From positions 2,857-66,856 of the forward strand of contig CAYZWU010000030.1 of the NCBI GenBank assembly GCA_964482235.1: a stretch of 64,000 bases of DNA, given 5' to 3'. The notes beneath the pieces were generated by a model that did no database searches, had not been told where the DNA came from, and saw nothing but the letters and a program-made list of their open reading frames with translations. The position numbers were made by a program, and so were the translations under genes. The stretch is from an uncultured Phycisphaerales bacterium. GTDB lineage: Bacteria > Planctomycetota > B15-G4 > CAYZWU01. This document shows positions 1-64,000 of the stretch, piece after piece (positions within the stretch are counted from its first letter, which is position 1; the number at the start of each line of letters is the position of its first letter).

Positions 1-299
1 GCTGCTTCGGCCTGGGCCGGCGAGTGAATGTCCGATGTGACCGGAACGTTGGCTCGCTCCTTGATCCGGCCCAGGATTTCGAGGCCTTTCTTCAAGCCCG
101 GTCCGCGGTGGGAGGTGATCGAGCTCCGGTTCGCCTTGTCGAATGAGGCCTTGAAGATGAAGGGGATGCCCAGCTCCTGCGTCATCTCGGCAAGCAGCAT
201 GGCCAGGCGGGTCGTCGTCTCTTCCGATTCGATGACGCAGTGGCCGGCGATCAGGAAGAGCTCCTTCCGGGGGTCGAATTGAAGTTGTCCTATCTCCAT
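1..299 (-). CDS. kdsA: 2-dehydro-3-deoxyphosphooctonate aldolase (KDO-8-phosphate synthase), N-terminal part. The gene runs off the window start
   Basis: Reverse translation from ATG at 297-299 gives [27 protein letters not shown]...[45 protein letters not shown] is the KdsA signature. The + strand ORF 28..282 is its antisense artefact. Confidence 0.85.
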
Positions 300-427
300 G
301 TCAAGATGCCTGTTACAAAGAGTAAAAAGGATGTTGCACCGGGATGCCCCGGTCCGCTGTCCAGCATTTTACCCGTGATCCCGATTCGGTAAAATCAATT
401 CCTCCTTTCCTTGGTAAGGAGAATCCG

Positions 428-1336
428 ATGCGCGCCGGCACAAACGATCGTCTGGACAGGGTTGTCGTAACGGGAGTGAGCGGACTCGTGGGATTCGCTT
501 TCTACCGGATCATGCGGGAAAGAGCCCGATCGATTTGTGGCGTCTGGCACAGGACTCCCTTCACGAGGAAGGACGGGAGCGAGGGATCCGATCTCTCCCT
601 GGACCTCACCCGGCTCGACGAGGTCGAAGCGTTCCTGGACAGATACGATCCCACCTTGCTGATAAACTGCGCCGCCTGGCCTGACATCGATCCCTGCGAA
701 TCCGATCCCGAGGGAGCGGAAAGGATCAATGTCGAGCTGCCGGCCCGCATGGCGGCGCTGTGCAGGAAAAGCGGAACCCTTCTCGTGCACTTCTCGACGG
801 ACCAGGTTTTCGACGGAGAGAGAGGTGGATACACCGAGACGAGCCCTCATTCGCCTGTTCATGTCTACGGAAGAACAAAGGCGATGAGTGAAAAAAGAGT
901 GCTGGAAGCCGATCCGGAAGCGATCGTCGCCCGGATCCCGCTCGTCTACGGCAGGTCCTGGACCGGCATCCGGTCCGCGTCGGAGAAGCTCGTCCTCGCC
1001 ATGGAACGGGAGGAGCGCCTCGGCCTCTACACGAACGAGTACCGATGCCCCGTCCTGTCGGACGACGTGGCCCTGGCCGTGCTGTTCCTGGTGGAAGCCG
1101 GCTTCTCCGGACTCATCCAGATCGCCGGACCGGAGCGCCTCAGCCGGATGGAATTCGCGCGCGCCGTTGCCAGGCGGTTCGGCCTCGACGAGGGAAAGCT
1201 GGAACCCGCGCTCTCCGGAGGTCTGTCGGAAAAACCGCGGCGGCCCCTCGATCTCTCCCTCGACACGACGCTGCTCCGTTCGATTCTTCCTTTTCCCGTA
1301 AAAAGAGTCGAGGATGGCCTCGCGCAGGGAGTATGA
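428..1336 (+). CDS. NAD(P)-dependent sugar-nucleotide reductase, RmlD (dTDP-4-dehydrorhamnose reductase) family
   Basis: RBS aaggagaatccg before ATG 428. N-terminal Rossmann motif VVVTGVSGLVG and YGRTK (YxxxK) catalytic motif. Size about 300 aa typical of RmlD-like enzymes. The upstream part of ORF 344 lacks an RBS. Confidence 0.7.
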   Translation: MRAGTNDRLDRVVVTGVSGLVGFAFYRIMRERARSICGVWHRTPFTRKDGSEGSDLSLDLTRLDEVEAFLDRYDPTLLINCAAWPDIDPCESDPEGAERINVELPARMAALCRKSGTLLVHFSTDQVFDGERGGYTETSPHSPVHVYGRTKAMSEKRVLEADPEAIVARIPLVYGRSWTGIRSASEKLVLAMEREERLGLYTNEYRCPVLSDDVALAVLFLVEAGFSGLIQIAGPERLSRMEFARAVARRFGLDEGKLEPALSGGLSEKPRRPLDLSLDTTLLRSILPFPVKRVEDGLAQGV

Positions 1337-2598
1337 TTGCTTCATGCTGCAAAAAAAGGAGTCGATATCTGGTCATGGGTAATAGTGTCGAATCGCAGAA
1401 GTACATCATCGTCATCGTGACGGGTCTGGGCGACCAGCCTCTCGATGCTTTGAAGGAGAAGACGCCCCTCGAGGTGGCGACCACCCCTCATCTCGACAGG
1501 GTTTCCTCGTCAGGCCGGCTGGGGCTCGTGGAGTCCGCGCCCGTTCAGGGCAAGTGGGGCTCGGAAAGGGTGCTCCTCTCGCTGCTGGGGTACGATCCGT
1601 CGCGGGTCACCGTGGCCCGCGGTCCCCTGGAAGCGTCGGGAATCGGGATCGCTCTCTCGCCCCACGACCTGGCGCTGCGCATGAACTTAGTCTCCACGTT
1701 CAACGACATTCTCGAGGACCACAGCGCGGGGCAGATCAGCGATTCCGAGGCTGACGTGCTGCTCAAGATGTTGAATCTCCGCCTGGGAAGCGAGAAGGTC
1801 GAGTTCCACGCCGGCCTCGGATTCCGGAACCTCCTGGTGCTCAGGGGCGGCGCAGACCTCGATTTCAACACCGTGCCGCCTCACGAGGTCGTTCAGCAGC
1901 CGGTGCGCGACTTTATGCCATACGGTCCTGACTCCGAGCTAGTCGTCGACCTCATCGTGCGGGCCGCCGCAGAGCTGGAGAAGCACGACATCAACCGCGT
2001 TCGGATCGATCTTGGCGAGAATCCGGCCAATGCGGTCTGGTTCTGGGGAGAGGGCCATCAGTTCGAGCTCCCTCCCTTTGACGCGATGTTTCCCCTGCGA
2101 GGGGCCGTGGTCGGCGCCGTTCCGCTGATAAGGGGGATTGCGAGGAAGGTCGGCATGACCTACCTGGATGTGGCCGGCGCCACGGGCGGCCTGGATACCG
2201 ATTTCAGCGGGAAGGTCGATGCCGCGATTCAAGCCCTCGACAACTACGACCTCGTCGTGCTCCACGTGGGAGCCGTCAACGAAGCCTGTCTTCAGGGCAA
2301 CCCCACTGCCAAGATAGCAGCCATCGAGGAAGTGGATTCCCGGGTGATCGGCCCGGTGCTGCAGGGGCTGGAGAAGTTTCCGCGCTGGCGGATGATGGTG
2401 GCGGCCGACCACGTGACCTCGTCCCGGGAGGGATCCAGGATCGGCAGCCCTGTTCCCGTGGCGTTCTGCGGCCATAACGTGGAAGGGATCCGGAACTACA
2501 CCTTCACGGAGGCCAACGCAGCCCGCTCCGACCTCTACGTGGAGAAGGGACACAACCTGATGGAGTTCTTTCTGGGAATGAAGAAGAGCCGGGTCTGA
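1333..2598 (+). CDS. cofactor-independent phosphoglycerate mutase, archaeal type (ApgM / metalloenzyme-PhosphMutase family)
   Basis: IVIVTGLGDQPLDALKEKTPLEVATTPHLDRV...LLGYDP...ARGPLEASGIGI...LRMNLVS matches the ApgM N-terminal consensus (GDGMAD...GKTPLE...TPnmD...LGYDP...GRGPLEA). ATG 1333 overlaps the upstream stop (ATGA). Alternative start ATG 1375. The long upstream extension of ORF 1045 overlaps the RmlD-like gene and is rejected. Confidence 0.7.
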   Translation: MIASCCKKRSRYLVMGNSVESQKYIIVIVTGLGDQPLDALKEKTPLEVATTPHLDRVSSSGRLGLVESAPVQGKWGSERVLLSLLGYDPSRVTVARGPLEASGIGIALSPHDLALRMNLVSTFNDILEDHSAGQISDSEADVLLKMLNLRLGSEKVEFHAGLGFRNLLVLRGGADLDFNTVPPHEVVQQPVRDFMPYGPDSELVVDLIVRAAAELEKHDINRVRIDLGENPANAVWFWGEGHQFELPPFDAMFPLRGAVVGAVPLIRGIARKVGMTYLDVAGATGGLDTDFSGKVDAAIQALDNYDLVVLHVGAVNEACLQGNPTAKIAAIEEVDSRVIGPVLQGLEKFPRWRMMVAADHVTSSREGSRIGSPVPVAFCGHNVEGIRNYTFTEANAARSDLYVEKGHNLMEFFLGMKKSRV

Positions 2599-2692
2599 TC
2601 TGTCGGGGGATCCGATTTCTTCCGCGCTGAACAAAACGAGCGCAGGCGTGAGATGACGCGCCTGCGCTCGATGTACTCTTCAGCGCTGGGGC

Positions 2693-4453
2693 CTACTTGA
2701 ACGGGTTGTTGCGGATCTTGATCGGGATCTTGAAGCGCGGGTGTCTCGATCCGACCACCGTGGCGGTGACCTCGATCTCCGTCATGCCCGTAGCCACGAC
2801 GTGCAACACGCGGATCTTCATGGGGGCTTCCTCGATGAACTTTTCGATCTCGAGATATCCCACAACGGCGTCGGATGCGTTGAGGAAGAGGACCAGGTTC
2901 TTGTCCTTGGGGAAGTTGACGTCGTCCTTGGCCTTGTGGACCGCACCGATCTTCTCCAGCTCCCGGTCGGCGCGCTCGTCCTCGGCCTTGGCCGCTTCCT
3001 TCTCCTTGCGCTCCTCTTCAGCCTCGCGTCTTGCCTTTTCCTCCGCCTCGAGCCGGGCTTTCTTCTGCTCCTCGGTCTCTTCCTCGGGGACTGCGGGCTT
3101 CTCTTCCTCCTCCTCCTTGGCTTCCTCTACACCTTCCTTCTTCGTTTCGTCCGCAACGGTCACGTCTGCAGGAGCGACAGCCGCGGGCTTCTGGCTCTTG
3201 TGACGGTAGACGAGGGTGTAGGCGCCGGCCGGAAGGTTCGGCTCCTCGAGAGCACGGGAAAGGGAGATGAGACCTATGGGGAAGTACTCTTCCTGGCTCT
3301 CCTTCACGATCTTGGAGATGCTGACCAGCTGCCTCTCGACCGGGGCGATGACGAAGTGGTCGTAGTTCGTGATGACGGCCATCTTGGGATCCACTTCCTC
3401 GATCTCGACGGCGTAGAAGTTCCTTGTGTCCCACTTCTTGTCCACCATGTACTTCGAGTTCAGCTCCTCGCGGGCGTGGTTGAAGATGTCGATTCCGGGA
3501 TCGGGCGACTTGATGCAGCGGAATCCCACGGAGTCGAAGTTGTTCGACGGCGCGAACTTGTCGCGGATGGCCAGCATGTTGGGCACATCGCCGAGGTGGT
3601 AATGCCCGCTTTTGAGCACGTAGTAGCGATGATCGAAATCGGGCCTCACGGTCTTCTTTTCCCTGCCGATCTTCAGGGTGATCGCCTTGAACTTGTCGTA
3701 CTCGACATAGGGGCTGCTCGTCCATTCCCAGACGCCGGCGGTCATGTCCAGGATGCCGAAGGGCGACGCGCCGTCGGGATAGGAGCCCACGGCGACCATC
3801 GAGTTCCTCCTGTTCTGGCAGAGCTTGGGATTCCACTCGTCGCCCCAGGCGTAGCGGCGGCCGTCGTCTCCGCCGGCGGCCCGCATCCACTCGAGCTCGG
3901 TTGGAATGCGCTTGCCGCACCACCGGGCGAATTCGCAGGCCTCGTAGTAGCTCACGTTGCGGACCGGGAACCGCGCCTGGTTTTCCGGATAGCTCATGCC
4001 TCCGTCGGGACCCTTTCCCCAGGCGAGGGTTTTGAGGTCATTGCTCGGCTTCCGGCCCGTGGCGTCGAGATAGGCTTTCCACTGGGCGTTGGTCACCTCG
4101 CACTTGTCGCAGAAGAACTCCGGCACCATCTCGCGCGGCGTGTGCTTCGGCATGGAGGCGGAAAGGTTCCTCATAACGGTGGGATCGCCTTCTCCGAACT
4201 CTTCCACTTCCTTCTTGCTCAATCCGAGAACGGTCTTGCCGGCCGGGACCTTCACCATGTCGAGAGGCGGCTTCGAGTTGCCCAGGCGGGCAGCTCCGTC
4301 GGTTCCGCGGGTGGTGGTTTCCTTTTCAGGTTCCGGCGAGTTGGAGGCCGCTGCCGTCTGCAGAGGCAGGGATGCCAGCGACAGGACTAGGGTAAGAAAT
4401 AGAACAAATGAAACGATCTGTTTCGAAACAGGATATTCGGCATTGCGTGACAT
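2693..4453 (-). CDS. secreted protein with FGE/SUMF1-fold (sulfatase-modifying-factor-like) domain, Glu/Lys-rich charged linker and C-terminal beta domain
   Basis: Start MSRNAEYPVSKQIVSFVLFLTLVLSLASLP (signal peptide), with aggagcagg RBS upstream of ATG at 4451-4453. FGE-fold motifs EFARWCGKRIPTELEWMRAAGG, GVWEWTSS and GFRCIKSP. No CxxxxC catalytic pair. EK-rich low-complexity segment around 2930-3180. Confidence 0.7.
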   Translation of the reverse strand: MSRNAEYPVSKQIVSFVLFLTLVLSLASLPLQTAAASNSPEPEKETTTRGTDGAARLGNSKPPLDMVKVPAGKTVLGLSKKEVEEFGEGDPTVMRNLSASMPKHTPREMVPEFFCDKCEVTNAQWKAYLDATGRKPSNDLKTLAWGKGPDGGMSYPENQARFPVRNVSYYEACEFARWCGKRIPTELEWMRAAGGDDGRRYAWGDEWNPKLCQNRRNSMVAVGSYPDGASPFGILDMTAGVWEWTSSPYVEYDKFKAITLKIGREKKTVRPDFDHRYYVLKSGHYHLGDVPNMLAIRDKFAPSNNFDSVGFRCIKSPDPGIDIFNHAREELNSKYMVDKKWDTRNFYAVEIEEVDPKMAVITNYDHFVIAPVERQLVSISKIVKESQEEYFPIGLISLSRALEEPNLPAGAYTLVYRHKSQKPAAVAPADVTVADETKKEGVEEAKEEEEEKPAVPEEETEEQKKARLEAEEKARREAEEERKEKEAAKAEDERADRELEKIGAVHKAKDDVNFPKDKNLVLFLNASDAVVGYLEIEKFIEEAPMKIRVLHVVATGMTEIEVTATVVGSRHPRFKIPIKIRNNPFK

Positions 4454-4927
4454 GAAACCTGCTCCTAATCCATGGGGTCTCGAAAGTTGACCAGTATTAA
4501 ATCCACACCGATTTTTATGATTTACCGTCAAAACGGGAGAGAGTAACAAAGGCGGATGCCAGCGTCAATGGGGCTGGGAAATCTCGCATCCCAGGATTTC
4601 GGGTTTTCTTTTTTTTTGAATTTCCGATCGTGCCGTGTAATTCTCGCTTCAGTGCGGTCTTACGAAGCCGTCGGATGTTTCGTTCATTCAGGGAACGATT
4701 TTTCACCCTCTTCCGGCATTGTCAATTCCTTGCCATTTTCCGTGATTTGCCGGGCTTTCGAGCGGAGACGCGGAAAAAGAAGCCGCGCCTTCGTTCTCGA
4801 AGCAGTTCAGCGGCAGTCTCTTACAGCCGCAAGCCGTCATTCGGTGCGGTACTTGGAATCGAGAGGCCCCATCGTGTATCATCATTACCTTTTCCAGAAG
4901 CTTCGATCATGAAAGGATGGCAGCTTC

Positions 4928-5935
4928 ATGACGGAACCGGAAAAGAGCGTGCAGGAGATCGAGATCTCGGCCAAGGAGTCGGGCAGGCGGATCGACCGGT
5001 TCCTCGGCCACCGGCTCTTTCCCGACTACTCCAGAAGCTACCTGACCGGCCTGATCGAGGCGGGACGGATCAAGGTGGACGGCAAGAGGGTTCGCAAGAA
5101 CTACCGGCTCGCCGAGGGCGAGACGATCACTCTCGAGCTGACGGCTCCCAACCCCCAGACGCCGGAGGCGGAGGACATTCCCCTCGAGATCATTCACGAG
5201 GAGGAGCAGTTCGTCGTCATCAACAAGCCGGACGGCTTCATCGTCCATCCCGGCACGGGAGCGAAGAGCGGCACCCTGGTGAACGCCCTGCTGCATCGGT
5301 ATCCCGACCTGGCCCGCGTGGGGATCGCCTACCGGCCCGGCATCGTGCATCGGCTCGACAAGGAGACAACGGGGATCATCCTCGTGGCGCGAACCAACCT
5401 CGCACGCTACAACCTTGTGGAGCAGTTCAAGAGCCGCAAGGTCGAGAAGGAATACCTCGCAGTGGCGGTGGGCGACATCGCGATCCACTCGGACTACATC
5501 GACCTGCCCCTCGGACGTGATCCCAAAAACCCCGAGAAGATGAAGGTGGATCCGGTGAACGGCAAGCCGGCCTCGTCGTTCTACGAGGTCGTGGAGCATT
5601 TCGAGGACTCCTGCCTGGTGAAGATCCAGCTGCACACGGGCCGCACCCACCAGATCCGCGTTCACATGACCCATCTCGGATTTCCTCTCGTGGGCGATGC
5701 CGTCTACGGGCGCGGCAAGAACCAGAAGTACTCCGCGAAGATGAAGGAGGCCGCCTCGGCGGGAAAGGTGCTGCCGGTGATCGACCGCCATGCACTGCAC
5801 GCCTGGAAACTCTCCTTTCTCCATCCCGAATCGGGGGAGCGTGTCTACTTCGAGGCTCCGCTGCCGCGCGACCTGGAGCAGCTCATCGAGTGGCTGCGGG
5901 CGGAACGGGATGGATCGGATGAAACGCCGGCCTGA
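4928..5935 (+). CDS. rluD: RluA/RluD-family 23S rRNA pseudouridine synthase
   Basis: N-terminal S4-like segment (RIDRFL), catalytic HRLDKETTG(I/V) motif and GRTHQIRVH motif. 335 aa. Confidence 0.85.
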   Translation: MTEPEKSVQEIEISAKESGRRIDRFLGHRLFPDYSRSYLTGLIEAGRIKVDGKRVRKNYRLAEGETITLELTAPNPQTPEAEDIPLEIIHEEEQFVVINKPDGFIVHPGTGAKSGTLVNALLHRYPDLARVGIAYRPGIVHRLDKETTGIILVARTNLARYNLVEQFKSRKVEKEYLAVAVGDIAIHSDYIDLPLGRDPKNPEKMKVDPVNGKPASSFYEVVEHFEDSCLVKIQLHTGRTHQIRVHMTHLGFPLVGDAVYGRGKNQKYSAKMKEAASAGKVLPVIDRHALHAWKLSFLHPESGERVYFEAPLPRDLEQLIEWLRAERDGSDETPA

Positions 5936-5977
5936 ACAGAGAGCTAGATCCGACAGCTTGAACTGGAGTGAAGCAAC

Positions 5978-7618
5978 ATGGGGAAAGAATACGAAGAGTG
6001 GCTTTCAGGCAGCTATCAGCCGGCAATGGACAGGGTGAAGGGAAAGAGCCCGCGCCGGCCCGAGACCTCGTCGGGATACGTTCCCGATCCTCTCTACCTG
6101 CCCCGCGACGAGGAGGAGGCGGCGCGCCTCGGCTTTCCGGGACATTTCCCGTTCCTGCGGGGAATCTATCCCTCCATGTACAGGGGGAGGTTCTGGACGA
6201 TGCGCCAGTATGCCGGGTTCTCCTCGGCCGAGGAAACGAACCGCCGGTTTCGCTACCTCCTCGAGCAGGGGCAGACCGGGCTTTCCGTGGCCTTCGACCT
6301 GCCCACGCAGATCGGCTTCGATCCCGATGATCCGGTCTCCGAGGGCGAGGTGGGCAAGGTGGGGGTCTCCATCGCCACCCTCGACGACCTCGACCGCCTC
6401 CTCGACGGGATTCCCCTGGACAAGGTCTCGATCTCGATGACGATCAATGCCACTGCCTCGATCCTGCTGGCCATGCTGGCGGCGCTGGCCGAGCGGCGCG
6501 GCGTCGATCCCGCCTCGCTGCGCGGGACGATCCAGAACGACATCCTCAAGGAGTACGTCGCCAGGGGCACCTACCGTTTTCCCGTGGCGCCGTCGATGCG
6601 CCTGATCACCGACATCTTCCGCTTCACCCGGGAGGATCTGCCGCGCTTCAATCCGATCTCGATCTCGGGCTACCACATGCGGGAGGCCGGGTGCACCGCC
6701 GTACAGGAGATCGCCTTCACCCTGGCCAACGGCATCGCCTACGTGGAAGCGGCTCTCGACGCCGGCCTCGACGTGGACTCCTTTGCCGGCAGGCTCTCCT
6801 TCTTCTTCAACGCCCACAACAACTTCCTGGAAGAAGTGGCCAAGTTCCGCGCCGCCCGCCGGCTCTGGGCAGCGATCATGAAGGAGCGCTTCCAGGCGAA
6901 GGACGAGAAGTCGATGATGCTTCGGTTCCACACCCAGACGGCCGGCTCCACGCTCACCGCGGTCCAGCCGGAAGTGAACGTGGTGCGCGTCACGCTCCAG
7001 GCCCTGGCCGCCGTCCTGGGCGGCACCCAGTCGCTGCACACCAACTCGATGGACGAGGCGCTGGCCCTCCCATCGGAGAAGTCGGCCCGCATCGCGCTCC
7101 GCACGCAGCAGGTCATCGGTCTCGAGAGCGGCGTCACCGACACGGCCGATCCGCTCGGCGGCGCACCCTACGTGGAAGCGCTCACCGACCGGCTCGAGCA
7201 GGAGGCGCGCGGGATCATCGACGGGATCGACAAGAAGGGCGGCGCGGTCAAGGCGGTGGAGAGCGGCTACGTGGCCGCCGAGATCGCCGCGGCGGCGTAC
7301 AAGATCCAGATGGCCCAGGAGTCCGGCGAGGAAGTCGTGGTGGGCGTCAACCGCTTTCAGGTGGACGAGCCTCCGGTGCAGGACCTCCTCAGGGTGGACG
7401 ACTCGCTGCGGCGCGAGAGGATAGCCCAGCTGGAAGAATCCCGGAAGGCGCGGGATGGCGCGAGCTGCGGGGAGGCGCTGGATCGGCTGGAAGCCCGTGC
7501 CCGCGATGAGGCATCGACCCTCATGCCCGCCCTGACCGATGCCGTGAAGGCGGGCGCCTCGATCGGCGAGATCTGCGCCGCGCTGGAAAAGGTCTTCGGC
7601 CGGTTCCGGGCGAGCTGA
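5978..7618 (+). CDS. methylmalonyl-CoA mutase, catalytic (alpha/beta)8 large-subunit domain only. The B12-binding domain is not encoded here
   Basis: MCM N-terminal barrel motifs: [55 protein letters not shown]. The ORF ends after the barrel with no cobalamin-binding DxHxxG domain. Confidence 0.85.
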
Positions 7619-7674
7619 TCCCGGACCGGCGGACGCTCTGTCAAAGCTCCCAGGAAAATCAGGAGAAGGATCAA

Positions 7675-8073
7675 ATGGTAGATTCGCTGGACCACGTGGC
7701 CATCGCCGTCCGATCGATCGACGAGGCGCTTCCCTTCTACAGGGATGTCCTCGGACTCGACCTGCTCGGCTTCGAGGAGGTTCCCACGCAGAAGATCAAG
7801 GTGGCCGTGCTTTCCGCCGGCCAGACCCGCATCGAGCTTCTCGAGCCGGTCTCCCCCGAGAGCCCTGTCCAGAAGTATCTCGACAAGAACGGCGAGGGGC
7901 TCCACCACATCGCCTTCAGGTCGGACGGGATCGAGGCGGAGCTCGATCGACTCGACAGGGCCGGCATCCGGCTCGTGGACCGGTCGCCCCGCCCCGGCGC
8001 CGAGGGCGCCCGGATCGCCTTTCTCCATCCCAAGGCAACGGGCAAGGTCCTGATCGAGCTGGTGGAGCGTTGA
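7675..8073 (+). CDS. methylmalonyl-CoA epimerase (glyoxalase/VOC fold)
   Basis: 132 aa. LDHVAIAV...FY..VLG, TRIELLEP and GEGLHHIAF are typical of Mce, and the genomic context fits. Confidence 0.8.
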   Translation: MVDSLDHVAIAVRSIDEALPFYRDVLGLDLLGFEEVPTQKIKVAVLSAGQTRIELLEPVSPESPVQKYLDKNGEGLHHIAFRSDGIEAELDRLDRAGIRLVDRSPRPGAEGARIAFLHPKATGKVLIELVER

Positions 8074-8202
8074 ACTCGGCCCATCGGCATTGCATTCGAC
8101 GGAACCAGTGGGTAAGATCCGTGATTCACATAGGATGTAGTTGAAGAAGAACCGGCTGCCGACTCGACCTCGTGCAGCCTTTCGATTCGGTTGGAAGGTA
8201 AG

Positions 8203-9747
8203 ATGTCCTCCAGACAAAAGACACTCGAAGAGAAGAACAGGGCCGCCCTTCTCGGCGGCGGCGAGAAGAGAATCAAGGCCCAGCACGACAAGGGAAAGCT
8301 CACGGCGCGCGAGAGGGTCGACCTTCTGCTCGACGAGAGCTCGTTCAACGAGATCGATCGCTTCGCGGCCCACCGCACGACCGACTTCGGGATGGGGGAC
8401 AAGAAGATCCCGGGCGACGGCGTGGTGACGGGATACGGCACCATCGACGGCCGCCGGGTCTACGTCTTCTCCCAGGATTTCACCGTCTTCGGCGGCTCGC
8501 TCGGCGAGGCCCACGCGCGGAAGATCTGCAAGATCATGGACATGGCCATGAAGGTTGGCGTGCCGGTGATCGGCCTCAACGATTCGGGCGGCGCCCGGAT
8601 CCAGGAAGGGGTGATCTCCCTCGGCGGCTATGCCGACATCTTCCTGCGCAACACCCTGGCCTCGGGCGTGGTGCCCCAGCTTTCGGCCATCATGGGGCCC
8701 TGCGCCGGCGGCGCGGTCTACTCGCCGGCCATCACGGACTTCATCTTCATGGTGGAGGAAACCTCCTACATGTACGTCACCGGTCCCCAGGTGGTGAAGA
8801 CCGTGACGCACGAGGAGGTGACGCACGAGGAGCTCGGCGGCGCCATGACGCACGCGTCCCGCTCCGGCGTGGCGCACTTCAGCGCCGGCTCGGACCTCGA
8901 GTGCCTGGCCAAGATGCGGAAGCTCTTCAGCTACCTGCCCCTGAACAACATGGAGGATCCCCCGATCCTCGACACGGGCGACGATCCCGAGCGGCGCGAC
9001 GAGAGCCTGAACAGCCTGATCCCGGAGAATCCGAACAAGCCCTACGACATCAAGGACGTGATCCAGTCCGTTCTGGACAACGGCGATTTCATGGAGGTCC
9101 ACGAGCATTATGCGAGGAACCTCGTGGTGGGTTTCGGGAGGATCGACGGGCGCTCCGTCGGAATCCTGGCCAACCAGCCCGCCGTGCTGGCCGGAACGCT
9201 CGACATCGATTCGTCGCTCAAGGGGGCGCGCTTCGTCCGCTTCTGCGACTGCTTCAACATCCCCCTGATCACCTTCGAGGATGTTCCCGGCTTCCTTCCC
9301 GGAACGAACCAGGAGTATGGCGGGATCATCAAGCACGGGGCCAAGCTGCTCTACGCCTACTGCGAGGCCACCGTTCCCAAGATCACGGTAATCACCCGCA
9401 AGGCCTACGGCGGCGCCTACGACGTGCTCTCGTCCAAGCACATCCGCGGCGACATGAACTTCGCCTGGCCCTCGGCGGAGATCGCCGTCATGGGGCCCGA
9501 CGGGGCGGTGAAGATCATCTTCAGGAGGGAGATCGAAGAGGCGGAGGACAAGAAGGCGGCCGAGGAGAAGCTGGTGAACGAGTACAGGGAAAGGTTCGCC
9601 AACCCTTACATCGCCGCCGAGATGGGATACCTGGACGAGGTGATCCTGCCGTCCGAGACGAGGTGGAAGCTCGTTTCCGCCCTGCGGCTCCTGGCCACGA
9701 AGAGAGAGAAGAATCCGCCGAAGAAGCATGGCAACATCCCGATCTGA
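8203..9747 (+). CDS. pccB: propionyl-CoA carboxylase beta subunit / methylmalonyl-CoA carboxyltransferase (AccD5/PccB family)
   Basis: Carboxyltransferase motifs: [45 protein letters not shown]. Alternative start 8191. Confidence 0.85.
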
Positions 9748-9786
9748 GACCGGATCGAGTCAAGTCGTTAGAGGCAAGGAAAGCCC

Positions 9787-11298
9787 ATGGTGTTCAAGAA
9801 AGTGCTGATCGCGAACAGAGGTGAGATCGCTCTCCGCGTCATCCGGTCGTGTCGCGAGATGGGCATCGAGTCGGTGGCCGTCTACTCCGAGGCGGACAGG
9901 GACAGCCTGCACGTCCGCTGGGCCGACGAGGCGTGGTGCATCGGTCCTCCTCCTTCGTCCGAATCGTATCTTTGCGCGGACAAGATCCTCGACGTGGCCA
10001 GGCGCTCCGGCGCCGAGGCGATCCATCCCGGCTACGGCTTCCTGGCCGAGAACGCCGGGTTTGCCGACGCCTGCGAGGAAGCCGGCTTCGTCTTCGTCGG
10101 CCCTCCCGGCAACGTCATCCGCGCTATGGGGGACAAGATCGAGGCGAGGCGGCTGATGAGCGGGGCCGACGTCCCGGTCATGCCCGGCACGGAAGGGGAG
10201 ATCGCCACGATCGACGAGCTTAAGGCCACGGCGGAGTCCGTCGGCTTCCCGATGATGATCAAGGCGTCGGGCGGCGGCGGCGGAAAGGGGATCCGCATCG
10301 TCCACGAGGCCTCGGAGATGGAGAAGGCCTTCGACATGGCCCGGTCCGAGGCGGGCAAGGCCTTCGGCAATCCGACGGTCTACGTGGAGCGCTACCTGAA
10401 GAACCCCCGGCACATCGAGTTCCAGGTCATGGCGGACAACCATGGCAACGTGATCCACCTCTTCGAGAGGGAGTGCTCGATCCAGCGCCGCCACCAGAAG
10501 ATCATCGAGGAGACACCGTCGCCCCTGGTGGATGAGAAGATGCGCCGGCAGATGGGTGATGTGGCGATCCGGGCCTGCACCTCGATCGGCTACCGCAATG
10601 CCGGGACGGTGGAGTTCCTGGTGGACGAGAATCGGAAATTCTATTTTCTCGAGATGAACACGCGCCTCCAGGTGGAGCATCCGATCACCGAGCAGGTGAC
10701 GGGGATCGACCTCGTACGCCTCCAGCTCGATATCGCCTCGGGCGTGCCGCTCTCGATCCGGCAGAGCGATCTGAAGCAGCGCGGCCACTCGATCGAGGCC
10801 CGGATCTGCGCCGAGGATGTGGCTTCGGGTTTCCTTCCCTCCATCGGCCGCGTCACCAGCCTCGACATCCCCGGCGGATCGGGTGTCCGTCTCGACTCCG
10901 CGCTGTTCAAGGGCATGGACATCCCTGTCTACTACGATCCCATGCTGGCCAAGCTGGTGGTTCGCGGCGCGACGCGCGACAGGGCGATCGACAGGCTCAA
11001 GCGCTGCCTCGGCGAGCTTCACATCATCGGCGTCAGCACCAACGTCTCCTTCCTCCTGGCAATCCTGGAGACCAACGCTTTCCAGTCCGGTGCGTATCAT
11101 ACGGGATACGTGGAGGAGAGCCTGGACGGGATCTTGAAGAAAACGGGTCCGGAGAAGAGCGAGAACATCGCCCTGGCCGCGGCGATTCTCTCCCACACCC
11201 AGAGAAAGCACAGGTCGCGGCAGCTCCAGGGGCGTAGCCAATCCGGCCTCTCGCCCTGGACGGCTGCCTTCAGGCCGGGGGAGCCGAGTCGATCATGA
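9787..11298 (+). CDS. accC: biotin carboxylase (acetyl/propionyl-CoA carboxylase biotin carboxylase subunit), not fused to BCCP
   Basis: KVLIANRGEIALRVIR, ATP-grasp motifs MIKASGGGGGKGIRIV, EMNTRLQVEHPITE. Ends before any biotinyl domain. Confidence 0.85.
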   Translation: MVFKKVLIANRGEIALRVIRSCREMGIESVAVYSEADRDSLHVRWADEAWCIGPPPSSESYLCADKILDVARRSGAEAIHPGYGFLAENAGFADACEEAGFVFVGPPGNVIRAMGDKIEARRLMSGADVPVMPGTEGEIATIDELKATAESVGFPMMIKASGGGGGKGIRIVHEASEMEKAFDMARSEAGKAFGNPTVYVERYLKNPRHIEFQVMADNHGNVIHLFERECSIQRRHQKIIEETPSPLVDEKMRRQMGDVAIRACTSIGYRNAGTVEFLVDENRKFYFLEMNTRLQVEHPITEQVTGIDLVRLQLDIASGVPLSIRQSDLKQRGHSIEARICAEDVASGFLPSIGRVTSLDIPGGSGVRLDSALFKGMDIPVYYDPMLAKLVVRGATRDRAIDRLKRCLGELHIIGVSTNVSFLLAILETNAFQSGAYHTGYVEESLDGILKKTGPEKSENIALAAAILSHTQRKHRSRQLQGRSQSGLSPWTAAFRPGEPSRS

Positions 11299-11795
11299 AG
11301 TACTACGTCACGATGAACGACCGGGAGACCGAAGTCGATATCCGCGAAGAGAAGGGAGAGGTCCTGGGCACGCTGGATGGAAAGACATACCGTCTGCACT
11401 GTTCGGTGGTGGAGCCCGGTTCCAAGTACTCCGTCCTGATCGGCCACGAATCGCTCAACGTGACGGTCAATCCGCTGGCTTCCGAGCTGGCCATGGTCAT
11501 TTCAGGCCACCTCTACAGCACGCGGGTGCTGGACGAGCGGGAGCGAGGGGCCCTGGCCCTGGAAAAGACGTGCGAGCAGAAGGGCGGCGTGGAGAAGAGC
11601 GTGATGCCCGGCATCGTGCGCAAGATCTTCGTGGCCGAGGGCGACGAGGTGGAGGCCGGATCGCCGCTCCTCATCCTCGAGGCGATGAAGATGGAGAACG
11701 AGATCGTTGCCAGCGGCGTGGGTATTGTGTCGAAAGTGCATATCAAGCAAGGAGATGCGGTCAACTCGAACGACCCGCTCGTGACGATAGGGTAG
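11295..11795 (+). CDS. biotin carboxyl carrier protein (biotinyl domain protein)
   Basis: C-terminal EAMKMENEI biotinylation motif (AMKM lysine). Start overlaps the accC stop (ATGA), so translationally coupled. Confidence 0.8.
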   Translation: MKYYVTMNDRETEVDIREEKGEVLGTLDGKTYRLHCSVVEPGSKYSVLIGHESLNVTVNPLASELAMVISGHLYSTRVLDERERGALALEKTCEQKGGVEKSVMPGIVRKIFVAEGDEVEAGSPLLILEAMKMENEIVASGVGIVSKVHIKQGDAVNSNDPLVTIG

Positions 11796-11976
11796 GATCC
11801 GCTCCCAGGATTCCTTTTGATGATTTTGCTGAAATCATCGGAACCGGGGAGAAAGAGAACCGTCTAAGAGTTATTACGTTGTTGACGGATCGAATTATTT
11901 CAGCTAATCCGGCGTTTTCCCGATGAATTGCCGGACGAAAATAACTGCCGAATATACCATTTGAAAGGTTCTGCAA

Positions 11977-14025
11977 ATGTTCTGGTCACTAAAATCTGTC
12001 CTGTTTGTCCTGCTGGTCCTTTTCATTCCTGCAACCGCTCCATGCTTTGCAACGGAGTGCGTTCCCGAGGCTGCTTCCCTGGCTGTAGCCGATCAGCCGG
12101 GCACGAGCCAGGATACGGGCGATGATCCCGTGAAGAAGCCCCAGGAAGATCCGAAGAAGAAGGACGAGGAGACCAAGAAGGGCAAGCTGGAGCGCCTCAA
12201 GAAGGGCGACAAGAATTCCGGCGGAAAGAAGCCCAGGCTCGTCAAGCCGAAGACCTCGGATCCGGCGACGAGGAAGCAGCGCCAGGCGACGCGAGCCAAG
12301 CAGGAGCCGAAGGTCGTCGAGGATATCGTGGCTTTCCGGCAGGAGCCTGCCACCATGACGACCAAGCTGGAAGAGCGCTTCAAGCTCGATCTCTCGGACG
12401 TGAATTACGACGCTCCGATCATCGCGACGATCAACGGCGAGAAGATCACGCGGGAGATGTTCCGGATGAACGTGGTCGATTCGGTGGGGGCGCTGGAAGT
12501 CGACCGCTTCACCACGGCGTTGCTCACCGAGATCATCAAGGAGAAGCTGATCGCCGAGGGAGCCGACCCGAGCCTGTTCGACGTTCCCGACAAGATGGTC
12601 GAGGACGACATCCAGACCCAGGTCATGATGGCCAAGCAGCAGGACCGGACCGGGAAGTTCGACGAGGAGACGTGGAAGTCCCAGATCGCGTCCACCTTCG
12701 GCTGGGATCGATTCGTGGCCATGACGCGGTCCAATCTCGCTTTCGGCGTGGCCTACCTGCCGGAGATCGAGCCCGCTCCCGAGGAGACGCTCAAGGAAGA
12801 CGATCCCGTCTCCACCGGCGAGGCCTTCGCCAAGCCGGGCGAAGAGGTGGAAGTGCCCATCGATCCCTCCCTTCCCGTTGACAAGGATTTCCAGGGGAAG
12901 GAGGTCAACATCCACATGCCCCTCCATACCTGGAAGATGCTCGATCGCAGCGATCAGGACCGCAATCTGAGGGATATCATCAACAAGGCCTACAGGATGA
13001 AGAGCCCTCTCGGGGGCTTCATGCGGCCCCACTACATCAGGATGGTCCAGGAGGCGGTGGTCGCCAAGACCGAGATCATCTATCACACGTCCGGCAAGCT
13101 TCCCGAAGGCGTCTACATGAGCGTCGGCGGCAAGAACATTCTCCTCGACGAGATCTATTCGATCGTGACGGGCCGGTTCCGCCCCGAGGACCGGGAGCTC
13201 GTGCTCAAGGAGATGCTGGTCTACAAGGCCATGGACAGGGATCTGAAGGCGAAGGGCTACTACCCGACGGAGGAGGATTTCGAGGCCGCCTTCACGGAGC
13301 ACGAGAAGACCTACGAGGGCAGCCTTTTTCCTCTCCGGTTCATCATGCGGATCAACGGCTATCTCTCCAAGGAGAACTACAGGAAGATGTACCTCCGCCG
13401 GCACGGCTTCGAGAGCATGCTCAAGGGCGAGGGCAAGTTCACCGACGAGTGCCTCCAGGGCTTCTTCCAGAAGAGCGGCCGGCTCTTCTATCAGAACGGC
13501 GGCGTGAAGGTGCAGCTGATCTTCATCGGCGCCTTCGACCACAAGGAACGGAAGATGCGCGAGGACGGCTTCGCCTATGCGAAGAGTGAGATGGACAAGG
13601 CCCTGAAGGAGCTCGCGGAGCCCGGTGCCGATTTCCTCACCGTCGCCAAGAAGTACGAGAACCCGAAGGGGACCTACACGACCTGCGATTTCGATTACCT
13701 GAGCCGCAACGATCTCCGTTCCACCTTCGACGAGAAGACGAAGACGATCCTGAGCGAGGGATACAGCCTGGCGGACGACATCTTCTACAACAAGAAGGAT
13801 GGCGACATCGTCGGTCCTCTCATGGTGATGCGCGGCGATTTCGGTGTGCCCGTGTTCAAGGGCGCCTACCTTGCAAAGGTCGTGAGCTACCGGACGATGC
13901 AGGATCTCAGGCCCTTCGAGGACAGCCGTCCCATGGTGGAGATGGATTACGTGGATCTCGGATTCCTCCGCTGGTCGTCCAAGGTCCTGGCGGACTCCGA
14001 GATCGTCCTGTCCAGGAATTCGTGA
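11977..14025 (+). CDS. secreted hypothetical protein with Lys-rich low-complexity N-terminal region and weak SurA/PpiD-N-like and degenerate parvulin-like segments
   Basis: Signal peptide MFWSLKSVLFVLLVLFIPATAPCFA. K/E/D-rich 80-aa tract. INGEKITREMF resembles the SurA_N chaperone domain. GADFLTVAKKYE resembles a parvulin PPIase segment. Similarity judged by eye only. Confidence 0.4.
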   Translation: MFWSLKSVLFVLLVLFIPATAPCFATECVPEAASLAVADQPGTSQDTGDDPVKKPQEDPKKKDEETKKGKLERLKKGDKNSGGKKPRLVKPKTSDPATRKQRQATRAKQEPKVVEDIVAFRQEPATMTTKLEERFKLDLSDVNYDAPIIATINGEKITREMFRMNVVDSVGALEVDRFTTALLTEIIKEKLIAEGADPSLFDVPDKMVEDDIQTQVMMAKQQDRTGKFDEETWKSQIASTFGWDRFVAMTRSNLAFGVAYLPEIEPAPEETLKEDDPVSTGEAFAKPGEEVEVPIDPSLPVDKDFQGKEVNIHMPLHTWKMLDRSDQDRNLRDIINKAYRMKSPLGGFMRPHYIRMVQEAVVAKTEIIYHTSGKLPEGVYMSVGGKNILLDEIYSIVTGRFRPEDRELVLKEMLVYKAMDRDLKAKGYYPTEEDFEAAFTEHEKTYEGSLFPLRFIMRINGYLSKENYRKMYLRRHGFESMLKGEGKFTDECLQGFFQKSGRLFYQNGGVKVQLIFIGAFDHKERKMREDGFAYAKSEMDKALKELAEPGADFLTVAKKYENPKGTYTTCDFDYLSRNDLRSTFDEKTKTILSEGYSLADDIFYNKKDGDIVGPLMVMRGDFGVPVFKGAYLAKVVSYRTMQDLRPFEDSRPMVEMDYVDLGFLRWSSKVLADSEIVLSRNS

Positions 14026-14044
14026 CTCGGGACGGAAAACAGAC

Positions 14045-14812
14045 GTGACCGCTGAAACGGGCTTCTGGTATCTCTCCGATTCGGGAGCCCGCCATCCCCA
14101 CGACAACATGGCGCTCGACGAGGCGCTGCTCCATCTGCCTGCCGGGCATCCGGTGGTGCTCCGGTTCTACGACTGGAATCCTCCCGGCCTGTCCCTCGGC
14201 TACTTCCAGAAGCACGACGAACCGCCGGGACCCGACGCCGCGCGGTATGGCGCCGTGCTGACGCGTCGCAGCACGGGCGGCGGCGCGATCCTTCATGCAG
14301 GCGAGATCACCTTCTCCATCGCCGGCGACGAGGGGCGTGCACCGTTCAACGGCACGATCGAGAGCTCCTACCACCTGATCCACGACGCCATCGCCAAGGG
14401 CCTGCAAGAGCTCGGCATCACGGCCCGCCTGCGGGAGAGCCGCCGGATCGACCAGGGCAGCGAGCCCGAGGCCGGGCGGTGCTTCTACAAGGTGACGGGC
14501 TACGATCTCGTGGCAAGGGGCCGCAAGCTGGTCGGCTCGGCCCAGCGCCGAACGGGCGGCCGCGTGATCCACCACGGCACCATCCCCATCGACCCGAATC
14601 CCATGACCCCGGCCTCGGCATCGGTGCGCGAACTGGCAAAAGCTGATATTCCGCCGGAACGGAAGGCAATCCAGCAAGTGATCTGCGAGGGATTCGAAAA
14701 GGTCTTCAAGATCCGCCTGGAGAAGTGGCAACCGGGATTAGATGTCGAACAGGAAGCCGCCCGCCTGGCAGCGGAAAAATACGCCACCGACCCCTGGATT
14801 CGCCGTCGCTGA
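14045..14812 (+). CDS. lipoate-protein ligase / octanoyltransferase catalytic domain (LplA/LipM family, BPL_LplA_LipB fold)
   Basis: RRSTGGGAILHAGE (LplA RRxSGGGAVYHD-like) and KLVGSAQRR (catalytic Lys in KxxGxAQ). 255 aa, so no LplA C-terminal domain. Confidence 0.65.
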   Translation: MTAETGFWYLSDSGARHPHDNMALDEALLHLPAGHPVVLRFYDWNPPGLSLGYFQKHDEPPGPDAARYGAVLTRRSTGGGAILHAGEITFSIAGDEGRAPFNGTIESSYHLIHDAIAKGLQELGITARLRESRRIDQGSEPEAGRCFYKVTGYDLVARGRKLVGSAQRRTGGRVIHHGTIPIDPNPMTPASASVRELAKADIPPERKAIQQVICEGFEKVFKIRLEKWQPGLDVEQEAARLAAEKYATDPWIRRR

Positions 14813-15094
14813 TAACCTATCGGACTTTTGTCGTCCGGACGCCTACCCTGGCTCGAGGTGGTCGAAATTTTGCTCCCTCAGGCATTCTTTCCTGCGGAAA
14901 GAATGAAGTCGGTCGCAAGAATCCCGACCACCTCGATCCGTGCAAGCTCCCTGCGCGTCAACCGAGTCCGACAGGTTTTCTTCTTCTCAATAATTATTTT
15001 GGAAGGAACGGCGCACAACTCTCCCTCTGTCCCACTGCAAATGAGCAGACCAGTCTGCAAACAATCTTTGTCAGGCCCTGAAGGCGCACCCAAT

Positions 15095-15175
15095 CCGGTC
15101 TTGAGCGGTTCGTTCCCTGTCTTTAAAGGGCCGTCCCCGGCCCGTCCAGACAGGGAACGGACTGCTCAAGACCGG
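15095..15175. terminator. 27-bp-stem inverted repeat between convergent lplA-like and gcvPB genes (candidate bidirectional terminator or structured element)
   Basis: CCGGTCTTGAGCGGTTCGTTCCCTGTC ... GACAGGGAACGGACTGCTCAAGACCGG with a 27-nt loop. No flanking T-tract. Confidence 0.35.
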
Positions 15176-15200
15176 CCCGTAGGCCCCCTGTCGATCATCT

Positions 15201-16649
15201 TCAAGACAAAGCAGTAAGAGAGGGCTCCTTGACGGCGCGAACCTCGTCGGGACGCCCGATGGGGGTGTTGTGCGGCGATTCCTTCAACGTGTCGGGGTCC
15301 TCCTCCGCCTCCCGGGCAATGTCGAGCATGATCTCCACGAACCGATCGAGCGTGTCCACCGACTCGGTCTCGGTGGGCTCGATCATCAACGCCTCGGGAA
15401 CGATGAGGGGAAAGTAGACGGTGGGCGGGTGAACGCCCCTGTCGATCAGGCGCTTCGCCACGTCCATGGCGCGTACCCCGTTGGGAAGGCCCTTCGCCGT
15501 GGCGACGAACTCGTGCATGCAGGTGGTGTCGAAGGGGACGCGGTACGCTTCTCTCAGCTTCACGCGGAGATAGTTGGCGTTGAGCACGGCGTTCTCCGCC
15601 ACCTCCTTCAGGCCGTCACGGCCAATGGCGAGAATGTAGAAGAAGGCCCGCACGATCACGCCGGAGTTGCCGAAGAAGGATCGCGTCCTGCCGATCGTCA
15701 GGGGGAAGTCGCGGGAGAGGCGGAGCTCGCTGTCCTGACCGACGACGCGCGGCACGGGCAGGAAAGGATCGAGGTGCGCGGCCACTCCGATGGGACCCGA
15801 GCCGGGCCCCCCGCAGCCGTGGGGCGTGGAAAAGGTCTTGTGCAGGTTGAAGTGCATCACGTCCACGCCGAAGTCGCCGGGCCGCGTGTACCCCATGATC
15901 GCGTTGAGGTTCGCCCCGTCCATGTAGACCTGCCCGCCCGCCTCGTGCACGACGTCGCAGATCTCGACCACGTCCTTCTCGAACAGGCCGAGCGTGTTGG
16001 GGTTGGTGATCATGATGGCGGCCGTGTCGTCGCCCACCTTCTTCTTCAGGCTCTCGAGGTCGACGAGGCCCGTCTCCTTCGACGACTTGATCTCCTTCGT
16101 CCTGAAGCCGGCCAGGGTGCAGGAGGCGGGATTGGTCCCGTGGGCCGAATCGGGGATCAGCACGGTCCGCCGGTCCTTCTGCCCGGCCGCGTCGAGATAG
16201 GCCCGGATCACGAGCAGGGCGGTCATCTCGCCGTGGGCGCCGGCCGCCGGGTGGAGCGAGATGCCGGGAAGCCCGGAGATCTCGGCCAGGTACTGCTCGG
16301 TCAGGCGGAAGAGCTCGAGGATCCCCTGGACCGACTCGTCCTCCTGCTCGGGATGAAGGTCGGCGAATCCGGGCAGCGCGCAGGCCGCCTCGTTGAACAC
16401 GGGGTTGTACTTCATGGTGCACGATCCGAGCGGATAGAAGGCGCTCGTCACCGCCGTGTTCCTCTTGGCCAGGTGGGTGAAGTGGCGCACCAGATCGAGC
16501 TCGCCCACCTCGGGCAGGGAGGCATCCTCGTTCCGGATCAGCTTCTCCGGGATCAGGGATTCGATGGGGGGAAGATCTTCTTCACCCGGAAACCGGACGA
16601 TGCGCCGGCCGGGATGGTCCTTCTCGAAGATCAGTCTATCGTCGAACAT
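15201..16649 (-). CDS. gcvPB: glycine dehydrogenase (decarboxylating) subunit 2
   Basis: PLP motif NLHKTFSTPHGGGGPG, and LGSCTMKYNP. 482 aa. Confidence 0.9.
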   Translation of the reverse strand: MFDDRLIFEKDHPGRRIVRFPGEEDLPPIESLIPEKLIRNEDASLPEVGELDLVRHFTHLAKRNTAVTSAFYPLGSCTMKYNPVFNEAACALPGFADLHPEQEDESVQGILELFRLTEQYLAEISGLPGISLHPAAGAHGEMTALLVIRAYLDAAGQKDRRTVLIPDSAHGTNPASCTLAGFRTKEIKSSKETGLVDLESLKKKVGDDTAAIMITNPNTLGLFEKDVVEICDVVHEAGGQVYMDGANLNAIMGYTRPGDFGVDVMHFNLHKTFSTPHGCGGPGSGPIGVAAHLDPFLPVPRVVGQDSELRLSRDFPLTIGRTRSFFGNSGVIVRAFFYILAIGRDGLKEVAENAVLNANYLRVKLREAYRVPFDTTCMHEFVATAKGLPNGVRAMDVAKRLIDRGVHPPTVYFPLIVPEALMIEPTETESVDTLDRFVEIMLDIAREAEEDPDTLKESPHNTPIGRPDEVRAVKEPSLTALS

Positions 16650-17989
16650 CAGGAGATTCCTTTCAGGCAGTCGACCAGCCGGTCCACGTCAACCCGGGTC
16701 GTCATTTCCGTCACGGCCAGGATCATCAGATCGCTGCAGCCGTCGTATTCCTTCTCCGCCTCGAAGCCGCCCACGATGCCGGCATCGAGGAGCTTCCTGT
16801 TCACCTCACCGGCCGGAACGGGGCAGCGGATCGTGAACTCCTTGAAGAACGGCGCTGCGAAGGCGAGCTCGAATCCCTTCACCTCGCAGATCCGGCGCGC
16901 CGCCTCGTGCGCCGCGGCGGCGCAGGTCCGTCCGAGGTTCCTGAACCCCTCCCGCCCCAGGGCGGCCAGGTAGACGGCGGCCCGGAGAGCGATCAGGGCG
17001 TGGTTGGTGCAGATATTCGAGGTGGCCCGGGCGCGGCGGATGTGCTGCTCCCTGGCCTGGAAGGTGAGCACGTAGGCGATGCGCCCCTTCTCGTCGACCG
17101 TCTTTCCCACGATCCGGCCGGGCATCTGGCGGATGTGCTTCTCCCGCGCCGCCAGGAATCCGAAGCCCGGTCCGCCGTAGGAAAGGGGGGTGCCCAGGCT
17201 CTGTCCCTCGCCCACGACAATGTCCGCGCCGAGCTTGCCGGGCGGCTCCAGGATAGACAGGGAGATCGGATCAACGCTGACCGCCGTGAGCACACCCTTC
17301 TCCGACGCCGCGCCGATCAGGCCGGCAGAATCCTCGATGCACCCGAAGAAGTTGGGGGATTGGAGAAGGAGGCAGGCCGTCTCGTCGTCCAGCGCATCGC
17401 GAAGGGACTTCTCGTCGACAACGCCGTTCTTTGCCGGCACCTCGGTGATGGAGATGTCGGTGTGCCGCAGATAGGTGGCCAGCACGGCCCGGCTCTGCGG
17501 GTGCAGCGTCGCGGCGGCGACGATCTTCTTCCTTCTCGTGAGGCCCACGGCCATCAGCGCCGCCTCGGTGAGCGCCGTGGCGCCGTCGTACATCGAGGCG
17601 TTGGAGATCTCCATCGCCGTGAGCATGCAGATCATGGTCTGGTACTCGAAGAACGCCTGGAGCGCACCCTGGCTGGCCTCGGGCTGGTAGGGGGTGTAGG
17701 CTGTCACGAACTCCGACCGCCCCGCCAGGTTGTCCACCAGGGCGGGGATGAAGTGGCGGTACGATCCGGCGCCGAGAAAGCTGGGCCGGCATGAAGCCGT
17801 GATGTTCCTGTGGGCCAGCTCGTACGCCCTGTTCTCGAGCTCCACCTCGGTCATCGAGCGGGGGATGTCGAACTCCCCCTTCCAGCGGATCGAATCGGGG
17901 ATGTCGGTGAAGAGATCGTTCACCGATTCGGCTCCCACCGCTTGAAGCATCCGGGCACGGTCGCTGTCCGTGTTCTGGATGTAAGACAT
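16649..17989 (-). CDS. gcvPA: glycine dehydrogenase (decarboxylating) subunit 1
   Basis: TAYTPYQPEASQGALQAFFEYQTMIC motif. 446 aa. Its stop overlaps the gcvPB start. Confidence 0.9.
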   Translation of the reverse strand: MSYIQNTDSDRARMLQAVGAESVNDLFTDIPDSIRWKGEFDIPRSMTEVELENRAYELAHRNITASCRPSFLGAGSYRHFIPALVDNLAGRSEFVTAYTPYQPEASQGALQAFFEYQTMICMLTAMEISNASMYDGATALTEAALMAVGLTRRKKIVAAATLHPQSRAVLATYLRHTDISITEVPAKNGVVDEKSLRDALDDETACLLLQSPNFFGCIEDSAGLIGAASEKGVLTAVSVDPISLSILEPPGKLGADIVVGEGQSLGTPLSYGGPGFGFLAAREKHIRQMPGRIVGKTVDEKGRIAYVLTFQAREQHIRRARATSNICTNHALIALRAAVYLAALGREGFRNLGRTCAAAAHEAARRICEVKGFELAFAAPFFKEFTIRCPVPAGEVNRKLLDAGIVGGFEAEKEYDGCSDLMILAVTEMTTRVDVDRLVDCLKGIS

Positions 17990-18182
17990 GGCAAGGCTTC
18001 CTTTGTAAAATGGATATCAAGAGCTGCGCCTCGAGACGGCGAGCTCGCATGGCGACGATGCCGGATGTCGCATCAGGATGTGGATCCGACGATCTTCTCT
18101 ATCAAGGCCCGCGGCATGAACGACTGTCCGCGAACAGGAGCCCGCGTCGGCAGAGTCCTCTATCGTTTCGTGCGGGTTCGGA

Positions 18183-18566
18183 TCAGTCCTCTTCTTCCTC
18201 GACCCGTTTCTGATACTCTGCCTCATCGAGGAGGCCCTCGTAATCGGTAAGATCCTTTACCTGGATCTTGACCATCCAGCCTTCACCGAAGCAGTCTTTC
18301 GAGATCAGCTCGAGGTTCTCGGCCACGCTCGTGTTGACCTCGACGACCTCGCCGGAAACCGGTGCGTTGAGCTCCGAAACGGCCTTGACCGATTCGACCT
18401 CGCCGAAGGGATCGTTCTGATCGACCTTGTCGCCCACTTCGGGGAGCTGGATGAAAACCAGGTCGGACAGATGCTTGACCGCGAACTCCGACAATCCCAC
18501 GGTGACGATATTGCCCTCCTGCAGGGCCCATTCGTGACTTTCCAGGTACTTTCTCTCCCCGGTCAT
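18183..18566 (-). CDS. gcvH: glycine cleavage system H protein (lipoyl carrier)
   Basis: Start MTGERKYLESHEWA with an AAAGGAG RBS 8 nt upstream (ORF-track start 18584 is TTG). Lipoyl-lysine motif EVESVKAVSEL. Confidence 0.85.
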   Translation of the reverse strand: MTGERKYLESHEWALQEGNIVTVGLSEFAVKHLSDLVFIQLPEVGDKVDQNDPFGEVESVKAVSELNAPVSGEVVEVNTSVAENLELISKDCFGEGWMVKIQVKDLTDYEGLLDEAEYQKRVEEEED

Positions 18567-18832
18567 GGATTTGACTCCTTTCAATGGATGGATTTTCTAC
18601 CGAATCGCCCGCGGGTTGAACGCCGGTCCCGACCGGGATGCCTGGCGGAACCGTCCGCGCTGTCCGGGTAATGCATCGAATCACGTTGGAAAAACACCTA
18701 GTGATGAAAACAAAAACCCGGGAAGCAAGCAAGATTCTGGAACTGTTTCTTGCCTGATTTCAGCGTGCGCCGAACGGCCCGGAGGGAGGGGGATCCCCCT
18801 CGAATAGGGGAGAATCCGGAGGTTCTTTCCGG

Positions 18833-21800
18833 TCAGAGCTTCACCGTGACGAAACGCTCGTCGTCGCCGGCTGCGATCTCCACGTCCATGCGGCGCGTGG
18901 TGTAGCCCGGACAGCTCACCTTGAGGTGGTAGACGCCGGGCGCATACCGGCCGAGGGGGTACTGCCCGGCCGTCGCGGAGTCGGTGGAGTAGATGATCTC
19001 CATCAGCTCGGAGATGCCGATCAGGCCGGAGAGGCAAAGCCCGGAGCCGTCCTCGAGATCGAGAATCACCCCCGTGAGCGGATCCCCGGTCTTCTCATCC
19101 TGCACCCGGACGGTGACGGCAGCGCCGGGCTGAAGGGTCAGGTCGAGCGTGGACGTCTTCTCCTTCCTCACACTGACGTCGTACACCAGGGTGATCGCGT
19201 GGTCCTTGTGCTTGACGGCAGCGGTGTAGCTTCCCTCGCGAAGGCCCGCGAAGCGGTATTCCCCCTGCGAATCGCTCAGGCAGTCGGACCACTTTTCGAA
19301 GGAGCCCTCCCCCGTCTGCTGGAAGTAGATTGTGGCGCCCGCCACGGGCCGTCCCTTCCTGTCGGTCAGCGTCCCTTCGACCACGCCGCCCTTCTCCAGC
19401 TCGATGCGCAGGCCGCCTTTCTTCTGGCCCTTCAGGATCCCGATGCCCGGCACCTTGCTCCTGGCGTATCCGCCCGATTCGAAGCCGAGCATGTTGGCAC
19501 CGCCGGCGGTCAGCTCGTACGTTCCCTCGCGCAGGTTTCTCACCCTGAAGCGTCCCTCGGAGTCGGAGTAGATCTCGCCGATGCGCCCGCCCACGGCATC
19601 TGAAATGGGATCGCCGCTCTCCGTTCCCTCGGAACGGGTGATCTGGATCCTCACCTGAGGCAGCCTTTTCAGCGAGTCCCGATCGATCACGATCCCCTCG
19701 ATCGAACCACCGGGGAGATCCATGTCGTACTCGTAGCGATCCCTGTCCGGCACCTTCACCCTGAAGACCGTCTCGCAGGCCGATCCCGGAACCATGCCGT
19801 CCGTCCTGACGATCCGGAACGTGTAGTCGCCCGGTTCCATGTTCTTGAACAGGTAGCGTCCAGCGGTGTCGGTTCCCGCCGTGTACGTCCTTCCCTGCGC
19901 CTTCTTGCCTCCCCCGACCGGAACGGCGCTGATGAACGCGCTCTTCACCGGATCGCCCGCGTCGCGGATGACTCCGGTGACGACCCGCGAGCCGTCATCG
20001 ACGTTGACCCGGAAGTCCAAGGTCTTGATCTGATCCTTCTCGAGCTTCACCGCCTTGATGTCGAGGCCGCTCATCAGCGATCCGAGGAAGTCGTCATCCA
20101 TGTCGAATCGCATGGCCAGGCGCGTCACCTGGTACGAGCCGGGCGGCAGCCCGCTGATCTCGTAGAATCCGTCCCCGTCCGTGCGTCCCGACTTCATGGT
20201 CGAGGCCGTGGGAGTCGAGACGATGAGGCTCGCGCCGGAGACCGGCCTGCCGTCCGGGCCGTAGACATGGCCCTTGATCACGGCGCCCCGTGTGAGAAAG
20301 AGCTCGAAGCCCTCGACTGTCTCTCCTTCCATCACGACGATACGGTCGAGATGGAGCGGCTCGTACCTCTGATGGGAAACGATCAGCTTGACCGGTCCGG
20401 CGTCGAGGCGGCCGAAGCGGAACCGGCCCGACTCGTCCGAAACCACCAGGTCGCCGCCCCTGAAGCGTTCCATCAGGTTCTCGATACCCGTCTTGAGCGA
20501 GACGGAAGCCCCCTCGACAGGCTCGCGCGTCTCGGAATCGTAGACCGTGCCGGCGATCGCGGCCTCCTTCGGCATCAGGATCATCAATCCGCGGACCGAC
20601 TCCCCTTCCTCCACCTGAATGCCGCGGAGCTTGCGCGTGGCAAAACCGTTCGCCGAGAGGGTGAGGTTGTACCTGTCCGGCTTGACGTGGGCGATCTCGA
20701 ACCTGCCGAGCTCGTCCTTCTCCTTGTGGCGGATCCTCGACTTGAATCCGTAGGGATCGAGCATGTCCTTGTTCACCGCGGGATCGAGGAAGATCGTGTA
20801 TTCCTGCACCGGTTCACCGTCGATGGCGGAGACCACGATGCCGGAGATGGCGCCTCCCTCCTTCAGCCGGATCAGCACCTCGTCGTCCCCGGGCCGGAAT
20901 CCGGTGTGCGAGTTGTCGGCAGTGCCTTCCCAGGTGATCTCCAGGTCGTATTTCACATCGCGCAGACCCTGGCAGCAGAAACGGCCCTCCGCGTCGGCGA
21001 GGACGGGCTTCGCGGTCTCCTGCTCCCTGAGGTTGTCGATCAGGGCCGCCAGGTTGAAGTGGGGGAAGGCTTTGACCCGGGCTTTCGCTGCCGGCTTCCC
21101 GTCACCGCGGACGATCCTGCCGGAAAGGGCCAGTCCCCTGTCGAGTACGAGCTTCAGGTCGTCGTGGGATTCGCCGCCCGCCAGCTTCAGCCCCTTGATC
21201 GTGGCTCTCAGGAATCCCGGTTCGTTCAGGGAGATCTGGTAGCTGCCCGGGGCGAGAGCGTCGAAGCGGAAGGTGCCGTCCTTTTCCGTGTCGGCCTTCC
21301 TTTCCATCAGCTTGTTGTCGCCTGCCGTCACATTGGTGAGCAGATCGTCCACCTTGAGAGCCATCACCGAGATGTCCGCAACGGGCTTCTCGTCCTGGTC
21401 GAGCACGATGCCTGAAATCGATGCGGCGTCGGGAAGCACGACCTCGGTGGTGGTCGCTTTACCGGCTCTGAGGGAAACGCGGCTGGCCAGGCAGGGGGAG
21501 AAGCCGTCCGCCATGGCATCGACGATCATCTCTCCGCGGCACGGCACGGCCTGGAACCTGAAGCGGCCGTTCTTGTCCGCCGTTGTCGTGAAGGGAGTGA
21601 GAAGCCCGTCCTGTCCCGAGAAGACGATCATGGGATCGAACTTCTCTCTCAACGTCACCGTGGCACCGGGGACCGGGTTGCCGCGGCTGCAGACGACCGT
21701 TCCCTCGAGAACGCCGCCCTCGCTCAGGATCAGGCGCACCGGAACATCGGGCTTCCTGTCGCTCCATGACAGGGGGCGTGGCTTCGAGAGATAGAGAAAG

Positions 21801-22333
21801 TCGTCGTCAGGCACGAGATAGACGGCGTCCTGCTTCGGTATGGCGATCGAGAAGCCGCCGTCGGCGCCGGTCCGCGCCCGCGAGCCGCTTCTCGCTTCGT
21901 CGAGCATGGCCTGGTCCTTGACGGTGTTGTTTTTGTTGTTCTTTTCCTGATCGAAAGGCACCAGGGAGAACGGCGGCTTGCGGATACTGCAGACGAGCGA
22001 GACCGGGCCCTCGAGGTCGAAGCCCTTTTCCAGGACCGCTCTGCCGTGGATCACGGCCTCGCCGCCCCGGTCTTTCGAGATGAGGACTCTCGCCCCTTTT
22101 TTTCCGGACTCGCCCTCCTCCATGATCTCCGTGACGGGCCCCTTGTCCCCGGCTTCCGTCTCGTACAAAGCCGGCGTCACGTTGCCGGAGCCGGTGCCGA
22201 TATCCTGCGAGTCCCCGAGGGAGGGGCGATCGTCCGGCACGGTCTTGTCGTTGAAGAGAAGGATCGCAACGAGCCCCACGACCAGGACGGACGCAATCAG
22301 CAGGAGCGAAAATGGTTTGATGCTTGATCCCAT
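18833..22333 (-). CDS. large membrane-anchored surface protein made of about 10 tandem carboxypeptidase-regulatory-like (CarboxypepD_reg / Cna-B-like beta-sandwich) domains
   Basis: N-terminal signal anchor FSLLLIASVLVVGLVAILLF. Recurring roughly 90-aa units with a G-x-V-x-D-x-x-G-x-P-V-x-G-A-x-V pattern, followed by a ...DxxGxFxF... hairpin. Confidence 0.65.
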   Translation of the reverse strand: MGSSIKPFSLLLIASVLVVGLVAILLFNDKTVPDDRPSLGDSQDIGTGSGNVTPALYETEAGDKGPVTEIMEEGESGKKGARVLISKDRGGEAVIHGRAVLEKGFDLEGPVSLVCSIRKPPFSLVPFDQEKNNKNNTVKDQAMLDEARSGSRARTGADGGFSIAIPKQDAVYLVPDDDFLYLSKPRPLSWSDRKPDVPVRLILSEGGVLEGTVVCSRGNPVPGATVTLREKFDPMIVFSGQDGLLTPFTTTADKNGRFRFQAVPCRGEMIVDAMADGFSPCLASRVSLRAGKATTTEVVLPDAASISGIVLDQDEKPVADISVMALKVDDLLTNVTAGDNKLMERKADTEKDGTFRFDALAPGSYQISLNEPGFLRATIKGLKLAGGESHDDLKLVLDRGLALSGRIVRGDGKPAAKARVKAFPHFNLAALIDNLREQETAKPVLADAEGRFCCQGLRDVKYDLEITWEGTADNSHTGFRPGDDEVLIRLKEGGAISGIVVSAIDGEPVQEYTIFLDPAVNKDMLDPYGFKSRIRHKEKDELGRFEIAHVKPDRYNLTLSANGFATRKLRGIQVEEGESVRGLMILMPKEAAIAGTVYDSETREPVEGASVSLKTGIENLMERFRGGDLVVSDESGRFRFGRLDAGPVKLIVSHQRYEPLHLDRIVVMEGETVEGFELFLTRGAVIKGHVYGPDGRPVSGASLIVSTPTASTMKSGRTDGDGFYEISGLPPGSYQVTRLAMRFDMDDDFLGSLMSGLDIKAVKLEKDQIKTLDFRVNVDDGSRVVTGVIRDAGDPVKSAFISAVPVGGGKKAQGRTYTAGTDTAGRYLFKNMEPGDYTFRIVRTDGMVPGSACETVFRVKVPDRDRYEYDMDLPGGSIEGIVIDRDSLKRLPQVRIQITRSEGTESGDPISDAVGGRIGEIYSDSEGRFRVRNLREGTYELTAGGANMLGFESGGYARSKVPGIGILKGQKKGGLRIELEKGGVVEGTLTDRKGRPVAGATIYFQQTGEGSFEKWSDCLSDSQGEYRFAGLREGSYTAAVKHKDHAITLVYDVSVRKEKTSTLDLTLQPGAAVTVRVQDEKTGDPLTGVILDLEDGSGLCLSGLIGISELMEIIYSTDSATAGQYPLGRYAPGVYHLKVSCPGYTTRRMDVEIAAGDDERFVTVKL

Positions 22334-22672
22334 CGTTTTTCATTCCCTTGGTCCCTCGGCGAGGGACAGGACATCGATTTCGGAAAAACCATTATCAGAC
22401 TGACCCAAAAGGATGCGCAAATCCTGTTCCCGATTCAGTCGAAATATGATTCGGCTTAATAGATTGAAATACAAAATGTTACACACGGATCGAGTTCCCC
22501 GGCACGACCAGGGGTGTGCTGAATAGGCACAGGTTGGTTTTTTGCACAACCTTCGATGAGAAGATGAGTTAAAATGACCGGATCGAATCCGGCACCCTTC
22601 ATCGCTCCGGTCAGACCGCGCTCCCTGGCGCGAAACCGGTTTTCAACCTGCAGCTAAGGAGCAGACGGTCCC

Positions 22673-25588
22673 ATGGCCTCCCCGGATTCTGTCAAGCCGG
22701 TCTATCTCGTCGTTGTCTTCGGCATGGTGATGGCGGCAGCCGCTGTCCTCGTATTGTACGATCCCGCAGGTAGTGCGCTGGGCGGGAATCCGGCCGACGC
22801 GGCTGATCCTTCCGCCCAGTACGGCCAGGATCTGTCCACGCACCGCACCGGCGCCCGATCCGGCAGCCCTGGCGGGCATGATACCGACGCCCGGCAGGAC
22901 CTTTACGACTCTTCCCTGACCGAAGCGCCCGTCCGCGAGGCGATCTCCGATTCGGTTCTCACCTCGTGCGTCAAGGGGAAGGTGAAAACGCCGCAGGGAG
23001 ATGGCCTGCCCGGCGCCGAGCTCCTGCTCCATCCCGGTCTTCCTCAGGCTCTTCGTCCGCTCCTGGCAGGAGGCTCGTACTCGGCAGAGGCGACAACCGG
23101 GCAGGATGGCACCTTCGAGATTCCCCTGCCGGCGGAGGGGGTTTTCCGGCTCGAGGTGAAGAAGGAGGGCTTCGCCTCGGCCGACGTCGGCGTTGTGCTG
23201 CCGGGCGACGATCTGGCCGTTGTGCTTCAGCCGGGACGTTTTCTCGAGGGCGAGGTCCGCGACGCCCTCTCGGGCGACGTGATCTCCGGTGCGGCGATCC
23301 GCGCGCGTCATCACCGCCAGACCTTCGAGGCCGAATCGAAGGCGAACGGCACGTTCCGATTCGGCGATCTGCCCGAGGGGATCTATTCTCTCGAAGCGTT
23401 TCACGAAAGCTATGAGGTGGAGCGTCTCGAGGGAATCACGGTCTCGAGCGGAAGCTCGAGCGATGTCACCCTGGAGCTCCGTTCAGGCGGTACGATCAAG
23501 GGGAGGGTCTCGGCCCTCGACACGGGCAAGCCCGTTCCCGAATCCCGCGTGACCTACACCGTGGTGTTCCGTGGCGAGGCGGGGCGCGAGGAGATGTTCC
23601 GGCAGGAGGCTTTCACCAACGAGAAGGGCCTCTTCTTCTTCGAGAACGTCTCCCGGCGGGGAGCGCGCATCGTGGCCGTCGCCGCCGGCTTCTCGCCGGG
23701 CACTCCGGAGCCTTTCCTGCCTCCGGAAGCGGATCCCGGCGATGAGATCGATATCGAGGTCTTCCTGAAGAGGGAGAGCGGCGTTGCCGGAGTCGTTGTC
23801 GATCCCGACGGCAATCCGTTGAAGGGCGCCGCTGTCCGCGCACTGAGGACACGGATGTCCTCCGGCCGGGTTCCCCGCGCAACGACGGATGCCGAAGGCG
23901 CCTTCCGGCTCGAAGGGCTGGAGGGCGATCCCGGCTTCGTCCTTGCCGCCTATCACGGCCTGCACGGCACGGCTTTTTCCGGCTACCTCCTCGCCGCCCG
24001 GGGCGAGATCCTCGAGGATGTGACTCTCCCCCTGAAGCGCTTCGCCTCGATCAAGGGTGCTGTGTCCGCCCCGGACGGGCGGCCTTTCCAGGGCGCGCGC
24101 GTCACTCTCGACGGCATTCGCGGCTTCATGAGGGAGGAGGAGCGCGCGGCGCCCCTCGTGGTGACCGACGAGGAAGGTTGCTTCGCTTTCGAGAAACTGG
24201 TGCCGGGCAGGTACTGCCTCGCCTCGCACAAGGGCAATCTGAGAAGCGAAGCCCTGGATCTGACACTCCTCGAGGGCGAAACGCTCGACGCGGCTCTCAC
24301 TCTGGAGAACGGTCTCGCACTGACAGGCAAGGTGGTCGATCCTCTTGGACAGCCCCTGGACGACGTCCTGGTGACAGCGGTGGCGATCGAGAAGGAACAG
24401 ACAACCAAGCGGCCCCAGCCGAAGGGCATCGACAAGAAGAAGAGCAGCCGGAAGGCCGGCAAGGAGGCTCGCCCAGCTCAGAAGAAGTCCCCGCAGCGGG
24501 AGAACGACCTCCTGCGCCGGAGCGGCTTCGCCCGCTTCCGCGGCAATGCGCGCAGCGACGAGGACGGATTGTTCTGCCTGGCCGGACTGCGCCGGGACGA
24601 CAACCTCGTTGTCACCTTTCGCCGCTACGGATACCTCACCGAGACGGCGGCGGACATCTCGCCTTCCCTGGAAGGCCGGCAGGTCACCCTGAAGCCCGAG
24701 GCCGCCCTGCAGGGCCGGGTCGCCGACTTCGCCACGAACCGCCCGCTGGAACGGTACCGCGTCGAGTGGATTGCGGTGGAGCCGGGCGAGACGGGAGAAC
24801 CGGCCGAGATCTTCAAGAGGAAGGCGCGGCAGAGCCGGGCGCGTTCCGTCCAGACGCTGGACGGCAATTTCCTGATCGAGCGCGTCGAGGCGGGAGAGGT
24901 GGTCCTGCGCGTCTCGGCCAGGGGATATCGCAGCAGCGAACCCCGGCGTCTCTTTGTATCGCCCCTCTACGGCGCCGCGTTCCAGAGTTTCCTTCTCGAC
25001 AAGGGCGGCGTGGTGACGGGAAGGGTCGTCGCCGCGGACTCGTCGCCCGTCGAAGGCATCCCCGTCCACCTCGGCAAGGCCGACCAGGGAAGGGAGAGGA
25101 GGAACAAGAAGAAGAAAGGAAAGAAGGAGGCGGGAGTGAAACCGGCCAGGACGTCCAGGGGAGGGCAGTCGCGCCGGACGGACCACAAGGGCCGCTTCGA
25201 GTTTCACAACCTGCCTGAAGGATCGTACCAGCTCGTGGTGGGCGATTCGAAGCGCCCGCTCGTCGATCCCAGGAACGTCCGTCTCCGCCGCGGAGACAAC
25301 GTCTCGAAGTCGTTCGTTCTCCGCGACCTCTGCGGCGTCGAGGTGCGCGTGACCGGCAAGGCGGGATCGTGCCGGGCTGACGTGAAACTGACGGGCGGAC
25401 CGGCCAAGGCCGTCTTCCGCAAGAGATCGGGAAACCTCGGAATCGTGTCGTTCCGGAACCTTCTTCCCGGAAAATACAGGTTGCACGTCCAGGCCAGGGG
25501 ATATAAGTCTTTCTCCGGAGGCCTGGAACTCGAGGAGAAGGGCCGCATCAAAAAGGAAGTGTCCCTCGAGGAGCGGCGACCGCGATAA
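22673..25588 (+). CDS. large membrane-anchored surface protein of tandem carboxypeptidase-regulatory-like domains, paralogue of 18833..22333 and divergently transcribed
   Basis: N-terminal anchor VYLVVVFGMVMAAAAVLVLY. At least 9 repeats (GKVKTPQGDGLPGAELLL, GVVVDPDGNPLKGAAVRAL, GAVSAPDGRPFQGARVTL, GRVVAADSSPVEGIPVHL and others). Stop TAA lies inside the first copy of a 22-bp tandem repeat. Confidence 0.65.
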   Translation: MASPDSVKPVYLVVVFGMVMAAAAVLVLYDPAGSALGGNPADAADPSAQYGQDLSTHRTGARSGSPGGHDTDARQDLYDSSLTEAPVREAISDSVLTSCVKGKVKTPQGDGLPGAELLLHPGLPQALRPLLAGGSYSAEATTGQDGTFEIPLPAEGVFRLEVKKEGFASADVGVVLPGDDLAVVLQPGRFLEGEVRDALSGDVISGAAIRARHHRQTFEAESKANGTFRFGDLPEGIYSLEAFHESYEVERLEGITVSSGSSSDVTLELRSGGTIKGRVSALDTGKPVPESRVTYTVVFRGEAGREEMFRQEAFTNEKGLFFFENVSRRGARIVAVAAGFSPGTPEPFLPPEADPGDEIDIEVFLKRESGVAGVVVDPDGNPLKGAAVRALRTRMSSGRVPRATTDAEGAFRLEGLEGDPGFVLAAYHGLHGTAFSGYLLAARGEILEDVTLPLKRFASIKGAVSAPDGRPFQGARVTLDGIRGFMREEERAAPLVVTDEEGCFAFEKLVPGRYCLASHKGNLRSEALDLTLLEGETLDAALTLENGLALTGKVVDPLGQPLDDVLVTAVAIEKEQTTKRPQPKGIDKKKSSRKAGKEARPAQKKSPQRENDLLRRSGFARFRGNARSDEDGLFCLAGLRRDDNLVVTFRRYGYLTETAADISPSLEGRQVTLKPEAALQGRVADFATNRPLERYRVEWIAVEPGETGEPAEIFKRKARQSRARSVQTLDGNFLIERVEAGEVVLRVSARGYRSSEPRRLFVSPLYGAAFQSFLLDKGGVVTGRVVAADSSPVEGIPVHLGKADQGRERRNKKKKGKKEAGVKPARTSRGGQSRRTDHKGRFEFHNLPEGSYQLVVGDSKRPLVDPRNVRLRRGDNVSKSFVLRDLCGVEVRVTGKAGSCRADVKLTGGPAKAVFRKRSGNLGIVSFRNLLPGKYRLHVQARGYKSFSGGLELEEKGRIKKEVSLEERRPR

Positions 25589-25633
25589 AGAGGAGCGGCG
25601 ACCGCGATAAAGAGGAGCGGCGACCGCGATAAA
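25568..25633. repeat. three perfect tandem copies of a 22-bp unit gaggagcggcgaccgcgataaa
   Basis: Units at 25568-25589, 25590-25611 and 25612-25633, read directly. The first unit encodes the last 6 codons (EERRPR) and the TAA stop of the 971-aa gene. Each unit carries a TAA. Confidence 0.9.
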
Positions 25634-25651
25634 CCTGTCTGAGACTATTCC

Positions 25652-28600
25652 ATGATCAAGCTTTTCCCGCGATCCGGACCAATGACTCTCCCGAGGCATC
25701 TTGCCCTTGCCGCCGCCGTCGTCCTGATCGGCTTCGCGGCCGCATCAAGCGATGAATCGGCCGCTGACGCCGGCGCCACCTACACGGAGCGCCACCTGGC
25801 TTCCGCCCGGACGCATCGCGACGCCGGACGGTCCGAGGAGGCGCGGGCCGAATTCCTGAAGGTCCTGGAGCGCGACGGCGGAAACTTTCATGCCCTCGAG
25901 GGGCTCGTGTCCCTGGCCGTTGAGGCCGGCGAGGAGGACGAGACGGTCTACTACATGTACCGTTTCGTAGACAGGGCGTCGAAGCTCAGGGACCTCGATG
26001 CCCCGCATCGCAAGCGGCTCAAGGAATACAAGCTCCTTCTCAAGGAGAAGGACCCGAACCACGGCAAGCTCGGATCGTATCGCGCCGCTCACCTGCGCCG
26101 CCTCCTCAATCTCGGCGCCGCCCACATGAAGAAGGGGCGCTACCACTCGGCCAAGGCGATCTTCGAGGAGGTCCTGCACATCGCTCCATCGAACGCCGAG
26201 GCGCGGGCCGCGCTCCGCCGGATCCGCACCGACGCGGGCAACGAGCTGGCCGAGGAGAGGCCGGCCGGAACGGAGGACCTATTCTCCGACGTGACCCGCG
26301 AGTGGATCGAGAAGCAGGACGCCCGCCACTCCACCTGGGACACGGCCTGGGAGAAGAAGCTCGACAACTACACGATTTTCACCGATGCGGGATACGAGGT
26401 TCTCGAGATCATCGCCCTGGCCCTGGAGCAGCTCGATACCTTCTTCAGGATCTTCTACGACTACAAGACCGACGGCAGCGGCACGCCGCACATCCAGATC
26501 AAGATCTACAAGGACCGGGCCGAGTTCATGCGGCTGGGAAAGCCCCACGTGGACTGGGCCGCCGGCTTCTACAACGGCAGCGCCGTGGTGACCTACGATC
26601 CCCGGGGGAGCCGGGCGGCAGGCGACGGCCGCTCCGAGATGGAGCCGTCCCGCTCCCTCAAGGGATTGATCCAGACGCTGGCGCACGAGGTGAGCCACCA
26701 CTTCGTCAGCATCGCTCCCGGCTCGGGCGTGCCGGCCTGGATGAACGAGGGCTTCGCGTCGTTCTTCGAGGGAACGCGGCTTCTTTCCAACGGGCGGATC
26801 GAGTGGAACATCGTGGCGCCGCACCGCCTGAGGCCGCTGGTCGAATACCTCCAGTCGGAGAAGCCGCCGGACCTGGCCAGGATCATCTCCTGCCGCGTGG
26901 ACGACTACAGGATCTTCTATCCCTACGGATGGGGTCTCGTCTACTTCCTCTGGAACTACGAGGACGAGGAAGGGAACTACCTCTACAGGAATGTGCTCCG
27001 CGAGTACCGCGCCCTCTACGTGGGCGGGGTGGACCATTTGGAGCGCTTCACGAAGTTCATCATCGAGAGGCCCGACGTGCCCGGTATCTCGAACCTGCAG
27101 GAGTTCGAGGAGGTGTTCACCGGCTATATCCTGAAGGTCAACGAGGAATACCTGGGCCGCACCGAGGTGGCGCGGCAGTACGAGGAGCGGGCCGACGAGT
27201 TCATGGAGAACGAGAACGTGGAGAAGGCCCTTCTCTTCTACGAGAAGGCCCTGGCGAAGCTCCCGGAGGATCCAGGCCTTCTCTGGAAGCTGGCCCGGGT
27301 GCTCGAAGCCCTGGGAGAGAACGACCGGGCCGCGGGAACGTACCGGACCTTCCTGACCCGGGCCGAGTTCCACGGGATCACCGACGATCCCCGTCTCGCC
27401 GCGGCGCGCGAGAAGATCGAGAAGCTCGATCCCATCGCCGGCCGCTTCCGGAAGATCCGGGAGCAGTTCGAATCGGACATCCTCTTCGTGGCGCGCACCT
27501 ACAGGGATCTCGGCCTCTTCCTGATGGCTCTCCAGACGGCGCGCGAGCTTGCCGTTGCCGACAACCCGTCGATCCCGGCGCGCGACTTCTACCTCGACGT
27601 GGAGAAGGAGAGCGGCAAGACCCTCGAGCAGTGGCAGGTGGCGTTCAACGAGACCGACCTCAGCGGGTGGTACGGCGAGGACATCGTCGACGAGTTCCGC
27701 GTCGAGGACGATCGCCTCGTCGGGGAGGTGGAGGAGGGCGACGTGCCCGACCAAGGCAAGGCGACGCGGACCGGCTCCGACATGGGGGAGAAGCCGACGA
27801 TCCCCTACAAGATCTTCCTTCTCGACCGGGAGATCCAGGGCGACTTCTCCTTCGACACCGAGGTGCGTGCGCCCGAGGCATGCGAGCTTTACGGGATCTG
27901 CTTCGGGGCCAGAACGAAGGACGCCTTCCAGTCCGTTCTGCTCAAGAGCGATCAGAATCTCGATTTCTCGACCTTCGACGGCGGCTGGACGATCCTGCGC
28001 CACATCCCCGTGATGTTCGATCCGGCGGAGTGGAACAGGCTGCGCGTCGATGTCCGCGGCAGGCTGGTCAGCATCAGGATGAACGGCGAGCTGGTGGAGG
28101 AGCTCGAGTTCGAGTCGGGTGCCGAGCTTCGCGGCGACGTGGGCATCCTGGTCGGCAAGGGGCTCGCTGAGTATCGCAACATCCGCTTCCTCGAGCGCAA
28201 CTGGCGGCTGCCGTCGCGCCGCATCAAGCGCACCTTCGAGTCGCGCTACAGCCCGGACGCCCTTCCCGAGAGGGCGGGGCCGGGTCAGCTCTCCTACCGC
28301 GGCAAGTTTCCGCCGCCTCTCACGATCGGCGCCTGGCGGAACACGGCCCCCCTCACCCTCGACAAGCTGATCGGCAAGGTGGTGGTCCTGGCCTTCTGGT
28401 CGCAGGACCAGGAGAGCTCCCTGCCCACCCTGCCCGTTTATCAGAAGCTCCTCGAAGAGTACGGCGATACCGACGTGGAGCTCCTCGTCGTGGCCAACGA
28501 GAAGGAGTACGTGGTGGACGCCTTTCTCGCCGAGTGCGGGCTGCCGCTGAAGATGGCCGTGGACCGGCGCGATCACCGGACGATCATCGACTACGGCATC

Positions 28601-29440
28601 CCTGACACGGGGCTGCCGCGATTCCTTCTCATCGATCTGAACGGCAAGGTCGTCTGGGACGGAAACCCGGACTGGAGCAAGAAGTACGGATCGTACCTCG
28701 ACAAGCCGCTGGCCGACCTGGTGAAATCGCTCCGCCTCAGGGATATCGCCAGGCTCCGCGCCCGCTTCCCTGAAGCGAAGCAGGCCCTGAGCGAGGGCCG
28801 GTTCAAGGAGGCGCTCGACGTCTACGGCGGATTCCAGGGGATGAGCCCGGCGCACGCCGACGTCCGCTTCGCCCAGGGCGAGTTGGAGAGGATCCGGCGG
28901 GCCTCCCGCGACCTCCTCGGCCTGGCGCAGCAGCGCCGGGAGAAGGGGAACTATCTCGGGGCGCTGGACCTCCTCGAGAAGCTGGCCGCCCAGTTCCAGG
29001 GCTCACCCTTCGCGGGAGATCCGGACAGCGAGATCAGGAAGTTGAAGAAGGAGCCGCTCTTCGAGGACGCCCGCTGGATCGAGTTCCGTGCGGTCTCGGC
29101 CATGGAAGCCCTGGGCAAGGGCGGCACCGGGAAGTTCGCCGATCTCTTGAAGCGGATCGGCGACCGCCTCGAGCGGCTATCCACTGCGGGAAAAGGCGGC
29201 CTGCGCGAGATCGAGTTCGCTCTGATCCGCTCCTGGCTCGCTACGGGGCAGAAGAATCCCGCCGGCTTCGCAGGCCGCCTGGCTGCGCACAGGGAGATCA
29301 GGATTTCCCTCGAGACGATCGAGGAGATGGCCGCCGGTACGCGCCTTTTCGAAGCCAGGCGACTCCTGGCCGAGCTTGTCGCCAGGGCGCAGGGCACCCC
29401 GTACCAGGAGATCGTGGACCGCCTCCTGGACCGGCTCTGA
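25652..29440 (+). CDS. secreted multidomain protein: TPR, HExxH peptidase-MA-like (DUF1570-like) domain, TPR, DUF1080/LamG-like jellyroll, cysteine-less TlpA-like thioredoxin-fold domain, TPR
   Basis: Signal peptide. TLAHEVSHHF...WMNEGFASFFEG (HExxH ... NEG). Jellyroll ending in GILVGKGLAEYRNIRFLE (DUF1080-like). KVVVLAFWSQDQESSLP where TlpA-type proteins have WCxxC. Several TPR-like helical repeats at both ends. Confidence 0.55.
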   Translation: MIKLFPRSGPMTLPRHLALAAAVVLIGFAAASSDESAADAGATYTERHLASARTHRDAGRSEEARAEFLKVLERDGGNFHALEGLVSLAVEAGEEDETVYYMYRFVDRASKLRDLDAPHRKRLKEYKLLLKEKDPNHGKLGSYRAAHLRRLLNLGAAHMKKGRYHSAKAIFEEVLHIAPSNAEARAALRRIRTDAGNELAEERPAGTEDLFSDVTREWIEKQDARHSTWDTAWEKKLDNYTIFTDAGYEVLEIIALALEQLDTFFRIFYDYKTDGSGTPHIQIKIYKDRAEFMRLGKPHVDWAAGFYNGSAVVTYDPRGSRAAGDGRSEMEPSRSLKGLIQTLAHEVSHHFVSIAPGSGVPAWMNEGFASFFEGTRLLSNGRIEWNIVAPHRLRPLVEYLQSEKPPDLARIISCRVDDYRIFYPYGWGLVYFLWNYEDEEGNYLYRNVLREYRALYVGGVDHLERFTKFIIERPDVPGISNLQEFEEVFTGYILKVNEEYLGRTEVARQYEERADEFMENENVEKALLFYEKALAKLPEDPGLLWKLARVLEALGENDRAAGTYRTFLTRAEFHGITDDPRLAAAREKIEKLDPIAGRFRKIREQFESDILFVARTYRDLGLFLMALQTARELAVADNPSIPARDFYLDVEKESGKTLEQWQVAFNETDLSGWYGEDIVDEFRVEDDRLVGEVEEGDVPDQGKATRTGSDMGEKPTIPYKIFLLDREIQGDFSFDTEVRAPEACELYGICFGARTKDAFQSVLLKSDQNLDFSTFDGGWTILRHIPVMFDPAEWNRLRVDVRGRLVSIRMNGELVEELEFESGAELRGDVGILVGKGLAEYRNIRFLERNWRLPSRRIKRTFESRYSPDALPERAGPGQLSYRGKFPPPLTIGAWRNTAPLTLDKLIGKVVVLAFWSQDQESSLPTLPVYQKLLEEYGDTDVELLVVANEKEYVVDAFLAECGLPLKMAVDRRDHRTIIDYGIPDTGLPRFLLIDLNGKVVWDGNPDWSKKYGSYLDKPLADLVKSLRLRDIARLRARFPEAKQALSEGRFKEALDVYGGFQGMSPAHADVRFAQGELERIRRASRDLLGLAQQRREKGNYLGALDLLEKLAAQFQGSPFAGDPDSEIRKLKKEPLFEDARWIEFRAVSAMEALGKGGTGKFADLLKRIGDRLERLSTAGKGGLREIEFALIRSWLATGQKNPAGFAGRLAAHREIRISLETIEEMAAGTRLFEARRLLAELVARAQGTPYQEIVDRLLDRL

Positions 29441-29448
29441 AAACGGGA

Positions 29449-32079
29449 TCACTGCCCCTCTTCCCGATCATCCGCGGAGGAGGAGAGGCTGCGGTACTCG
29501 TCCGCCTTCTCCGGTTTTCCCCATTTCTCGTAGAGCCTGACCAGCAGGGCTATCGCCTTTCCGCGGAAGCCGCCGTCATCCTCCTGTTCCTCCGGGACGT
29601 TTTCCAGCACATCGAGGAGAAAAGCCTCCGCCTCGGAGAACCTTTCCTGATCGGTGAGGAAGCTCCCCAGGGAAAGGAGTGTCATGCTTGTTTCGGGATG
29701 GCTGTTTCCGAGGAGCACGCGCCGTCCTGCGAGCGCCTCGAGGAGAATACGTTCTCCCTCGACGGGCCTGCCCTGCTTCACGTGCATGGCCGCCAGGTTC
29801 GCCTTCAGGGTGAGCGTCCGCTGGTTCTCCACACCGCCGTGCTTGCGATCGTGCGCGGCGAGGGCATTCTCGTACAGCGCCTGGGCGTCGGCAAAGCGCC
29901 CCTGGAGCTGGAAAAGAAATGCGAGGTTGTTGATCGTGATGATCGTCTGGGGATGCGCCTCGCCCAGGAGGAGTTTCTGCCCTTCCAGCGATTCCCGCAT
30001 CAGCGTTTCCGCCTCCTCGTATCGTGCCATCTTGCCGAGCACGAGAGCGAGGTTGGCCTTGACCAGATGGGGCGCCACATCGTTTTCGATCCGCATCTTC
30101 CTGTAGGCATCGAGACACTTCCTGTAGAGCGCCTCGGCATCGTTCAGCCTGTTGCGGCTTTCGAGCGAGAGAGCCAGGGTGTTCATCGAGGCGATCGTGT
30201 CCGGGTCGCTTGCACCCAGAACGCGGGTCTGGGTGGAAACGGTCTCTTCAAGCAGCTTCCACGCCTTACCGTACTGACCCTTGTTGCAGAGTATGTCGCC
30301 CAGGAGGTGCTGCGTTCTCAGCGCTGCACGATTCTCCTTTCCCTCGAGGCGCTCCTGCGTCCAGAGCACTTCGAGGGTGAGCTTTTCCGCCTCGTCGAAC
30401 CGGCCCAGCTGCGCGAGCGCGGCTGCGAGGTTGTTCTGCCACTCGAGGGTCGTTTCGTCCTCCTTGCCCCTCATCCGGATCGACGCCTCCAGAGCGGCCC
30501 TTAGAAGCGGCTCCGCTTCGACCGACCGGCCGAGGCTGTGATAGATCGCTCCGAGGGTGTGGCGCAGCGAGGCTTCGATGTCCGGATTCTCGGACGAGTC
30601 GGTGTTCACCTCGAGGACAGCCTTCTCCAGGGCATCGACGACCTTGATCTCCCGGCCGTCCAGCCCGGGAATGGGAGTCGAGAGGATCGCGTTCAGGAAG
30701 GCGGAGACCGTGGCCGCCAATTCGCGCTCGGCCCGGGCCAGCGCCTCGCTCGCGGCCCGTCTCTCGCACTCCTCCCGGACTTTCCTTTCGCTGGCTGCCC
30801 GCTTCCGGCACTCCTCGCGGGCCGTCCTCTCGCTGGCCACGAGCTGGGGATACGACCAGAGCATGTAGCCGACGAGAACGACGAGCGAGAGGACGGCCAC
30901 TCCCACCGCCGCGCTGACCAGCGGATACCTCCTGATCCGCCGCATGAGCTTCCTGGTCAGGCTCGCCGGCTTGGCCCGGATCGTCTCGCCCTGGAGAAAG
31001 CGCTCGATGTCCTCGCTGAGCTCCTTCATGGTCGCGTAGCGCGCTTCGGGCTGCTTCTCCATCGCCTTGATGCAGATCACGGCCAGGTCGTTCGGGACGC
31101 GCGGATTGACCTTGCAGGGGTTGCGGGGATCGATCAGCACGATCTTGCGCAGGACCTCCTGCGACGTCTCGCCCTGGAAGGGGCGCTCCAGGGTGAGCAG
31201 CTCGTAGAACGTGACGCCCAGGGAGAAGATGTCCGTCTTGTGGTCGATCCCGATGCGGCGACTCATCGCCTGCTCGGGCGACATGTAATAGGGAGTGCCG
31301 GCGAAATCGCCTGTACGGGAAAGGGCCAGGGCGTCTTCCACCTTGGCCAGGCCGAAGTCCGTTATCTTGGGGCGTCCGTCTCTTGTGAGAAGGATGTTCG
31401 TGGGCTTGATGTCGCGGTGGATGACCCCTGACTCGTGGGAGAACTGGAGCGCCTCGGCCAGCGTCTTCACGATCCCGGCCACCTCGCGGAAGTAGCCGAT
31501 CCGCGGCGGGGATTCCCCGCGTATCTCGTCGAGCCAGTCTCCCAGGGTGCGGCCGTTGTCGATGAGCTCCTGGGCGATGTAGTGAACACCCTTGTCCTCG
31601 CCAACGCCGAAGATCGAGACGATTCCGGGGTGGCTCTGCCGCCCGGCGGCCTCTGCCTCGCGGTGGAACTTCACCACGGCCTCGTCGGAGTAGCTCAGGT
31701 GCGAGGGAAGGATCTTGAGCGCCACTCGGCGCTTCATCGGGATCTGCTCCGCCTCGTACACGGTGGCCATGCCGCCGGCGCCGATCTTCCGGGTTATCCT
31801 GTAATCGCCCAGGATCTTCGGCGCTCCGTCTCCGGCGTTCTTGTCGTTAATGGAATCGAGATCGATCTCAACGGGCCGGCGGGCCTTGATCCTGGCGAAG
31901 AACTTCTCGAGATCCTTCTTCAGCTCGGGGTAGAGCCGGAGGTACTCCTCGGGATCGACCTCTTCACCCGATTCCCTGCGGGAGAGGTATTGCTTGAATA
32001 CCTTTTCGGATTCGCTGAGCCTTTTCTTCTCTTCCGGCGAATCAGGGTTGTTCCTGTCGCCGCTCCGGCCTGCCATCAA
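29449..32079 (-). CDS. Hanks-type Ser/Thr protein kinase with a transmembrane helix and C-terminal TPR repeat domain
   Basis: Kinase motifs GAGGMATVYEA, VALK, HRDIKPTNILL, DFGLAK, GTPYYMSPE. TM helix YPLVSAAVGVAVLSLVVLVGYMLW. About 9 TPR units afterwards. Internal 13-aa duplication AREECRKRAASER / VREECERRAASEA. Confidence 0.85.
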   Translation of the reverse strand: MMAGRSGDRNNPDSPEEKKRLSESEKVFKQYLSRRESGEEVDPEEYLRLYPELKKDLEKFFARIKARRPVEIDLDSINDKNAGDGAPKILGDYRITRKIGAGGMATVYEAEQIPMKRRVALKILPSHLSYSDEAVVKFHREAEAAGRQSHPGIVSIFGVGEDKGVHYIAQELIDNGRTLGDWLDEIRGESPPRIGYFREVAGIVKTLAEALQFSHESGVIHRDIKPTNILLTRDGRPKITDFGLAKVEDALALSRTGDFAGTPYYMSPEQAMSRRIGIDHKTDIFSLGVTFYELLTLERPFQGETSQEVLRKIVLIDPRNPCKVNPRVPNDLAVICIKAMEKQPEARYATMKELSEDIERFLQGETIRAKPASLTRKLMRRIRRYPLVSAAVGVAVLSLVVLVGYMLWSYPQLVASERTAREECRKRAASERKVREECERRAASEALARAERELAATVSAFLNAILSTPIPGLDGREIKVVDALEKAVLEVNTDSSENPDIEASLRHTLGAIYHSLGRSVEAEPLLRAALEASIRMRGKEDETTLEWQNNLAAALAQLGRFDEAEKLTLEVLWTQERLEGKENRAALRTQHLLGDILCNKGQYGKAWKLLEETVSTQTRVLGASDPDTIASMNTLALSLESRNRLNDAEALYRKCLDAYRKMRIENDVAPHLVKANLALVLGKMARYEEAETLMRESLEGQKLLLGEAHPQTIITINNLAFLFQLQGRFADAQALYENALAAHDRKHGGVENQRTLTLKANLAAMHVKQGRPVEGERILLEALAGRRVLLGNSHPETSMTLLSLGSFLTDQERFSEAEAFLLDVLENVPEEQEDDGGFRGKAIALLVRLYEKWGKPEKADEYRSLSSSADDREEGQ

Positions 32080-32144
32080 GCTTACCCCTCTCGAAGTCTA
32101 TTCGATCCCTGCGTAAAACGGTCGGTCAAGGCAGAGCGATTTTT

Positions 32145-32819
32145 TCAATCTTCCTCTTTTTCCTTGTTCCGCTCATCGAGGATGAAGTCGCTGATCCGCA
32201 TCAAGCCGCGGCTGTACAGCTTCCGGACAGCCTCGGCCGACTTGTTCATGATCTTGCCGATCTGCTCGAAGGTCATCTCGTCTCTCATCCTGAGCACAAG
32301 GGCCTTGCGCTGGGGATCGGGGATCCTGTCGAGCAGACGGATGAACCTATCCAGATCCTCATCCTGCATGGCCGCCTCGCTCGGTGTGGGATCATCGGAT
32401 GGAGGCGGAGGCGCTCCCGGTGTCACGGAGTCGTCATTCACCAGCCGCTTTTCCCTGCCGATGTCCCGCTTGCCCGAAGCGAAGTAGCGTCCCTTGTCCT
32501 GGATCTTGTGAACAAGGCGTGTCAGCAGCCAGCGGAAGAATGAGTCCGGGCCACGATATTCGAACCCGTCCATGTCGCCCAGCACATCCTTCCAGACGGA
32601 CTGGACCAGGTCCACGCTTTCCATCCTGTCGCGCAGCCTCCTGCCCAGCCGCATCTTCACCGCTCCCTGCAGCCTCTCCGCATAGAGGCGGTAAAGGTCT
32701 GCCATGGCAGCCTGATCCCCCGCCTTGGCCTGAGAGAGCAGATCCCTCGTTTGGCAGTTGAGGTCGTCGCTCTGATCGCTCATCGGATGCATCATCTCCT
32801 CCAGTGGTGTATGCGTCAA
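32145..32819 (-). CDS. ECF-type sigma-70 family RNA polymerase sigma factor
   Basis: Region-2-like segment LVQSVWKDVLGDMDGFEY...FFRWLLTRLVHK. Region-4 HTH segment ALVLRMRDEMTFEQIGKIMNKSAEAVRKLYSRGLMRI. Sits immediately upstream of the kinase. Start could be an internal Met (MHPMSD or MSDQ). Confidence 0.75.
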   Translation of the reverse strand: MTHTPLEEMMHPMSDQSDDLNCQTRDLLSQAKAGDQAAMADLYRLYAERLQGAVKMRLGRRLRDRMESVDLVQSVWKDVLGDMDGFEYRGPDSFFRWLLTRLVHKIQDKGRYFASGKRDIGREKRLVNDDSVTPGAPPPPSDDPTPSEAAMQDEDLDRFIRLLDRIPDPQRKALVLRMRDEMTFEQIGKIMNKSAEAVRKLYSRGLMRISDFILDERNKEKEED

Positions 32820-32831
32820 GATTCGCCGGCA

Positions 32832-33740
32832 TTATTCGTATGCCTCGCGCGGTATCGAATGCGCCGGCCGGAATCCCACGTGGCCGCAGTTGCGCAGGGG
32901 GGCGCTCATTCCGCGGTTCGCCGAACGGCAGTAGCTGTTCTCGCGGCTCAGGAAGGAGCCGCCCCGTTTCACGCGGTAGGGGCTCGCGCCTTCATCCCAC
33001 GAGGAGCCGTCCCGCGGGGCATCTCTGTAGCTGTCGTGGACCCTGTCGCTGCAGAGCTCCCAGACGTTGCCGTGCATGTCGTGAAGCCCGAAGGCGTTGG
33101 GCCTTTTCCGCTTCACCTCGTGCGGCCGCCCGCCGGAGTTTCCCTTGTGCCAGGCATAGATGTCGAGCTCGGACTCGGAATCACCGAACGAATAGGAGGT
33201 GCGCGTGTCGGCCCGGCAGGCGAACTCCCACTCCGCCTCGGTGGGGAGCCGCAGCCCCGCCTTGCGGCACCAGTCGGAGACCGATTCCCAGCTGGCGCCC
33301 TCGACCGGAAGGTCGGCGCCGATGAACCGCCGGTCGTCCTGACCGCCTAGGGCGTCCCAGGCCTTCTTGGTGCACTCGGTGCGGCAGAGGAGAAAGGGCT
33401 GCACGGCAACGGGGTGGGGAGGAGATTCGTCCTGGTCCCCGTCCCGCCAGGAAGACCCCATCAAGAAGGTCCCCCCCGGTACCAGGACGAATTCCAACCC
33501 CGTTCTCTCATGAAAATAGATCCGCATCTTTCGTGTCACGCTTCCGCATGAATAGGTGTCTTCTCGGAGGTACCGGAACCCGGGAATCTCGAGGTCGACG
33601 GGCAGGGTCGTGATCTTCGCCGCGCCGCACTGCCAGCTGGCCTCTCCCCTGCCGAGCCCGGGACTTGCTGTAAAGCGGGATCCGGAACCGATCAAGGTCG
33701 CTATTCCCAGCAAGAAGAGGATTCCGCCTGGTATTTTCAT
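32832..33740 (-). CDS. secreted FGE/SUMF1-fold domain protein (sulfatase-modifying-factor-like, probably non-catalytic)
   Basis: Start MKIPGGILFLLGIATLIGSG (signal peptide) with an aagga RBS. Motifs LPTEAEWEFACRA, GLHDMHGNVWELC, RGGSFLSRENSYCRSANR. Only one of the two FGE catalytic Cys is present. Confidence 0.75.
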   Translation of the reverse strand: MKIPGGILFLLGIATLIGSGSRFTASPGLGRGEASWQCGAAKITTLPVDLEIPGFRYLREDTYSCGSVTRKMRIYFHERTGLEFVLVPGGTFLMGSSWRDGDQDESPPHPVAVQPFLLCRTECTKKAWDALGGQDDRRFIGADLPVEGASWESVSDWCRKAGLRLPTEAEWEFACRADTRTSYSFGDSESELDIYAWHKGNSGGRPHEVKRKRPNAFGLHDMHGNVWELCSDRVHDSYRDAPRDGSSWDEGASPYRVKRGGSFLSRENSYCRSANRGMSAPLRNCGHVGFRPAHSIPREAYE

Positions 33741-33854
33741 CGCTCTGTTCCTTAATGTAATCCGTGAGTCGGTTGTCTCGATCTGAACAGGTGAGCGAAA
33801 AAAGGCCGGGGAACCGGACAGAAAAAACGGGGAGGGCAAAGCTGTTCGATCGCT

Positions 33855-34445
33855 TCAGAGAAGAGGGACGAACCGCACGTCGAGGAGGGTGTCCTCGCTG
33901 AAGCGCTCGCCGCTCCGCTTGACCTGCTTGAGGACCTGGCGCCCCTTACCCACGGGAAGCACCATGATCCCTCCGTCGGCGAGCTGTTCCGGCAGGACGA
34001 GAAGGTCGTGTTCCGGCGCGGCGGTGATGATGATCCTGTCGAAGGGGGTCTCCTCGGGCCATCCCCCGCGGCCGTTTCCGATCCGGAAGGCGATGTTGCC
34101 GTAGTTCATCCGGAGAAGCCGTTCTTCCGCCTCGCGGCCGAGGGGCTCGATGATCTCGATCGTGAAGACGCTTCTTGCGAGCTCGGCGAGGATGGCCGTC
34201 TGGTAGCCCGATCCCGTGCCGATCTCGAGGACCTTCTCGTGACCCTCGAGCCTGAGGGCATCGGTCATGAAGGCCACGATGTAGGGCTGGGAGATCGTCT
34301 GATCGTGCCCGATGGAGAGCGGGCCGTCATGGCATGCGATATCCCTCTGGGAAGGAGGAACGAATTCGTGGCGTGGAACGTTGCGCAGCGCCGCCAGGAG
34401 GCGCCTTTCCTTGATGCCGCGCCGCTCGATCTGGTCCCTGACCAT
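33855..34445 (-). CDS. pcm: protein-L-isoaspartate O-methyltransferase
   Basis: TISQPYIVAFMTDAL and SAM motif VLEIGTGSGYQTAILA. 196 aa. Confidence 0.85.
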   Translation of the reverse strand: MVRDQIERRGIKERRLLAALRNVPRHEFVPPSQRDIACHDGPLSIGHDQTISQPYIVAFMTDALRLEGHEKVLEIGTGSGYQTAILAELARSVFTIEIIEPLGREAEERLLRMNYGNIAFRIGNGRGGWPEETPFDRIIITAAPEHDLLVLPEQLADGGIMVLPVGKGRQVLKQVKRSGERFSEDTLLDVRFVPLL

Positions 34446-34501
34446 TTCGGCTCGTGCTCTGGCGTAGTCGATGGCGGATATTCCTCGTCAGGTGTCAGGT
34501 C

Positions 34502-34963
34502 TTACTTGAACTCGGTGGTCCAGTCGAAGCCGATCTCGGGATCGTCATAGGGCTTCCGTTCCTCGTCGGGATTGTCCGGGTTGTACGGCTCCGTCGTGTG
34601 GTAGAAGAGAGCTGCCGACTTGTTGCCGAGAACGCGGTATCCGTGGGCCACGCCGGGCGGAATGGAGAGCAGGATCCTGTTGTCGTCTCCCATGTAGAAG
34701 ACGTCGGTGGTCCCGTGCGTCGCCGACGTCTCGCGAAGATCGTAGAGAACGACCTGCGCCATTCCCCTGCTGAAGAACCAGATGTCCGTCTGAACGTTGT
34801 GCCAGTGGAAGGCCTTGATCGTGTTGGGATAGGTCACCGTGTAGGTGGTTTGCTTGATCTCATCGAAGATCGGATCCCCTGCCTTCACGATCTCCAGCAG
34901 GATCCCCCTGTCATCCGTGTGGATTTCAAGCGTTTTAACTTGAACGCCTTCGATTTCAGGCAT
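34502..34963 (-). CDS. RmlC-like cupin (dTDP-4-dehydrorhamnose 3,5-epimerase family)
   Basis: Start MPEIEGVQV with a GGAGGTG RBS. DDRGILLEI...FHWHNVQTDIWFFSRGMAQVVLYDLR is typical of the RmlC-type cupin. The upstream 57 codons of ORF 35137 lack an RBS and overlap the next gene. Confidence 0.6.
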   Translation of the reverse strand: MPEIEGVQVKTLEIHTDDRGILLEIVKAGDPIFDEIKQTTYTVTYPNTIKAFHWHNVQTDIWFFSRGMAQVVLYDLRETSATHGTTDVFYMGDDNRILLSIPPGVAHGYRVLGNKSAALFYHTTEPYNPDNPDEERKPYDDPEIGFDWTTEFK

Positions 34964-35015
34964 GCATTCACCTCCAAATGCTGTTCCACAGCAAGAAAAG
35001 CTGCTGCGCGTACGA

Positions 35016-35978
35016 TCAAGAATTGCCTTTTTTCTCTTTCCGGTCAAGACCTCGCTTGGCCCCGTCCCCGCCGGAACGCGGGACAACGACCAGGAACACC
35101 CAGCCGACGAGGAGGCCTGCCGGGAGGTCGATCGCATAATGGGGGCCGCCGTAGACGGTGGACACGAAGAGCCCGGAAAACAGGACGAGTAAAGGATACC
35201 GCACCGCTGATAGCAGCCGCCAGCCGAAAACCAGCGCGATCAGGGACACGGCCACGTGGGAGGAGGGGAATGCGCCCGTGGCCTTCTCGAAGCTCTGAAG
35301 GACCTCTGTCAGGAGGGGGCCGAAGATGTAGCCTTCCCAGACGATGCGTCCTCCCTGGAGATGAAACTGCGGTCCGGCCGAGGGCACGAGGCAGAAGAGG
35401 AGGTAGCAGAAGTAGAAGCAGGCGGCCACGGTGAGGACGTATTCCGAGAAGAGGCTTTTCGCCCTCAGCCAGACGACGAGACCCATACCCGGGATCAGGA
35501 TGTAGTAGGAGAAGTAGAAGAAGGCCATGACCTCCCGGAACCAGAGCTGCGGCAGGAGGGCGGGGATGGCGGTGGAGAGCGTTTCATCGAAGAGGAACCG
35601 GTCCGTACCGGTCAGCCATGGATCGATGCAGGGGATCGGGCTTCCCGGGTTGATTATTCCGGTTTCCAGGTAGAAGAGGCTGAACAGGAGGAAGGGATAC
35701 CATTCGAGGAGCGCTCTCTTCCACCGGCGGTCCGAACCGGAAAGGGCGCGGTAGCAGAAGGGAAGGACCAGGGCGGCCGTTCCGTGGCCGAGGGCGATCC
35801 ATCCCCCCGCCTGTTCGGGATGAAGAAAGAGGGCTGCCAGGAAACCCGAGAGCAGCAGGTAGACCACGGTGAGCAGGTCGACGGGCCGGATCGCGGAAGG
35901 CGCGGGAAGATCTCTCAAATCCACCCCTCCTTCCTGTACCATGCGGCCGTGGCTCCCATTCCTTCCTCGAGGCTCCAT
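35016..35978 (-). CDS. PAP2-superfamily integral membrane protein (lipid phosphatase / phosphotransferase family)
   Basis: Multiple TM helices. C-terminal PAP2 motifs FPSSHVAVS and GGPHYAIDLPAG. Start uncertain (an alternative Met at 35942 shortens the overlap with the upstream gene). Confidence 0.6.
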   Translation of the reverse strand: MEPRGRNGSHGRMVQEGGVDLRDLPAPSAIRPVDLLTVVYLLLSGFLAALFLHPEQAGGWIALGHGTAALVLPFCYRALSGSDRRWKRALLEWYPFLLFSLFYLETGIINPGSPIPCIDPWLTGTDRFLFDETLSTAIPALLPQLWFREVMAFFYFSYYILIPGMGLVVWLRAKSLFSEYVLTVAACFYFCYLLFCLVPSAGPQFHLQGGRIVWEGYIFGPLLTEVLQSFEKATGAFPSSHVAVSLIALVFGWRLLSAVRYPLLVLFSGLFVSTVYGGPHYAIDLPAGLLVGWVFLVVVPRSGGDGAKRGLDRKEKKGNS

Positions 35979-36892
35979 CTCGGCTGGAAGCCGAAATCCC
36001 CGGCCGCCTTCTGCCGCGAGCAGAGCCAGGCGTCCTGAAGGATCTCGCGCGCCTTGTAGCGGTTCAGCGTGACGGCCCGCCCGGTGACCATTCCGGCCGC
36101 CTCGGCGAGATAGGCCGCCGCGGCGAGGATCGCTCCTGGAAGGCGGATGCGAAATCCGCGCCCCACGGCCCGGGACACGGCCTGGGAGAGCTCCTTCCAG
36201 TCATGGTCGCCGCTCGTGATGAAGTAGGTCTCGCCCTCCGCCCTGGAGGAGAGCGCGGCCTCGAGGATTCCCCGGACCAGGTCGAGGACGTGGACCAGGG
36301 AGAGGATCCGGTCGGGGCGGCCGACGATCGGCACGATCCCGAGAGAGGCGAGCTTGAAGTAGATGAAGATGTCCCTGTCCCTTGGACCGTAGACGGCCGG
36401 CGGCCTGATGATCGTTGCAGGAAGATCCTTCGCCCTCTCGAGCACGGCCCGCTCGCCGGTGAGCTTGCTCCGGCCGTAGGGGGTGATCGGCCGGGGCATG
36501 GCCTTTTCGGTCACGGGGACGCGCCCCTCGGCCGGTCCCGCGGAGGCCTGGCTCGAGATGTAGACGAACCGTTTCAGGCTGCCTGCCGTCTTCAGGGCCG
36601 CCTCGACCATGGCCCGCGTGCCGTCGCCGTTGGTCCGCAGGTATTCGCCCTCCGATCTGGCCTTCACGAGGCCGGCTGCGTGGAAGATGTAGTCCGCACC
36701 GGCTGCCGCAGCGGCCAGGGAGGCGGGATCCTCGAGGCTTCCCTCGATCTTCCTGACTGCGGGAATGAGGTCGAGCCAGCTTTTTCGCTTCGGCGCGCGT
36801 ACGAGGGCCGCCACCTCCCACCCTTCATCGAGGAGAAGCTCGGCCAGGTGGCTTCCCACAAAACCGGTCGCTCCGGTCACGAGAGCTTTCAT
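35915..36892 (-). CDS. NAD-dependent epimerase/dehydratase-family (extended SDR) reductase. Candidate ceramide reductase (CerR-like)
   Basis: Start MKALVTGATGFVGSHLAELLL (Rossmann GxxGxxG), YGRSK catalytic motif. About 325 aa. The ORF track merges it with upstream antisense sequence (35915..37621). Start ATG at 36890-36892 overlaps the upstream stop (ATGA). Confidence 0.7.
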   Translation of the reverse strand: MKALVTGATGFVGSHLAELLLDEGWEVAALVRAPKRKSWLDLIPAVRKIEGSLEDPASLAAAAAGADYIFHAAGLVKARSEGEYLRTNGDGTRAMVEAALKTAGSLKRFVYISSQASAGPAEGRVPVTEKAMPRPITPYGRSKLTGERAVLERAKDLPATIIRPPAVYGPRDRDIFIYFKLASLGIVPIVGRPDRILSLVHVLDLVRGILEAALSSRAEGETYFITSGDHDWKELSQAVSRAVGRGFRIRLPGAILAAAAYLAEAAGMVTGRAVTLNRYKAREILQDAWLCSRQKAAGDFGFQPRWSLEEGMGATAAWYRKEGWI

Positions 36893-38022
36893 CCCACGAG
36901 TTCCTCGATCTTTGCCTCCCAGATGGCGTACCTCTTGCTGATCCGCGCCTTCATCTTCTCGAGGATGCGGCGCATCATTACGTTGTCCTCCAGGATCCAC
37001 GAGAGCTCGGCCGACCCGTAGCCGAGGCCGAGGCCGTTCTCCACCGTCTTGTGGATCATCATGGACTCCAGTCCGATCCCGCGAAACTTCTTTCTCACGC
37101 CCAGGGTAAGGACCCGGGTGTGGGTGATCTTGCGCTGCTCCCGAAGGAACCGGATGAAACCGAAGGGGAAGAGCCGGCCGCGAAGACGGATCAGCGCCTG
37201 GTTGAGATCGGGCAGAGTCAGGGAGAACGCCGCGGGCTCTCCGGCCTTCTCGGCGATGAGAGCCAGCTTGGGCACGATCACCGGCTTCAGCTTCTTCGCC
37301 TGCCAGAGGAACTCCTCCCCGGACATGGGGACGAAGGCCCAGTTCCTTTCCCAGGCATCGTTGTAGATCGTCCGGACCAGGGCGATCTCCTTCTCCATCT
37401 CCTTCACGCGGATCGGGCGGATCTCGATCGACTCGCGCTTTGTCTGCCGCTCGAAGAGCCGCTTCATCCGCGAGTAGTCGTTGCTCTCGTCGACGAAGTA
37501 TGCGAGAAGCTCCCTGGCTTTCCGGAGCCCGGCCGCCATCAGCAGTTCGGGGTACCATTCGGGATTGTAGGGCATCATCACGGCGGGCGCGGTGTCGAAC
37601 CCCTCGATCAGGGTGCCGCACTCCTCGTTGGTGGAGAAGCTGTACGGCCCCCTCAGGACGGTCATCCCCTTCTCACGGGCCCAGGCCGCTGCCGTGCGGA
37701 TCAGCGCCTCGGCCACTGCCGCGTCGCGGCAGAACTCGATCAGGCCGAAGCCGGCCGCCTGCTCGCCGTGGAAGCTGTTGTGAGACTCGTTCACCAGGGC
37801 GGCCACGCGACCGACGACCTCGTTTCCCCGGCGCGCCAGGTAGAACTCCGCCTCCCCGTTCCTGAAGAAGGGGTGCCGAGCCCGGTCGAGTTTCTCCTTC
37901 ATGTCGCTGAAAAGGGGAGCCACCCAGCAGGGATCGTTCCGAAAGAGACGAAAGGGAAGGTTCAGGAATTCGCGCCTGTCGCGCCGCCCCCTGACGGGGT
38001 GAACGGTGATGGCGGCTTTCAT
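36889..38022 (-). CDS. GNAT-fold acyl-CoA N-acyltransferase (Acetyltransf_6/FemAB-like). Candidate bacterial ceramide synthase or N-acyl-amino-acid synthase
   Basis: 377 aa, no TM. REFLNLPFRLFRNDPCWVAPL...FYLARRGNEVVGRVAA...GFGLIEF pattern of the FemAB-like GNAT family as I remember it. Translationally coupled to neighbours on both sides. Confidence 0.45.
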   Translation of the reverse strand: MKAAITVHPVRGRRDRREFLNLPFRLFRNDPCWVAPLFSDMKEKLDRARHPFFRNGEAEFYLARRGNEVVGRVAALVNESHNSFHGEQAAGFGLIEFCRDAAVAEALIRTAAAWAREKGMTVLRGPYSFSTNEECGTLIEGFDTAPAVMMPYNPEWYPELLMAAGLRKARELLAYFVDESNDYSRMKRLFERQTKRESIEIRPIRVKEMEKEIALVRTIYNDAWERNWAFVPMSGEEFLWQAKKLKPVIVPKLALIAEKAGEPAAFSLTLPDLNQALIRLRGRLFPFGFIRFLREQRKITHTRVLTLGVRKKFRGIGLESMMIHKTVENGLGLGYGSAELSWILEDNVMMRRILEKMKARISKRYAIWEAKIEELVG

Positions 38023-38025
38023 TCT

Positions 38026-39468
38026 TCAGATCAGTCCCAGCTTCTTGCCGACCTTCTCGAAAATTCCAAGAGCCTGGTCGAGATGATGCCTTTCGTGGGA
38101 AGCCATGATGCTCACCCTGACCAAGGCCTGGCCGGTCAGCACGGCCGGCGCGATGATGGGGTTCACGAAGATCCCTTCGCGCCGGAGAGCGAGCCAGGTC
38201 TTGAAGCAGAGCAGGTCGTTGCCGACGATGACCGGGATGATCGGCGTTTCGCTGTCCCCGGTGTTGAAGCCGAGGTCGTCGAGTCCCTCGTGCAGGTATC
38301 TGGTGTTCCTCCAGAGTCGCTTGACGAGCTCCGGTTCCTCGTCGAGCAGATCGAGAACGGCAAGGACTGAGGCGACCTGTGCCGGAGGCAGCGAGGCGCT
38401 GAAGATCAGGCTCCTGGCGTGGTGGCGGATGTAGTCGATCACCACCCGGTCGCCGGCCACGAATCCTCCGATCGAGGCGAAGGATTTCGAGAAGGTTCCC
38501 ATGATCAGGTCGACGCGGTCGGAGACCCCGAAGTGTGAGCAGGTGCCTTTCCCGTTCGGTCCCATCACGCCGAGGCCGTGGGCATCGTCCACCATCAGGT
38601 TGGCGCCATGCCTCTCGCACACTTCGAGAAGATTCGGCAGGTCGGCCACGTCGCCGTCCATGCTGAAGACGCCGTCCACCACGACGAGCTTTCCATTGCC
38701 GTTGTCGTTGGCCACGATGACCCGTTCGAGATCCTCGGGGTTGTTGTGGTTGAAACGGATCATGCGGCCGAAGGAGAGGCGTGCGCCGTCGATGATGCTC
38801 GCGTGATCGGTCTTGTCGATGAAGACGAGATCGTCCTTGGCCACGAGGGTCGAGAGCGTGCCCAGGTTGGCCTGGAAGCCCGTGGTGAAGACGATGGCGT
38901 CTTCCTTCTCCGTGAAGGCGGCCAGCCTCTTCTCCAGCTTCTCATGGATCTCCAGGGTGCCGTTGAGGAACCTCGAGCCGGCACAGCTCGATCCGTACTG
39001 CTCCAAGGCTTTGCGGGCGGCCTCCTTCACCCGGGGGTGGGTGGTCAGCCCCAGATAGCTGTTCGAACCGAGCATCAGCATCTTCTTGCCGCCCAGGGTG
39101 ATGACCGGTTCCTGGGACGACTGGATGGGACTGAAGTAGGGATAGAAGCCGGATTTCCTGGTTTCATCCGCCCTGGTGAAGTTCCGGCACTTTTCGAAGA
39201 TGTCTCTGTTGTTGTCGGAATCGGGCTGCACGGCTGGCTTTTTTTCCTCCTCGACTTCCGGGTTTTCTTGCTGTTGAAGGCCGGAACGCCACTTGAGAAG
39301 ACCGCGCCCCCAGAAGCCGCGCTGCTCCACCGCAGATGCGCTTCGATTCCCTTTGTCCTGTCGCCAGCTCCAGCGCGACAGGCGGAACGGATTCTTCTGG
39401 AAAAAGGTCTTCGATTCCCCTTCCCGTTCCTTCAAAGCAGTACGATTAAAGAACTCCCGGATTTTCAT
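38026..39468 (-). CDS. alpha-oxoamine synthase (serine palmitoyltransferase / BioF / KBL family, PLP-dependent) with about 85-aa N-terminal extension
   Basis: MLGSNSYLGL, VVDGVFSMDGD, MVDDAHGLGVMG and TFSKSFASIGGF (PLP lysine). Preferred start MKIREFF with an AGGAGC RBS (ATG at 39466-39468). The ORF-track start 39540 is GTG. Confidence 0.8.
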   Translation of the reverse strand: MKIREFFNRTALKEREGESKTFFQKNPFRLSRWSWRQDKGNRSASAVEQRGFWGRGLLKWRSGLQQQENPEVEEEKKPAVQPDSDNNRDIFEKCRNFTRADETRKSGFYPYFSPIQSSQEPVITLGGKKMLMLGSNSYLGLTTHPRVKEAARKALEQYGSSCAGSRFLNGTLEIHEKLEKRLAAFTEKEDAIVFTTGFQANLGTLSTLVAKDDLVFIDKTDHASIIDGARLSFGRMIRFNHNNPEDLERVIVANDNGNGKLVVVDGVFSMDGDVADLPNLLEVCERHGANLMVDDAHGLGVMGPNGKGTCSHFGVSDRVDLIMGTFSKSFASIGGFVAGDRVVIDYIRHHARSLIFSASLPPAQVASVLAVLDLLDEEPELVKRLWRNTRYLHEGLDDLGFNTGDSETPIIPVIVGNDLLCFKTWLALRREGIFVNPIIAPAVLTGQALVRVSIMASHERHHLDQALGIFEKVGKKLGLI

Positions 39469-39671
39469 CTCAGAGCTCCTGTCAAGAAGTCGGGTAGATG
39501 ATAGAGTCAGCATCATGTTGAGGGCAAGTGGTTTTTTCACACATTTTTATGATGCTGCGTCCCGGAAGTGAGGAAAAGAAATTGACTAACAGGCTCGGAT
39601 CCAGAATGATTTCCTGAGGTTATCGAGCGCGTTTCGGTGTCGATCCATTAATAGAAACGGGATTCGTTCCC

Positions 39672-40430
39672 ATGATATATATCTATATCCCTGCGTTTAA
39701 CGAAGAGAAGAACATCGGTCCGATTCTCGACGAGGTTCGCCGCACGCTAGATAGTGCGGATCTCAAGTATCGCCTCGTTGTGGTGAACGACGCCTCCACG
39801 GACAGAACGAGCGAGATCCTGGAGGAGTACGCCAAGACGATGCCCCTCGAGGTGGTCGCTCACGAGAAGAATCTCGATCAGGGCGGGGCGTTTCGATCCG
39901 GGATCTCGAAGATCCTCGATGAAGCGGTTGATGACGACTTCATCATCACGCTCGACGCCGACTCCTCCCACCAGCCCAGCAACATACTCGGCATCTACGA
40001 CAAGCTTCTCGACGGTAGGGACGTCGTGGTCGCCTCTCGCTACAGGCGCGGCGGAGACGAGTGGGGGGCTCCCCGGTACCGGATCTACCTCGCCAAGCTG
40101 GCCAACTGGCTCCTGCACCAGTTCTTCCCCATCGAGGAGGTGTCCGACTACACCGGCTCGTTTCGCGGCTTCAGGGCTTCGGCATTTCGCAAGGCGTGGG
40201 GCGACGAGGGTGTCGAAGTTCTCAAGGAGAACGACTTCACCGTCGTGCCGGAGGTGCTGCTCTGCCTCAGGGGCAAGGGTCTTACCTTCACGGAGATTCC
40301 CCTGATTCTCCGGTACGACCTCAAGCGGGAGAAAACGAAGATCAAGGTGAGGCAGACCCTGAAGGCCACCTCACGCCTGATCTGGCGCAGGATGCTTGGC
40401 GGGCTCAAGCAGCGGCGCAGCAAGTCCTGA
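39672..40430 (+). CDS. family-2 glycosyltransferase, polyprenol-phosphate sugar transferase (DPM1-like)
   Basis: IYIPAFNEEKNI, VVNDASTDRT, LDADSSHQP (DxD-type) and VASRYRRGG motifs. 252 aa. Divergent from the Spt-like gene. Confidence 0.75.
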   Translation: MIYIYIPAFNEEKNIGPILDEVRRTLDSADLKYRLVVVNDASTDRTSEILEEYAKTMPLEVVAHEKNLDQGGAFRSGISKILDEAVDDDFIITLDADSSHQPSNILGIYDKLLDGRDVVVASRYRRGGDEWGAPRYRIYLAKLANWLLHQFFPIEEVSDYTGSFRGFRASAFRKAWGDEGVEVLKENDFTVVPEVLLCLRGKGLTFTEIPLILRYDLKREKTKIKVRQTLKATSRLIWRRMLGGLKQRRSKS

Positions 40431-40443
40431 ATATCCCCTCCGG

Positions 40444-41604
40444 CTACTCTTCCCCCAGAGCCTTGCGGAACTCGCTCTCCAGGTGCTCGAGCATGGCCTC
40501 CCGTCTCCTGTAGAGCCTCTTCAGCGGGCGCTTCTTCGCCCTGGACAGGGCGTAGTGCGTGATGAGGGGCAGCGCCACAGTCGCGTCCATGTAGGCCACC
40601 ACCGCGTCGGGCAGCTGGTCGGGATTGATCTTTCCCCACGACACCGCCTCGCTGGGAGTGGCGCCCGAGAGGCCGCCCGTGTCGGGCCGCGCGTCGGTGA
40701 CCTGGATGAAGAAGTCGTGTCCGACCTCCTCGATGCCGAGGATCTCCTGGATGTGCGGCTCCGTCTGAAGGACGAAGTTCTTCGGGCTGCCGCCGCCCAC
40801 CACGAAGACGCCGGTCCTGCCGGTGCGCTTGGCATCGAGGACGATCGACGTCGACTCGTTCACGTCGAGGGAGGGGTTGAAGCGGAGCTTGTGCCCCACG
40901 ATCTCGAGCATGGCGATGTTCATGCCGATGGTGGAGTCGCCCGGCGAGCTGGTGAATACGGGGACGTCGGCCCGGTACGCGGCAGCCAGGACGGAGACGT
41001 TCCTGAGGCCGCTCTTCCGTTCCCACTCGGCGGCATACTTCCCGAGCAGCCAGTGGAATTCCGTTGTGCTCATCTCCTTCTGGAACTCGGGAGCGTCCAC
41101 GATGTTCTGGAGGATGCGGTCCGTTTTCAGGAGGCAGTCGGTGTACCCGAGGAAGACATCGTAGATGCGGACCACGTCGTTCCGGTGCAGCTTGTCGTCA
41201 TCCGTTTCATGGTGGCCCGCGTGGAGGGGGCAGTTGAAGGCGAAGTGGAGGTCGTGGTACAGGTTGGCGCCCGTCGAGACGATCCAGTCCACGAACCCGG
41301 CCCGGATCAGGGGGATCAGGCAGGAGCAGCCGAGACCGGCCGGCGTCAGGGCGCCCGTGAGGCTCATCACCACGGTCACGTCGTCGGTGAGCATCTTCTG
41401 CGTGTAGAGCTTGCACGCCTCGCCGAGCTTGCGTCCGTTGTAGGCGAGAAAAGCGTTGTCGAGGACCGTGGCGAGCGATTCGCGTCCCGTGATGCCGCGC
41501 GGGAGGATCCGTTTCCCCGAAAGCAGGGCTTTCTTCTCCGCTTTCTTCATTCCCTTGATCCAGTGGGCCTTCTTCTTGAGATAGGGGAATGTCTTTCGAG
41601 GCAT
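40444..41604 (-). CDS. deoxyhypusine synthase-like protein (DHS-like NAD-binding fold)
   Basis: [14 protein letters not shown]...[15 protein letters not shown] and GGGSPKNF resemble DHS family motifs. Similarity judged by eye. Confidence 0.55.
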
Positions 41605-41640
41605 GCTCGGATCTCCTTTTCGGTCTTGTCAGCCGGCTTG

Positions 41641-42492
41641 TCAGCCGGTCTTGCCGATCGCTTCCTTCAGGGCGGCCACGCGCTTTGCATCCACAGGTGC
41701 GCTCACCTCGCCGTTCGCCTTGCACCATGTCCCCACGATGGCGGCATCGGCAAAGCGGAAGACCTTTTGGGCGTTATCGGGATTCAACCCGCTGCCGGCG
41801 ATCAGGAAGGCGCCGGGAACGGCGTTGCGGACGGCCTCCAGGTCCTCGATGGCCGGGCCGGATCCTGTTGCCGGACCGGTGACGATCAGGGCGTCGGCCC
41901 GGCCGCGATAAAAAGCGTCGCAGGCGGACCGGGAGATCTCCGCGGGAACCAGGGGGCTGGCGTGCTTCACGTGCACGTCGGCCGCGATGGCGATTTCGGC
42001 ATCGATGCCGCTTCTGTACCGGAGGAGATCGTGGGCCCTCCCCTCGATGATCCCCTGGTCCGTGACCGCGGCGCCGGTGAAAACGTTGACACGGATGAAG
42101 GCCGCACCGGCGGCGAGAGCCGCGCCGAGGGCGGCAAAGCCGTCGTTCCGCAGGACGTTGATCCCTACGGGGCAGGGGAAGCGCCGGCCGATCTCGCGGG
42201 CGATCACGGCCACGAGGGCCGTTGTGTGGGGTTTCACAGTCCGGGGATGAAACGGCGCGTCGCCGAAATTCTCCACGATCAGGGCGTCGGCGCCGCCGTC
42301 GATCCAGGCCGCGGCGTCGGCCAGGGCTCTCTTCTCGATCTCTGCGATCGAAGCCCTGTGCCCGGGGCTTCCGGGAAGTGGCGCGAGATGGATCGTGCCG
42401 ATCAGCGATCCGGCGGCGAGTGGAAATGTTCCGGAAATCATCTCCGCGAGGATAGCGGACGCTTTCATCCGGTTCAACCGGGAATCCGTCAT
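41641..42492 (-). CDS. BtpA/SgcQ-family TIM-barrel protein
   Basis: GTIHLAPLPGSPG near the N-terminus is the BtpA-family hallmark. Start MTDSRL at 42490-42492. The remainder of the 953-aa ORF 41641..44502 is antisense artefact. Confidence 0.6.
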   Translation of the reverse strand: MTDSRLNRMKASAILAEMISGTFPLAAGSLIGTIHLAPLPGSPGHRASIAEIEKRALADAAAWIDGGADALIVENFGDAPFHPRTVKPHTTALVAVIAREIGRRFPCPVGINVLRNDGFAALGAALAAGAAFIRVNVFTGAAVTDQGIIEGRAHDLLRYRSGIDAEIAIAADVHVKHASPLVPAEISRSACDAFYRGRADALIVTGPATGSGPAIEDLEAVRNAVPGAFLIAGSGLNPDNAQKVFRFADAAIVGTWCKANGEVSAPVDAKRVAALKEAIGKTG

Positions 42493-42708
42493 TGTTCCCC
42501 GGCCGGCCGGTGAAGGGACTCTCGCGGAGGGACGAAAGGCCTTTTCAGGCGGGAAAGAAGAGGTATTAGCCAATTTATATATAAAGAATATCTGATATAT
42601 TTCGATAATAGAAAGTGTCGGATAAAAAAACTTATAGGTCCGGGCAGCCAACCTGGGGGGGCGGCAGAAAGACAACACCATAACTCTTGATAGAAAAAGG
42701 GGTTGAGG

Positions 42709-45066
42709 ATGAATCTCAAGACGATTTTCTGGTCCGTCATATTGTTGACGCTGCTGGCGCTCTGGAACTGCGGCGGCGGCGGGGGAGGCGGTGGCTCTCT
42801 TCAGGGTCCTGCCGAGACCGGTGACCGCGGCGGGGGCGGAGAAGGCGGAGGCACCGACGGAGGCAGCGGTTACGGTGATTCGGACTTCGAGGTCTCGAGG
42901 GGGCCCTATGGTGGGGACCGCTTCAATGTGGTGATCGATCCACTCGATCCCAACCACATCATCACCGATTCGTGCGATCAGAGCGGAATATGGCTGAGCG
43001 AGGACGGCGGCGAGGAGTGGCGCCGCTGCTCGCCGCAGGGCTCTGCTTTCGAGCGCGCCAACACGCTGATCGCCCTGATGCGCGGCAGCGAGGGCGGCCC
43101 TGACGAGATCCTGGTGGGCATCGCCGATGAGCACGAAGCCACGAGCGCATTCTGGAAGGTCCCGCTCCGGTCGCCGGACGTCGAGGCGGCCCAGGAACTG
43201 CCCGGCGTCGTCTCCCGCATCAAGCGCCTCACCGTGGACCCGCATCCCTCGCGTCCCGGGCGGATCGCCGCGGTCTCGTTCTCCCTTGCCAACCTGCTCG
43301 AGGTGAGCCTGGGAAACATCGTTTTCAGCAGCGACAGGGGCGCCACCTGGAGTCGGTGGTACGCAGGTTCCCGCTATCATGCCGTTCTCGATCTCTGCTT
43401 CGCTCACGGCGGCGAGCGCCTGCTCATCGCCTCGGCCGGCTCGCTGTCGGTCACCGACCTCAATCTCCTCTACGAGGATGAGGGGACTGACGGCGTGCTC
43501 GAGGTCATCTACTCCCTGGAGAGCAACGTTCCCATCAGGCCGGATTGGGTGGCAAGGTATTCGATCGATGAAGTTCCCTGCGTCGTCGTCGCCGATCCCC
43601 AGACCGGTGCGCTGGTCGAACCGTACACCCTTCTCACCGGAAGCCGTGTCCAGGCTTTTGCCATGGATCCCGGCCTCGAGAATGTGATCTGGTTCGCCCA
43701 CTCCCTCGGCCTGGCCCGATCGGTCAGCAACGGGATGACGGCCGAGGACGTGCAGATGGCTCTGACTGGATCGCGGAGCGGTTTCATCACCCCGATGAAG
43801 CACCAGGGCATCACCGTTCTCGATGATCCCGGCTCCGGCGGGGAGGAGACGGTCTTTCTCAGCCTCGGCGGCGGCCTCAGCTGGAACAGGGGGATCTTCA
43901 AGCTCCAGTACGACGTGGAGTCCTCCCTCTGGCAGGCGGAGCGGGTATCGCCAGGTCCATCGACGCGGTTCCAGGAATATCCCAAGGGCCCGGTCTGCGC
44001 CGCGCCGTCGGACGGGAGAAGGCTCTATGCGCCGTACTGCCAGGACTCGATTCTCCGCTCCGACAACTTCGGGGAGATCGAGACCTGGACGGTGGCGAAG
44101 AAGGGGCTGACAGGGGTCAACGTGTTCGGCGTGGTCGAGGATCCGTCGGACTCGAGCGTGGTGATGGTGACCGGACAGAACGTGATCCGGCGCAACAACA
44201 ACCGGATCGCGAACTCCGAGTGGCTGCCCTTCGTGATCCAGCAGGACCAGGTGACCGCGAACCTGAGGGCCGGAGCCATCGTCGATCCCGAGGATTCGAA
44301 CCGGTGGCTCGTGGCAGGCGGCGCCGGCGCCGGCGTCAACCTTAACGGCGGCGCCTGGCTCACGAACGACGGCGGATACACCTGGGAGCGCACGCTGGGC
44401 AGCAACGAGAACCAGGAGACCAATCCGCAGGTCTACGCCATCGCGCAGCATCCCGAGTATCCGGAACTCGTGGCGGCGGCGAGCGGGCTCTGGTGCGGCC
44501 ACGGTACGGCGGGTGTCTTTGCCAGCCTCGAGCGGGGGGCGGCAGGGAGCTTTGTCCAGGTCCTCGGCGACGGAGCCTACGGAGCCCTGGCCGCACTGGA
44601 GATCCCTGGCGAGGCGGGCACCATCCTTGCCGGCGGGGAAGCCGGCCTGGCTCTCCTCACGATCTCCGCCGGCGGCGAGGTTGAAGCAATGAAGCTCGCG
44701 TGGGAGAACGGAGCGATCGCCGCCCTGGCCTGGGACGGCACCACCGTCTACGCCGGGACCGCGGAGGGGAAGATCTTCTCCATCGAGGACGATTCGCTGC
44801 GTGAACCAGGCGCGTGGTACGAGCTCGACGACATCGGATGCGAGATAACGGCCCTGGCCGTCTCGTCGGCGAGACCGGGCGAGATCTATGCCGGAACGAC
44901 GGAGAACGGGATCTTCCGCAGCCTCGATGGAGGCGGGGTGTTCGACCTGTTCGCCAGCGGGCTGGAGAGCAGCGAGCAGAAGGTGTTCTGCCTGCTCATC
45001 TCATCGAGGGGGGACCGGCTCTACGCCGGCACGCTCGGCGGTCTTGCTGTCCGGAAGCTGGATTGA
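42709..45066 (+). CDS. lipoprotein with BNR/Asp-box repeats (two predicted beta-propellers; sialidase/sortilin-like fold)
   Basis: Signal plus Cys (LLALWNCGGGGGG) and a Gly-rich linker. Asp-box motifs SEDGGEEW, SSDRGATWS, TNDGGYTWE, SLDGGGVF. ATG 42709 with an aaggggttgagg RBS. Confidence 0.65.
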   Translation: MNLKTIFWSVILLTLLALWNCGGGGGGGGSLQGPAETGDRGGGGEGGGTDGGSGYGDSDFEVSRGPYGGDRFNVVIDPLDPNHIITDSCDQSGIWLSEDGGEEWRRCSPQGSAFERANTLIALMRGSEGGPDEILVGIADEHEATSAFWKVPLRSPDVEAAQELPGVVSRIKRLTVDPHPSRPGRIAAVSFSLANLLEVSLGNIVFSSDRGATWSRWYAGSRYHAVLDLCFAHGGERLLIASAGSLSVTDLNLLYEDEGTDGVLEVIYSLESNVPIRPDWVARYSIDEVPCVVVADPQTGALVEPYTLLTGSRVQAFAMDPGLENVIWFAHSLGLARSVSNGMTAEDVQMALTGSRSGFITPMKHQGITVLDDPGSGGEETVFLSLGGGLSWNRGIFKLQYDVESSLWQAERVSPGPSTRFQEYPKGPVCAAPSDGRRLYAPYCQDSILRSDNFGEIETWTVAKKGLTGVNVFGVVEDPSDSSVVMVTGQNVIRRNNNRIANSEWLPFVIQQDQVTANLRAGAIVDPEDSNRWLVAGGAGAGVNLNGGAWLTNDGGYTWERTLGSNENQETNPQVYAIAQHPEYPELVAAASGLWCGHGTAGVFASLERGAAGSFVQVLGDGAYGALAALEIPGEAGTILAGGEAGLALLTISAGGEVEAMKLAWENGAIAALAWDGTTVYAGTAEGKIFSIEDDSLREPGAWYELDDIGCEITALAVSSARPGEIYAGTTENGIFRSLDGGGVFDLFASGLESSEQKVFCLLISSRGDRLYAGTLGGLAVRKLD

Positions 45067-45170
45067 GGCAAGGGAGGAATTCAAGTGCCGGTCCATGACC
45101 GGCAGCTGAGATAACCGAATCCGCGCTGCTTGAGGGGGCTCTGCGCGGAAGAAGGGGCTGGGCCGCCCAT

Positions 45171-45284
45171 CACCCATGGAAGAACCAGGTGGGTGATGGT
45201 GCGGTCCTGGCTTTTTGCTCAGCTCCCGAAGCTCCGGCCCATCTCCAGGGCCTTCATGTTGATTTCCACGGTCCTCGGCTTGAC
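45171..45284. repeat. direct repeat copy A: duplicated 3' end of iorB (last 21 codons) plus downstream sequence
   Basis: 45220-45284 matches 46806-46870 at 62 of 65 positions. 45171-45212 matches 46739-46782 at about 85%. Copy A in reverse translation reads VKPRTVEINMKALEMGRSFGS*. Confidence 0.85.
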
Positions 45285-46738
45285 CTGCAAAACCTAAGTC
45301 TATCACCAGGGGATGATATCAAGACGAAGACGTCTGTCTAAGGGTGTGGAATTAGTCCTTGGCGTATAACGCGGACGGACTTTTCCGGAGGGGCAAAATC
45401 TAAAAATGAACTTGCAAAATAGAAATAATATTCTAATTTGCAAGACGTGATACGAAGAAGAGTTCGGCAACAACTTCTTGAGCGTCTGAAAATCCATCCG
45501 GCTGTGGCGCTGATCGGGCCACGCCAGTGTGGCAAGACCACCTTGGCGCAAACTCTGGGCGGAACCTATTTCGACCTGGAGCAGGAACCCGAACGCCTGC
45601 GCCTCGATCTGGAATGGGGGAGTCTCGAGGCAGGAAAGGACCTGGTGATTCTGGACGAGGCTCAGTCCTGGCCGGAGGTCTTCACCCGCCTGCGAGGGGC
45701 CATCGATAAGGATCGCAAGCGCATGGGCCGTTTTCTCCTGCTTGGATCCGTCTCTCCCTCGTTGATGGTTCAGGTTTCCGAATCCTTGGCAGGTCGCCTG
45801 TCGTTGATCGAGTTGACGCCGTTCTTCATGACTGAACTCACTACAAAGGCATCGCGGGAACACCTTTGGTTGTTTGGTGGGTACCCGGATGGCGGTGTGC
45901 TTGAACCCAAGCAATATCCGCGATGGCAACTGGACTACCTGGCACTGCTGAGCCAGCGGGATTTACCTTCATGGGGATTGCCCGCCAAACCGCAGACAAC
46001 CGACCGCTTGTTGCGCATGCTTGCCGCTTTGCACGGTCAGGTATGGAATGCTTCGCAGGTGGGGCAAAGCCTGGGACTTTCTTATCAGACAGTCAACAGC
46101 TACCTCGATTACTTCGAGGGCGCCTTTCTGACACGGCGACTCCAACCCTTTCAGGCGAACATCAAGAAACGGTTGGTCAAGAGCCCCAAGGTATACTGGC
46201 GCGACAGTGGTTTGCTTCATGCTCTCCTGAACGTATCGGACGAACGCGGCCTGCTGGCGCAACCATGGGTGGGGGCCAGCTGGGAGGGTTTCGTGATTGA
46301 GCAGGCGCTCGGCGAAATGTCTTCGCGCGGGCGGAATTTCAATGCCTACTACTTTAGAACCAGCGATCAGCACGAGCTTGATCTGGTGCTGGACTTCGGA
46401 AAAGATCGCTGGGCCGTCGAGGTGAAACTATCGTCCTCACCCGGCCTGGATGACATGAGACAATTGGATAAGACCGCTGACATGATCAGCGCAACACGTC
46501 GTTTCCTGGTATCGCAGACAAGCCGGTCGAGCGATGATGGGCGCCGGGTTTCCTGTAATCTGCCTTCGTTTCTGAAGCATCTTCGTGAGGAATCATAGTC
46601 GTATCAGAAAAAACACGGTCCGCCCGGTGCGCCTCCGGGTGGGCGAAAGCCTGGCAATGAACCATGGTTATACTGAACGACATGATCAAGACCGGATGTT
46701 CTTGTCGTGCGGGCATCGGACCGCGATCGCTCAGTGCA
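45285..46738 (+). mobile_element. about 1.45 kb lower-GC insert between the direct repeats, carrying one AAA ATPase gene. Candidate remnant of an integrated element
   Basis: Bounded by the imperfect direct repeats. AT-rich leader 45285-45437 (about 42% GC) with inverted repeat CTTGCAAA...TTTGCAAG. Codon usage of the ATPase gene differs visibly from flanking genes. No integrase or transposase in the window. Confidence 0.4.
45438..46598 (+). CDS. AAA-family ATPase with C-terminal DUF4143-like domain
   Basis: P-loop LIGPRQCGKTTLA, Walker B VILDEAQ. 386 aa. ORF-track start is TTG 45438. GTG 45447 is an alternative. Confidence 0.7.
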   Translation: MQDVIRRRVRQQLLERLKIHPAVALIGPRQCGKTTLAQTLGGTYFDLEQEPERLRLDLEWGSLEAGKDLVILDEAQSWPEVFTRLRGAIDKDRKRMGRFLLLGSVSPSLMVQVSESLAGRLSLIELTPFFMTELTTKASREHLWLFGGYPDGGVLEPKQYPRWQLDYLALLSQRDLPSWGLPAKPQTTDRLLRMLAALHGQVWNASQVGQSLGLSYQTVNSYLDYFEGAFLTRRLQPFQANIKKRLVKSPKVYWRDSGLLHALLNVSDERGLLAQPWVGASWEGFVIEQALGEMSSRGRNFNAYYFRTSDQHELDLVLDFGKDRWAVEVKLSSSPGLDDMRQLDKTADMISATRRFLVSQTSRSSDDGRRVSCNLPSFLKHLREES

Positions 46739-46870
46739 CACCCATGAGAGGGCCAGGTGGGTGCATGGAGCGGTCCCGGCTATTAACCCTTACGTTTTAC
46801 AGTATCAGCTACCGAAGCTCCGGCCCATCTCCAGGGCCTTCAGGTTGATTTCCACGGTCTTCGGCTTGAC
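46739..46870. repeat. direct repeat copy B (native iorB 3' end and downstream region)
   Basis: See copy A. Includes the authentic iorB stop at 46805-46807. Confidence 0.85.
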
Positions 46871-47377
46871 GTTCTTCTGCAGCGTATCGCGCCAGTTCTC
46901 CATGTCGAAATCGAGATGGTTCGAGAGGACGCCCAGCAGGAGCACATTGACGCTTCTCACGTTTCCCGCCTCGATCGCCATGGCGTTGGCATCGAGAAGG
47001 ACCGTCTTCCCGGCCTTCTCCTTGATCCGGTCTTCCAGCTTCTCCGGGTAGGTCTCCTGTCCCGAGGGAAGGAGCTCCATCGTGTTCACGATGGCCACCC
47101 CGTCGGGTTTCAGGAAGTGGAGCCACCTCAGGGCCTCCATCTTCTCGAAGGCGAGGATGAAGTCCGCCCCGCCTTCCTCGATCAGCGGCGAGTGGATCTT
47201 CTCGCCGAACCGGACGTGGCTCACCACCGAGCCGCCGCGCTGGGCCATCCCGTGCACCTCGCTCTTCTTCACGTCATAGCCCTGATCCAGAGCGAGAGCC
47301 GAGAGGATCTTGCTCGAGAGGAGGATTCCCTGGCCGCCCACACCGCAGATGAAAACGTTGGTCATCTTCTTCGTCAT
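46805..47377 (-). CDS. iorB: indolepyruvate:ferredoxin oxidoreductase beta subunit (2-oxoacid oxidoreductase gamma-type)
   Basis: MTKKMTNVFICGVGGQGILLSS N-terminus with a gaggaag RBS. 190 aa. Follows iorA. Confidence 0.8.
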   Translation of the reverse strand: MTKKMTNVFICGVGGQGILLSSKILSALALDQGYDVKKSEVHGMAQRGGSVVSHVRFGEKIHSPLIEEGGADFILAFEKMEALRWLHFLKPDGVAIVNTMELLPSGQETYPEKLEDRIKEKAGKTVLLDANAMAIEAGNVRSVNVLLLGVLSNHLDFDMENWRDTLQKNVKPKTVEINLKALEMGRSFGS

Positions 47378-47433
47378 TTTTCTACTTCCTCATTTCATGG
47401 CTCGTGGTCTCTAACAGAAAACACGGCCTCCCG

Positions 47434-49188
47434 TCACTTCCCCTCGAGGGGCTGGATGGCTCCGGTGGGGCAGACCTGGCCGCAGACGTTGCACACGTCC
47501 CCGGCGCAGAGGATCGAGGTGATGTATGATTTCTCCTCCCCTTCCCCGCCGACCTTCGAGATGGCGGGACAGCCGGTCTTGCGGCACATGGCGCAGTTGA
47601 TGCAGGTCTCCGCTTCCACGGTGCGGGGGTCCCTGCCGGCCTCGCGGTTGCGCAGGATGCAGGCGCCGCGCACGACGACGAGCGAGGAGACATCCTTCGA
47701 CGTCTCCTCCTTGAGCGTCTCGAGAACGGCCTTCACGTCGTAGGCGTCCACCAGGGTGAAGCTCTCGATCCCCACGGCCTTGGCCAGCATCTCGTAGTCG
47801 ACGGCAACGGTTTCCTGGCCGGAGAGGGTCTTCCCGCTGCCGGGATGATCCTGATGTCCGGTCATGGCGGTGATCGAGTTGTCGAGCACGATCACCGTGG
47901 AGGTTCCCTTGTTGTAGGCGAGGTTGATCAGCCCGGTGATTCCCGTGTGGACGAAGGTGGAGTCGCCGATCACGGCCACGGTCTTGCGGCCCTCTTCGGG
48001 GTCGAGGGCTTTCTGCATGCCGTGGGCCGACGTGACGCTGGCACCCATGCAGATGCAGCTGTCCATGCCGTTCAGGGGCGGCAGGGCGCCCAGCGTGTAG
48101 CAGCCGATGTCGCCCATGGCGTGAAGCCTCAGCTTGCGGATCGCCAAAAAAGCGCTGCGGTGGGGGCAGCCGGAGCAGAGGACAGGGGGGCGGCCCGGGA
48201 CTTCGGCCGGGGTGAACTCGGTCCTGCTCTCGGTCAGGCTTTCCCGGACGATCCTCTGGTTCAGCTCGCCGCAGAGCGGAACCTTCGCCTTGCCGACAAC
48301 GTCGATGCCGGCCAGCCGGGCGGCCTCCTCGATGAACGGCTCGCCCTCCTCGACCACGTAGACCGTGTCGACCTTGGCGGCGAAGGCCTTGACCTTCTCA
48401 TCCGGGAAGGGATAGCACATGCCGAGCTTGAGGAAGGAGGCCCCGGGGAAGGCTTCGCGCGCATACTGGTATGAGATCCCTGAAGCGATGACGCCGATCT
48501 TCGTGTCGGCCATCTCTTCCTTGTTGAGATCGCTCGTCTCCGCGAGCTCCTTCAGCTTGCCGAGCCGCTCCTCAAGGTCCTTGTGGCGGACACGGGCGTT
48601 GGCCGGGATCAGGACGCGCTTGCGCATGTCCTTCTCGTAGCTTACCTCCTTCGGCTGGACGGGATCGTTCGTTTCCACCGGTGTGAGAGCGTGGCAGAGG
48701 CGGGTGCTCATCCTGAAGAGGATCGGCGTCCCGTACTCCTCGGAGATCTCGAAGGCCCGGACCAGGAGGTCCTTCGATTCCTGCGAATCGGTGGGCTCGA
48801 TCACGGGGAGCTTGGCGAACTTGGCGTAGAGCCGGTTGTCCTGCTCGTTCTGCGACGAGTGCATTCCCGGATCGTCGCAGCAGACGATGACCAGCCCGCC
48901 GTGGGCGCCGATGTACGAGGCGCTGAAGAGGGGATCGGCCGCCACGTTGAGCCCCACGTGCTTCATCACCGCCATGCTTCTCTGGCCGGTGAAGGAGGCG
49001 CCGAGGGCGACCTCGACGGCCGCCTTCTCGTTGGGGCACCACTCGGAGTAAACCGTTTCGTACTTCACGAGATTTTCGAGAATCTCCGTGCTGGGTGTGC
49101 CGGGATAGGCGGCTGCAAGCTTGACCCCCGCCTCGAATGCACCCCTGGCAACGGCCTCGTTTCCTGATATGAGTTCTGCCATCGTCAA
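47434..49188 (-). CDS. iorA: indolepyruvate:ferredoxin oxidoreductase alpha subunit (TPP and 4Fe-4S binding)
   Basis: GAFEAGVKLAAAYPGTPSTEI, the TPP GDIGCYTLG region, and C-terminal CINCAMCRKTGCP and CNVCGQVCP ferredoxin motifs. Confidence 0.85.
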   Translation of the reverse strand: MTMAELISGNEAVARGAFEAGVKLAAAYPGTPSTEILENLVKYETVYSEWCPNEKAAVEVALGASFTGQRSMAVMKHVGLNVAADPLFSASYIGAHGGLVIVCCDDPGMHSSQNEQDNRLYAKFAKLPVIEPTDSQESKDLLVRAFEISEEYGTPILFRMSTRLCHALTPVETNDPVQPKEVSYEKDMRKRVLIPANARVRHKDLEERLGKLKELAETSDLNKEEMADTKIGVIASGISYQYAREAFPGASFLKLGMCYPFPDEKVKAFAAKVDTVYVVEEGEPFIEEAARLAGIDVVGKAKVPLCGELNQRIVRESLTESRTEFTPAEVPGRPPVLCSGCPHRSAFLAIRKLRLHAMGDIGCYTLGALPPLNGMDSCICMGASVTSAHGMQKALDPEEGRKTVAVIGDSTFVHTGITGLINLAYNKGTSTVIVLDNSITAMTGHQDHPGSGKTLSGQETVAVDYEMLAKAVGIESFTLVDAYDVKAVLETLKEETSKDVSSLVVVRGACILRNREAGRDPRTVEAETCINCAMCRKTGCPAISKVGGEGEEKSYITSILCAGDVCNVCGQVCPTGAIQPLEGK

Positions 49189-49258
49189 TCACCTTTCGAT
49201 GCTGCCGAAAAAGTTCGTCCCTTCGAGCCGCTCCGCATGGGCGGCCGGGAAGGGTTTT

Positions 49259-49450
49259 CTAGCGATGATATTTCATGAGATTTTTCCAGGACCGATCATA
49301 CGTCTTCTCGCCCTCTTCTGTGAAGAAGCAAGCGGGAATCTCGCCGTTGTCCCTGTGGTTGCGGACACAGAGACAGCAGTTGCCGTGGTTCGGGCACGCA
49401 GTGTAGGTGCACCTGCAGTTCTTGATATTCTCGTTCTGCCTGCATTCCAT
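49259..49450 (-). CDS. 63-aa cysteine-rich protein (8 Cys, putative metal-binding small domain)
   Basis: MECRQNENIKNCRCTYTACPNHGNCCLCVRNHRDNGEIPACFF. AGGAGA RBS 8 nt upstream of ATG 49448-49450 (ORF-track start 49468 is GTG). Resembles my memory of the Cys-rich small domain family (CxC...CPxHGxCCxC). Confidence 0.5.
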   Translation of the reverse strand: MECRQNENIKNCRCTYTACPNHGNCCLCVRNHRDNGEIPACFFTEEGEKTYDRSWKNLMKYHR

Positions 49451-49464
49451 GAAAAAATCTCCTG

Positions 49465-49968
49465 TCACGTCATCCCGCCGAGAAGGCGGATCACTGCTCC
49501 CGGTTCGCTGATCGCCATGAACCTGTCGAGGATGTCATCCTCCTGGAGAAGCTCACCCAGGTGGCGGTAGATTCTCAGATAGACCTTGTCGTCGTACGGC
49601 GGACCCACGATGGGAACGAAGACCTGGACGTCCAGGCCGTCGGCGGCGCCGAAGGGAATTCCCTCGCGCGACCGGAGAAAGCCGACCACCGTGCTCTTGG
49701 CCTGGAGCGTCCGGACGTGGGGGATCGCCACGGCATTGCCGATGGCGGTGCAGGCCCGCTTCTCCCGGTTCAGGAGATCGGTGTAGAGCTTGCTGCGATT
49801 GCCGACCCGGCCCGACTCGTAAAGGAGGTCGGAGATCCTGCCGATCACGCTCTCACGGTAGTGGTTCACGATCCGCTTATCCAGAGCCGTTTCCTCCAGT
49901 TCGAGATCGCGCGGGATATCGAGCTCCAGGTCGATCAGGCTTTCATTGATGTAGCGGGTCAAGCTCAT
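49465..49968 (-). CDS. PTS EIIA type-2 domain protein (PtsN / IIA-Ntr-like)
   Basis: TAIGNAVAIPHVRT carries the phosphorylatable His motif of PTS_EIIA_2. Start MSLTRY overlaps the rSAM stop (ATGA). Confidence 0.65.
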   Translation of the reverse strand: MSLTRYINESLIDLELDIPRDLELEETALDKRIVNHYRESVIGRISDLLYESGRVGNRSKLYTDLLNREKRACTAIGNAVAIPHVRTLQAKSTVVGFLRSREGIPFGAADGLDVQVFVPIVGPPYDDKVYLRIYRHLGELLQEDDILDRFMAISEPGAVIRLLGGMT

Positions 49969-51545
49969 GGTGTTTCCGTTCTGGTGGCCCCGCCCCACTG
50001 CTTCGCCGGTCCGGAAAAGCCCTGGTTCGCCTCCTCGAAATCGGAGCGGACCGCCATGACCTGCGTGTAACGGATCGAGTAGTGAAGCTTACCCTCGGTG
50101 CAGAACCTGTCGGAGAGGCGGCGGTCCTCCTCGAGGATCTTCCCGCTGTGGGCGGCCCAGGCCTCGGCGTCGAGCGCCTCCAGGTCGGCAGCGAGCCTGC
50201 CGTAGGTGCCCTCGAGCCCGAAGCCGGCGCGCCCGTTGACGTACCAGTGGAAGCAGCGCCTCAGCTTCTCGATGAAGAGGGAGAGGCCGGGCTCGAAGCG
50301 AAGCACGCTTCCCTCGTAAAAGGTGTCCTTGCCCTCCATCAGCGATCGGTCGACCAGGTTGTGCCTGTCGCAGATCTTCTTGATCTCCGTTCCCGGGAAG
50401 GGAAAGAAGACCGACCAGCGGAACCGTCCGGGACGGACGCGGGCCACGAGGTCGATGGTGGCTTCCAGGTCCTCCCTCTCCTCGAGCGGCAGCCCGATCA
50501 TCAGGAACGCCGACGTGTGAAGCCCCGCCTCCTCGGCCATGGCGAAAGCGTCCACGATCTGCGCGTTCGACATGATCCTGTGGAGCACGTCCCTCCTGAT
50601 CCGTTCCGACCCCGATTCGATCCCGAACTTCACGATCATGCAGCCCGCCTCCTTCAGGGCCTCTGCCATGTCCCGGGTGAAGCTTTGCACGTGGGCGTTC
50701 ACCACGAAGGGGATTCCGAGTCCCAGCTCCCTGTAGCCGCGGCAGAAGTCGAGGACCGTCTTCTCGTCCAGGGTGAAGAGGTCATCGTCGAAGATGAACG
50801 TCCGGATCCCCGGATGCCGGGCAGCCAGGTCCCCGGCCTCGCCGAGGACGCGTTCGAGGGGGTACCGCCGCAGGTACGCGGCCGGCTTGACGCCCGCCTC
50901 GGTACGGTAGCGGTTGACGATCTCGTGGTTGAAGCAGTAGGAGCAGCGGAAGGGACATCCCCGCGAGGTGAGGAGCGACATCCAGCCGTTCATCCGGTCG
51001 AGCATGTGGTCGAGGTCGAAGATCTCGAAGTCCTTCGGCGGAAGCGACTCGAGAGACGGGAAGGGGCCCAGGGCGTTCCGCTTGTACTCCCCGTCGCGGA
51101 ACGCCCAGATGCCCTGGACCGCCGTCACGTCGGCGTCCTCCTTCATTGCAGCGACCAGGCGCGGCAGGGAGACGTCGCACTCGCCGATGGCAATGAAGTC
51201 GAAGATGCGGTCCGCGGCGATCCCTTCAGGGTCCATGGCCGCGTGCACCCCGCCGATGGCCAGGGGGAAGGAGTACTTCTTTTTGATCTCCCGGGCCAGG
51301 GTCAGGGCGTACTTGTACTGCTGCGACATGACGGAGAAGCAGATCAGGTCGGGATCGAACCGACGGATCTCGGCGAGAAGCTCTTCCGTCGTGGGGAGGT
51401 CGTAGAGAGAGTTGTTCAGGTTGATCAGCCTCGTTTCCGCACCGATATCCTTCAGCGCGCCCGAGAGGGCGGCGATGCCGTGGTTGAAGCCCTCCTGGCT
51501 GTTGATATTCGGATAGATGAACAGGATTCGAGCCTGGTATTTCAC
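49965..51545 (-). CDS. B12-binding-domain radical SAM enzyme (class B rSAM)
   Basis: N-terminal Rossmann-like B12-binding region (ILFIYPNIN...LICFSVMSQQY...LAIGGVHAA), then LTSRGCPFRCSYCF CxxxCxxC radical SAM motif. 526 aa. Confidence 0.8.
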   Translation of the reverse strand: MKYQARILFIYPNINSQEGFNHGIAALSGALKDIGAETRLINLNNSLYDLPTTEELLAEIRRFDPDLICFSVMSQQYKYALTLAREIKKKYSFPLAIGGVHAAMDPEGIAADRIFDFIAIGECDVSLPRLVAAMKEDADVTAVQGIWAFRDGEYKRNALGPFPSLESLPPKDFEIFDLDHMLDRMNGWMSLLTSRGCPFRCSYCFNHEIVNRYRTEAGVKPAAYLRRYPLERVLGEAGDLAARHPGIRTFIFDDDLFTLDEKTVLDFCRGYRELGLGIPFVVNAHVQSFTRDMAEALKEAGCMIVKFGIESGSERIRRDVLHRIMSNAQIVDAFAMAEEAGLHTSAFLMIGLPLEEREDLEATIDLVARVRPGRFRWSVFFPFPGTEIKKICDRHNLVDRSLMEGKDTFYEGSVLRFEPGLSLFIEKLRRCFHWYVNGRAGFGLEGTYGRLAADLEALDAEAWAAHSGKILEEDRRLSDRFCTEGKLHYSIRYTQVMAVRSDFEEANQGFSGPAKQWGGATRTETP

Positions 51546-51754
51546 GAGATTAGATCCATCTTCCGTCGATGCGGTGCTGCCGCTGCTTCCTGCTCCCGGG
51601 TCCTTGCATCCGAAGCAGACGTTAAAAGTTGAGATATTACTATAAGAGGCAGGGTTTCATCCAGCCGGTATTGATAGATATTTGTGAAATATTTGTTCGA
51701 AAAGGGGACTGCCCATAGAATACGATCTCCGAGAAATACGGATGGAGGCTTCTC

Positions 51755-54445
51755 ATGGCAATCTCTGCTTCCCGATCCCTGTTCCTGGTGATCCTGGCTG
51801 CTCTGGGCGCCGGGCTGATCGCTCAGGAGTCGGCCGCCCAGGATTCCGGCCGCGACAAGATCGAGTGCTATACCTGCCGCGACACGGGTCTCGTTCCCTG
51901 CGAGGACCACAAGGCCTCCGCCGACTGGTGCCGCGACTTCCATTTCTACTGCTCCGAGTGCATGAAGGAGCAGGCCTGCTGCCGGGGCAGGGGTTACAGG
52001 CCCTGCGATTGCGTCGATCGTGACTGGGAGAACCTGGTTCTCGATCCGGGATACGAGCTGTTCGATGGCGGGATCGAGGCCCGGCAGCCCCTGGTCGAAT
52101 TCATGAAGGCCGATCCGATCTATCTGGTGACCGAGCACTTCTTCGTGATGAGCACGCTGGAGGGGATGAAGCTGTCGCCCAACCAGGTGGAGGAGATGTC
52201 CGCCGACCTGAATCCGATGAAGAAGAACTTCCCCTGGGTCTTCCGGAACCTGCTGAACATCTCGCCCCACGCCATGGCCCATCTCTACGCCCACAGGCTG
52301 GAGAAGATCTACGAGAAGTACTGCGAGGCCATCGGAGTGACAGTGGAGGAAGACCGGGGCATCCCCTACTCGGGGCGGCTCACCGAGGTCTTTCTCTGCG
52401 GCCAGGTCAAGGAGCAGAAGGCCTGGCAGGCGCGGCACGGCGGGGCATCGCTGACATCGGGGTCGTCGGGAAAGTTCGCCCTGTCGCCGCTCTCGAGCCC
52501 AGCCGGCGGGCGGCATCGCAAGTCGTACGGGCCGAACGTGAGCGGCGACACCAACTTTCACGACGGGGTGATCCACCTGACGTCGCGATGCCTGCTGGAG
52601 CGGTTCTTCTGCCGCCAGGGCGGCAAGTTCCCGCCCGGGTGGCTGAAGGTCGGCTTCCCGCACTGGATGGAGCAGCAGATCCTCAAGCAGTGCAGCTACT
52701 ACCTGGTCAACATCGAGGTGAAGGGGCTGAGCGAGGAGTGGGTCGTGTCGGGCTGGGACCGCCGCGCCGTCTCCCTGGCCCGGCGCAGCAACACCGTGAC
52801 CTTTCCCGTCCTGTCGAAGAAGGACTTTGCCGATCTGGGTTTCAGGGAGCATGTGCTGGCCTGGAGCTTCGTCGACTTTGTCCTGAGGAACCAGCCCAGG
52901 GAGAAGTTCCGGGATTACTGGGACAACCTCCGGAGCCGGATGCATCCCAGGGACAGCCTGTTGACCGCCTATGACTGGTCCGAGCTCACGCTGGAGAACA
53001 ACTGGCGGTGCGATCTCCTCATGCAGGCGAACGAGTTCGAGGACCTGTCGCGGGCCGAGAGGTTCGTGGCCGAGTTCGATCGCGCGCTGCTCCACCCGGA
53101 CCTGGAGACCCGTGCGTCGGCTTCCTACTTCCTCAAGTACAGCAACACCCTTGCCGCAGCCGAGCGTATCCTTCAGGCCTTTCAGGAGAGCGAGGTTGTC
53201 GTGCGGGCATCGGCGCTGGCGGCGCTGAAGGAGTTCGAGAGCGAGGCGGCGCTCCGCTGGGTGGTGGAGAACGGGCTGACCCACGCCTCCGAGCGCGTGA
53301 GGCGCAACACGGCCATCGCGCTGGGAACGATGCCGGGATTGCTGGAGATCACGCTCCCGCTCCTGCTGAAGCTTCTCGAGGACGGCAAGGCGGCGGCCCG
53401 GGCCGGCGCCGTGCGCGCCCTGGGCGAGCTGCACCCTGACGAGGCCTTCCTGCCCGTGGCCGACATGGCGACGGACAAGAGCCCCGAGGTCAGGGTGGAG
53501 TGCGCCCTCGCGCTCTGGAACTTCCGGGAGGACGGGGCCCTGACCCAGGTGCTGACACTGCTTCGCGACGAGGTGTGGGCCGTGCGTCTCGCCTCGATCC
53601 GGTCGCTTCATTACATCGAGGACAAGCGGATGATCCCCGCTCTCATCGAGCGGCTGCGCGCCGAGACGGGGAGGCTGCGCGAGGATATCCTCGACCTCCT
53701 GGTGAAGAAGACACATCAGGACTACGGCCTCAAGCCGGACCGGTGGACCTGGTGGTGGAACACCTACGGCGGGGACTTCAAGTTCGGCGCCGGCAAGTCC
53801 AAGTCGCAGGAGCACAAGATACGGTACGCCATCCAGTACCACGAGGTGGAGACGTGCTCCAAGAAGTTCATCTTCCTCGTGGATACGTCGAGCAGCATGA
53901 ACGAGATCGTGGCCGTGGAGAAGGTGGGCGGCAAGACCTACGGCAAGGGCGACCTCAACAAGAAGAAGATCAACGTGGCGCAGATCGAGCTGGTCCGTCT
54001 CCTGCGCGAGTTCGACAAGAACATCCTCTTCAACATCATCACCTTCAACGACGAAGTGGGGCAGTGGAAGAAGAACGTCGTGGCCGCATCGGGGGGGCAG
54101 AGGAAACAGGCCGAGAAGTATGTCTGGGACATCAAGCCGCCCGACAAGGCGGCCACCAACATCTACGACGCCTTGATGATGGCCTTCGACATGGTGGACG
54201 CCGGCTTCGCCAAGCGGAAGTACGAATCCGTGGTGGACACGATGTTCCTCCTGTCCGACGGCCGTCCCACGGCGGGGGCCGTGACGGACGTTGACATGAT
54301 CCTCCGGACGGTGAGGGAGCGTAACCGCGTGCACGGCATCAAGATCCATACCTTTTCCCTGGGCGGCCGGAGCGGCGATCCCTATTTCCTCAAGAAGCTC
54401 GCGGAGATCACGGGGGGGCAGTACCAGGTAATCCGTGTAAGGTGA
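51755..54445 (+). CDS. secreted protein with Cys-rich N-terminal module, HEAT-like (PBS-lyase-type) repeats and C-terminal von Willebrand factor A domain
   Basis: Signal peptide. CYTCRDTGLVPCEDH...CSECMKEQACCRGRGYRPCDC. Repeats RVRRNTAIALG, AVRALGEL, VRVECALAL, VRLASIRSL. vWA MIDAS-like FLVDTSSSM...LLSDGRPT. Confidence 0.6.
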   Translation: MAISASRSLFLVILAALGAGLIAQESAAQDSGRDKIECYTCRDTGLVPCEDHKASADWCRDFHFYCSECMKEQACCRGRGYRPCDCVDRDWENLVLDPGYELFDGGIEARQPLVEFMKADPIYLVTEHFFVMSTLEGMKLSPNQVEEMSADLNPMKKNFPWVFRNLLNISPHAMAHLYAHRLEKIYEKYCEAIGVTVEEDRGIPYSGRLTEVFLCGQVKEQKAWQARHGGASLTSGSSGKFALSPLSSPAGGRHRKSYGPNVSGDTNFHDGVIHLTSRCLLERFFCRQGGKFPPGWLKVGFPHWMEQQILKQCSYYLVNIEVKGLSEEWVVSGWDRRAVSLARRSNTVTFPVLSKKDFADLGFREHVLAWSFVDFVLRNQPREKFRDYWDNLRSRMHPRDSLLTAYDWSELTLENNWRCDLLMQANEFEDLSRAERFVAEFDRALLHPDLETRASASYFLKYSNTLAAAERILQAFQESEVVVRASALAALKEFESEAALRWVVENGLTHASERVRRNTAIALGTMPGLLEITLPLLLKLLEDGKAAARAGAVRALGELHPDEAFLPVADMATDKSPEVRVECALALWNFREDGALTQVLTLLRDEVWAVRLASIRSLHYIEDKRMIPALIERLRAETGRLREDILDLLVKKTHQDYGLKPDRWTWWWNTYGGDFKFGAGKSKSQEHKIRYAIQYHEVETCSKKFIFLVDTSSSMNEIVAVEKVGGKTYGKGDLNKKKINVAQIELVRLLREFDKNILFNIITFNDEVGQWKKNVVAASGGQRKQAEKYVWDIKPPDKAATNIYDALMMAFDMVDAGFAKRKYESVVDTMFLLSDGRPTAGAVTDVDMILRTVRERNRVHGIKIHTFSLGGRSGDPYFLKKLAEITGGQYQVIRVR

Positions 54446-54709
54446 TATTTCGGTCTCCTGCTTTTACTCCCGCTCCCCGTAACCTACTTTATACAAGCGG
54501 GTTCAGGATTGGGAGAGGGGGGCAAGAAACACTTTCTTCTGTCTGATCAATCCGTACTCATTCCAGAATAATCCCTTCTTTGCAATGTAAGAACAGGGGA
54601 CAGCACCGCTCTATTCGCCCATTGATTTTTCATCCGGTTTTCAGGGCCTCTCTAACCCGAGCAAAAATGCTGTTGAGGTATTCCTGAGAACGGATCGAGG
54701 AGGTGAGAC

Positions 54710-56317
54710 ATGTTGATGAAGCGCAGCCCTGTCCTCTTTCAGTACCTTGCCTTGTTTCTTGCCATGGCGGCACCGGCGGCCCTGCCTGCCGGCTCCCTGG
54801 GAACGACTCACGTGGACAAGGAAACAGGCTTTTCTATCCGTGTACCAAAGGACTGGAAATTCGTGGCATCGCCTGACAGCGAGCGTTACATCGTGGGCAA
54901 GTTCATCGGTGAAAGGGAGCTCTGGTCGCGCACATCCGGCAGGGCCAGATACGCCCACACGCCGGAGATGCGGATCATCGTCTTCTCTCCGGAGAACAGC
55001 GGGATCCGGGAAGAGAAGAGCAGCGGCACGCTTTTGGGAAAAGAGATCACCGTCGTGGCGCGGCAGAATCCCTATCGCGACTTCAAGGAATACACGAAGC
55101 GAAACAAGAAGGGGTTCTACTTCGGCGAGGAGAAGAAGGATCGGATCCGCGGAATCGACTGCACATGGATCGAGGTCGTGATGGAGCAGAGAACGCCTCC
55201 GTCGAGGCAGCTGGCCTGCATCTTCCACCTCGATGACATGGATGTCGCCGTCTCCTTCGAGATCATGGACGAATGGTACTCCAAATACGAGAGGCTGTTT
55301 TGCTCCTCGTGCCGATCCTTCAAGAAGGTGAAGCGCACGGTGAAGAAGACGGATTCCGGCAGCTCGATCGACGAGAAGCCGAAGAGCCGCAAGGAGTTCG
55401 TCAAGTCCGTGGCCTCGAAGCTTCCCAAGGGCTGGGTCGTCAAGGAGACGAAGAACTACCTCGTGATCTCCCACACCGGCAAGAGGTTCACCCAGAAGAT
55501 CGCCGCCTTTGCCGAAACGGTCCACAAGGCCATTGAGAAGGATTACAGTGGCATGGCGTTCTGGTCTGTCCAGGACAGCGAAGGGAACGGAACCGGCGTG
55601 ACAATGCCGATCATCCGGATCTGCGCCGACTACGCGGAAAGAAATGCCTACGTGGACAACTCGCGCGGACACAGCGTCTTCAATGCCGACGCCAGCGAGA
55701 TCGTGATCCATGACGGGATGAAGGAAGGCAGATCGATCGAGTACACCATGCAGCGCCTTGCCAGGGGGCTTCACGCCCGGTTCGTCGCGGAACGGTTCGG
55801 GCTGGCCATCCCTCACCCCTGGTACAACGCCGGCAAGCAGTACTACTACTATGTCAGCTACAGCGGCGGGGGCTCCCGAGGCAAGTACAAGAAAGATCCG
55901 TGGGACGTCGAATTCCTCCGCGACGCGGTCCGCGGCGGCGACTGCCGTTCGTTCCGGACCCTGATCTGCCACGAGTCGACCGGCCTGAGCTACGAGGAGT
56001 CTATCAAGCTGGGTACCCTCTTCTGCTTCCTGCAGACCCGGAAGGGCATGAAGAAGCCGTGGAAGGGTGTGACCGGCTCCTACCTGGAAAACATCGAGGA
56101 CGCCTACATCGAGTTCTCGGCAAGAGCCGGGGAAAACGTGGAGAACTACTCGGAGGACGGCTCCTCGGGAAAGCAGAAGAAGGACAAGGGAAAGAAGAAG
56201 GGACTGACCGTCAGCATCGAGGAGATCAGGAAAGAGGCGGTCGAGAGGACATTCGCCAGCTGGACCGACGAGGACTGGAAGAGGCTCGAGGCGGCCTGGC
56301 AGGACTGGGCTCTATAA
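54710..56317 (+). CDS. secreted hypothetical protein. Motif-degenerate paralogue of the HExxH (DUF1570-like) domain of 25652..29440
   Basis: Signal peptide. Region YTMQRLARGLHARFV...WYNAGKQYYYY aligns to TLAHEVSHHFV...WMNEGFASFFEG with HExxH replaced by ARGLH and NEG by NAG. Lys-rich C-terminal tail. Confidence 0.45.
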   Translation: MLMKRSPVLFQYLALFLAMAAPAALPAGSLGTTHVDKETGFSIRVPKDWKFVASPDSERYIVGKFIGERELWSRTSGRARYAHTPEMRIIVFSPENSGIREEKSSGTLLGKEITVVARQNPYRDFKEYTKRNKKGFYFGEEKKDRIRGIDCTWIEVVMEQRTPPSRQLACIFHLDDMDVAVSFEIMDEWYSKYERLFCSSCRSFKKVKRTVKKTDSGSSIDEKPKSRKEFVKSVASKLPKGWVVKETKNYLVISHTGKRFTQKIAAFAETVHKAIEKDYSGMAFWSVQDSEGNGTGVTMPIIRICADYAERNAYVDNSRGHSVFNADASEIVIHDGMKEGRSIEYTMQRLARGLHARFVAERFGLAIPHPWYNAGKQYYYYVSYSGGGSRGKYKKDPWDVEFLRDAVRGGDCRSFRTLICHESTGLSYEESIKLGTLFCFLQTRKGMKKPWKGVTGSYLENIEDAYIEFSARAGENVENYSEDGSSGKQKKDKGKKKGLTVSIEEIRKEAVERTFASWTDEDWKRLEAAWQDWAL

Positions 56318-56377
56318 TCGAAGAAACCTCCCTGCCTCTTCCGGGCAGGTTTTCAGGATCCCCTTGGGGGGCTTCCC

Positions 56378-56408
56378 ATCCACGTCCTCAGGGCGTGGAT
56401 TTTTTTTT
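56378..56408 (+). terminator. rho-independent terminator downstream of 54710..56317
   Basis: ATCCACG-tcctcaggg-CGTGGAT stem-loop followed by T8. Confidence 0.7.
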
Positions 56409-56635
56409 GCTCCACTCTGACTTGTTCTGGGTTGGACGTGAATTTGGCCGGCACGAGGTCTTCCCATTCCAACTGATCGGCGATCCCCCGTATTCAGTAT
56501 TGAAAACCCGGACCACCGCACTATGCTTGATCTTGCCGCAAGCAGGAGAAATGAGGCGCCTGGAGCGGCGGCCATGGAAGTGATGGGCACCATCGTCTCG
56601 GCCGTCCGGAGATCGGGAAAGGGATATCGTCGATC

Positions 56636-57700
56636 ATGAATCCGACCAAGGCTCTTGTCATCCACAACAACTGCACCGGCGGCTGCCGGTTCTGTTTCGT
56701 CGAGCCCTACCGCAGGGACGATGCCGAGGAGACAGCCAGCCTCCTGGACGAGACGAAGCGCCTCGGCATCGATTCGAGGCTCTTCCATCTGGGCCGGATC
56801 GATGAAGAGCTTTCAAGGCGTCATCCCCAGCCCGAGGAGATGCAGTGCTTCGGCAACCGGGGCCGCGACGGGTACTCGAATCCGGCCGAAGTCAGCTTCA
56901 ACCTTCACGGACCCAGCGCCCAGGTCCATGAGCTTCTAGCTCCCCGGGGCGAGTTCGACGCGATTCTCGAGGAGATCGGGAATCACCGCGACAACGGAGC
57001 GGGCCCCCTCATTCAAATATTCTCCGTCATCCACGAGAAGAACTTCCGCCTGATGGAGGAGATGTGCCGGCTGTTCCACGAGCTCGGCGCCGATCGCGTC
57101 TTCTTCCTCAAGCTCAGCTATGGAGGGAGAAACAGGAAGCTGCCCGCGGACATGTTCATGACGCGGGACAGCATCGCTCGCTTCCTGACCTCCTACGACC
57201 GGATTCGCTTCCGCCTGAAGCCCACGAGGTTCCTGCTCCTGCACAACTGGGGGCCGAGATACTCCCACTTCAAGCAGCTCTGCGGCAGGCTGCTCAGATG
57301 GTTCTCCACGGGAGCGTTCTGCGAGACGGGAAGAGACGAGGTCGCCGTCCAGGCCTCCACGAAAGAGATCTACGCCTGCCGGTTCACCGTGACCGTTCCG
57401 GTCTTCAGGATGGGGCGCTTCGATCCCGACAGGGGGATGATCATCGACAACGACTGGTTTCCAACGCTTCACGAGAATGTCGAAGAGCCGTGCCGGAGCT
57501 GCCGGGTCTTTCACTCCTGCCAGGGCGGTTGCCGTTCGGAAGCGGTCTCGGAGAAGTACCGGCTGACCGGAGAAATGGACGTCAACGCCGGCTTCGACAA
57601 CTGCATGGTCAGCGCCGGTTCGGTCAGGCTCATCAACTGGCGGGAGGATTCGATCTCCGTGCTGAGGGTGCTGGGGAAGCTCTTTCCGTTCTTCAGATGA
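56636..57700 (+). CDS. radical SAM protein with C-terminal SPASM/twitch-type Cys cluster
   Basis: CTGGCRFC (Cx3Cx2C) at residues 13-20. C-terminal CRSCRVFHSCQGGCRS...C. 354 aa. Confidence 0.7.
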   Translation: MNPTKALVIHNNCTGGCRFCFVEPYRRDDAEETASLLDETKRLGIDSRLFHLGRIDEELSRRHPQPEEMQCFGNRGRDGYSNPAEVSFNLHGPSAQVHELLAPRGEFDAILEEIGNHRDNGAGPLIQIFSVIHEKNFRLMEEMCRLFHELGADRVFFLKLSYGGRNRKLPADMFMTRDSIARFLTSYDRIRFRLKPTRFLLLHNWGPRYSHFKQLCGRLLRWFSTGAFCETGRDEVAVQASTKEIYACRFTVTVPVFRMGRFDPDRGMIIDNDWFPTLHENVEEPCRSCRVFHSCQGGCRSEAVSEKYRLTGEMDVNAGFDNCMVSAGSVRLINWREDSISVLRVLGKLFPFFR

Positions 57701-57723
57701 CCGCCGCGCCCGGCGAGGGCTGC

Positions 57724-58974
57724 CTACCTGCCCAGCCGATGCATCATCTTGATCCACATGCGGCGGAAGGGGAGCAGCTGCTTCAGGACCCAGACGGCCG
57801 GTTTGAACCAGAACCGCTCGAAGTCATTTGCCACGTCCTCGAGAAGGTCGGGGATCGCCAGGTTCTGCGGGCACTTCTCGATGCAGCTGCCGCATTGCTG
57901 GCAGAGCGACGCATTGGAGGGCGTTCCGCTCATCACTCCTCCCAGGCGCGCGATGTAGAAGAAGCCGAAGAACTTCCTGCCACCGAACATGTGGACATGG
58001 TTGTACATCAGGAAGCATCCCTGGATATCGACACCCGATGGACAGGGCATGCAGTACTGGCAGCCGGTGCAGCCGACCTTCATGAGGCGCGTGTAGGCGG
58101 CGGCGACCTGCTCGACCAGCTCGAGCTCCGATCGGGACAGCGAACCGGGATGCGCCTCCGCTGCCGTCGCGATGTTCTCGTCAGCCTGGCTCTGCTCGTT
58201 CATCCCCGAGAGGATCATGGTCACCTCGGGCCGGTTCCAGATCCAGCGGAGAGCCCACTCGGCCGGAGTGCGCCGGACTTCCGCGCCGTCCCAGAGCGCG
58301 GCGACCTCCGCGGGCAGGTTGCGGCAGAGGTTCCCGCCGCGGAGAGGCTCCATCACGATCACCGCGAGATTCTTCGAGGCGGCGTACTCGAGTCCCTCGG
58401 TGCCCGCCTGGTTGTACTCGTCGAGGATGTTGTACTGGATCTGGCAGAACTCCCAGTCATGGGCGTCCACGATCCGCTTGAAGTCCTCCTTGCTGCCGTG
58501 GAAGGAGAATCCCCTGTTGACGATGCGGCCGTCCCGCTTCGCGCTGTCCAGGAACTCGAGGACGCCGAGGGCCTCGATCCTGTCCCAGGTCAGGCCGTCG
58601 AGGGTGTGAAGGAGGTAGTAGTCGATCCGATCCGTCTCGAGGCGCCGGAGCTGCACCTCGAGGTAGTCGTCCATGTCCCGACGCGTCAGTACCAGCCACT
58701 GCGGCATCTTGGTGGAGAGCTTCACCTTCTCCCTGTAGCCACCTGCGAGAGCCTTGGCCACCAGGGGCTCGCTTGCCCCGGAGTGATAATTCCAGGCCGT
58801 GTCCACGTAGTTGACACCGCTGTCGATGCAGCGGCGGATCAGCTCGATCGACGCCTTCTCGTCGATCCTGCCGTCGGAGAGGGGCAGTCTCATGGCACCG
58901 AATCCCAGGATCGAGATCTCGTCGCCCGTCTTGGGGACCTTGCGATAGAGCATCCTGTATCTCCGATGGTCCAT
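57724..58974 (-). CDS. aldo/keto reductase fused to a C-terminal 4Fe-4S cluster-binding domain
   Basis: AKR fold (ILGFGAMRL, GVNYVDTAWNY, MEPLRGG) plus CTGCQYCMPCP and CQQCGSCIEKCP motifs. Confidence 0.7.
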   Translation of the reverse strand: MDHRRYRMLYRKVPKTGDEISILGFGAMRLPLSDGRIDEKASIELIRRCIDSGVNYVDTAWNYHSGASEPLVAKALAGGYREKVKLSTKMPQWLVLTRRDMDDYLEVQLRRLETDRIDYYLLHTLDGLTWDRIEALGVLEFLDSAKRDGRIVNRGFSFHGSKEDFKRIVDAHDWEFCQIQYNILDEYNQAGTEGLEYAASKNLAVIVMEPLRGGNLCRNLPAEVAALWDGAEVRRTPAEWALRWIWNRPEVTMILSGMNEQSQADENIATAAEAHPGSLSRSELELVEQVAAAYTRLMKVGCTGCQYCMPCPSGVDIQGCFLMYNHVHMFGGRKFFGFFYIARLGGVMSGTPSNASLCQQCGSCIEKCPQNLAIPDLLEDVANDFERFWFKPAVWVLKQLLPFRRMWIKMMHRLGR

Positions 58975-59176
58975 GAAGAGGATCTGGAATGAGATGCGGC
59001 TTCATCATAGCTTCCGATTGTCTCTGTGAGAACCGGTTTAAAGCCTACAAGAGCTTGTTCCTTCTCTCTTCAGGCTTAGCCAAGCAGATCGTTTGGATGA
59101 GGATGGTCCGCCGTTTTACACGAGGACTCGTCCGCGGGAACGAACGAGCCCTCGTGTTGTTCTCGATAAAGAGGTC

Positions 59177-60772
59177 CTAGAGATTGAACTCCCACCAGTC
59201 CGTGACGGTGATCACCTGGCCGGAACCGTTGAGAGCCGCGGCGCGCCACATGTAGACTCCCGCCTGGGCGGAATTCCACGACGACTGACTGGGGTAGTAG
59301 TAGTTGTCCGACAATCCCGTCAGCGTGATCGTGCCGCCCGAGGGGAGCTGGATCTGGATCGCGTAGGTGGCGGCGCCCGCCGTCCCGGTCCAGCCGAATC
59401 CGAAGGGGCTTGCACCGGAGTTCAGCGTCGAACCGTCGCCGGGCGTGAGGAGGGCGATCTGGGTCGGATCAGGCACCGGGACCGTCAGCGCGCCGTAGGC
59501 GTCGAGGCGGCCGTCGCCGAACTGGAAGTCCCAGCCGGGCGTCCCGAGATCGACCGTGCCGGCGCGCACCATCTGCCTCACCTGGCTCGCGGTGAGCGTG
59601 GGATCCAGCGAGCGGACCAGAGCCGCAACACCGGCGGCATGAGGGCAGGCCATGGAGGTACCGTCAGCGGTATAGTAGCCGCCGCCCTTCCAGGTGCTGA
59701 GAATGTTGACGCCCGGAGCGGCGAGCTCGACGTTCGCTCCTTGCGTGGAGAAACCGGCCAGGCTATCGCTGCTGTTCGTGGCGCTCACGGCCATCACCTG
59801 CGGATAACCGGCCGGATAGTTTAGAGCCGTGTTTCCGCCGTTGCCCGCTGCAGCCACGAAGAGAACGTCGAGGTTCTCGCCGTAGACCACGGCGGCGAGC
59901 TCGGCCTGCGAGAACTGGGTCGAGCCGAGGCTCATGCTGACAATGTTGGCACCGTTGTCAGCGGCATAGAGCATCGCACTGATGATGTCGGAGGAGTAGC
60001 CCATGCCGAGAAGCCCGCCGAGAGCGCGGATCACCATGATGCGGCAGTCCGAGGCAGTGCCGGCCACACCGATGCCGTTGTCCGTCGCGGCAGCCACGGT
60101 GCCTCCGGTGTGCGAACCGTGCCCGTTGTCGTCCTCCGGGTCGGGGTCCTCGTCGCCCTCGGGCGGAGGGATGAGACCGAAGAGAGCCGTCCCGAAGAAG
60201 TCGTACCCGTAGGCGTCGTCCACGTAGCCGTTGCCGTCGTCGTCGATCTGGTTGTTCGGGATCTCATCGATGTTGATCCAGCGCTGATTGACGAGCTCCG
60301 GGTGGTCCTGGTCGACGCCCGTGTCGATCATGGCCACGACGATGTCGTTCGAGCCGAGGGTGATGTCCCAGGCGCTTTCGGCCCGGATCTTCGGGAAAGC
60401 CCACTGCTGGCCGTAGCTCGGATCGTTGGGCGTGAAGAAGGTCTGCCGGACGTAGTTCGGTTCGGCGAACTCCACCTCGGGGTAGAGGGAGAGGAGCTCG
60501 ATCGTCTCGGTCACGCGCCTGTCCGCCACGCGGAAGAGATGGACGTCGATCTGATCGTAGGTGTGTTCGCTGACCATGCCCGCTTCCCTGGAGATCCTGG
60601 TCACGGCGGCCGATTCCACATCGGGCCGGAACTTCACCAGGATGGTGTCGAGGGCATAACCCTGCGACATGATCTGAGCGGCATCGGCCGGAATGCCCTG
60701 ACCGTGCGCCGCAAGGGGCAGAAGGGTGAAGAGGAGCAGGGTGGAGGCTGTCGATAGCAGAAGTCGTTTCAT
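59177..60772 (-). CDS. secreted subtilisin-like serine protease (peptidase S8) with I9-like propeptide and C-terminal extension
   Basis: Signal peptide. Catalytic triad motifs DTGVDQDHP, HGSHTGGTVAA, GTSMACPHAAG. Confidence 0.85.
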   Translation of the reverse strand: MKRLLLSTASTLLLFTLLPLAAHGQGIPADAAQIMSQGYALDTILVKFRPDVESAAVTRISREAGMVSEHTYDQIDVHLFRVADRRVTETIELLSLYPEVEFAEPNYVRQTFFTPNDPSYGQQWAFPKIRAESAWDITLGSNDIVVAMIDTGVDQDHPELVNQRWINIDEIPNNQIDDDGNGYVDDAYGYDFFGTALFGLIPPPEGDEDPDPEDDNGHGSHTGGTVAAATDNGIGVAGTASDCRIMVIRALGGLLGMGYSSDIISAMLYAADNGANIVSMSLGSTQFSQAELAAVVYGENLDVLFVAAAGNGGNTALNYPAGYPQVMAVSATNSSDSLAGFSTQGANVELAAPGVNILSTWKGGGYYTADGTSMACPHAAGVAALVRSLDPTLTASQVRQMVRAGTVDLGTPGWDFQFGDGRLDAYGALTVPVPDPTQIALLTPGDGSTLNSGASPFGFGWTGTAGAATYAIQIQLPSGGTITLTGLSDNYYYPSQSSWNSAQAGVYMWRAAALNGSGQVITVTDWWEFNL

Positions 60773-60808
60773 CTTATTGTCCCTCCTTCGATGGAAAATG
60801 TTGCCAAT

Positions 60809-60832
60809 TTTTGATCACACTTCTGATCAAAA
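60809..60832. promoter_or_regulatory. perfect 9-bp inverted repeat TTTTGATCA-n6-TGATCAAAA, 37-60 bp upstream of the S8 protease start. Candidate operator
   Basis: Read directly from the sequence. Lies in the AT-richer promoter region of the minus-strand protease gene. Confidence 0.35.
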
Positions 60833-61055
60833 GTCTGTTTACTGGGTTTTCTTACTTCAGGCTTTGACCGCATTCACGGACGTGCGCCCGGGGGTGCTCT
60901 GCGGCCCCGCGATTATAGCAGAGAAGGATGAATCGCTCCTATTCAGAAATGCGAAGGGCTTCTCTGCACCTTGCGTGGCCGTGCTAATAGATCGATAGGC
61001 GGACGCGCCACGGCATTTCGCATCTCTTGGATGCGATGCGACAGCAGGAGGGGAA

Positions 61056-63617
61056 ATGGCATCGGACACGATGGATCAAGATGGCCGGGACAGGGGCGAT
61101 TCTTCCGGGATCGACGAGGTCGACCTCTTGAAGGAGTATCTGGAGGGTGGATCGGAAGCGAGGACCCTCGGCGACTTCAAGATCGTCCGCGAGATCGGCA
61201 GGGGCGGCATGGGGACGGTCTACGAGGCGATACAGCTCTCGTTGAACCGCAGGGTCGCCTTGAAGATGCTGCCAAGGCACCTGAGCTTCTCGATGGACGC
61301 CGTCGTCAAGTTCCAGCGCGAGGCCGAGGCCGGCGGCCGGCAGAGGCACCCCGGCATCGTGGCCGTCCATGCCTTGGGGGAGCACGAGGGGGTGCACTAC
61401 ATCGCCCAGGAGCTCGTGAAGGACGGCGTCACCCTTCACGACCGGATCGAATCCCTGCGAAAGACCGGGCGTCTGGAGAGGGGCTACTTCCGCGATACGG
61501 CACGGCTCGTGTCTGACGTGGCCTCGGCTCTCCATCACGCGCACCGGTCCGGGGTGATCCACCGCGACATCAAGCCGTCCAACATCCTGATCACCGAGGA
61601 GGGCCGTCCGAAGGTGACCGACTTCGGCCTGGCCAAGGTTGAGGATGCACTGGCCCTCTCGCGCACCGGTGATTTCGCCGGCACGCCCTTTTACATGTCG
61701 CCCGAGCAGGCGCTGAGCAGACGCATCGGGATCGACCAGCGGACCGACATCTTTTCCCTCGGCGTCACCCTCTACGAGATGATGACCCTGAGCCGCCCCT
61801 TCGACGGCAAGACCTCGCAGGAGATCCTGAAGAAGATCGTCCTCTTCGATCCGAAGGATCCGCGCAAGGTCGATCCGCGCGTGCCGCGCGACCTGGCCGT
61901 GATCTGCTCCAAGGCGCTCGAGAAGGATCCGGCTCGGCGGTACCAGACCATGACCGAGCTCAAGGATGACCTGGAGCGCTTTCTTTCGGGCGACGTGATC
62001 CTGGCCAGACCTGCGGGGCCCGCCTCGCGCTTCTGGAGAAAGGTGAAGCGCAATCCCGTGATCAGCGTCTCGTCGGCCGTCGCGATCTTCGCCGTCGTGG
62101 GGGCTGTCTGCTACGTGCTCTTCTGGGCCTACCCGCGCGTGCGTTCCGAGAAGGAGAAGGCGCTGCAGGCCCGGAAGGCGCTCGAGGAGCAGGTCGATTT
62201 GACCAACGAGCGGTATCATCAGATCGTGGGGCTCTCCGATGTGAAGATCCTCGCCGACCTCGAGGCCGAGATGGAGAAGATCTGGCCGGCACATCCCGAC
62301 AACATTCCACGGATGACGCGCTGGCTCGAGACGGCGGAGAAGCTGGTGGAGCGGGTTCCGGTCCATTCCCGGACGCTCGAAACGCTCCGCGCCAAGGCGT
62401 CGGAGCGGGCGGATGGCCGGTCTTCCGGCGAAGGGGCGGATAAGGCGGATGATGTCCCGCGAAAAGGCGATGCCGGTGTATGGGAGTTCGACACCACCGC
62501 CCTGCAGTGGCAGCACGACACGGTGGAGTACCTGGTCCGGGAGATCGAGAGCCTGTCTAGCGGTGAGAAGGCGGCCATCGATCGGATGCGGGAGCGGCTC
62601 GCTTTTGCCGCGTCGATCGAGGAGAGAAGCATCGCTTCGCATCGGGAGGTGTGGGATCGAGCCGTTTCCTCCATCGCGAACAGGGAGGAGTGTCCAGGCT
62701 ACGAAGGCCTCGCCCTCGACTTCATGGTGGGTTTCGTTCCCCTCGGTCCTGATCCCGATTCCGGGCTCTGGGAATTCGTACATCTTCAGACAGGCGGCAT
62801 TCCCGAGCGCGATGGCAACGGACGCCTCGTCCTGACCGAGGAGACAGGACTGGTCTTCGTCCTGATCCCGGGAGGGACGTTCCGGATGGGGGCGGAAAAG
62901 CCGTCGACGGGATTTCCCGAAGGGAGCGCCAACGCGGATCCCCAGGCGGAGGATCTCGAGAAGCCGGTCCACGGCGTGGACCTGAAACCCTTTTTGATCT
63001 CCAAGTACGAGATGACCCAGGGACAGTGGCTCCGGTTCACAGGCGAAAACCCCAGCCTCTACATGCCTGGAAAGACCCTGGGCGAGCCGATCAACCTGAT
63101 ACACCCCGTGGTGCGTGTGAGCTGGAACGACTGCCGGGAGGTCCTCCATCGCCTGGGGCTGCGCTTTCCCACCGAGGCGGAGTGGGAGTACGCTGCCCGC
63201 GCCGGAACGACGACGATCTTCTGGACGGGGAACGAGAAGAGCTCGCTCGAAGGGGCGGCCAACGTGAGCGACAGCGTCCTGAAGAAGTTCATCAACCAGC
63301 CGACCATGAAGTACGAGGCCTGGTCGGACGGCGCGCCTGTCCATGCGCCGGTGGGAATCTTCAGGGCCAACCTGTTCGGCCTGCACGACATGCACGGCAA
63401 CGTCTGGGAGTGGTGCCGCGACTCCTATGTCCCGAGCTACGAGTCCGCTCCGCGGGACGGCTCGGCGATGGAGTCGAGCGAGACGACGAAGCGGATCGGC
63501 CGCGGCGGTTCATGGTACGACTTCGCGCGGTTTTGCCGTGTGGCCAAGCGGATCGGCTTCGAGCCCACTATCCGCAACGACGGCGTGGGGCTCAGGCCGG
63601 CCTGCTCCATCCCCTGA
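61056..63617 (+). CDS. Hanks-type Ser/Thr protein kinase fused, via a TM helix and coiled linker, to a C-terminal FGE/SUMF1-fold domain
   Basis: Kinase motifs GRGGMGTVYEA, HRDIKPSNILI, DFGLAK, GTPFYMSPE, closely paralogous to 29449..32079. TM VISVSSAVAIFAVVGAVCYVLFWAY. FGE-fold motifs FPTEAEWEYAARAG, GLHDMHGNVWEWC, RGGSWYDFARFCRV. Confidence 0.85.
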   Translation: MASDTMDQDGRDRGDSSGIDEVDLLKEYLEGGSEARTLGDFKIVREIGRGGMGTVYEAIQLSLNRRVALKMLPRHLSFSMDAVVKFQREAEAGGRQRHPGIVAVHALGEHEGVHYIAQELVKDGVTLHDRIESLRKTGRLERGYFRDTARLVSDVASALHHAHRSGVIHRDIKPSNILITEEGRPKVTDFGLAKVEDALALSRTGDFAGTPFYMSPEQALSRRIGIDQRTDIFSLGVTLYEMMTLSRPFDGKTSQEILKKIVLFDPKDPRKVDPRVPRDLAVICSKALEKDPARRYQTMTELKDDLERFLSGDVILARPAGPASRFWRKVKRNPVISVSSAVAIFAVVGAVCYVLFWAYPRVRSEKEKALQARKALEEQVDLTNERYHQIVGLSDVKILADLEAEMEKIWPAHPDNIPRMTRWLETAEKLVERVPVHSRTLETLRAKASERADGRSSGEGADKADDVPRKGDAGVWEFDTTALQWQHDTVEYLVREIESLSSGEKAAIDRMRERLAFAASIEERSIASHREVWDRAVSSIANREECPGYEGLALDFMVGFVPLGPDPDSGLWEFVHLQTGGIPERDGNGRLVLTEETGLVFVLIPGGTFRMGAEKPSTGFPEGSANADPQAEDLEKPVHGVDLKPFLISKYEMTQGQWLRFTGENPSLYMPGKTLGEPINLIHPVVRVSWNDCREVLHRLGLRFPTEAEWEYAARAGTTTIFWTGNEKSSLEGAANVSDSVLKKFINQPTMKYEAWSDGAPVHAPVGIFRANLFGLHDMHGNVWEWCRDSYVPSYESAPRDGSAMESSETTKRIGRGGSWYDFARFCRVAKRIGFEPTIRNDGVGLRPACSIP

Positions 63618-63639
63618 TTTCCCGCCCTCCCGAGCCGGT

Positions 63640-64000
63640 TCACTCCACGTCGCCCGGCTCCTGGACGCTTTTCTCCTTCAGCTCGTCGCGCACGCTCGAG
63701 CAGGTCTCCTTGATCCTCTTGCTTCGGCGTAAGAAAAAGAGAGCCACGCCCACGAGAAGCATGTCGACGATGGCGGCAAAGAGATCGTCGCCCGAGCCGT
63801 CGCGGGAATAGAGAACGAACCTGTAAGCAGCCATCCCGATGAGGACGATGCCGTAGATGATGCAGCAGACGATCATCATACCGGCTTCCTTCATCATCAT
63901 CCCGGCCAGGCCGTCGTAATCATTGTCCTTGAGAAACTTCTTGTGCTGGTAGAGCAGGATCTTCTTCTTGCCCGTCAGCTTCTTCTCGATCTCCTCGTTG
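63640..64000 (-). CDS. hypothetical small membrane protein (C-terminal part). The reading frame stays open to the window end
   Basis: TM-like segments MMIVCCIIYGIVLIGMAAY and AAIVDMLLVGVALFFL. Frame continues upstream of the annotated Met through 64000 (..EEIEKKLTGKKKILLYQHKKFLKDNDYDGLAG..). Confidence 0.4.
   Translation of the reverse strand, partial: NEEIEKKLTGKKKILLYQHKKFLKDNDYDGLAGMMMKEAGMMIVCCIIYGIVLIGMAAYRFVLYSRDGSGDDLFAAIVDMLLVGVALFFLRRSKRIKETCSSVRDELKEKSVQEPGDVE

Follow-up and report, generated by a model that had tools for sequence, protein, structure and literature searches.

Linkage of an FGE-fold protein gene with an ECF sigma factor gene and Hanks kinase genes in uncultured marine Phycisphaerales

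The window, a stretch of 64,000 nucleotides from an uncultured marine Phycisphaerales (Planctomycetota) bacterium, carries three consecutive genes on its minus strand. They encode, in this order, a 302 aa FGE/SUMF1-fold protein, here called FGE-2 (32832-33740), an ECF sigma factor that is 216 aa long from its ATG (32145-32795), and STK-TPR, a Hanks Ser/Thr kinase of 876 aa (29449-32079; 875 aa from the ATG at 32076). The first-pass annotation had described this operon correctly as to the position of the reading frames, their order and their strand, but the 12 bp that it placed between the FGE-2 and sigma genes requires that the sigma factor start at the in-frame TTG at 32819; the public gene call (P0001, identical sequence) uses the ATG at 32795, from which the gap measures 36 nt. 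The sigma and kinase genes are separated by 65-68 nt. No terminator-like site above chance was detected between the operon genes in a terminator scan, and a scan of the operon for sigma-70-type promoters remained at background level, with the exception of a TTGACG-N17-GATGAT sequence overlapping the sigma start. A promoter-like motif, TGTCCGG-N16-CGCT, is found on the minus strand (33794-33820), some 55 nt ahead of the start codon of FGE-2. A longer FGE-2 reading frame from the TTG at 33839 was discarded, as it would run through this conserved non-coding motif. A second kinase gene lies on the plus strand at 61056-63617 and encodes an 853 aa fusion of a kinase, a transmembrane helix and an FGE domain (STK-FGE).

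STK-TPR displays a Pfam Pkinase domain (aa 93-352, 31024-31803) and four TPR_12 stretches, which together with TPR_10 matches define a TPR array at about aa 498-860 (29500-30588). The fusion displays a Pkinase domain (aa 42-300, 61179-61955) and an FGE-sulfatase domain (aa 601-847, 62856-63596). Hydropathy predicts one transmembrane segment in each protein, at aa 384-414 of STK-TPR (30838-30930; Kyte-Doolittle maximum 2.44) and at aa 333-362 of the fusion (62052-62141), so that the earlier description of the operon kinase as a single-helix protein with a TPR ectodomain stands. The VALK, HRDIKPxN, DFG and SPE motifs are intact in both kinases. With a single helix and a kinase domain that needs cytoplasmic ATP, STK-TPR is predicted to hold its TPR array outside the cytoplasm; periplasmic TPRs are the prevailing arrangement in single-pass planctomycetal STKs (PMC11032199). 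The two kinase regions align with 59% identity over 355 aa (E=3e-143), and the shared stretches quoted in the first-pass annotation are present in this alignment. The catalytic domains are thus paralogous, while the "near-identity" once ascribed to them is not borne out: the 66% identity over the core is typical of the sigma-linked kinase family, where it spans 59-80%, and the two kinases are no nearer to each other than to WD40 kinases.

The sigma reading frame (32145-32819, giving 216-224 aa) matches the Pfam Sigma70_ECF, r2, r4 and r4_2 models and has no r3 match. It scores above the cut-off for TIGR02937, and its best NCBIfam model is TIGR02984 (Sig-70_plancto1), for which it remains below cut-off (108 bits versus 184). 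Hydropathy revealed no transmembrane segment in the sigma factor, and no anti-sigma domain (zf-HC2, RskA or other) was found by Pfam in the operon or its neighbours. In the family alignment the sigma2.2 motif reads E59-S60-V61-D62, followed by Q65-S66; its second position is Ser or Thr in most family members, and S66 sits where canonical ECFs carry a Glu after the conserved Gln (Q65). An invariant [S/T]-P-S, here T137-P138-S139, occupies the sigma2-sigma4 linker.

That ECF sigma factors pair with Ser/Thr kinases is established, as the first-pass annotation had noted, by EcfP/PknT of Vibrio parahaemolyticus and EcfK/PknS of Xanthomonas citri (PMC8999054, PMC13147305). ECF43 sigmas are phosphorylated in sigma2.2 and in the linker, by the TPR-bearing PknS (PMC13147305) and by PknT (PMC8999054). 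Both systems likewise place the ECF sigma gene beside a gene for a single-pass Hanks kinase, have no anti-sigma factor, and have Ser/Thr in or near sigma2.2 as well as a conserved linker Ser/Thr, as here (PMC13147305, PMC8999054); PknS shares with STK-TPR its periplasmic TPRs and an N-terminal extension ahead of the kinase domain. Several differences set the window apart from both: its sigma factor matches the planctomycete-type model (TIGR02984/PF07638), a secreted FGE-fold protein is added to the transcription unit, there are two candidate kinases with different ectodomains, and phosphorylation is a prediction. Besides, the ESVD of the window sigma, with QS after it, retains two acidic residues where EcfP has STTA, so that this sigma factor might not be inactive by itself.

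FGE-2 matches the Pfam FGE-sulfatase family (PF03781, E=6e-48) and begins with a hydrophobic segment (aa 1-21 by hydropathy), from which it is predicted to be secreted or membrane-anchored and extracytoplasmic. Structure prediction of FGE-2 alone, a check proposed together with the original claim, returned a confident FGE fold (AF2, pLDDT 88.9; Foldseek probability 1.0 against FGE structures). The structures most similar to the model are those of PvdO, the Treponema DGR variable protein TvpA (PDB 2y3c) and FGEs, with the non-FGE members PvdO and TvpA closest; 2y3c is also the best sequence match (E=1.4e-30). The catalytic, copper-binding cysteine pair of FGEs corresponds to human C336/C341 in the motif LCHxSYC. 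In FGE-2 the first of these cysteines is missing (LSRENSYC versus LCH-DSYC of 2q17); it is absent from all FGE-2 orthologues, in which the second is not conserved either and is a Leu in L002 (L numbers denote loci of relatives). Without the catalytic pair, FGE-2 would be a binding module, not an enzyme. PvdO and TvpA similarly adopt the FGE fold without the cysteine pair and are located outside the cytoplasm, although FGE-2 has no DGR or pyoverdine context. A role as a true formylglycine-generating enzyme that matures sulfatases, placed beside the sigma gene incidentally, would suit the strong PF03781 match, the name "formylglycine-generating enzyme" that homologues bear in their sources and the abundance of sulfatases in Planctomycetota, with sulfatase genes in some of the loci; we consider it highly improbable given the cysteine losses, the finding that no NCBIfam equivalog reaches its cut-off with FGE-2, and the conservation of both the FGE-sigma adjacency and the upstream motif. 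A class I anti-sigma factor was also rejected, FGE-2 beginning directly with its hydrophobic segment and having no N-terminal cytoplasmic anti-sigma domain.

The first-pass annotation had staked its proposal beforehand on conservation of the gene adjacency in related genomes. For the FGE and sigma genes this was observed throughout: an FGE-2 orthologue lies immediately upstream of the sigma gene in all six lineages whose sigma factor is at least 63% identical (the window, L025, L002, L029, L050/L051 and L052). The pair is kept even though both flanks are rearranged, with PCMT or STK-FGE upstream and STK-TPR, DUF6765 or another gene downstream. With sigma identities of 63-100%, the clade that has the FGE-sigma pair is a narrow one; sigma paralogues at 60% identity or less are paired with STK-WD40 or STK-FGE kinases and have no free FGE gene. 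An STK-TPR gene follows the sigma gene in L025, where FGE, sigma and STK-TPR genes are contiguous as in the window. In L002, L029 and L050, an orthologue of the window fusion is located directly upstream of the FGE-sigma pair and no TPR kinase is adjacent; these orthologues share 71% of kinase-domain residues with the window fusion where the contig includes that domain, 35-56% of those in the middle region and 47-57% of those in the FGE domain. FGE-2 thus also accompanies kinases with an FGE ectodomain of their own, which ties it to the sigma gene and its promoter and not specifically to the TPR kinase.

No sigma gene is found within 10 kb on either side of the window's fusion, as judged from contigs that extend beyond the window. 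The survey of ECF-sigma neighbours of such fusions, which had been suggested as a check, did uncover adjacency elsewhere: besides L002, L029 and L050, STK-FGE genes adjoin other sigmas of the family in L030, L032/L038, L035 and L048 (the L048 kinase is known only from a 71-aa fragment), those in L002, L029, L030, L032/L038, L035 and L050 being orthologues of the window fusion. More broadly, a Hanks kinase is adjacent or nearby in 14 of 18 distinct contexts of family sigmas with at least 40% identity, and none was seen near the family sigmas of L026, L028 and L039. Most of these sigma-linked kinases are 54-75% identical to the window kinases and bear TPR, WD40 or FGE ectodomains; the sigma/kinase family is expanded in uncultured marine Phycisphaerales. 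Altogether, the data support one unit of FGE, sigma and Hanks kinase genes, with the STK-FGE fusion as a distant member of its circuit. The earlier view of an FGE/kinase pair wired to an ECF sigma factor holds, then, as regards the FGE-sigma adjacency and the fusion orthologues beside sigma genes, and a specific link of FGE-2 to the TPR kinase is not supported.

The same data bear on the split-and-fused (Rosetta-stone) argument, in which FGE-2 is the detached sensor domain of the TPR kinase and docks on the TPR array to recreate an STK-FGE receptor. Protein-protein contacts are what TPRs serve, both partners are predicted to be extracytoplasmic, and their genes flank the sigma gene contiguously in the window and in L025. 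Yet FGE-2 and the FGE domain of the fusion share only 38% identity (E=4e-42), fall into separate clades and carry different insertions, and on this ground the argument fails. Free and fused forms, moreover, stand side by side in L002, L029 and L050 without an adjacent TPR kinase, which together with the clades rules out FGE-2 as the detached counterpart of the fused domain; no kinase domain occurs among the best 120 homologues of FGE-2, and the lack of special proximity between the two window kinases also speaks against it. A simple role as a missing sensor domain is unlikely for a protein found beside kinases that already have an FGE ectodomain, and we judge the docking model as a whole to be improbable.

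The upstream motif, as TGTCCGG-N16/17-CGCT, precedes the FGE-2 gene in all five loci for which that sequence is available (window, L025, L002, L029 and L050) and is invariant within otherwise divergent intergenic DNA; its place in L002, L029 and L050 is the interval between the STK-FGE and FGE-2 genes. The window contains one exact site against 0.34 expected; one-mismatch copies are at chance level there, and none lies upstream of the STK-FGE gene. In L005 and L032, paralogous sigma genes are preceded by related TGTCC-N17-CGCT sites. We regard the motif as a candidate autoregulated ECF promoter of the operon, on the strength of its sequence conservation.

With such a promoter ahead of it, the FGE-2 gene would be switched on along with the sigma gene, and this raises the possibility that FGE-2 is simply an output of the pathway, a sigma-induced secreted protein binding, for example, an envelope or polysaccharide ligand and encoded in the operon only because ECF sigma genes are commonly located among the genes they control. 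The same motif precedes an S41 peptidase gene in L002 and, in L038, a gene whose secreted product has about 650 aa, which suggests a small envelope regulon, and the nearest relatives of FGE-2 are free secreted FGE proteins unrelated to kinases (stand-alone homologues at 53-56% identity are not sigma-adjacent). Against this, the strict FGE-sigma adjacency survives rearrangement of both flanks, and kinases that partner sigmas of this family repeatedly have FGE-fold ectodomains themselves, an indication of a shared ligand or of an interaction, and not of an unrelated effector. A pure output role is therefore possible but, in our estimation, rather unlikely.

On balance we lean slightly towards a phospho-relay of the EcfP/PknT and EcfK/PknS kind, built from an ECF sigma factor and Hanks kinases and supplemented by FGE-2 as an exported accessory. 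A single-pass receptor kinase would sense a periplasmic signal through its ectodomain; the adjacent kinase here would be STK-TPR, and the STK-FGE kinase at 61 kb, judging from synteny in relatives, may be the ancestral partner. The kinase would autophosphorylate and then phosphorylate the sigma factor, probably at S60 or S66 of sigma2.2, at the invariant T/S-P-S of the sigma2-sigma4 linker, or at both places, and the phosphate would supply the negative charge needed for binding to RNA polymerase beta-prime. The active sigma factor might then read the TGTCCGG-N16/17-CGCT promoter and drive expression of FGE-2, of its own gene and, in the window, of STK-TPR. FGE-2 would be exported and act as a non-catalytic FGE-fold binding module, its most plausible role being that of a periplasmic protein, induced along with the sigma factor, that partners the kinase ectodomains or acts as their decoy and binds either the same ligand or a TPR/FGE ectodomain. 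Only tentatively do we go further and propose that FGE-2 is a sigma-induced secreted paralogue of the kinase sensor domain, which exerts periplasmic feedback on the receptor kinases by acting as a ligand decoy or by pairing with FGE/TPR ectodomains, in a three-component system in which two kinases feed one sigma factor. If this were true, FGE-2 would play, for ECF sigmas under kinase control, the part that a co-transcribed anti-sigma factor plays for classical ones.

Several elements of this arrangement have been described before: ECF sigmas paired with STKs, receptor kinases with TPRs that serve ECF sigmas, and, in Planctomycetota, STK-FGE kinases with a periplasmic FGE domain (PMC8999054, PMC13147305, PMC11032199). 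Also in Planctomycetota, ECF59, ECF61, ECF62 and ECF217 (Casas-Pastor 2021) show a sigma gene followed by an STK with a WD40, TPR or other ectodomain, lack an anti-sigma factor and keep a DAED-like motif (PMC7826278, PMC8999054); the main text of their published accounts makes no mention of an FGE-fold accessory gene, and our search for literature on such an accessory in ECF/STK operons returned nothing relevant. New here is the co-transcribed, secreted and non-catalytic FGE-fold accessory that accompanies the sigma gene. The architecture of the gene at 61056-63617 is identical to that of the periplasmic FGE-sulfatase-domain STKs of Planctomycetota and Proteobacteria, listed as "Proteo1" in an atlas of bacterial STKs (10.1101/2025.01.12.632604); what distinguishes the fusion and its counterparts in relatives is a syntenic link to an ECF sigma gene and to another FGE-fold protein, a free one.

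Among the accessory domains of planctomycetal STKs, the periplasmic FGE domain ranks third in frequency (PMC11032199), and such domains count among the most frequent sensor modules of these kinases. The locus offers an entry both to signal sensing by kinase-linked ECF sigmas and to the ligands of these ectodomains. The identity of the ligand and the design of the feedback could be approached through a free, putatively soluble FGE-fold protein locked to its sigma gene, a candidate promoter, candidate phospho-acceptor residues and two partner kinases. The gain would be moderate, as activation of an ECF sigma factor by a Hanks kinase is already established and the organism is uncultured. A further FGE-domain reading frame, the third in the window, is located at 2693-4549.

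The three operon genes are consecutive ORFs of high GC3 (0.78-0.84) on the minus strand (29449-33839), and no terminator-like site above background was found by scanning between them. The FGE-2 gene (32832-33740, ATG at 33740) encodes a free 302 aa FGE/SUMF1-fold protein (Pfam FGE-sulfatase, E=6e-48) whose N terminus is hydrophobic (1-21 aa). It is followed by a 216 aa ECF sigma factor (32145-32795, ATG at 32795), for which hydropathy indicates no transmembrane helix, and by the 876 aa Hanks kinase STK-TPR (29449-32079), which displays a Pkinase domain (93-352 aa) with the catalytic motifs VALK, HRDIKPTN, DFG and SPE all intact, a single transmembrane helix (384-414 aa) and four TPR_12 stretches. 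The fused STK-FGE gene (61056-63617, plus strand) encodes an 853 aa protein with a Pkinase domain (42-300 aa), one transmembrane helix (333-362 aa) and an FGE-sulfatase domain (601-847 aa). The ORFs, Pfam and hydropathy results, the kinase alignment and the lack of terminator-like sites confirm the genes and domains as described in the first-pass annotation, in which the sigma factor had 224 aa and started at the in-frame TTG at 32819. This TTG lies within a CTTGACG element (32814-32820, minus strand) that is invariant, exactly 24 nt 5' of the sigma ATG, in the window and in the surveyed loci L025, L002 and L029; between the two the sequence is variable except for a GGAGG-like ribosome-binding site. 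In each of the four lineages the TTG is in frame, and CTTGACG is also part of a sigma-70-like match (TTGACG-N17-GATGAT); the element might supply an alternative start codon or serve as a regulatory site within the operon.

We surveyed 52 loci around homologues of the sigma factor, FGE-2 and the fusion kinase, using tblastn to locate segments of kinase, FGE, TPR and sigma genes and Pfam to assign the kinase ectodomains. MAGs that carry the label uncultured Phycisphaerales are the closest genomic relatives, and a JGI metagenome provides both an identical sigma protein and a syntenic 25-kb contig. An FGE-2 orthologue (64-80% identity) is found directly 5' of every sigma orthologue of at least 63% identity. 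The gene order is PCMT, FGE, sigma, STK-TPR in the window and L001 (sigma 100%) and in L025 (80%); STK-FGE, FGE, sigma, DUF6765 in L002 (the same as L003, L004 and L008; 65%); STK-FGE, FGE, sigma in L029 and L050 (63% each); and FGE, sigma in L051 (63%) and L052 (66%), where the contig ends upstream. In L029 and L050 the contig holds the C-terminal part only of the upstream gene, which matches the middle region and FGE domain of the fusion. The upstream STK-FGE resembles the 61-kb gene of the window in the kinase (71% in L002), the middle region (35-56%) and the FGE domain (47-57%), and it can therefore be read as its orthologue. Of the three-gene adjacency first proposed, the FGE-sigma pair is kept in related genomes and stays intact although both flanks are rearranged, while the kinase flank varies, STK-TPR being next to sigma in the window and L025.

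The FGE-sigma clade is narrow. Upstream of sigma factors of 60% identity or less, a free FGE gene was never found in the surveyed loci, and no sigma gene adjoins the free FGE homologues of 53-56% identity. The majority of these sigma genes are followed by an STK-WD40 kinase (L005, L010, L012, L015, L016, L017, L036), some adjoin an STK-FGE fusion (L030, L032/L038, L035, L048), and three have no nearby kinase (L026, L028, L039). In the window genome, STK-FGE has no sigma gene within 10 kb on the longer contigs. Among NCBIfam models the sigma factor matches TIGR02984 ("Planctomycetaceae-specific subfamily 1") best, with a score below cut-off, and each Phycisphaerales MAG carries at least 3-4 members of the family. 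The STK-WD40 kinases are very large (1300-1600 aa), apart from that of L005 (618 aa), after which a separate WD40 protein of 995 aa is encoded; their kinase domains are 66-80% identical among themselves and to the window kinases, with the ectodomains swapped.

The first-pass annotation had also argued that the occurrence of FGE and kinase both as split genes and as a fusion reveals a functional partnership (a Rosetta-stone inference). The kinase regions of STK-TPR and STK-FGE are indeed paralogous (59% identity over 355 aa, E=3e-143, including the peptides it quoted), but they are not near-identical as it had stated: sigma-linked kinases form one family with pairwise identities of 59-80% (two divergent outliers left out), the 66% of the window pair over the core is the family average, and either window kinase is nearer to certain WD40 kinases than to the other. 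FGE-2 is 38% identical to the fused FGE domain. Its orthologues form a tight clade without two insertions found in all kinase-fused FGE domains, none of its best 120 homologues carries a kinase domain, and free and fused forms lie side by side in three lineages. The fused domain thus has no split counterpart in FGE-2, and the Rosetta-stone argument does not hold. The conserved neighbourhood is the stronger evidence, and it supports a functional link between the two loci. A strict split-sensor arrangement, in which FGE-2 docks on the TPR of the kinase, would suit the gene order of the window and L025; with a varying kinase flank and a separate FGE-2 clade, we consider it improbable.

In the confident AF2 model of FGE-2 (pLDDT 88.9), a disordered stretch (20-39 aa) follows an N-terminal helix. 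The model is structurally nearest to PvdO, to the Treponema DGR variable protein 2y3c, which is also the best PDB match by sequence (E=1.4e-30), and to FGEs. That FGE-2 is a true FGE, as the fold might suggest, is very hard to credit: the catalytic LCH-DSYC of Streptomyces FGE (2q17) reads LSRENSYC in FGE-2, and among orthologues the first cysteine is always missing and the second is not conserved. This makes FGE-2 a non-catalytic module of FGE fold, and its most plausible identity is that of a binding protein outside the cytoplasm. An anti-sigma factor was also considered and rejected, because no cytoplasmic domain precedes the hydrophobic segment. The window holds a third FGE-sulfatase-domain protein (2693-4549, minus strand; 618 aa, domain 97-347 aa), with about 270 C-terminal residues after the domain lacking a Pfam match, just 25-28% identity to the other two FGE domains and neither a kinase nor a sigma gene nearby.

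In the family alignment, the canonical acidic DAED position corresponds to E59-S60-V61-D62 in the window sigma factor, and its second residue is Ser/Thr in most members. ESVD is followed by LVQ-S66; in region 2.2 of ECF and sigma70 factors this Gln is usually followed by Glu, and distant members of the alignment with DAED retain QE too. An [S/T]-P-S motif (T137-P138-S139; window ~32379-32387, minus strand) is invariant in all 36 aligned members, within an otherwise variable sigma2-sigma4 linker. In EcfP the motif is STTA, with the second Thr phosphorylated (PMC8999054), while in EcfK both T51 of sigma2.2 and T106 of the linker are phosphorylated by PknS, a transmembrane kinase with periplasmic TPRs (PMC13147305). 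The parallels are close: the window sigma factor has Ser/Thr in or near sigma2.2, and its linker motif recalls the functionally important phosphosite T106 of EcfK. Unlike EcfP, however, it keeps two acidic residues in sigma2.2 (ESVD versus STTA), which leaves it a possible rather than a clear ECF43-type factor. Hanks kinases are established regulators of ECF sigma factors, and such control is predicted for several planctomycetal groups (PMC7826278, PMC8999054). The three accessory domains found most often in planctomycetal STKs are TPR, WD40 and FGE-sulfatase, and in single-pass STKs these are mainly periplasmic (PMC11032199); a bacterial kinase atlas lists the STK-FGE architecture (10.1101/2025.01.12.632604). 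Kinase-controlled ECF sigma factors and STK-FGE are thus known; what literature searches did not turn up is any account of a free FGE-fold protein co-transcribed with the sigma gene.

In an alignment of four lineages that reaches from the upstream gene as far as the sigma start codon, the intergenic DNA diverges apart from a T-rich tract and, after it, the motif TGTCCGG-N16/17-CGCT(C/T)A. The motif lies about 55-60 nt 5' of the FGE-2 start codon (33794-33820 in the window), and the window holds a single exact match where 0.34 would be expected. The equivalent site holds the motif in L025, L002, L029 and L050, and in the last three it comes after the STK-FGE gene, so that it would drive FGE-2 and sigma and not that kinase. 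In L005 and L032, paralogous sigma genes have related TGTCC-N17-CGCT sites upstream. Both the two-block form of the motif and its spacing are compatible with an ECF-type promoter, and we infer a putative autoregulated promoter of FGE-2 and sigma. Further exact TGTCCGG-N-CGCT copies are present in L002 (15679-15706, minus strand), where a Peptidase_S41 gene follows after about 105 nt, and in L038 (5374-5399, minus strand), upstream of the gene for a secreted protein (about 650 aa) that itself precedes an STK-FGE gene; the genes behind these copies may belong to the regulon of this sigma family.

In our best model, the Hanks kinase would phosphorylate and so activate the sigma factor, with S60 and/or S66 together with T137/S139 as the predicted target residues, and FGE-2 would be co-induced with it as a periplasmic accessory of the pathway. 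The phospho-activation core is likely and a signalling role of FGE-2 rather less than an even bet, which together leave the model as a whole mildly favoured. FGE-2 as a simple output of the sigma regulon would fit the putative shared promoter too, and seems unlikely beside so constant an FGE-sigma pairing. Speculatively, secreted FGE-2 might act as a decoy or partner providing periplasmic feedback, a functional analogue of a co-transcribed anti-sigma factor.

Convergent with STK-TPR, with 8 nt between the stop codons, lies a gene (25652-29440, plus strand) for a 1262-aa protein with TPRs, DUF1570, DUF1080 (3-keto-disaccharide hydrolase-like) and an AhpC/TSA-redoxin domain. The L001 contig carries this gene in synteny, and L025 has a large convergent ORF in the same place. 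Two divergent genes (18833-22333, minus strand; 22673-25588, plus strand) encode giant proteins of 1166 and 971 aa with CarboxypepD_reg-like repeats; past the end of the window, another such repeat protein is encoded beside STK-FGE (L044, 13468-15432). Finally, an AAA_14/DUF4143 ATPase gene (45438-46598, plus strand) may have been acquired horizontally, since its GC3 (0.65) is clearly below that of its neighbours (0.8-0.9).

Follow-up and report, generated by a model that had tools for sequence, protein, structure and literature searches.

A putative phosphosphingolipid biosynthesis operon in an uncultured Planctomycetota bacterium

Four minus-strand genes at positions 35016 to 39468 of a 64-kb window (the whole stretch of DNA analyzed, 64,000 nucleotides) quite likely form an operon of translationally coupled genes whose products would make a phosphosphingolipid. 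The genes encode a Spt-like alpha-oxoamine synthase (AOS), a tandem-GNAT N-acyltransferase of the bCerS family, a CerR-family extended SDR, and an AUR1-type PAP2 protein, each a candidate for one step of the pathway. The host is an uncultured bacterium of the Planctomycetota and is probably anaerobic. The first-pass annotation had described five co-directional minus-strand genes, the fifth encoding a cupin, and a divergent GT2 gene; all six are present in the orientation and with the domain content given there. The minus-strand genes had also been called mostly overlapping or closely spaced, which agrees with a 3-nt gap between the AOS and GNAT genes, a 4-nt overlap between the GNAT and SDR genes, a 28-nt overlap between the SDR and PAP2 genes, and a 52-nt gap between the PAP2 and cupin genes. 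The GT2 gene is separated from the AOS start by 203 nt. The tight packing of the genes from AOS to PAP2 was counted in favor of an operon.

The AOS gene (positions 38026 to 39468, minus strand) encodes a candidate serine palmitoyltransferase of 480 amino acids, of which residues ~89 to 480 are the catalytic core. Because homologs begin with MKIREFF or MRVREFF, we placed the start codon at ATG 39468, which is preceded at 7 nt by GGAG, rather than at GTG 39540, to which the open reading frame can be read back. The protein matches Pfam family Aminotran_1_2 (E = 1e-60), and its motifs GTFSKSF, DHASIIDG, and DDAHG align with those of the Sphingobacterium multivorum Spt (SmSPT), as expected for an AOS fold with a PLP lysine and active-site His and Asp. 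In particular, GTFSKSF, in which the PLP lysine had already been recognized, aligns with GTFSKSL of the Sphingobacterium enzyme. Among NCBIfam models, the AOS scores by far best against Spt-CFB (NF047600; 548.5 bits, followed by KBL at 410 and BioF at 398), which is below the equivalog cut-off of 640 bits for that model. Given that the host belongs to another phylum, a position outside the narrow CFB equivalog group is expected. The best match in the PDB is the Sphingobacterium Spt (3A2B/8GUH; 438 bits, 50% identity over ~385 residues), with lower scores for KBL/BioF (325 bits), Sphingomonas Spt (281 to 289 bits), and CapB (266 bits). In a neighbor-joining tree, the AOS falls inside a clade of SmSPT and all GNAT-linked AOSs, with KBL and BioF outside, although the bootstrap support for this split is only moderate (82/100). 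No CapB/SulA or CqsA sequence was part of this tree, and for CapB and CqsA the comparison with the AOS is by score only. When set against Spt, CapB, BioF, and KBL, the AOS therefore groups with Spt and not with BioF, KBL, or CapB, and it is closer to characterized Spt than to KBL, BioF, ALAS, CqsA, or CapB.

The substrate specificity of an AOS is not predictable from overall similarity, and it is conceivable, if quite unlikely, that the locus makes a non-serine analog through the identical three-enzyme logic: a capnine-type sulfonolipid (from cysteate), a 1-deoxyceramide (from alanine), or another N-acyl amino-ketone lipid. Such a product would fit the missed Spt-CFB cut-off and also the finding that 1-deoxyceramides and sulfono-1-deoxyceramides are abundant in euxinic water (Ding et al. 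2024, ISME J, PMC11334938). In contrast, the score of the AOS against the Sphingobacterium Spt far exceeds that against the solved cysteate-C-fatty acyltransferase (CapB; 438 versus 266 bits), and no cysteate synthase or CapA-like gene was found in the 64-kb window. We also infer that an AUR1-type transferase would need an acceptor with a C1 hydroxyl and that only a base derived from serine would provide one. Membership of the locus in the capnine/sulfonolipid pathway (CapA/CapB/CapC) was rejected on the same two scores and the lack of a CapA-like gene in the window. The sequence of the AOS does not reveal which amino acid it uses, and this may be alanine or another one instead of serine.

The first-pass annotation had noted an unusual N-terminal extension of about 85 residues in the AOS. 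The extension (positions 39205 to 39468, minus strand) is real, spans ~88 residues, and is confined to a narrow clade. Alignments of the AOS to Spt structures begin at residue ~89 to 90, and the preceding residues make up a basic/aromatic segment followed by an acidic linker, with the motifs FFQK, W-x-W, and F[FL]KWSFQFPW in relatives. The extension is kept at the protein level only in the 5 to 6 closest homologs, is conserved in comparison with the nearest related lineage (L087), and is missing from ~50 of the 54 syntenic AOSs; a search of it against 1.84 billion representatives returned no match. We infer that it is probably a peripheral membrane-binding segment.

The next gene (positions 36889 to 38022, minus strand) encodes a 377-amino-acid protein, for which the structural model has a tandem-GNAT fold. 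The protein is homologous over its full length to Escherichia coli YghO (32% over 376 aa, E = 1e-70) and to a Sphingomonas N-acetyltransferase ortholog (32%, E = 1e-67). In a published gene list, yghO (ECD_02850) is paired with Caulobacter CC_1154, the bCerS gene (PMC9386255); CC_1154 is CCNA_01212 and corresponds to YghO, and CC_1164 is CCNA_01222 (CerR). The genes encoding YghO and the Sphingomonas GNAT share their loci with Spt, ACP, and SDR genes and lptF/lptG paralogs, as in Caulobacter (gene lists in PMC9386255 and PMC11324152). The earlier reading of the 377-amino-acid protein as a GNAT-type bacterial ceramide synthase candidate is supported by these similarities, with membership in the bCerS family resting on the E. 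coli and Sphingomonas orthologs named in the literature.

The SDR gene (positions 35915 to 36892, minus strand) encodes 325 amino acids with a match to Pfam family Epimerase (E = 8e-36) and with the Rossmann motif GATGFVGSH and YGRSK (YxxxK). Its similarity to the E. coli ECD_02852-type epimerase-family protein (31% identity, E = 2e-42) and to the Sphingomonas SDR encoded upstream of ACP-Spt (32% identity, E = 1e-32) supports its earlier interpretation as a CerR-like reductase. Likened to CC_1164 (CCNA_01222) through these two orthologs, the protein is a candidate 3-keto-(dihydro)ceramide or 3-ketosphinganine reductase. The Caulobacter CerR is reported to be periplasmic (PMC11087976). In the SDR, as in its E. 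coli and Sphingomonas orthologs, the Rossmann motif stands at the very N terminus, with no obvious signal peptide ahead of it.

The association of these genes is not limited to the window, in which they adjoin each other. Across 80 GTDB species genomes from many phyla, a Spt-like AOS gene adjoins the GNAT gene in at least 54, a SDR gene is found near it in ~47, and an AUR1-type PAP2 gene is located beside it in 28. The linkage of GNAT and Spt genes is far beyond chance. Together with the homology of all three proteins, this synteny supports the three-enzyme ceramide logic (Spt, GNAT-type bCerS, and CerR) that was recognized at the outset. It also bears on whether the genes could be unrelated neighbors, namely a housekeeping AOS of the KBL/BioF type, a generic acetyltransferase, and a sugar-nucleotide epimerase/dehydratase that acts with the cupin and GT2 on a polysaccharide. 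AOS homologs are indeed publicly annotated as "8-amino-7-oxononanoate synthase," the SDR matches sugar-nucleotide families, and the cupin and GT2 have sugar-pathway folds. Nevertheless, the AOS-GNAT-SDR linkage recurs in dozens of phyla where neither the cupin nor the GT2 accompanies it, the SDR shows homology to CerR counterparts, the clade of the AOS excludes KBL and BioF, and there are no tdh or bio genes in the vicinity. Synteny and phylogeny thus largely refute a chance neighborhood, which we consider highly improbable.

The PAP2 gene (positions 35016 to 35942, minus strand) encodes a polytopic membrane protein of 308 amino acids, which scores 58.5 bits against Pfam family PAP2_3, above the gathering cut-off of 27. 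The idea that it is a head-group transferase has been strengthened: AUR1 is its closest match both in solved structure and in sequence, even though the identity is only ~14%. Residues H229, H268, and D272 do not vary across 47 homologs and align with H255, H294, and D298 of AUR1, which are essential by mutagenesis (PMC13133130). When PAP2 homologs were inspected from the other direction, five of the seven were found beside AOS-GNAT-SDR genes. A hydrolase of the PAP2 type can have an H-H-D triad too, and the locus may make ceramide as proposed with the PAP2 protein acting as a lipid phosphatase instead (on ceramide-1-phosphate, long-chain-base-1-phosphate, PGP, C55-PP, or lipid A 1-phosphate), which we regard as unlikely. 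The whole-protein fold resembles that of AUR1 and not those of small PAP2 phosphatases, and the family carries the S-T-x-Y of AUR1 in motif C3 instead of the phosphatase S-R and has no C1 motif (K-x6-RP). These features point to an AUR1-type phosphosphingolipid synthase candidate.

The fungal AUR1 enzyme requires the partner Kei1. Because no Kei1-like gene and no MIPS, PI synthase, or PIP synthase gene is found in the 64-kb window, the PAP2 protein should not be called an IPC synthase; inositol, CDP-alcohol, and other head-group genes are likewise missing from the window. Among bacteria, Bacteroides thetaiotaomicron needs its AUR1 homolog BT_1522 to synthesize phosphoinositol-dihydroceramide (PMC9246714). 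The PAP2 protein has in common with AUR1 and BT_1522 (the latter likened by its published description) the PAP2_3 family, the H-H-D triad, the fold, and ceramide as the predicted acceptor. However, BT_1522 is located in an inositol cluster and not beside spt, whereas the PAP2 gene is clustered with spt and has no inositol-lipid genes nearby.

On the basis of homology and synteny, from which every step is drawn, we propose that the Spt-like PLP enzyme would form 3-ketodihydrosphingosine by condensation of L-serine and a long-chain acyl thioester. The vicinity has no gene for a dedicated ACP or acyl-ACP synthetase, so the acyl donor is probably acyl-CoA or a housekeeping acyl-ACP. The tandem GNAT would then N-acylate the long-chain base, and the SDR would use NAD(P)H to reduce the 3-keto group, yielding dihydroceramide; this order of reactions is adopted from the Caulobacter model. 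Finally, the PAP2 protein, using H229, H268, and D272, may transfer the phospho-head group of a glycerophospholipid to the C1 hydroxyl of ceramide, with release of DAG. The head group could be ethanolamine, glycerol, inositol, or another group, among which the sequence does not tell.

The same three families are found, at full length and likewise clustered, in the ceramide pathway of Caulobacter crescentus, Sphingomonas, and E. coli B (36 to 40% identity for the AOS, 32% for the GNAT, and 31 to 32% for the SDR), and dihydroceramide is the predicted product in both cases. Unlike the Caulobacter-type loci, the locus lacks a dedicated ACP (AcpR), an acyl-ACP synthetase (AasR), and LptF/G paralogs, and it has an AUR1-type PAP2 gene within the operon and the additional Spt N terminus. 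Its Spt belongs to a Sphingobacterium-like clade rather than to the "Rhodobacteria" clade. SmSPT, the closest characterized enzyme, with all PLP-site motifs aligned, lacks the 88 N-terminal residues and belongs to an organism of another phylum. The first-pass annotation knew of no such locus in this type of organism, a claim that is outdated: Spt-like genes, in many cases close to bCerS and CerR genes, were reported in MAGs from 38 phyla of a euxinic water column, including 138 of Planctomycetota (PMC11334938). Those clusters, in MAGs of anaerobic bacteria from marine settings, match the present locus both in type and in the kind of organism that carries it. That study does not mention a PAP2/AUR1-like gene, a cupin, or an extended N terminus of the Spt, and neither "PAP2" nor "phosphatase" appears in its text. 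Since the pathway is known and already predicted for such bacteria, and since a bacterial AUR1 homolog is known too, we view the locus as a well-supported but fairly ordinary new example.

The cupin and GT2 genes had been taken to suggest glycosylated head groups, which is not supported: proximity is all that links them to the cluster, and neither accompanies it outside planctomycete relatives. The cupin gene (positions 34502 to 34963, minus strand) was assigned 153 amino acids instead of the 211-amino-acid maximal open reading frame. Its product matches Pfam family dTDP_sugar_isom (E = 1e-19, 71 bits) and, in the PDB, most closely 3EJK ("dTDP sugar isomerase") and then RmlC entries. It was rejected as RmlC proper (TIGR01221, 53.3 bits versus a cut-off of 155.75; no rml genes nearby) and is only RmlC-like. 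The cupin gene is found downstream of the PAP2 gene in the window and in three related lineages (L089, L091, and L098), is not found there in L087, and is missing from all 80 GTDB loci; it is a clade-specific accessory, linked to the cluster only within planctomycete relatives. The GT2 gene (positions 39672 to 40430, plus strand) encodes 252 amino acids of the DPM1/GtrB/ArnC-like, polyprenyl-phosphate glycosyltransferase type (Pfam Glycos_transf_2, E = 7e-29), with the Pyrococcus Dol-P-Man synthase as its best PDB match (66.9 bits). Its divergent position is kept in L087 and not in L098, and in none of the other-phylum loci of the GTDB set does a GT2 gene adjoin the GNAT gene. Its membership in the system is doubtful, and the GT2 and Pcm genes are probably mere neighbors.

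The divergent intergenic region (positions 39469 to 39671) holds the 9-bp inverted repeat (39508-39516/39549-39557) that had been noticed in the AOS leader, 40 to 89 nt upstream of the AOS start codon. The repeat exists and could fold into a hairpin (dG = -15.3 kcal/mol, z = -2.68), but it carries no signal: it is one of ~22 such repeats in the window and is not conserved in L087. The same region also contains a promoter-like site on the minus strand (39527 to 39498), upstream of the AOS gene.

The genes named in the first-pass annotation are all present in the region, as judged from domain searches and reading of the sequence. On the minus strand, gene limits were taken from third-party gene calls on identical metagenome contigs and from start-site evidence. 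The gene of the Spt-like alpha-oxoamine synthase (AOS; 38026-39468, 480 aa), which starts at an ATG with GGAG upstream, is followed by the genes of a GNAT protein (36889-38022, 377 aa), a reductase (SDR; 35915-36892, 325 aa), and a PAP2 membrane protein (35016-35942, 308 aa). The three junctions are a 3-nt gap, a 4-nt overlap, and a 28-nt overlap, and the four genes are translationally coupled. Further down the same strand, an RmlC-like cupin gene (34502-34963, 153 aa) lies 52 nt after the PAP2 gene, and a pcm gene (33855-34445, 196 aa) lies 56 nt after the cupin gene. A DPM1-like GT2 gene (39672-40430, plus strand) is divergent, with a 203-nt spacer to the AOS gene. Base composition is even throughout the window, and the cluster is bordered by housekeeping genes (for methylmalonyl-CoA mutase, propionyl-CoA carboxylase, glycine cleavage, and 2-oxoacid:ferredoxin oxidoreductase). 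Therefore, the region belongs to the chromosomal core, and an origin of the sphingolipid genes in a genomic island is ruled out. For three of the genes, the closest named homologues are from MAGs labelled Planctomycetota. No RNA family was found in an Rfam search of the window.

Judged by its sequence, the AOS is a probable serine palmitoyltransferase (Spt), with the ranking of NCBIfam models, the scores against solved structures, and the neighbour-joining tree all favouring this assignment over KBL or BioF. The top curated model is NF047600 "serine palmitoyltransferase, CFB" (548.5 bits, which misses the equivalog cut-off of 640), versus 410, 398, and 266 bits for the KBL, BioF, and ALAS models, respectively. 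Among solved structures, the Spt of Sphingobacterium multivorum (SmSPT) scores highest (438 bits), followed by Thermus KBL/BioF (325), Sphingomonas Spt (277-289), KBL (264-286), cysteate-C-fatty acyltransferase (266), and CqsA (140). Over the core, the window AOS shares 50% of its residues with SmSPT, 43% with Thermus KBL/BioF, 35% with E. coli KBL, and 33% with BioF. The tree of 61 sequences contained the window AOS, its relative from the planctomycete locus L087, 51 AOS proteins whose genes adjoin GNAT genes, and as references SmSPT, three proteobacterial Spt, E. coli KBL and BioF, and Thermus KBL/BioF. In this tree, the window AOS falls within a clade of SmSPT and the syntenic AOS genes; the proteobacterial Spt are sister to that clade, and KBL/BioF lie outside. 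Bootstrap values are 82/100 for the separation of all Spt from KBL/BioF and 100/100 for the grouping of the window AOS with its L087 relative.

The GNAT sequence matched nothing in NCBIfam or the PDB. A tblastn search of annotated plasmid and chromid records retrieved as full-length homologues E. coli YghO and an "N-acetyltransferase" of Sphingomonas parapaucimobilis, and these annotated orthologues anchored the bCerS and CerR comparisons in place of CCNA_01212/CCNA_01222. The E. coli locus contains lptF, lptG, AOS, ACP, SDR, fatty-acyl-AMP ligase, and divergent yghO genes, while the Sphingomonas locus contains SDR, ACP, Spt, ATP-binding protein, lptF, lptG, desaturase, and N-acetyltransferase genes; both follow the layout of the Caulobacter locus. 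Among dihydroceramide genes, "aca" comprises CC_1154, yghO ECD_02850, Swit_3908, and others, and "epi" comprises CC_1164, ECD_02852, and others (PMC9386255); CC_1154 has been named cerS and CC_1164 cerR (PMC11324152). In BLASTP comparisons, the GNAT protein is 32% identical to YghO over 376 residues (E = 1e-70) and 32% identical to the Sphingomonas protein (E = 1e-67), and the SDR is 31% identical to E. coli epi (E = 2e-42) and 32% identical to the Sphingomonas SDR (E = 1e-32). These values are better than the thresholds used for bCerS and CerR by Ding et al. (E ≤ 1e-30, coverage ≥ 50%; PMC11334938). By this homology, the GNAT protein is a bCerS-family protein and the SDR is of the CerR type, as had been proposed. 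Proteins of the bCerS family are annotated as "dATP pyrophosphohydrolase" on Roseomonas replicons and as "protein YghO" in E. coli.

The three-enzyme ceramide pathway is established (Olea-Ozuna 2021 and Stankeviciute 2022, as cited in other papers), and the locus leaves the understanding of bacterial ceramide synthesis itself unchanged. The earlier statement that no such locus had been described for an organism of this type does not hold: in a euxinic water column, Ding et al. 2024 (PMC11334938) found Spt-like genes with bCerS and CerR genes nearby in 38 phyla, with 138 Planctomycetota MAGs among those carrying Spt-like genes. Because such clusters had been reported, the window locus is another example of a known locus type, and a clean operonic one in an uncultured, probably anaerobic planctomycete. 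Public annotation hides the pathway, since its genes are named "8-amino-7-oxononanoate synthase" (widespread for Spt-like homologues), "N-acetyltransferase," "dATP pyrophosphohydrolase," and "phosphatase PAP2."

A scan with the GNAT alignment, limited to one genome per GTDB species, yielded 80 loci from groups that include Acidobacteriota, Gemmatimonadota, Zixibacteria, Eisenbacteria, Latescibacterota, Ignavibacteria, Spirochaetota, Chloroflexota, Nitrospirota, Binatia, Myxococcota, Bdellovibrionota, and Actinomycetota (Bailinhaonella). An Spt-like AOS gene (42-58% identical) adjoins the GNAT gene in at least 54 of the 80 loci, and a CerR-like SDR gene is near it in at least about 47, both counts being lower bounds because many of the remaining loci are on short contigs. 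Neither a dedicated ACP nor an acyl-ACP synthetase recurs near the GNAT gene in these loci. A search for further partners by all-against-all clustering of neighbouring ORFs, which was compromised by false antisense ORFs called in the high-GC DNA, revealed only that no other family is present in more than about eight loci. On an Acidobacteriota chromosome (OY761556.1, locus L009, 11146-12696), the AOS near the GNAT gene is only 36% identical. Its branch lies between the main Spt clades and the KBL/BioF references, outside the former, so the bCerS-like gene here may be linked to an AOS with another activity.

The PAP2 protein had been put forward as a candidate head-group transferase, and the match of its family profile to AUR1, its aligned catalytic triad, and its synteny with AOS-GNAT-SDR genes all strengthen that proposal. 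The protein matches Pfam PAP2_3 (58.5 bits), and some of its homologues also match PAP2_C, the sphingomyelin-synthase domain. A single-sequence search of the PDB found nothing; only a profile of 47 homologues reached AUR1, its best solved relative (profile positions 14-277, E = 5.5e-7), while phosphatases align with only the final 60-80 positions of the profile. The C1 motif K-x6-RP and the C3 motif S-R are established phosphatase motifs of the PAP2 superfamily. The C1 motif is missing in 46 of the 47 family members, and before the C3 histidine the family has [SA][TC]VY, similar to STMY of AUR1, instead of S-R. Residues H229, H268, and D272 are invariant in the alignment of homologues and match H255, H294, and D298 of AUR1, a triad found essential by mutagenesis (PMC13133130). 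Of the 80 species loci, 28 have a gene of this AUR1 type within 6 kb of the GNAT gene, mostly as its immediate neighbour. Conversely, five of seven PAP2 homologues, one of them on a Krumholzibacteria contig, are encoded beside AOS-GNAT-SDR genes; the two most remote are not. In B. thetaiotaomicron, the AUR1 homologue BT_1522 is needed for phosphoinositol-dihydroceramide (PMC9246714). No inositol or CDP-alcohol genes were found in the 64-kb window. We suggest that the AUR1-type gene is likely to encode the head-group transferase in many environmental phyla.

The unusual N-terminal extension of the AOS is real, as the window protein aligns with Spt structures, and with some 50 syntenic AOS proteins, only from residue ~89 onwards. 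Its carriers are limited to the five or six nearest homologues (63-100% identity, 458-482 aa); those that rank next (64-72% core identity, 394-410 aa), including one from a Planctomycetota MAG, begin at the core. Because the motifs M[KR]V[RS][ED]FF, FFQK, W-x-W, and F[FL]KWSFQFPW, which precede a variable acidic linker, are conserved across the carriers, the 88-aa extension must be translated and constrained. A search with this segment alone found no relatives in other proteins. That it serves as a basic/aromatic interfacial membrane anchor is a guess, if a reasonable one.

The cupin is RmlC-like (Pfam, 71 bits; top PDB match, 3EJK) and scores far under the rmlC equivalog cut-off. In the window and in the planctomycete loci L089, L091, and L098 (PAP2 identity of 68% in L089 and 40% in L091), its gene comes after the PAP2 gene; the cupin gene was found neither at L087 nor at any of the 80 loci of other phyla. 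Because only planctomycete relatives carry this linkage, we regard the cupin as a clade-specific accessory. Pcm is a bona fide protein-L-isoaspartate O-methyltransferase (NF001453, 218 bits versus a cut-off of 188), encoded just downstream of the sphingolipid genes in all planctomycete relatives inspected (L087, L089, L091, and L098). In L087, pcm (9933-10568) and the end of the PAP2 gene share 4 nt, an arrangement that points to co-transcription.

The GT2 resembles Dol-P-Man synthase, GtrB, and ArnC. Its divergent position is kept in L087 and not in L098, and its link to the sphingolipid cluster may be simply inherited gene order. A YfhO-like GT-C glycosyltransferase is encoded a few genes downstream of PAP2-cupin-pcm in L091 (5742-7523) and L098 (13862-15580). 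In Firmicutes, YfhO-like enzymes use polyprenyl-phosphate sugars supplied by DPM1/CsbB-like GT2s, and the window GT2 is of that type. The 9-bp inverted repeat noted in the AOS leader exists and could form a hairpin (-15 kcal/mol, z = -2.7). It was rejected as a regulatory element, since the window holds about 22 repeats like it and the L087 intergenic region keeps other blocks without the repeat.

A search of the available literature found no description of a widespread operonic AUR1-type gene, the Spt extension, or the cupin linkage, and Ding et al. (PMC11334938) mention neither "PAP2" nor "phosphatase." We consider these three features to be leads of an incremental kind. The AUR1-type gene ranks first in usefulness, as it provides a candidate head-group transferase for many uncultured sphingolipid producers; it adds a fourth gene to the three core genes by which the pathway has so far been tracked in environmental phyla. 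A four-gene construct offers a route to learning which phosphosphingolipids such bacteria contribute to anoxic waters. A joint reading, which we put forward as a long shot, is that the Spt-bCerS-CerR-AUR1-like operon forms a self-contained phosphosphingolipid module that can be transferred horizontally, occurs in at least one-third of the species with bCerS in many uncultured phyla (Acidobacteriota, Gemmatimonadota, Eisenbacteria, Latescibacterota, Krumholzibacteria, Cloacimonadota, Nitrospirota, and Planctomycetota), and is elaborated in planctomycetes by a membrane-targeting Spt extension and a lipid-acting RmlC-like cupin (e.g., for epimerisation at C2, adjacent to the 3-keto group, in ketosphinganine or keto-ceramide). 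If the cupin did act on lipid, non-canonical sphingoid stereochemistry or a non-canonical head group would result.

Elsewhere in the window, a string of plus-strand genes (5978-11795) encoding methylmalonyl-CoA mutase, a glyoxalase-fold (epimerase-like) protein, carboxyltransferase, biotin carboxylase, and a biotin carrier is a propionyl-CoA/methylmalonyl-CoA pathway cluster, which, together with the 2-oxoacid:ferredoxin oxidoreductase (46805-49188), fits an anaerobic lifestyle. A homospermidine-synthase-like deoxyhypusine synthase homologue (NF001980, 514 bits, over the cut-off) is paired with a BtpA-family gene (40444-41604 and 41641-42492, minus strand), and the same pair is upstream of the sphingolipid cluster in L087 (457-2432). 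FGE-sulfatase (formylglycine-generating-enzyme-like) domains occur in three proteins (2693-4549, minus; 32832-33839, minus; 61056-63617, plus), one of which is fused to a Ser/Thr kinase domain, and an ECF sigma factor is paired with a TPR Ser/Thr kinase at 29449-32819. Four sizeable plus-strand ORFs with good coding statistics match no Pfam family (11977-14025, 42703-45066, 54710-56317, and 56636-57700); the one of 787 aa has a signal-like start and then a glycine-rich stretch. Two divergent genes encode giant CarboxypepD_reg-repeat proteins of 1166 and 971 aa (18833-22333, minus; 22673-25588, plus), with a lone tRNA-Ala(TGC) at 22510-22600 between them, and the L087 cluster is likewise flanked by giant repeat proteins.

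What the first reader, a model, noticed from the sequence alone, without database searches (positions are those of the whole stretch)
45171..46870. 1.45 kb lower-GC insert carrying a DUF4143-type AAA ATPase, flanked by imperfect direct repeats (about 115-130 bp) that duplicate the 3' end of iorB
Segment 45220-45284 is a near-perfect copy (62 of 65 nt) of 46806-46870, the last 21 codons plus stop of iorB on the minus strand. Similarity continues for about 45 more bp of downstream sequence (45171-45212 vs 46739-46782), with an indel between.

The DNA between the copies is visibly lower in GC. It has an AT-rich leader with a CTTGCAAA/TTTGCAAG inverted repeat over the start codon. It contains a single gene, a P-loop ATPase of the family often found on mobile or defence islands.

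Repeats this long that re-create the 3' end of a host gene are the signature of integrase-mediated site-specific insertion (attL/attR), not a transposon target-site duplication. No integrase or transposase is present. This is therefore either a decayed island, a satellite-like element, or a recombination product.
Basis: seen in the sequence. Interest (0 to 1): 0.65.

Follow-up and report, generated by a model that had tools for sequence, protein, structure and literature searches.

The report
Small foreign gene insert duplicating iorB's end
A 1.45 kb piece of foreign DNA carrying one ATPase-nuclease gene (a widespread, unproven "phage-defence candidate") has been inserted just after the metabolic gene iorB, copying about 115-130 bp of the insertion site to both sides; this is a clean, verified example of a known kind of small insertion that carries no integrase of its own.

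Summary
Window 45219-45284 matches 46805-46870 at 63 of 66 nt. This segment is the last 21 codons plus stop of iorB. The repeat continues, less well conserved, through 45171-45212 and 46739-46782.

A related organism (locus L175, IorB 88% identical) has the same gene order with iorB followed directly by the BNR-like gene, and it carries the repeated segment only once. So 45285-46738 (1,454 bp) is an insertion with a 114/132 bp target duplication.

The insert is compositionally foreign: GC3 is 0.65 against 0.83-0.89 for host genes. It holds a single gene, an AAA_14 + DUF4143 (PD-(D/E)XK) ATPase that matches PADLOC PDC-S01. The gene has its own consensus-like promoter inside a palindrome and appears to be leaderless.

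No integrase or transposase lies in the insert or within ±6 kb. None was detected in the window by a search of limited sensitivity.

Related ATPase genes elsewhere are sometimes flanked in the same way by a duplicated 3' end of a host gene: tRNA-Arg, a kinase gene, and a zinc-ribbon gene.

I read the feature as an integrase-less, att-flanked mini-island, a new member of a known kind. "Insertion with long target duplication" is the main rival. Interest is moderate.

The parts
45171..45284 (-). Repeat copy A, the displaced copy. 45219-45284 is a non-functional duplicate of the last 21 codons plus stop of iorB (VKPRTVEINMKALEMGRSFGS*). 45171-45212 is the spacer plus the inner part of the intergenic hairpin. 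Copy A is contiguous with the original host DNA leading to the BNR-like gene.
45157..45211 (-). Complete intergenic hairpin between the convergent iorB and BNR-like genes; probable shared terminator. Only this copy is complete.
   Evidence: -34.2 kcal/mol, z = -4.3. The same hairpin is present in the empty site L175 (-38 kcal/mol, z = -4.1) with base changes that keep the stem.
45285..45395 (.). Left arm of the insert: foreign, low-GC (0.505) non-coding DNA not shared with any other copy of the cassette.
45411..45444 (+). Palindromic promoter/operator of the ATPase gene. The -35 box is TTGCAA (45412-45417), followed by a 16-nt spacer holding an inner inverted repeat TAGAA...TTCTA, then the -10 box TAATTT (45434-45439), then 7 nt to the start codon. 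The transcript is therefore predicted to be leaderless.
   Evidence: (I7). The motif is conserved in about 70 loci, with TATAAT at the -10 position in most.
45447..46598 (+). Gene for a 383-aa AAA+ ATPase (AAA_14; Walker A GPRQCGKTT, Walker B VILDEA) fused to DUF4143, a PD-(D/E)XK nuclease-fold domain with intact E...D...ExK residues. It is a PADLOC PDC-S01 candidate.
   Evidence: dN/dS is 0.12 against the closest copy.
46617..46647 (+). GC-rich hairpin after the ATPase stop codon (CCGCCCGG...CCGGGTGGG), shared with the L171-173 copies. It marks the 3' limit of the shared cassette.
46648..46738 (.). Right arm of the insert: foreign, low-GC (0.538) non-coding DNA not shared with other copies.
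46739..46870 (-). Repeat copy B. 46805-46870 is the functional 3' end of iorB. 46739-46804 is the spacer (with 11-17 extra nt) plus a truncated copy of the hairpin that no longer folds well.
   Evidence: z = -0.3
46805..47377 (-). iorB (indolepyruvate:ferredoxin oxidoreductase beta subunit, PF01558), the target gene. It remains intact.
42703..45066 (+). BNR/Asp-box-like 785-787 aa gene, convergent with iorB. It is the other flank of the insertion site.

Best explanation
**What is shown**
- A 1,454-bp segment of foreign DNA (45285-46738) sits between the convergent genes iorB and a BNR-like gene.
- It is bracketed by two diverged copies (114 and 132 bp) of a target that is single-copy in a relative. 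The target is the last 21 codons and stop of iorB plus the spacer and most of the intergenic hairpin.
- The insert carries one self-contained expression cassette: a consensus-type promoter inside a palindrome, a probably leaderless AAA+ ATPase / PD-(D/E)XK nuclease gene of the PDC-S01 type, and a hairpin. The gene is intact and under purifying selection.

**What is inferred (mechanism)**
- The structure is an attL/attR-like pair. It was made when incoming, probably circular, DNA that already carried an orthologous copy of the iorB end from a closely related donor recombined once with the host's iorB end (Campbell-type integration).
- This regenerates an intact iorB and displaces a second copy of the gene end to the far side of the insert.
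- The recombinase is not encoded in the element. It was either supplied in trans, as for integrase-less 'cis-mobilizable' mini-islands, or was host RecA acting on the 31-nt identical core.
- Today the unit is a fixed, probably immobile, single-gene islet. Its gene is kept by selection, most plausibly as a nucleic-acid-targeting conflict or defence protein that represses its own promoter.
For: 1. **Empty site.** L175 (IorB 88% identical) has iorB, then 157 nt, then the BNR-like gene, BtpA and DS, with no ATPase. L175 positions 1-789 align to window 47596-46795 and positions 714-5537 align to 45284-40443. The overlapping segment is single-copy there and double here.
2. **Foreign origin.** GC3 is 0.648 against 0.83-0.89 for host genes, and the arms have GC 0.50-0.54.
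3. **Divergence pattern between the two copies.** The coding part differs at 3/66 positions (one synonymous, K>R, L>M; reading frame and stop kept). The non-coding part differs at 10/48 positions plus 3 indels (Fisher p = 0.014). This looks like two orthologous loci rather than one copy decaying.
4. **Timing.** The ATPase has only about 1% lineage-specific change since it split from the L171 copy (dS 0.067). That is less than the non-coding repeat divergence, as expected if the repeat divergence pre-dates the integration.
5. **Same architecture at related ATPase loci.**
   - L137: an intact tRNA-Arg(CCT) and a partial copy running from the anticodon stem to 20 nt past the 3' end flank the ATPase. 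Differences are 0/48 in the tRNA part against 5/19 beyond it (p = 0.0012).
   - L092: the repeat is the last 20 codons of a zinc-ribbon gene, with 11 differences of which 10 are synonymous.
   - L116: the repeat is the last 9 codons plus stop of a kinase gene, with the stop retained as TAG/TGA.
6. **Enrichment.** Flanking repeats of at least 40 bits occur at 5 of 66 ATPase loci against 3 of 448 control intervals (p = 0.0012).
7. **Link to tyrosine integrases.** Phage_integrase is the commonest neighbouring family (L124, L125/L126, L142). In L126 the order is ATPase, tRNA fragment, two-gene cassette, tRNA fragment, integrase.
Against: - No integrase lies in the insert or within ±6 kb. None was detected in the 64 kb window with an HMM built from three integrases found next to other ATPase copies, although that search has limited sensitivity.
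- Copies 95-96% identical in other contexts (L171-173, L174) share only 45388/45396-46609/46647. The 111-nt and 91-nt arms, which would be attP arms, are not conserved with the gene.
- None of 80 other iorAB loci carries such an element, so there is no sign of an iorB-specific element family.
- Comparison with the outgroup L175 does not give a clean mosaic of host and donor segments.
- All counts for the window repeat are small.
- Most ATPase loci, including solitary ones between housekeeping genes (L179, L183-186), have no flanking repeats.
Confidence: 0.45

Rival explanations
1. **Insertion with long target duplication (Nobusato/Furuta/Kobayashi type).** One cut was inside iorB at about 46870 and the other in the 3' arm of the intergenic hairpin at about 46739. 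Fill-in of the long overhangs duplicated the 114-132 bp target in place. The two copies have diverged since.
For: - The phenomenon is documented for Type I-IV restriction genes, including a solitary Type IV nuclease gene. Those cases have repeats over 30 bp, no mobility genes, and repeats that overlap the 3' end of a flanking gene (PMC2853133).
- Here the cargo is also a nuclease-domain gene.
- There is no recombinase.
- The insert has imprecise, non-conserved, uniformly low-GC arms.
- One repeat boundary falls inside a hairpin stem and the other inside a coding region, with no symmetric core.
- At 2 of the 3 coding differences, copy A is the derived copy, as expected for a decaying duplicate.
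Against: - The coding part of the useless copy A is much better conserved than the non-coding part (p = 0.014) and keeps its frame and stop.
- Non-coding repeat divergence (21% plus indels) exceeds what the roughly 3% per-lineage synonymous change of the ATPase since its nearest relative allows, if insertion followed that split.
- In L092 and L137 the divergence between copies is clearly that of sequences under selection.
- The molecular mechanism of this class has never been demonstrated.
Confidence: 0.28
2. **Remnant of a larger integrative island.** An integrase-bearing island integrated at the iorB 3' end using its own attP. Internal deletions later removed everything except the selected ATPase gene and both att sites.
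For: - ATPase genes of this family are sometimes cargo next to tyrosine integrases and tRNA genes (L124, L126, L142).
- L142 shows a decayed integrase fragment and a truncated integrase around the ATPase.
- The structure is att-like.
Against: - The insert is only 1,454 bp, with 111-nt and 91-140-nt non-coding arms that contain no gene fragments.
- Three further independent repeat-flanked units (L137, L116, L092) are also reduced to essentially the ATPase alone. That would need repeated, similarly precise deletions, although my search looked only within 1 kb of the gene and so could only find small units.
- No iorB-associated island was seen in 80 iorAB loci.
Confidence: 0.15
3. **The ATPase-nuclease moves itself.** PDC-S01 genes would be autonomous single-gene mobile elements. 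The AAA+ / PD-(D/E)XK / DNA-binding protein would cut targets at gene ends and promote insertion of its own cassette with a long target duplication.
For: - The unit shared between contexts at 95-96% identity is just promoter, gene and hairpin.
- Proteins are 75-98% identical across MAGs named as several phyla, and more than 8000 homologues were found.
- The gene carries a universal consensus promoter with leaderless start, which would be host-independent.
- Neighbours are extremely diverse: 135 Pfam families among 149 neighbouring ORFs.
- Minimal repeat-flanked units recur.
- One PDC-S01 representative gave no phage protection in E. coli.
Against: - Most copies have no flanking repeats.
- The cassette ends are not exact; the right ends differ by 38 nt.
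- No terminal repeats were found.
- Tiny repeat-flanked cassettes with other cargo exist next to an integrase in L126, so the ATPase is not needed to explain them.
- No PD-(D/E)XK protein is known to act as an integrase (my own knowledge).
Confidence: 0.1

Closest known systems
Insertion with long target duplication of restriction-modification and Type IV nuclease genes (Nobusato et al. 2000; Furuta, Abe and Kobayashi 2010, PMC2853133)
   Same: A small unit encoding a nuclease-type conflict gene and no mobility gene is flanked by direct repeats of tens to hundreds of bp. The repeats align to a single-copy sequence in an empty-site genome and overlap the 3' end of a neighbouring gene. The insert's GC differs from the host's.
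   Different: The cargo is not an R-M pair but a solitary AAA+ ATPase / PD-(D/E)XK fusion (PDC-S01). The two repeat copies are 5-20% diverged in a pattern that suggests separate histories, whereas most published cases are near-identical.
Integrase-less att-flanked islands (cis-mobilizable elements, CIMEs, of the ICESt1/ICESt3 family; named from my own knowledge)
   Same: attL/attR-like repeats bracket a short cargo segment that lacks recombination genes. The target is the 3' end of a gene, which stays intact.
   Different: No cognate integrase-bearing element using the iorB end was found. The element is far smaller (1.45 kb, one gene). CIMEs are known from Firmicutes ICE families, not from this lineage.
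tRNA-gene or gene-3'-end integrating genomic islands and prophages (tyrosine integrase attP x attB)
   Same: A duplicated 3' gene end restores the target. Related ATPase units at tRNA-Arg (L137) show the classical repeat running from the anticodon stem to the 3' end.
   Different: There is no integrase gene, and the repeat is imperfect with an indel.
PADLOC candidate system PDC-S01 (AAA_14 + DUF4143; COG1373)
   Same: HMM match at E = 1.4e-83 over the full length, with the same two-domain architecture. The literature describes the type as an ATPase fused to a PD-(D/E)XK domain and as the fourth commonest defence candidate (PMC12988326).
   Different: Nothing differs at the level of membership. 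Function is unproven: one representative did not protect E. coli against T4, T5 or T7 (bioRxiv 10.1101/2024.09.26.614923).

Membership tests
Site-specific integrative element (attL/attR) | Flanking direct repeats correspond to a single-copy target in an uninserted genome | tested here: met
   L175 empty site
Site-specific integrative element (attL/attR) | Integration at a gene's 3' end regenerates an intact gene | tested here: met
   iorB is a 190-aa full-length PF01558 protein, and its C-terminus matches homologues
Site-specific integrative element (attL/attR) | Element encodes a tyrosine or serine recombinase | tested here: not met
   The ATPase is the only gene in the insert. There are no recombinase Pfam hits within ±6 kb and no hit in the window with an integrase HMM.
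Site-specific integrative element (attL/attR) | Excision to a circle and restoration of attB | not testable with these tools
   Raw reads would be needed. All 11 contigs from this population carry the insert junction.
Integrase-less cis-mobilizable element (CIME-like) | att repeats flank cargo that lacks recombination and transfer genes | tested here: met
Integrase-less cis-mobilizable element (CIME-like) | A related autonomous element uses the same att site | tested here: not met
   No ATPase or element was found next to iorB in 80 iorAB loci or elsewhere in the window. The sample of close relatives is very small.
Insertion with long target duplication (Furuta et al. 2010 criteria) | Repeat over 30 bp aligns to one copy in an empty-site genome; insert under 20 kb; no mobility genes | tested here: met
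   114/132 bp repeats, 1,454 bp insert
Insertion with long target duplication (Furuta et al. 2010 criteria) | Insert contains restriction (and modification) gene homologues | tested here: inconclusive
   There is no methyltransferase. The cargo is an ATPase plus PD-(D/E)XK fold protein of unknown activity. The paper does include a solitary Type IV mcrA case.
PDC-S01 / COG1373 ATPase | AAA_14 plus DUF4143 architecture with a full-length HMM match | tested here: met
   Pfam 1.5e-20 and 9.6e-42; PADLOC PDLC04790 1.4e-83
PDC-S01 / COG1373 ATPase | Intact Walker A/B and PD-(D/E)XK catalytic residues | tested here: met
   GPRQCGKTT and VILDEA are present, as are E280, D312 and E325-x-K327, which are invariant or nearly so in 40 homologues. 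The fold model is low-confidence but shows an alpha-beta-beta-beta-alpha-beta C-terminus and hits Can2/Card1 nucleases.
PDC-S01 / COG1373 ATPase | Anti-phage activity | not testable with these tools
   The literature treats it as a candidate only; one negative assay is reported.
DNA transposon / insertion sequence | Transposase gene, terminal inverted repeats, short (2-15 bp) target-site duplication | tested here: not met
   There is no transposase, no terminal inverted repeats at 45285/46738, and the duplication is 114-132 bp.

The most novel reading that the evidence does not exclude
PDC-S01 (AAA_14-DUF4143) genes, currently counted as the fourth most common 'defence system' in prokaryotes, may primarily be autonomous single-gene selfish elements. 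In this reading the unit is a promoter-plus-leaderless-gene cassette. Its ATPase-nuclease would promote insertion of the cassette next to the 3' ends of genes and tRNAs, with long, variable target duplications. The window would hold one such insertion caught with both duplicated ends still recognisable.
Probability: 0.1. Interest if true: 0.8.

Novelty: new member of a known kind. Interest (0 to 1): 0.42.

Why it matters
For this genome, it is a well-documented example of how a single conflict or defence-type gene enters a housekeeping operon boundary without damaging either neighbour. The target duplication gives iorB a complete coding end and leaves the full terminator hairpin with the BNR-like gene.

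More broadly, PDC-S01 is one of the most abundant unvalidated 'defence' candidates.
- It travels as a minimal promoter-to-stop cassette.
- Its consensus promoter with leaderless start is nearly universal across the family.
- It is 75-98% identical across MAGs named as different phyla.
- It is sometimes bracketed by duplicated 3' ends of host genes.

Tried and rejected
- **Transposon or IS reading.** Rejected: no terminal inverted repeats, no transposase, and a duplication far too long.
- **Copy A as only a conserved terminator.** Rejected: the hairpin is conserved in the empty site, but the 66-nt gene-end copy is not present a second time there.
- **Chance repeat.** Rejected.
- **Phage or prophage origin.** There are no PHROG hits and no relatives of the ATPase in 2.9 million IMG/VR contigs.
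- **Close genome relatives for an empty site.** In the GTDB species collection the best IorA match is only 57% identical (Candidatus Eisenbacteria MAGs), so this was not useful. The empty site came instead from exact-protein look-ups of IorB homologues.
- **Search for the two arms of the insert elsewhere in held data.** No meaningful matches.
- **Protein-level search for diverged flanking repeats.** It was swamped by low-complexity high-GC frames. Only L092, L116, L136, L137, L142 and the window gave meaningful hits.
- **Outgroup polarisation of the repeat differences with L175.** Uninformative: 2 vs 0 in the coding part and 2 vs 4 vs 4 in the non-coding part.
- **GC amelioration of the ATPase in the high-GC host.** No signal: 7 GC>AT against 3 AT>GC changes.
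- **Repeats around the neighbouring BNR-like gene.** None found.
- **Structure prediction.** The model was low-confidence (pLDDT 61.5), so fold matches are used only as weak support.
- **PDB sequence search.** It found only generic P-loop similarity.
- **Plasmid hits.** They are distant (at most 47% identity) and were not pursued.
Full report
**1. The observation**

The repeat finder reports 45219-45284 against 46805-46870 (66 nt, 63 identical) and 45171-45195 against 46739-46763 (84%). A pairwise alignment joins these into one repeat of 114 nt (copy A, 45171-45284) and 132 nt (copy B, 46739-46870), with a 17-nt indel between the two blocks. A 29-nt core occurs exactly twice in the window and never in 100 shuffles.

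Copy B is the true 3' end of a 190-aa PF01558 (POR) gene on the minus strand (46805-47377). That gene lies downstream of a TPP-enzyme/POR_N gene (47434-49188), so the pair is iorB and iorA. Copy A translates to VKPRTVEINMKALEMGRSFGS*. It is open and has the stop in the same place, but nothing lies upstream of it.

The DNA between the copies has GC 0.55 against 0.63 for the window. Third-position GC of its only gene is 0.648 against 0.83-0.89 for five neighbouring host genes.

**2. It is an insertion: the empty site**

The window is identical to metagenome contigs from several samples (SUTE22-1 SAMN10231894 scaffold_176; JGI 3300009128 Ga0118727_1000148). Every contig encoding the identical or 99%-identical IorB that reaches far enough carries the insert junction.

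The nearest species-level genomes have only 57% IorA identity (Candidatus Eisenbacteria MAGs), so genome collections were of no help. A search with IorB found a protein 88% identical (P0122). Its contig, L175, has iorB, 157 nt, the BNR-like gene on the opposite strand, then BtpA and deoxyhypusine synthase. This is exactly the window's gene order, minus the ATPase.

By blastn, L175 positions 1-789 align to window 47596-46795 and positions 714-5537 align to window 45284-40443. The overlapping stretch is present once in L175 and twice in the window. In the three-way alignment, copy A runs on into host DNA shared with L175, whereas copy B loses similarity immediately after CATGGGTG at 46739. The insert is therefore 45285-46738, which is 1,454 bp.

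Folding shows what was duplicated:
- L175 has a long intergenic hairpin (-38 kcal/mol, z = -4.1).
- Copy A plus adjoining host DNA has the same complete hairpin (45157-45211, -34.2 kcal/mol, z = -4.3).
- Copy B contains only the 5' arm, the loop and 8 nt of the 3' arm, and no longer folds better than shuffles (z = -0.3).

So one boundary of the duplication lies inside iorB and the other inside the 3' arm of the shared terminator-like hairpin.

A more distant relative (IorB 71% identical, L187-189) has iorB running directly into BtpA, with neither the BNR-like gene nor the ATPase. The DNA downstream of iorB is therefore a recurrently variable spot.

**3. What the insert carries**

The only gene is a 383-aa protein with AAA_14 (E = 1.5e-20) and DUF4143 (E = 9.6e-42) domains. 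It matches the PADLOC candidate system PDC-S01 over its full length (E = 1.4e-83).

DUF4143/COG1373 is classified in the PD-(D/E)XK superfamily (PMC3424549). PDC-S01 is described as an ATPase fused to a PD-(D/E)XK domain and as the fourth most common defence candidate in prokaryotes, still unvalidated (PMC12988326). One representative gave no protection against T4, T5 or T7 in E. coli (bioRxiv 10.1101/2024.09.26.614923).

In the window's copy the Walker A (GPRQCGKTT) and Walker B (VILDEA) motifs and the E...D...ExK residues are intact and conserved in 40 homologues. A low-confidence AlphaFold model (pLDDT 61.5) shows an alpha-beta-beta-beta-alpha-beta C-terminal domain. Its best PDB matches are the CARF-nuclease proteins Can2 and Card1, VC1899, and clamp-loader AAA+ subunits. 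I use these only as weak support. There is no related solved structure by sequence, no PHROG hit and no NCBIfam hit.

Comparison with about 70 related loci fixes the start codon at 45447. It is GTG here and ATG elsewhere. The comparison also reveals a nearly universal upstream motif:

cTTGCAAAaTAGAAAt-N3-4-aTTTCTAtAATgCAAGac-ATG

This reads as a -35 box (TTGCAA), a 16-17-nt spacer containing an inverted repeat, a -10 box (TATAAT; TAATTT in the window), and 7 nt to the start codon. It is a consensus-type promoter for a leaderless mRNA, embedded in a palindrome that is a plausible auto-operator. The promoter reading and the leaderless reading are inferences from sequence. My simple promoter scan did not call it in the window because the -10 box there is degenerate.

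**4. How the gene is distributed**

More than 8000 homologues score below E = 1e-20. The best 120 are 75-98% identical and come from MAGs named as Deltaproteobacteria, Zixibacteria, Planctomycetota and Tectomicrobia.

Copies with 95-96% DNA identity sit in other contexts:
- L171-173, from the same sample, next to an rve_3 transposase gene;
- L174, next to an rve gene.

These share with the window only 45388/45396 to 46609/46647, that is promoter, gene and terminator hairpin. Copies at 79-87% DNA identity begin and end at the same points. They lie next to another rve gene (L178), next to IS66 (L180-182), or alone between housekeeping genes (L179, L183-186).

A Pfam census of 149 neighbouring ORFs from 65 loci found 135 different families. 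The commonest was Phage_integrase with 4 members, corresponding to L124, L125/L126 and L142.

The gene is under purifying selection: dN/dS is 0.12 against L171 and dS is 0.067. It shows no GC amelioration in this host. No relative was found in IMG/VR.

**5. Other repeat-flanked copies**

Among 66 metagenomic ATPase loci with usable flanks, 5 have direct repeats of at least 40 bits within 1 kb on each side. Among 448 random control intervals, 3 independent cases were found, and two of those are internal repeats of long genes (Fisher p = 0.0012). Because the search looked only within 1 kb of the gene, it could only find small units.

Inspected case by case:
- **L137.** An intact tRNA-Arg(CCT) lies upstream of the ATPase. 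A partial copy lies downstream, running from the anticodon stem to 20 nt past the 3' end. The tRNA part is identical at 48/48 positions, while the trailing part differs at 5 of 19.
- **L116.** The repeat is the last 9 codons plus stop of an 845-aa kinase/LRR gene. It shows one synonymous change, one D/E change, and a stop retained as TAG versus TGA.
- **L092.** The repeat is the last 20 codons of a small zinc-ribbon gene. There are 11 differences, of which 10 are synonymous.
- **L142.** The repeat is the 3' end of a truncated tyrosine integrase gene that lies beside a tRNA-Arg.
- **L126.** The order is ATPase, tRNA fragment, a DUF4160/DUF2442-like gene pair, the same tRNA fragment, then a 423-aa integrase.
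- **L124.** The order is tRNA-Arg(ACG), integrase, ATPase.

In L137, L116, L092 and the window, the arrangement is the same: an intact host gene, the insert, then a displaced copy of that gene's 3' end.

**6. Mechanism**

What is shown: foreign DNA was inserted with a 114/132-bp duplication of a single-copy target, no recombinase is encoded in or near it, and the gene is maintained by selection. How the duplication arose is inferred.

I favour Campbell-type (att-like) integration of DNA that already carried an orthologous copy of the target, for three reasons.
1. In the window the coding part of the repeat differs at 3/66 positions while the non-coding part differs at 10/48 plus three indels (p = 0.014). 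That is the pattern of two orthologous loci, not of one functional copy and one freely decaying copy.
2. In L092 and L137 the divergence between copies is clearly that of sequences evolving under selection.
3. The ATPase has changed only about 1% on its own lineage since its closest relative. This is hard to reconcile with about 20% non-coding divergence between the repeats if they were identical at insertion. The argument fails if the insertion predates that split.

The 31-nt identical core (45226-45256) is long enough for RecA-mediated recombination (my own knowledge of minimal homology lengths). Alternatively, an integrase could have acted in trans, as for integrase-less cis-mobilizable islands.

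The main rival is 'insertion with long target duplication', described for restriction-modification and Type IV nuclease genes. In those cases repeats over 30 bp overlap the ends of neighbouring genes, and no mobility genes are present (PMC2853133). This rival fits the absence of any recombinase, the undefined ends of the insert, its uniformly low-GC arms and the asymmetric repeat boundaries. With the small counts available I cannot exclude it.

A decayed larger island is possible but needs very tidy deletions. Self-mobilisation by the ATPase-nuclease is the most novel reading. It is weakened by several findings:
- Most copies lack flanking repeats.
- The ends of the cassette are not exact.
- Equally tiny repeat-flanked cassettes with other cargo sit beside an integrase in L126.

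**7. Verdict**

The assignment to integrase action specifically is not established.

The feature is a new member of known kinds: an integrase-less att-flanked mini-island, or an insertion with long target duplication. It carries a PDC-S01 gene.

Interest is moderate. It lies mainly in what this and the sister loci suggest about how one of the commonest unvalidated 'defence' genes spreads.

Noticed in passing
window 45411-45449, and the 55 nt upstream of the ATPase start in about 70 loci (L091-L183): There is a nearly universal upstream motif, cTTGCAAAaTAGAAAt-N3-4-aTTTCTAtAATgCAAGac-ATG. It reads as a consensus -35 box, a 16-17 nt spacer, a -10 box, and 7 nt to the start codon, so the mRNA is predicted to be leaderless. 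The spacer holds an inverted repeat, and arm changes are compensated (for example TTGTAAA/TTTACAA in L171). The window's copy has a weaker -10 (TAATTT) and a GTG start.
   Followed up: partly
L137 1281-1376 and 3003-3073: The ATPase gene is bracketed by an intact tRNA-Arg(CCT) and a partial copy running from the anticodon stem to 20 nt past the 3' end. No integrase lies in the 1.6 kb between them.
   Followed up: partly
L092 5791-5850 and 7696-7755: The ATPase, together with a truncated ORF I read by eye as metallophosphoesterase-like (not searched against Pfam), is flanked by an intact small zinc-ribbon gene and a partial copy of its last 20 codons. The two copies differ at 11 nt, of which 10 are synonymous, so they diverged as functional coding sequence.
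   Followed up: partly
L126 6052-6085 and 6725-6758: Two 34-nt tRNA 3'-end fragments bracket a tiny two-gene cassette. I identified the pair as DUF4160/DUF2442-like by eye, not by Pfam. The cassette lies between the ATPase gene and a 423-aa tyrosine integrase. It looks like tandem accretion of mini-cassettes at one att site.
   Followed up: partly
L187-L189 (IorB 71% identical) compared with window 42703-45066: In a more distant relative with the same operon, iorB runs straight into BtpA. The 2.4 kb BNR-like gene is therefore itself present or absent between lineages, and the DNA downstream of iorB is a recurrent variable spot. No flanking repeats were found around the BNR-like gene.
   Followed up: partly
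window 46434-46536 (ends of contigs L005, L006, L007, L010, L177): Five short contigs from different samples stop inside the 3' end of the ATPase gene. Three of them stop at exactly 46536. This fits assembly breaks caused by a second, 96%-identical ATPase copy (the L171 type) in the same communities.
   Followed up: no
window 45157-45211 compared with L175 795-850: The intergenic hairpin between the convergent iorB and BNR-like genes is conserved in structure, with changes on both arms (ACCCA/TGGGT against TCCCA/TGGGA). It has no T-run after it, so it may be a bidirectional terminator or a processing site.
   Followed up: partly
window 22510-22600: ARAGORN calls a tRNA-Ala(TGC) that is 91 nt long, about 15 nt longer than usual. 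It may contain an insertion or intron, or it may be an over-extended call.
   Followed up: no
L155 4666-4696 and 6750-6780: A control interval unrelated to the ATPase showed a 31-nt direct repeat (94% identical) bracketing two small ORFs. This may be another mini-insertion with target duplication.
   Followed up: no
L124 8026-8144: There is a perfect tandem array of a 17-nt unit (AATCGCCCGCTCGCGTC) with at least 6 copies, running towards the end of the locus.
   Followed up: no
Plasmid hits H5, H6, H10, H14-H17: Distant homologues (about 44% identical) on Roseobacter-group plasmids lie within 1-3 kb of the record start or end. That would place them next to the replication/partition region, if those records are numbered from there.
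   Followed up: no
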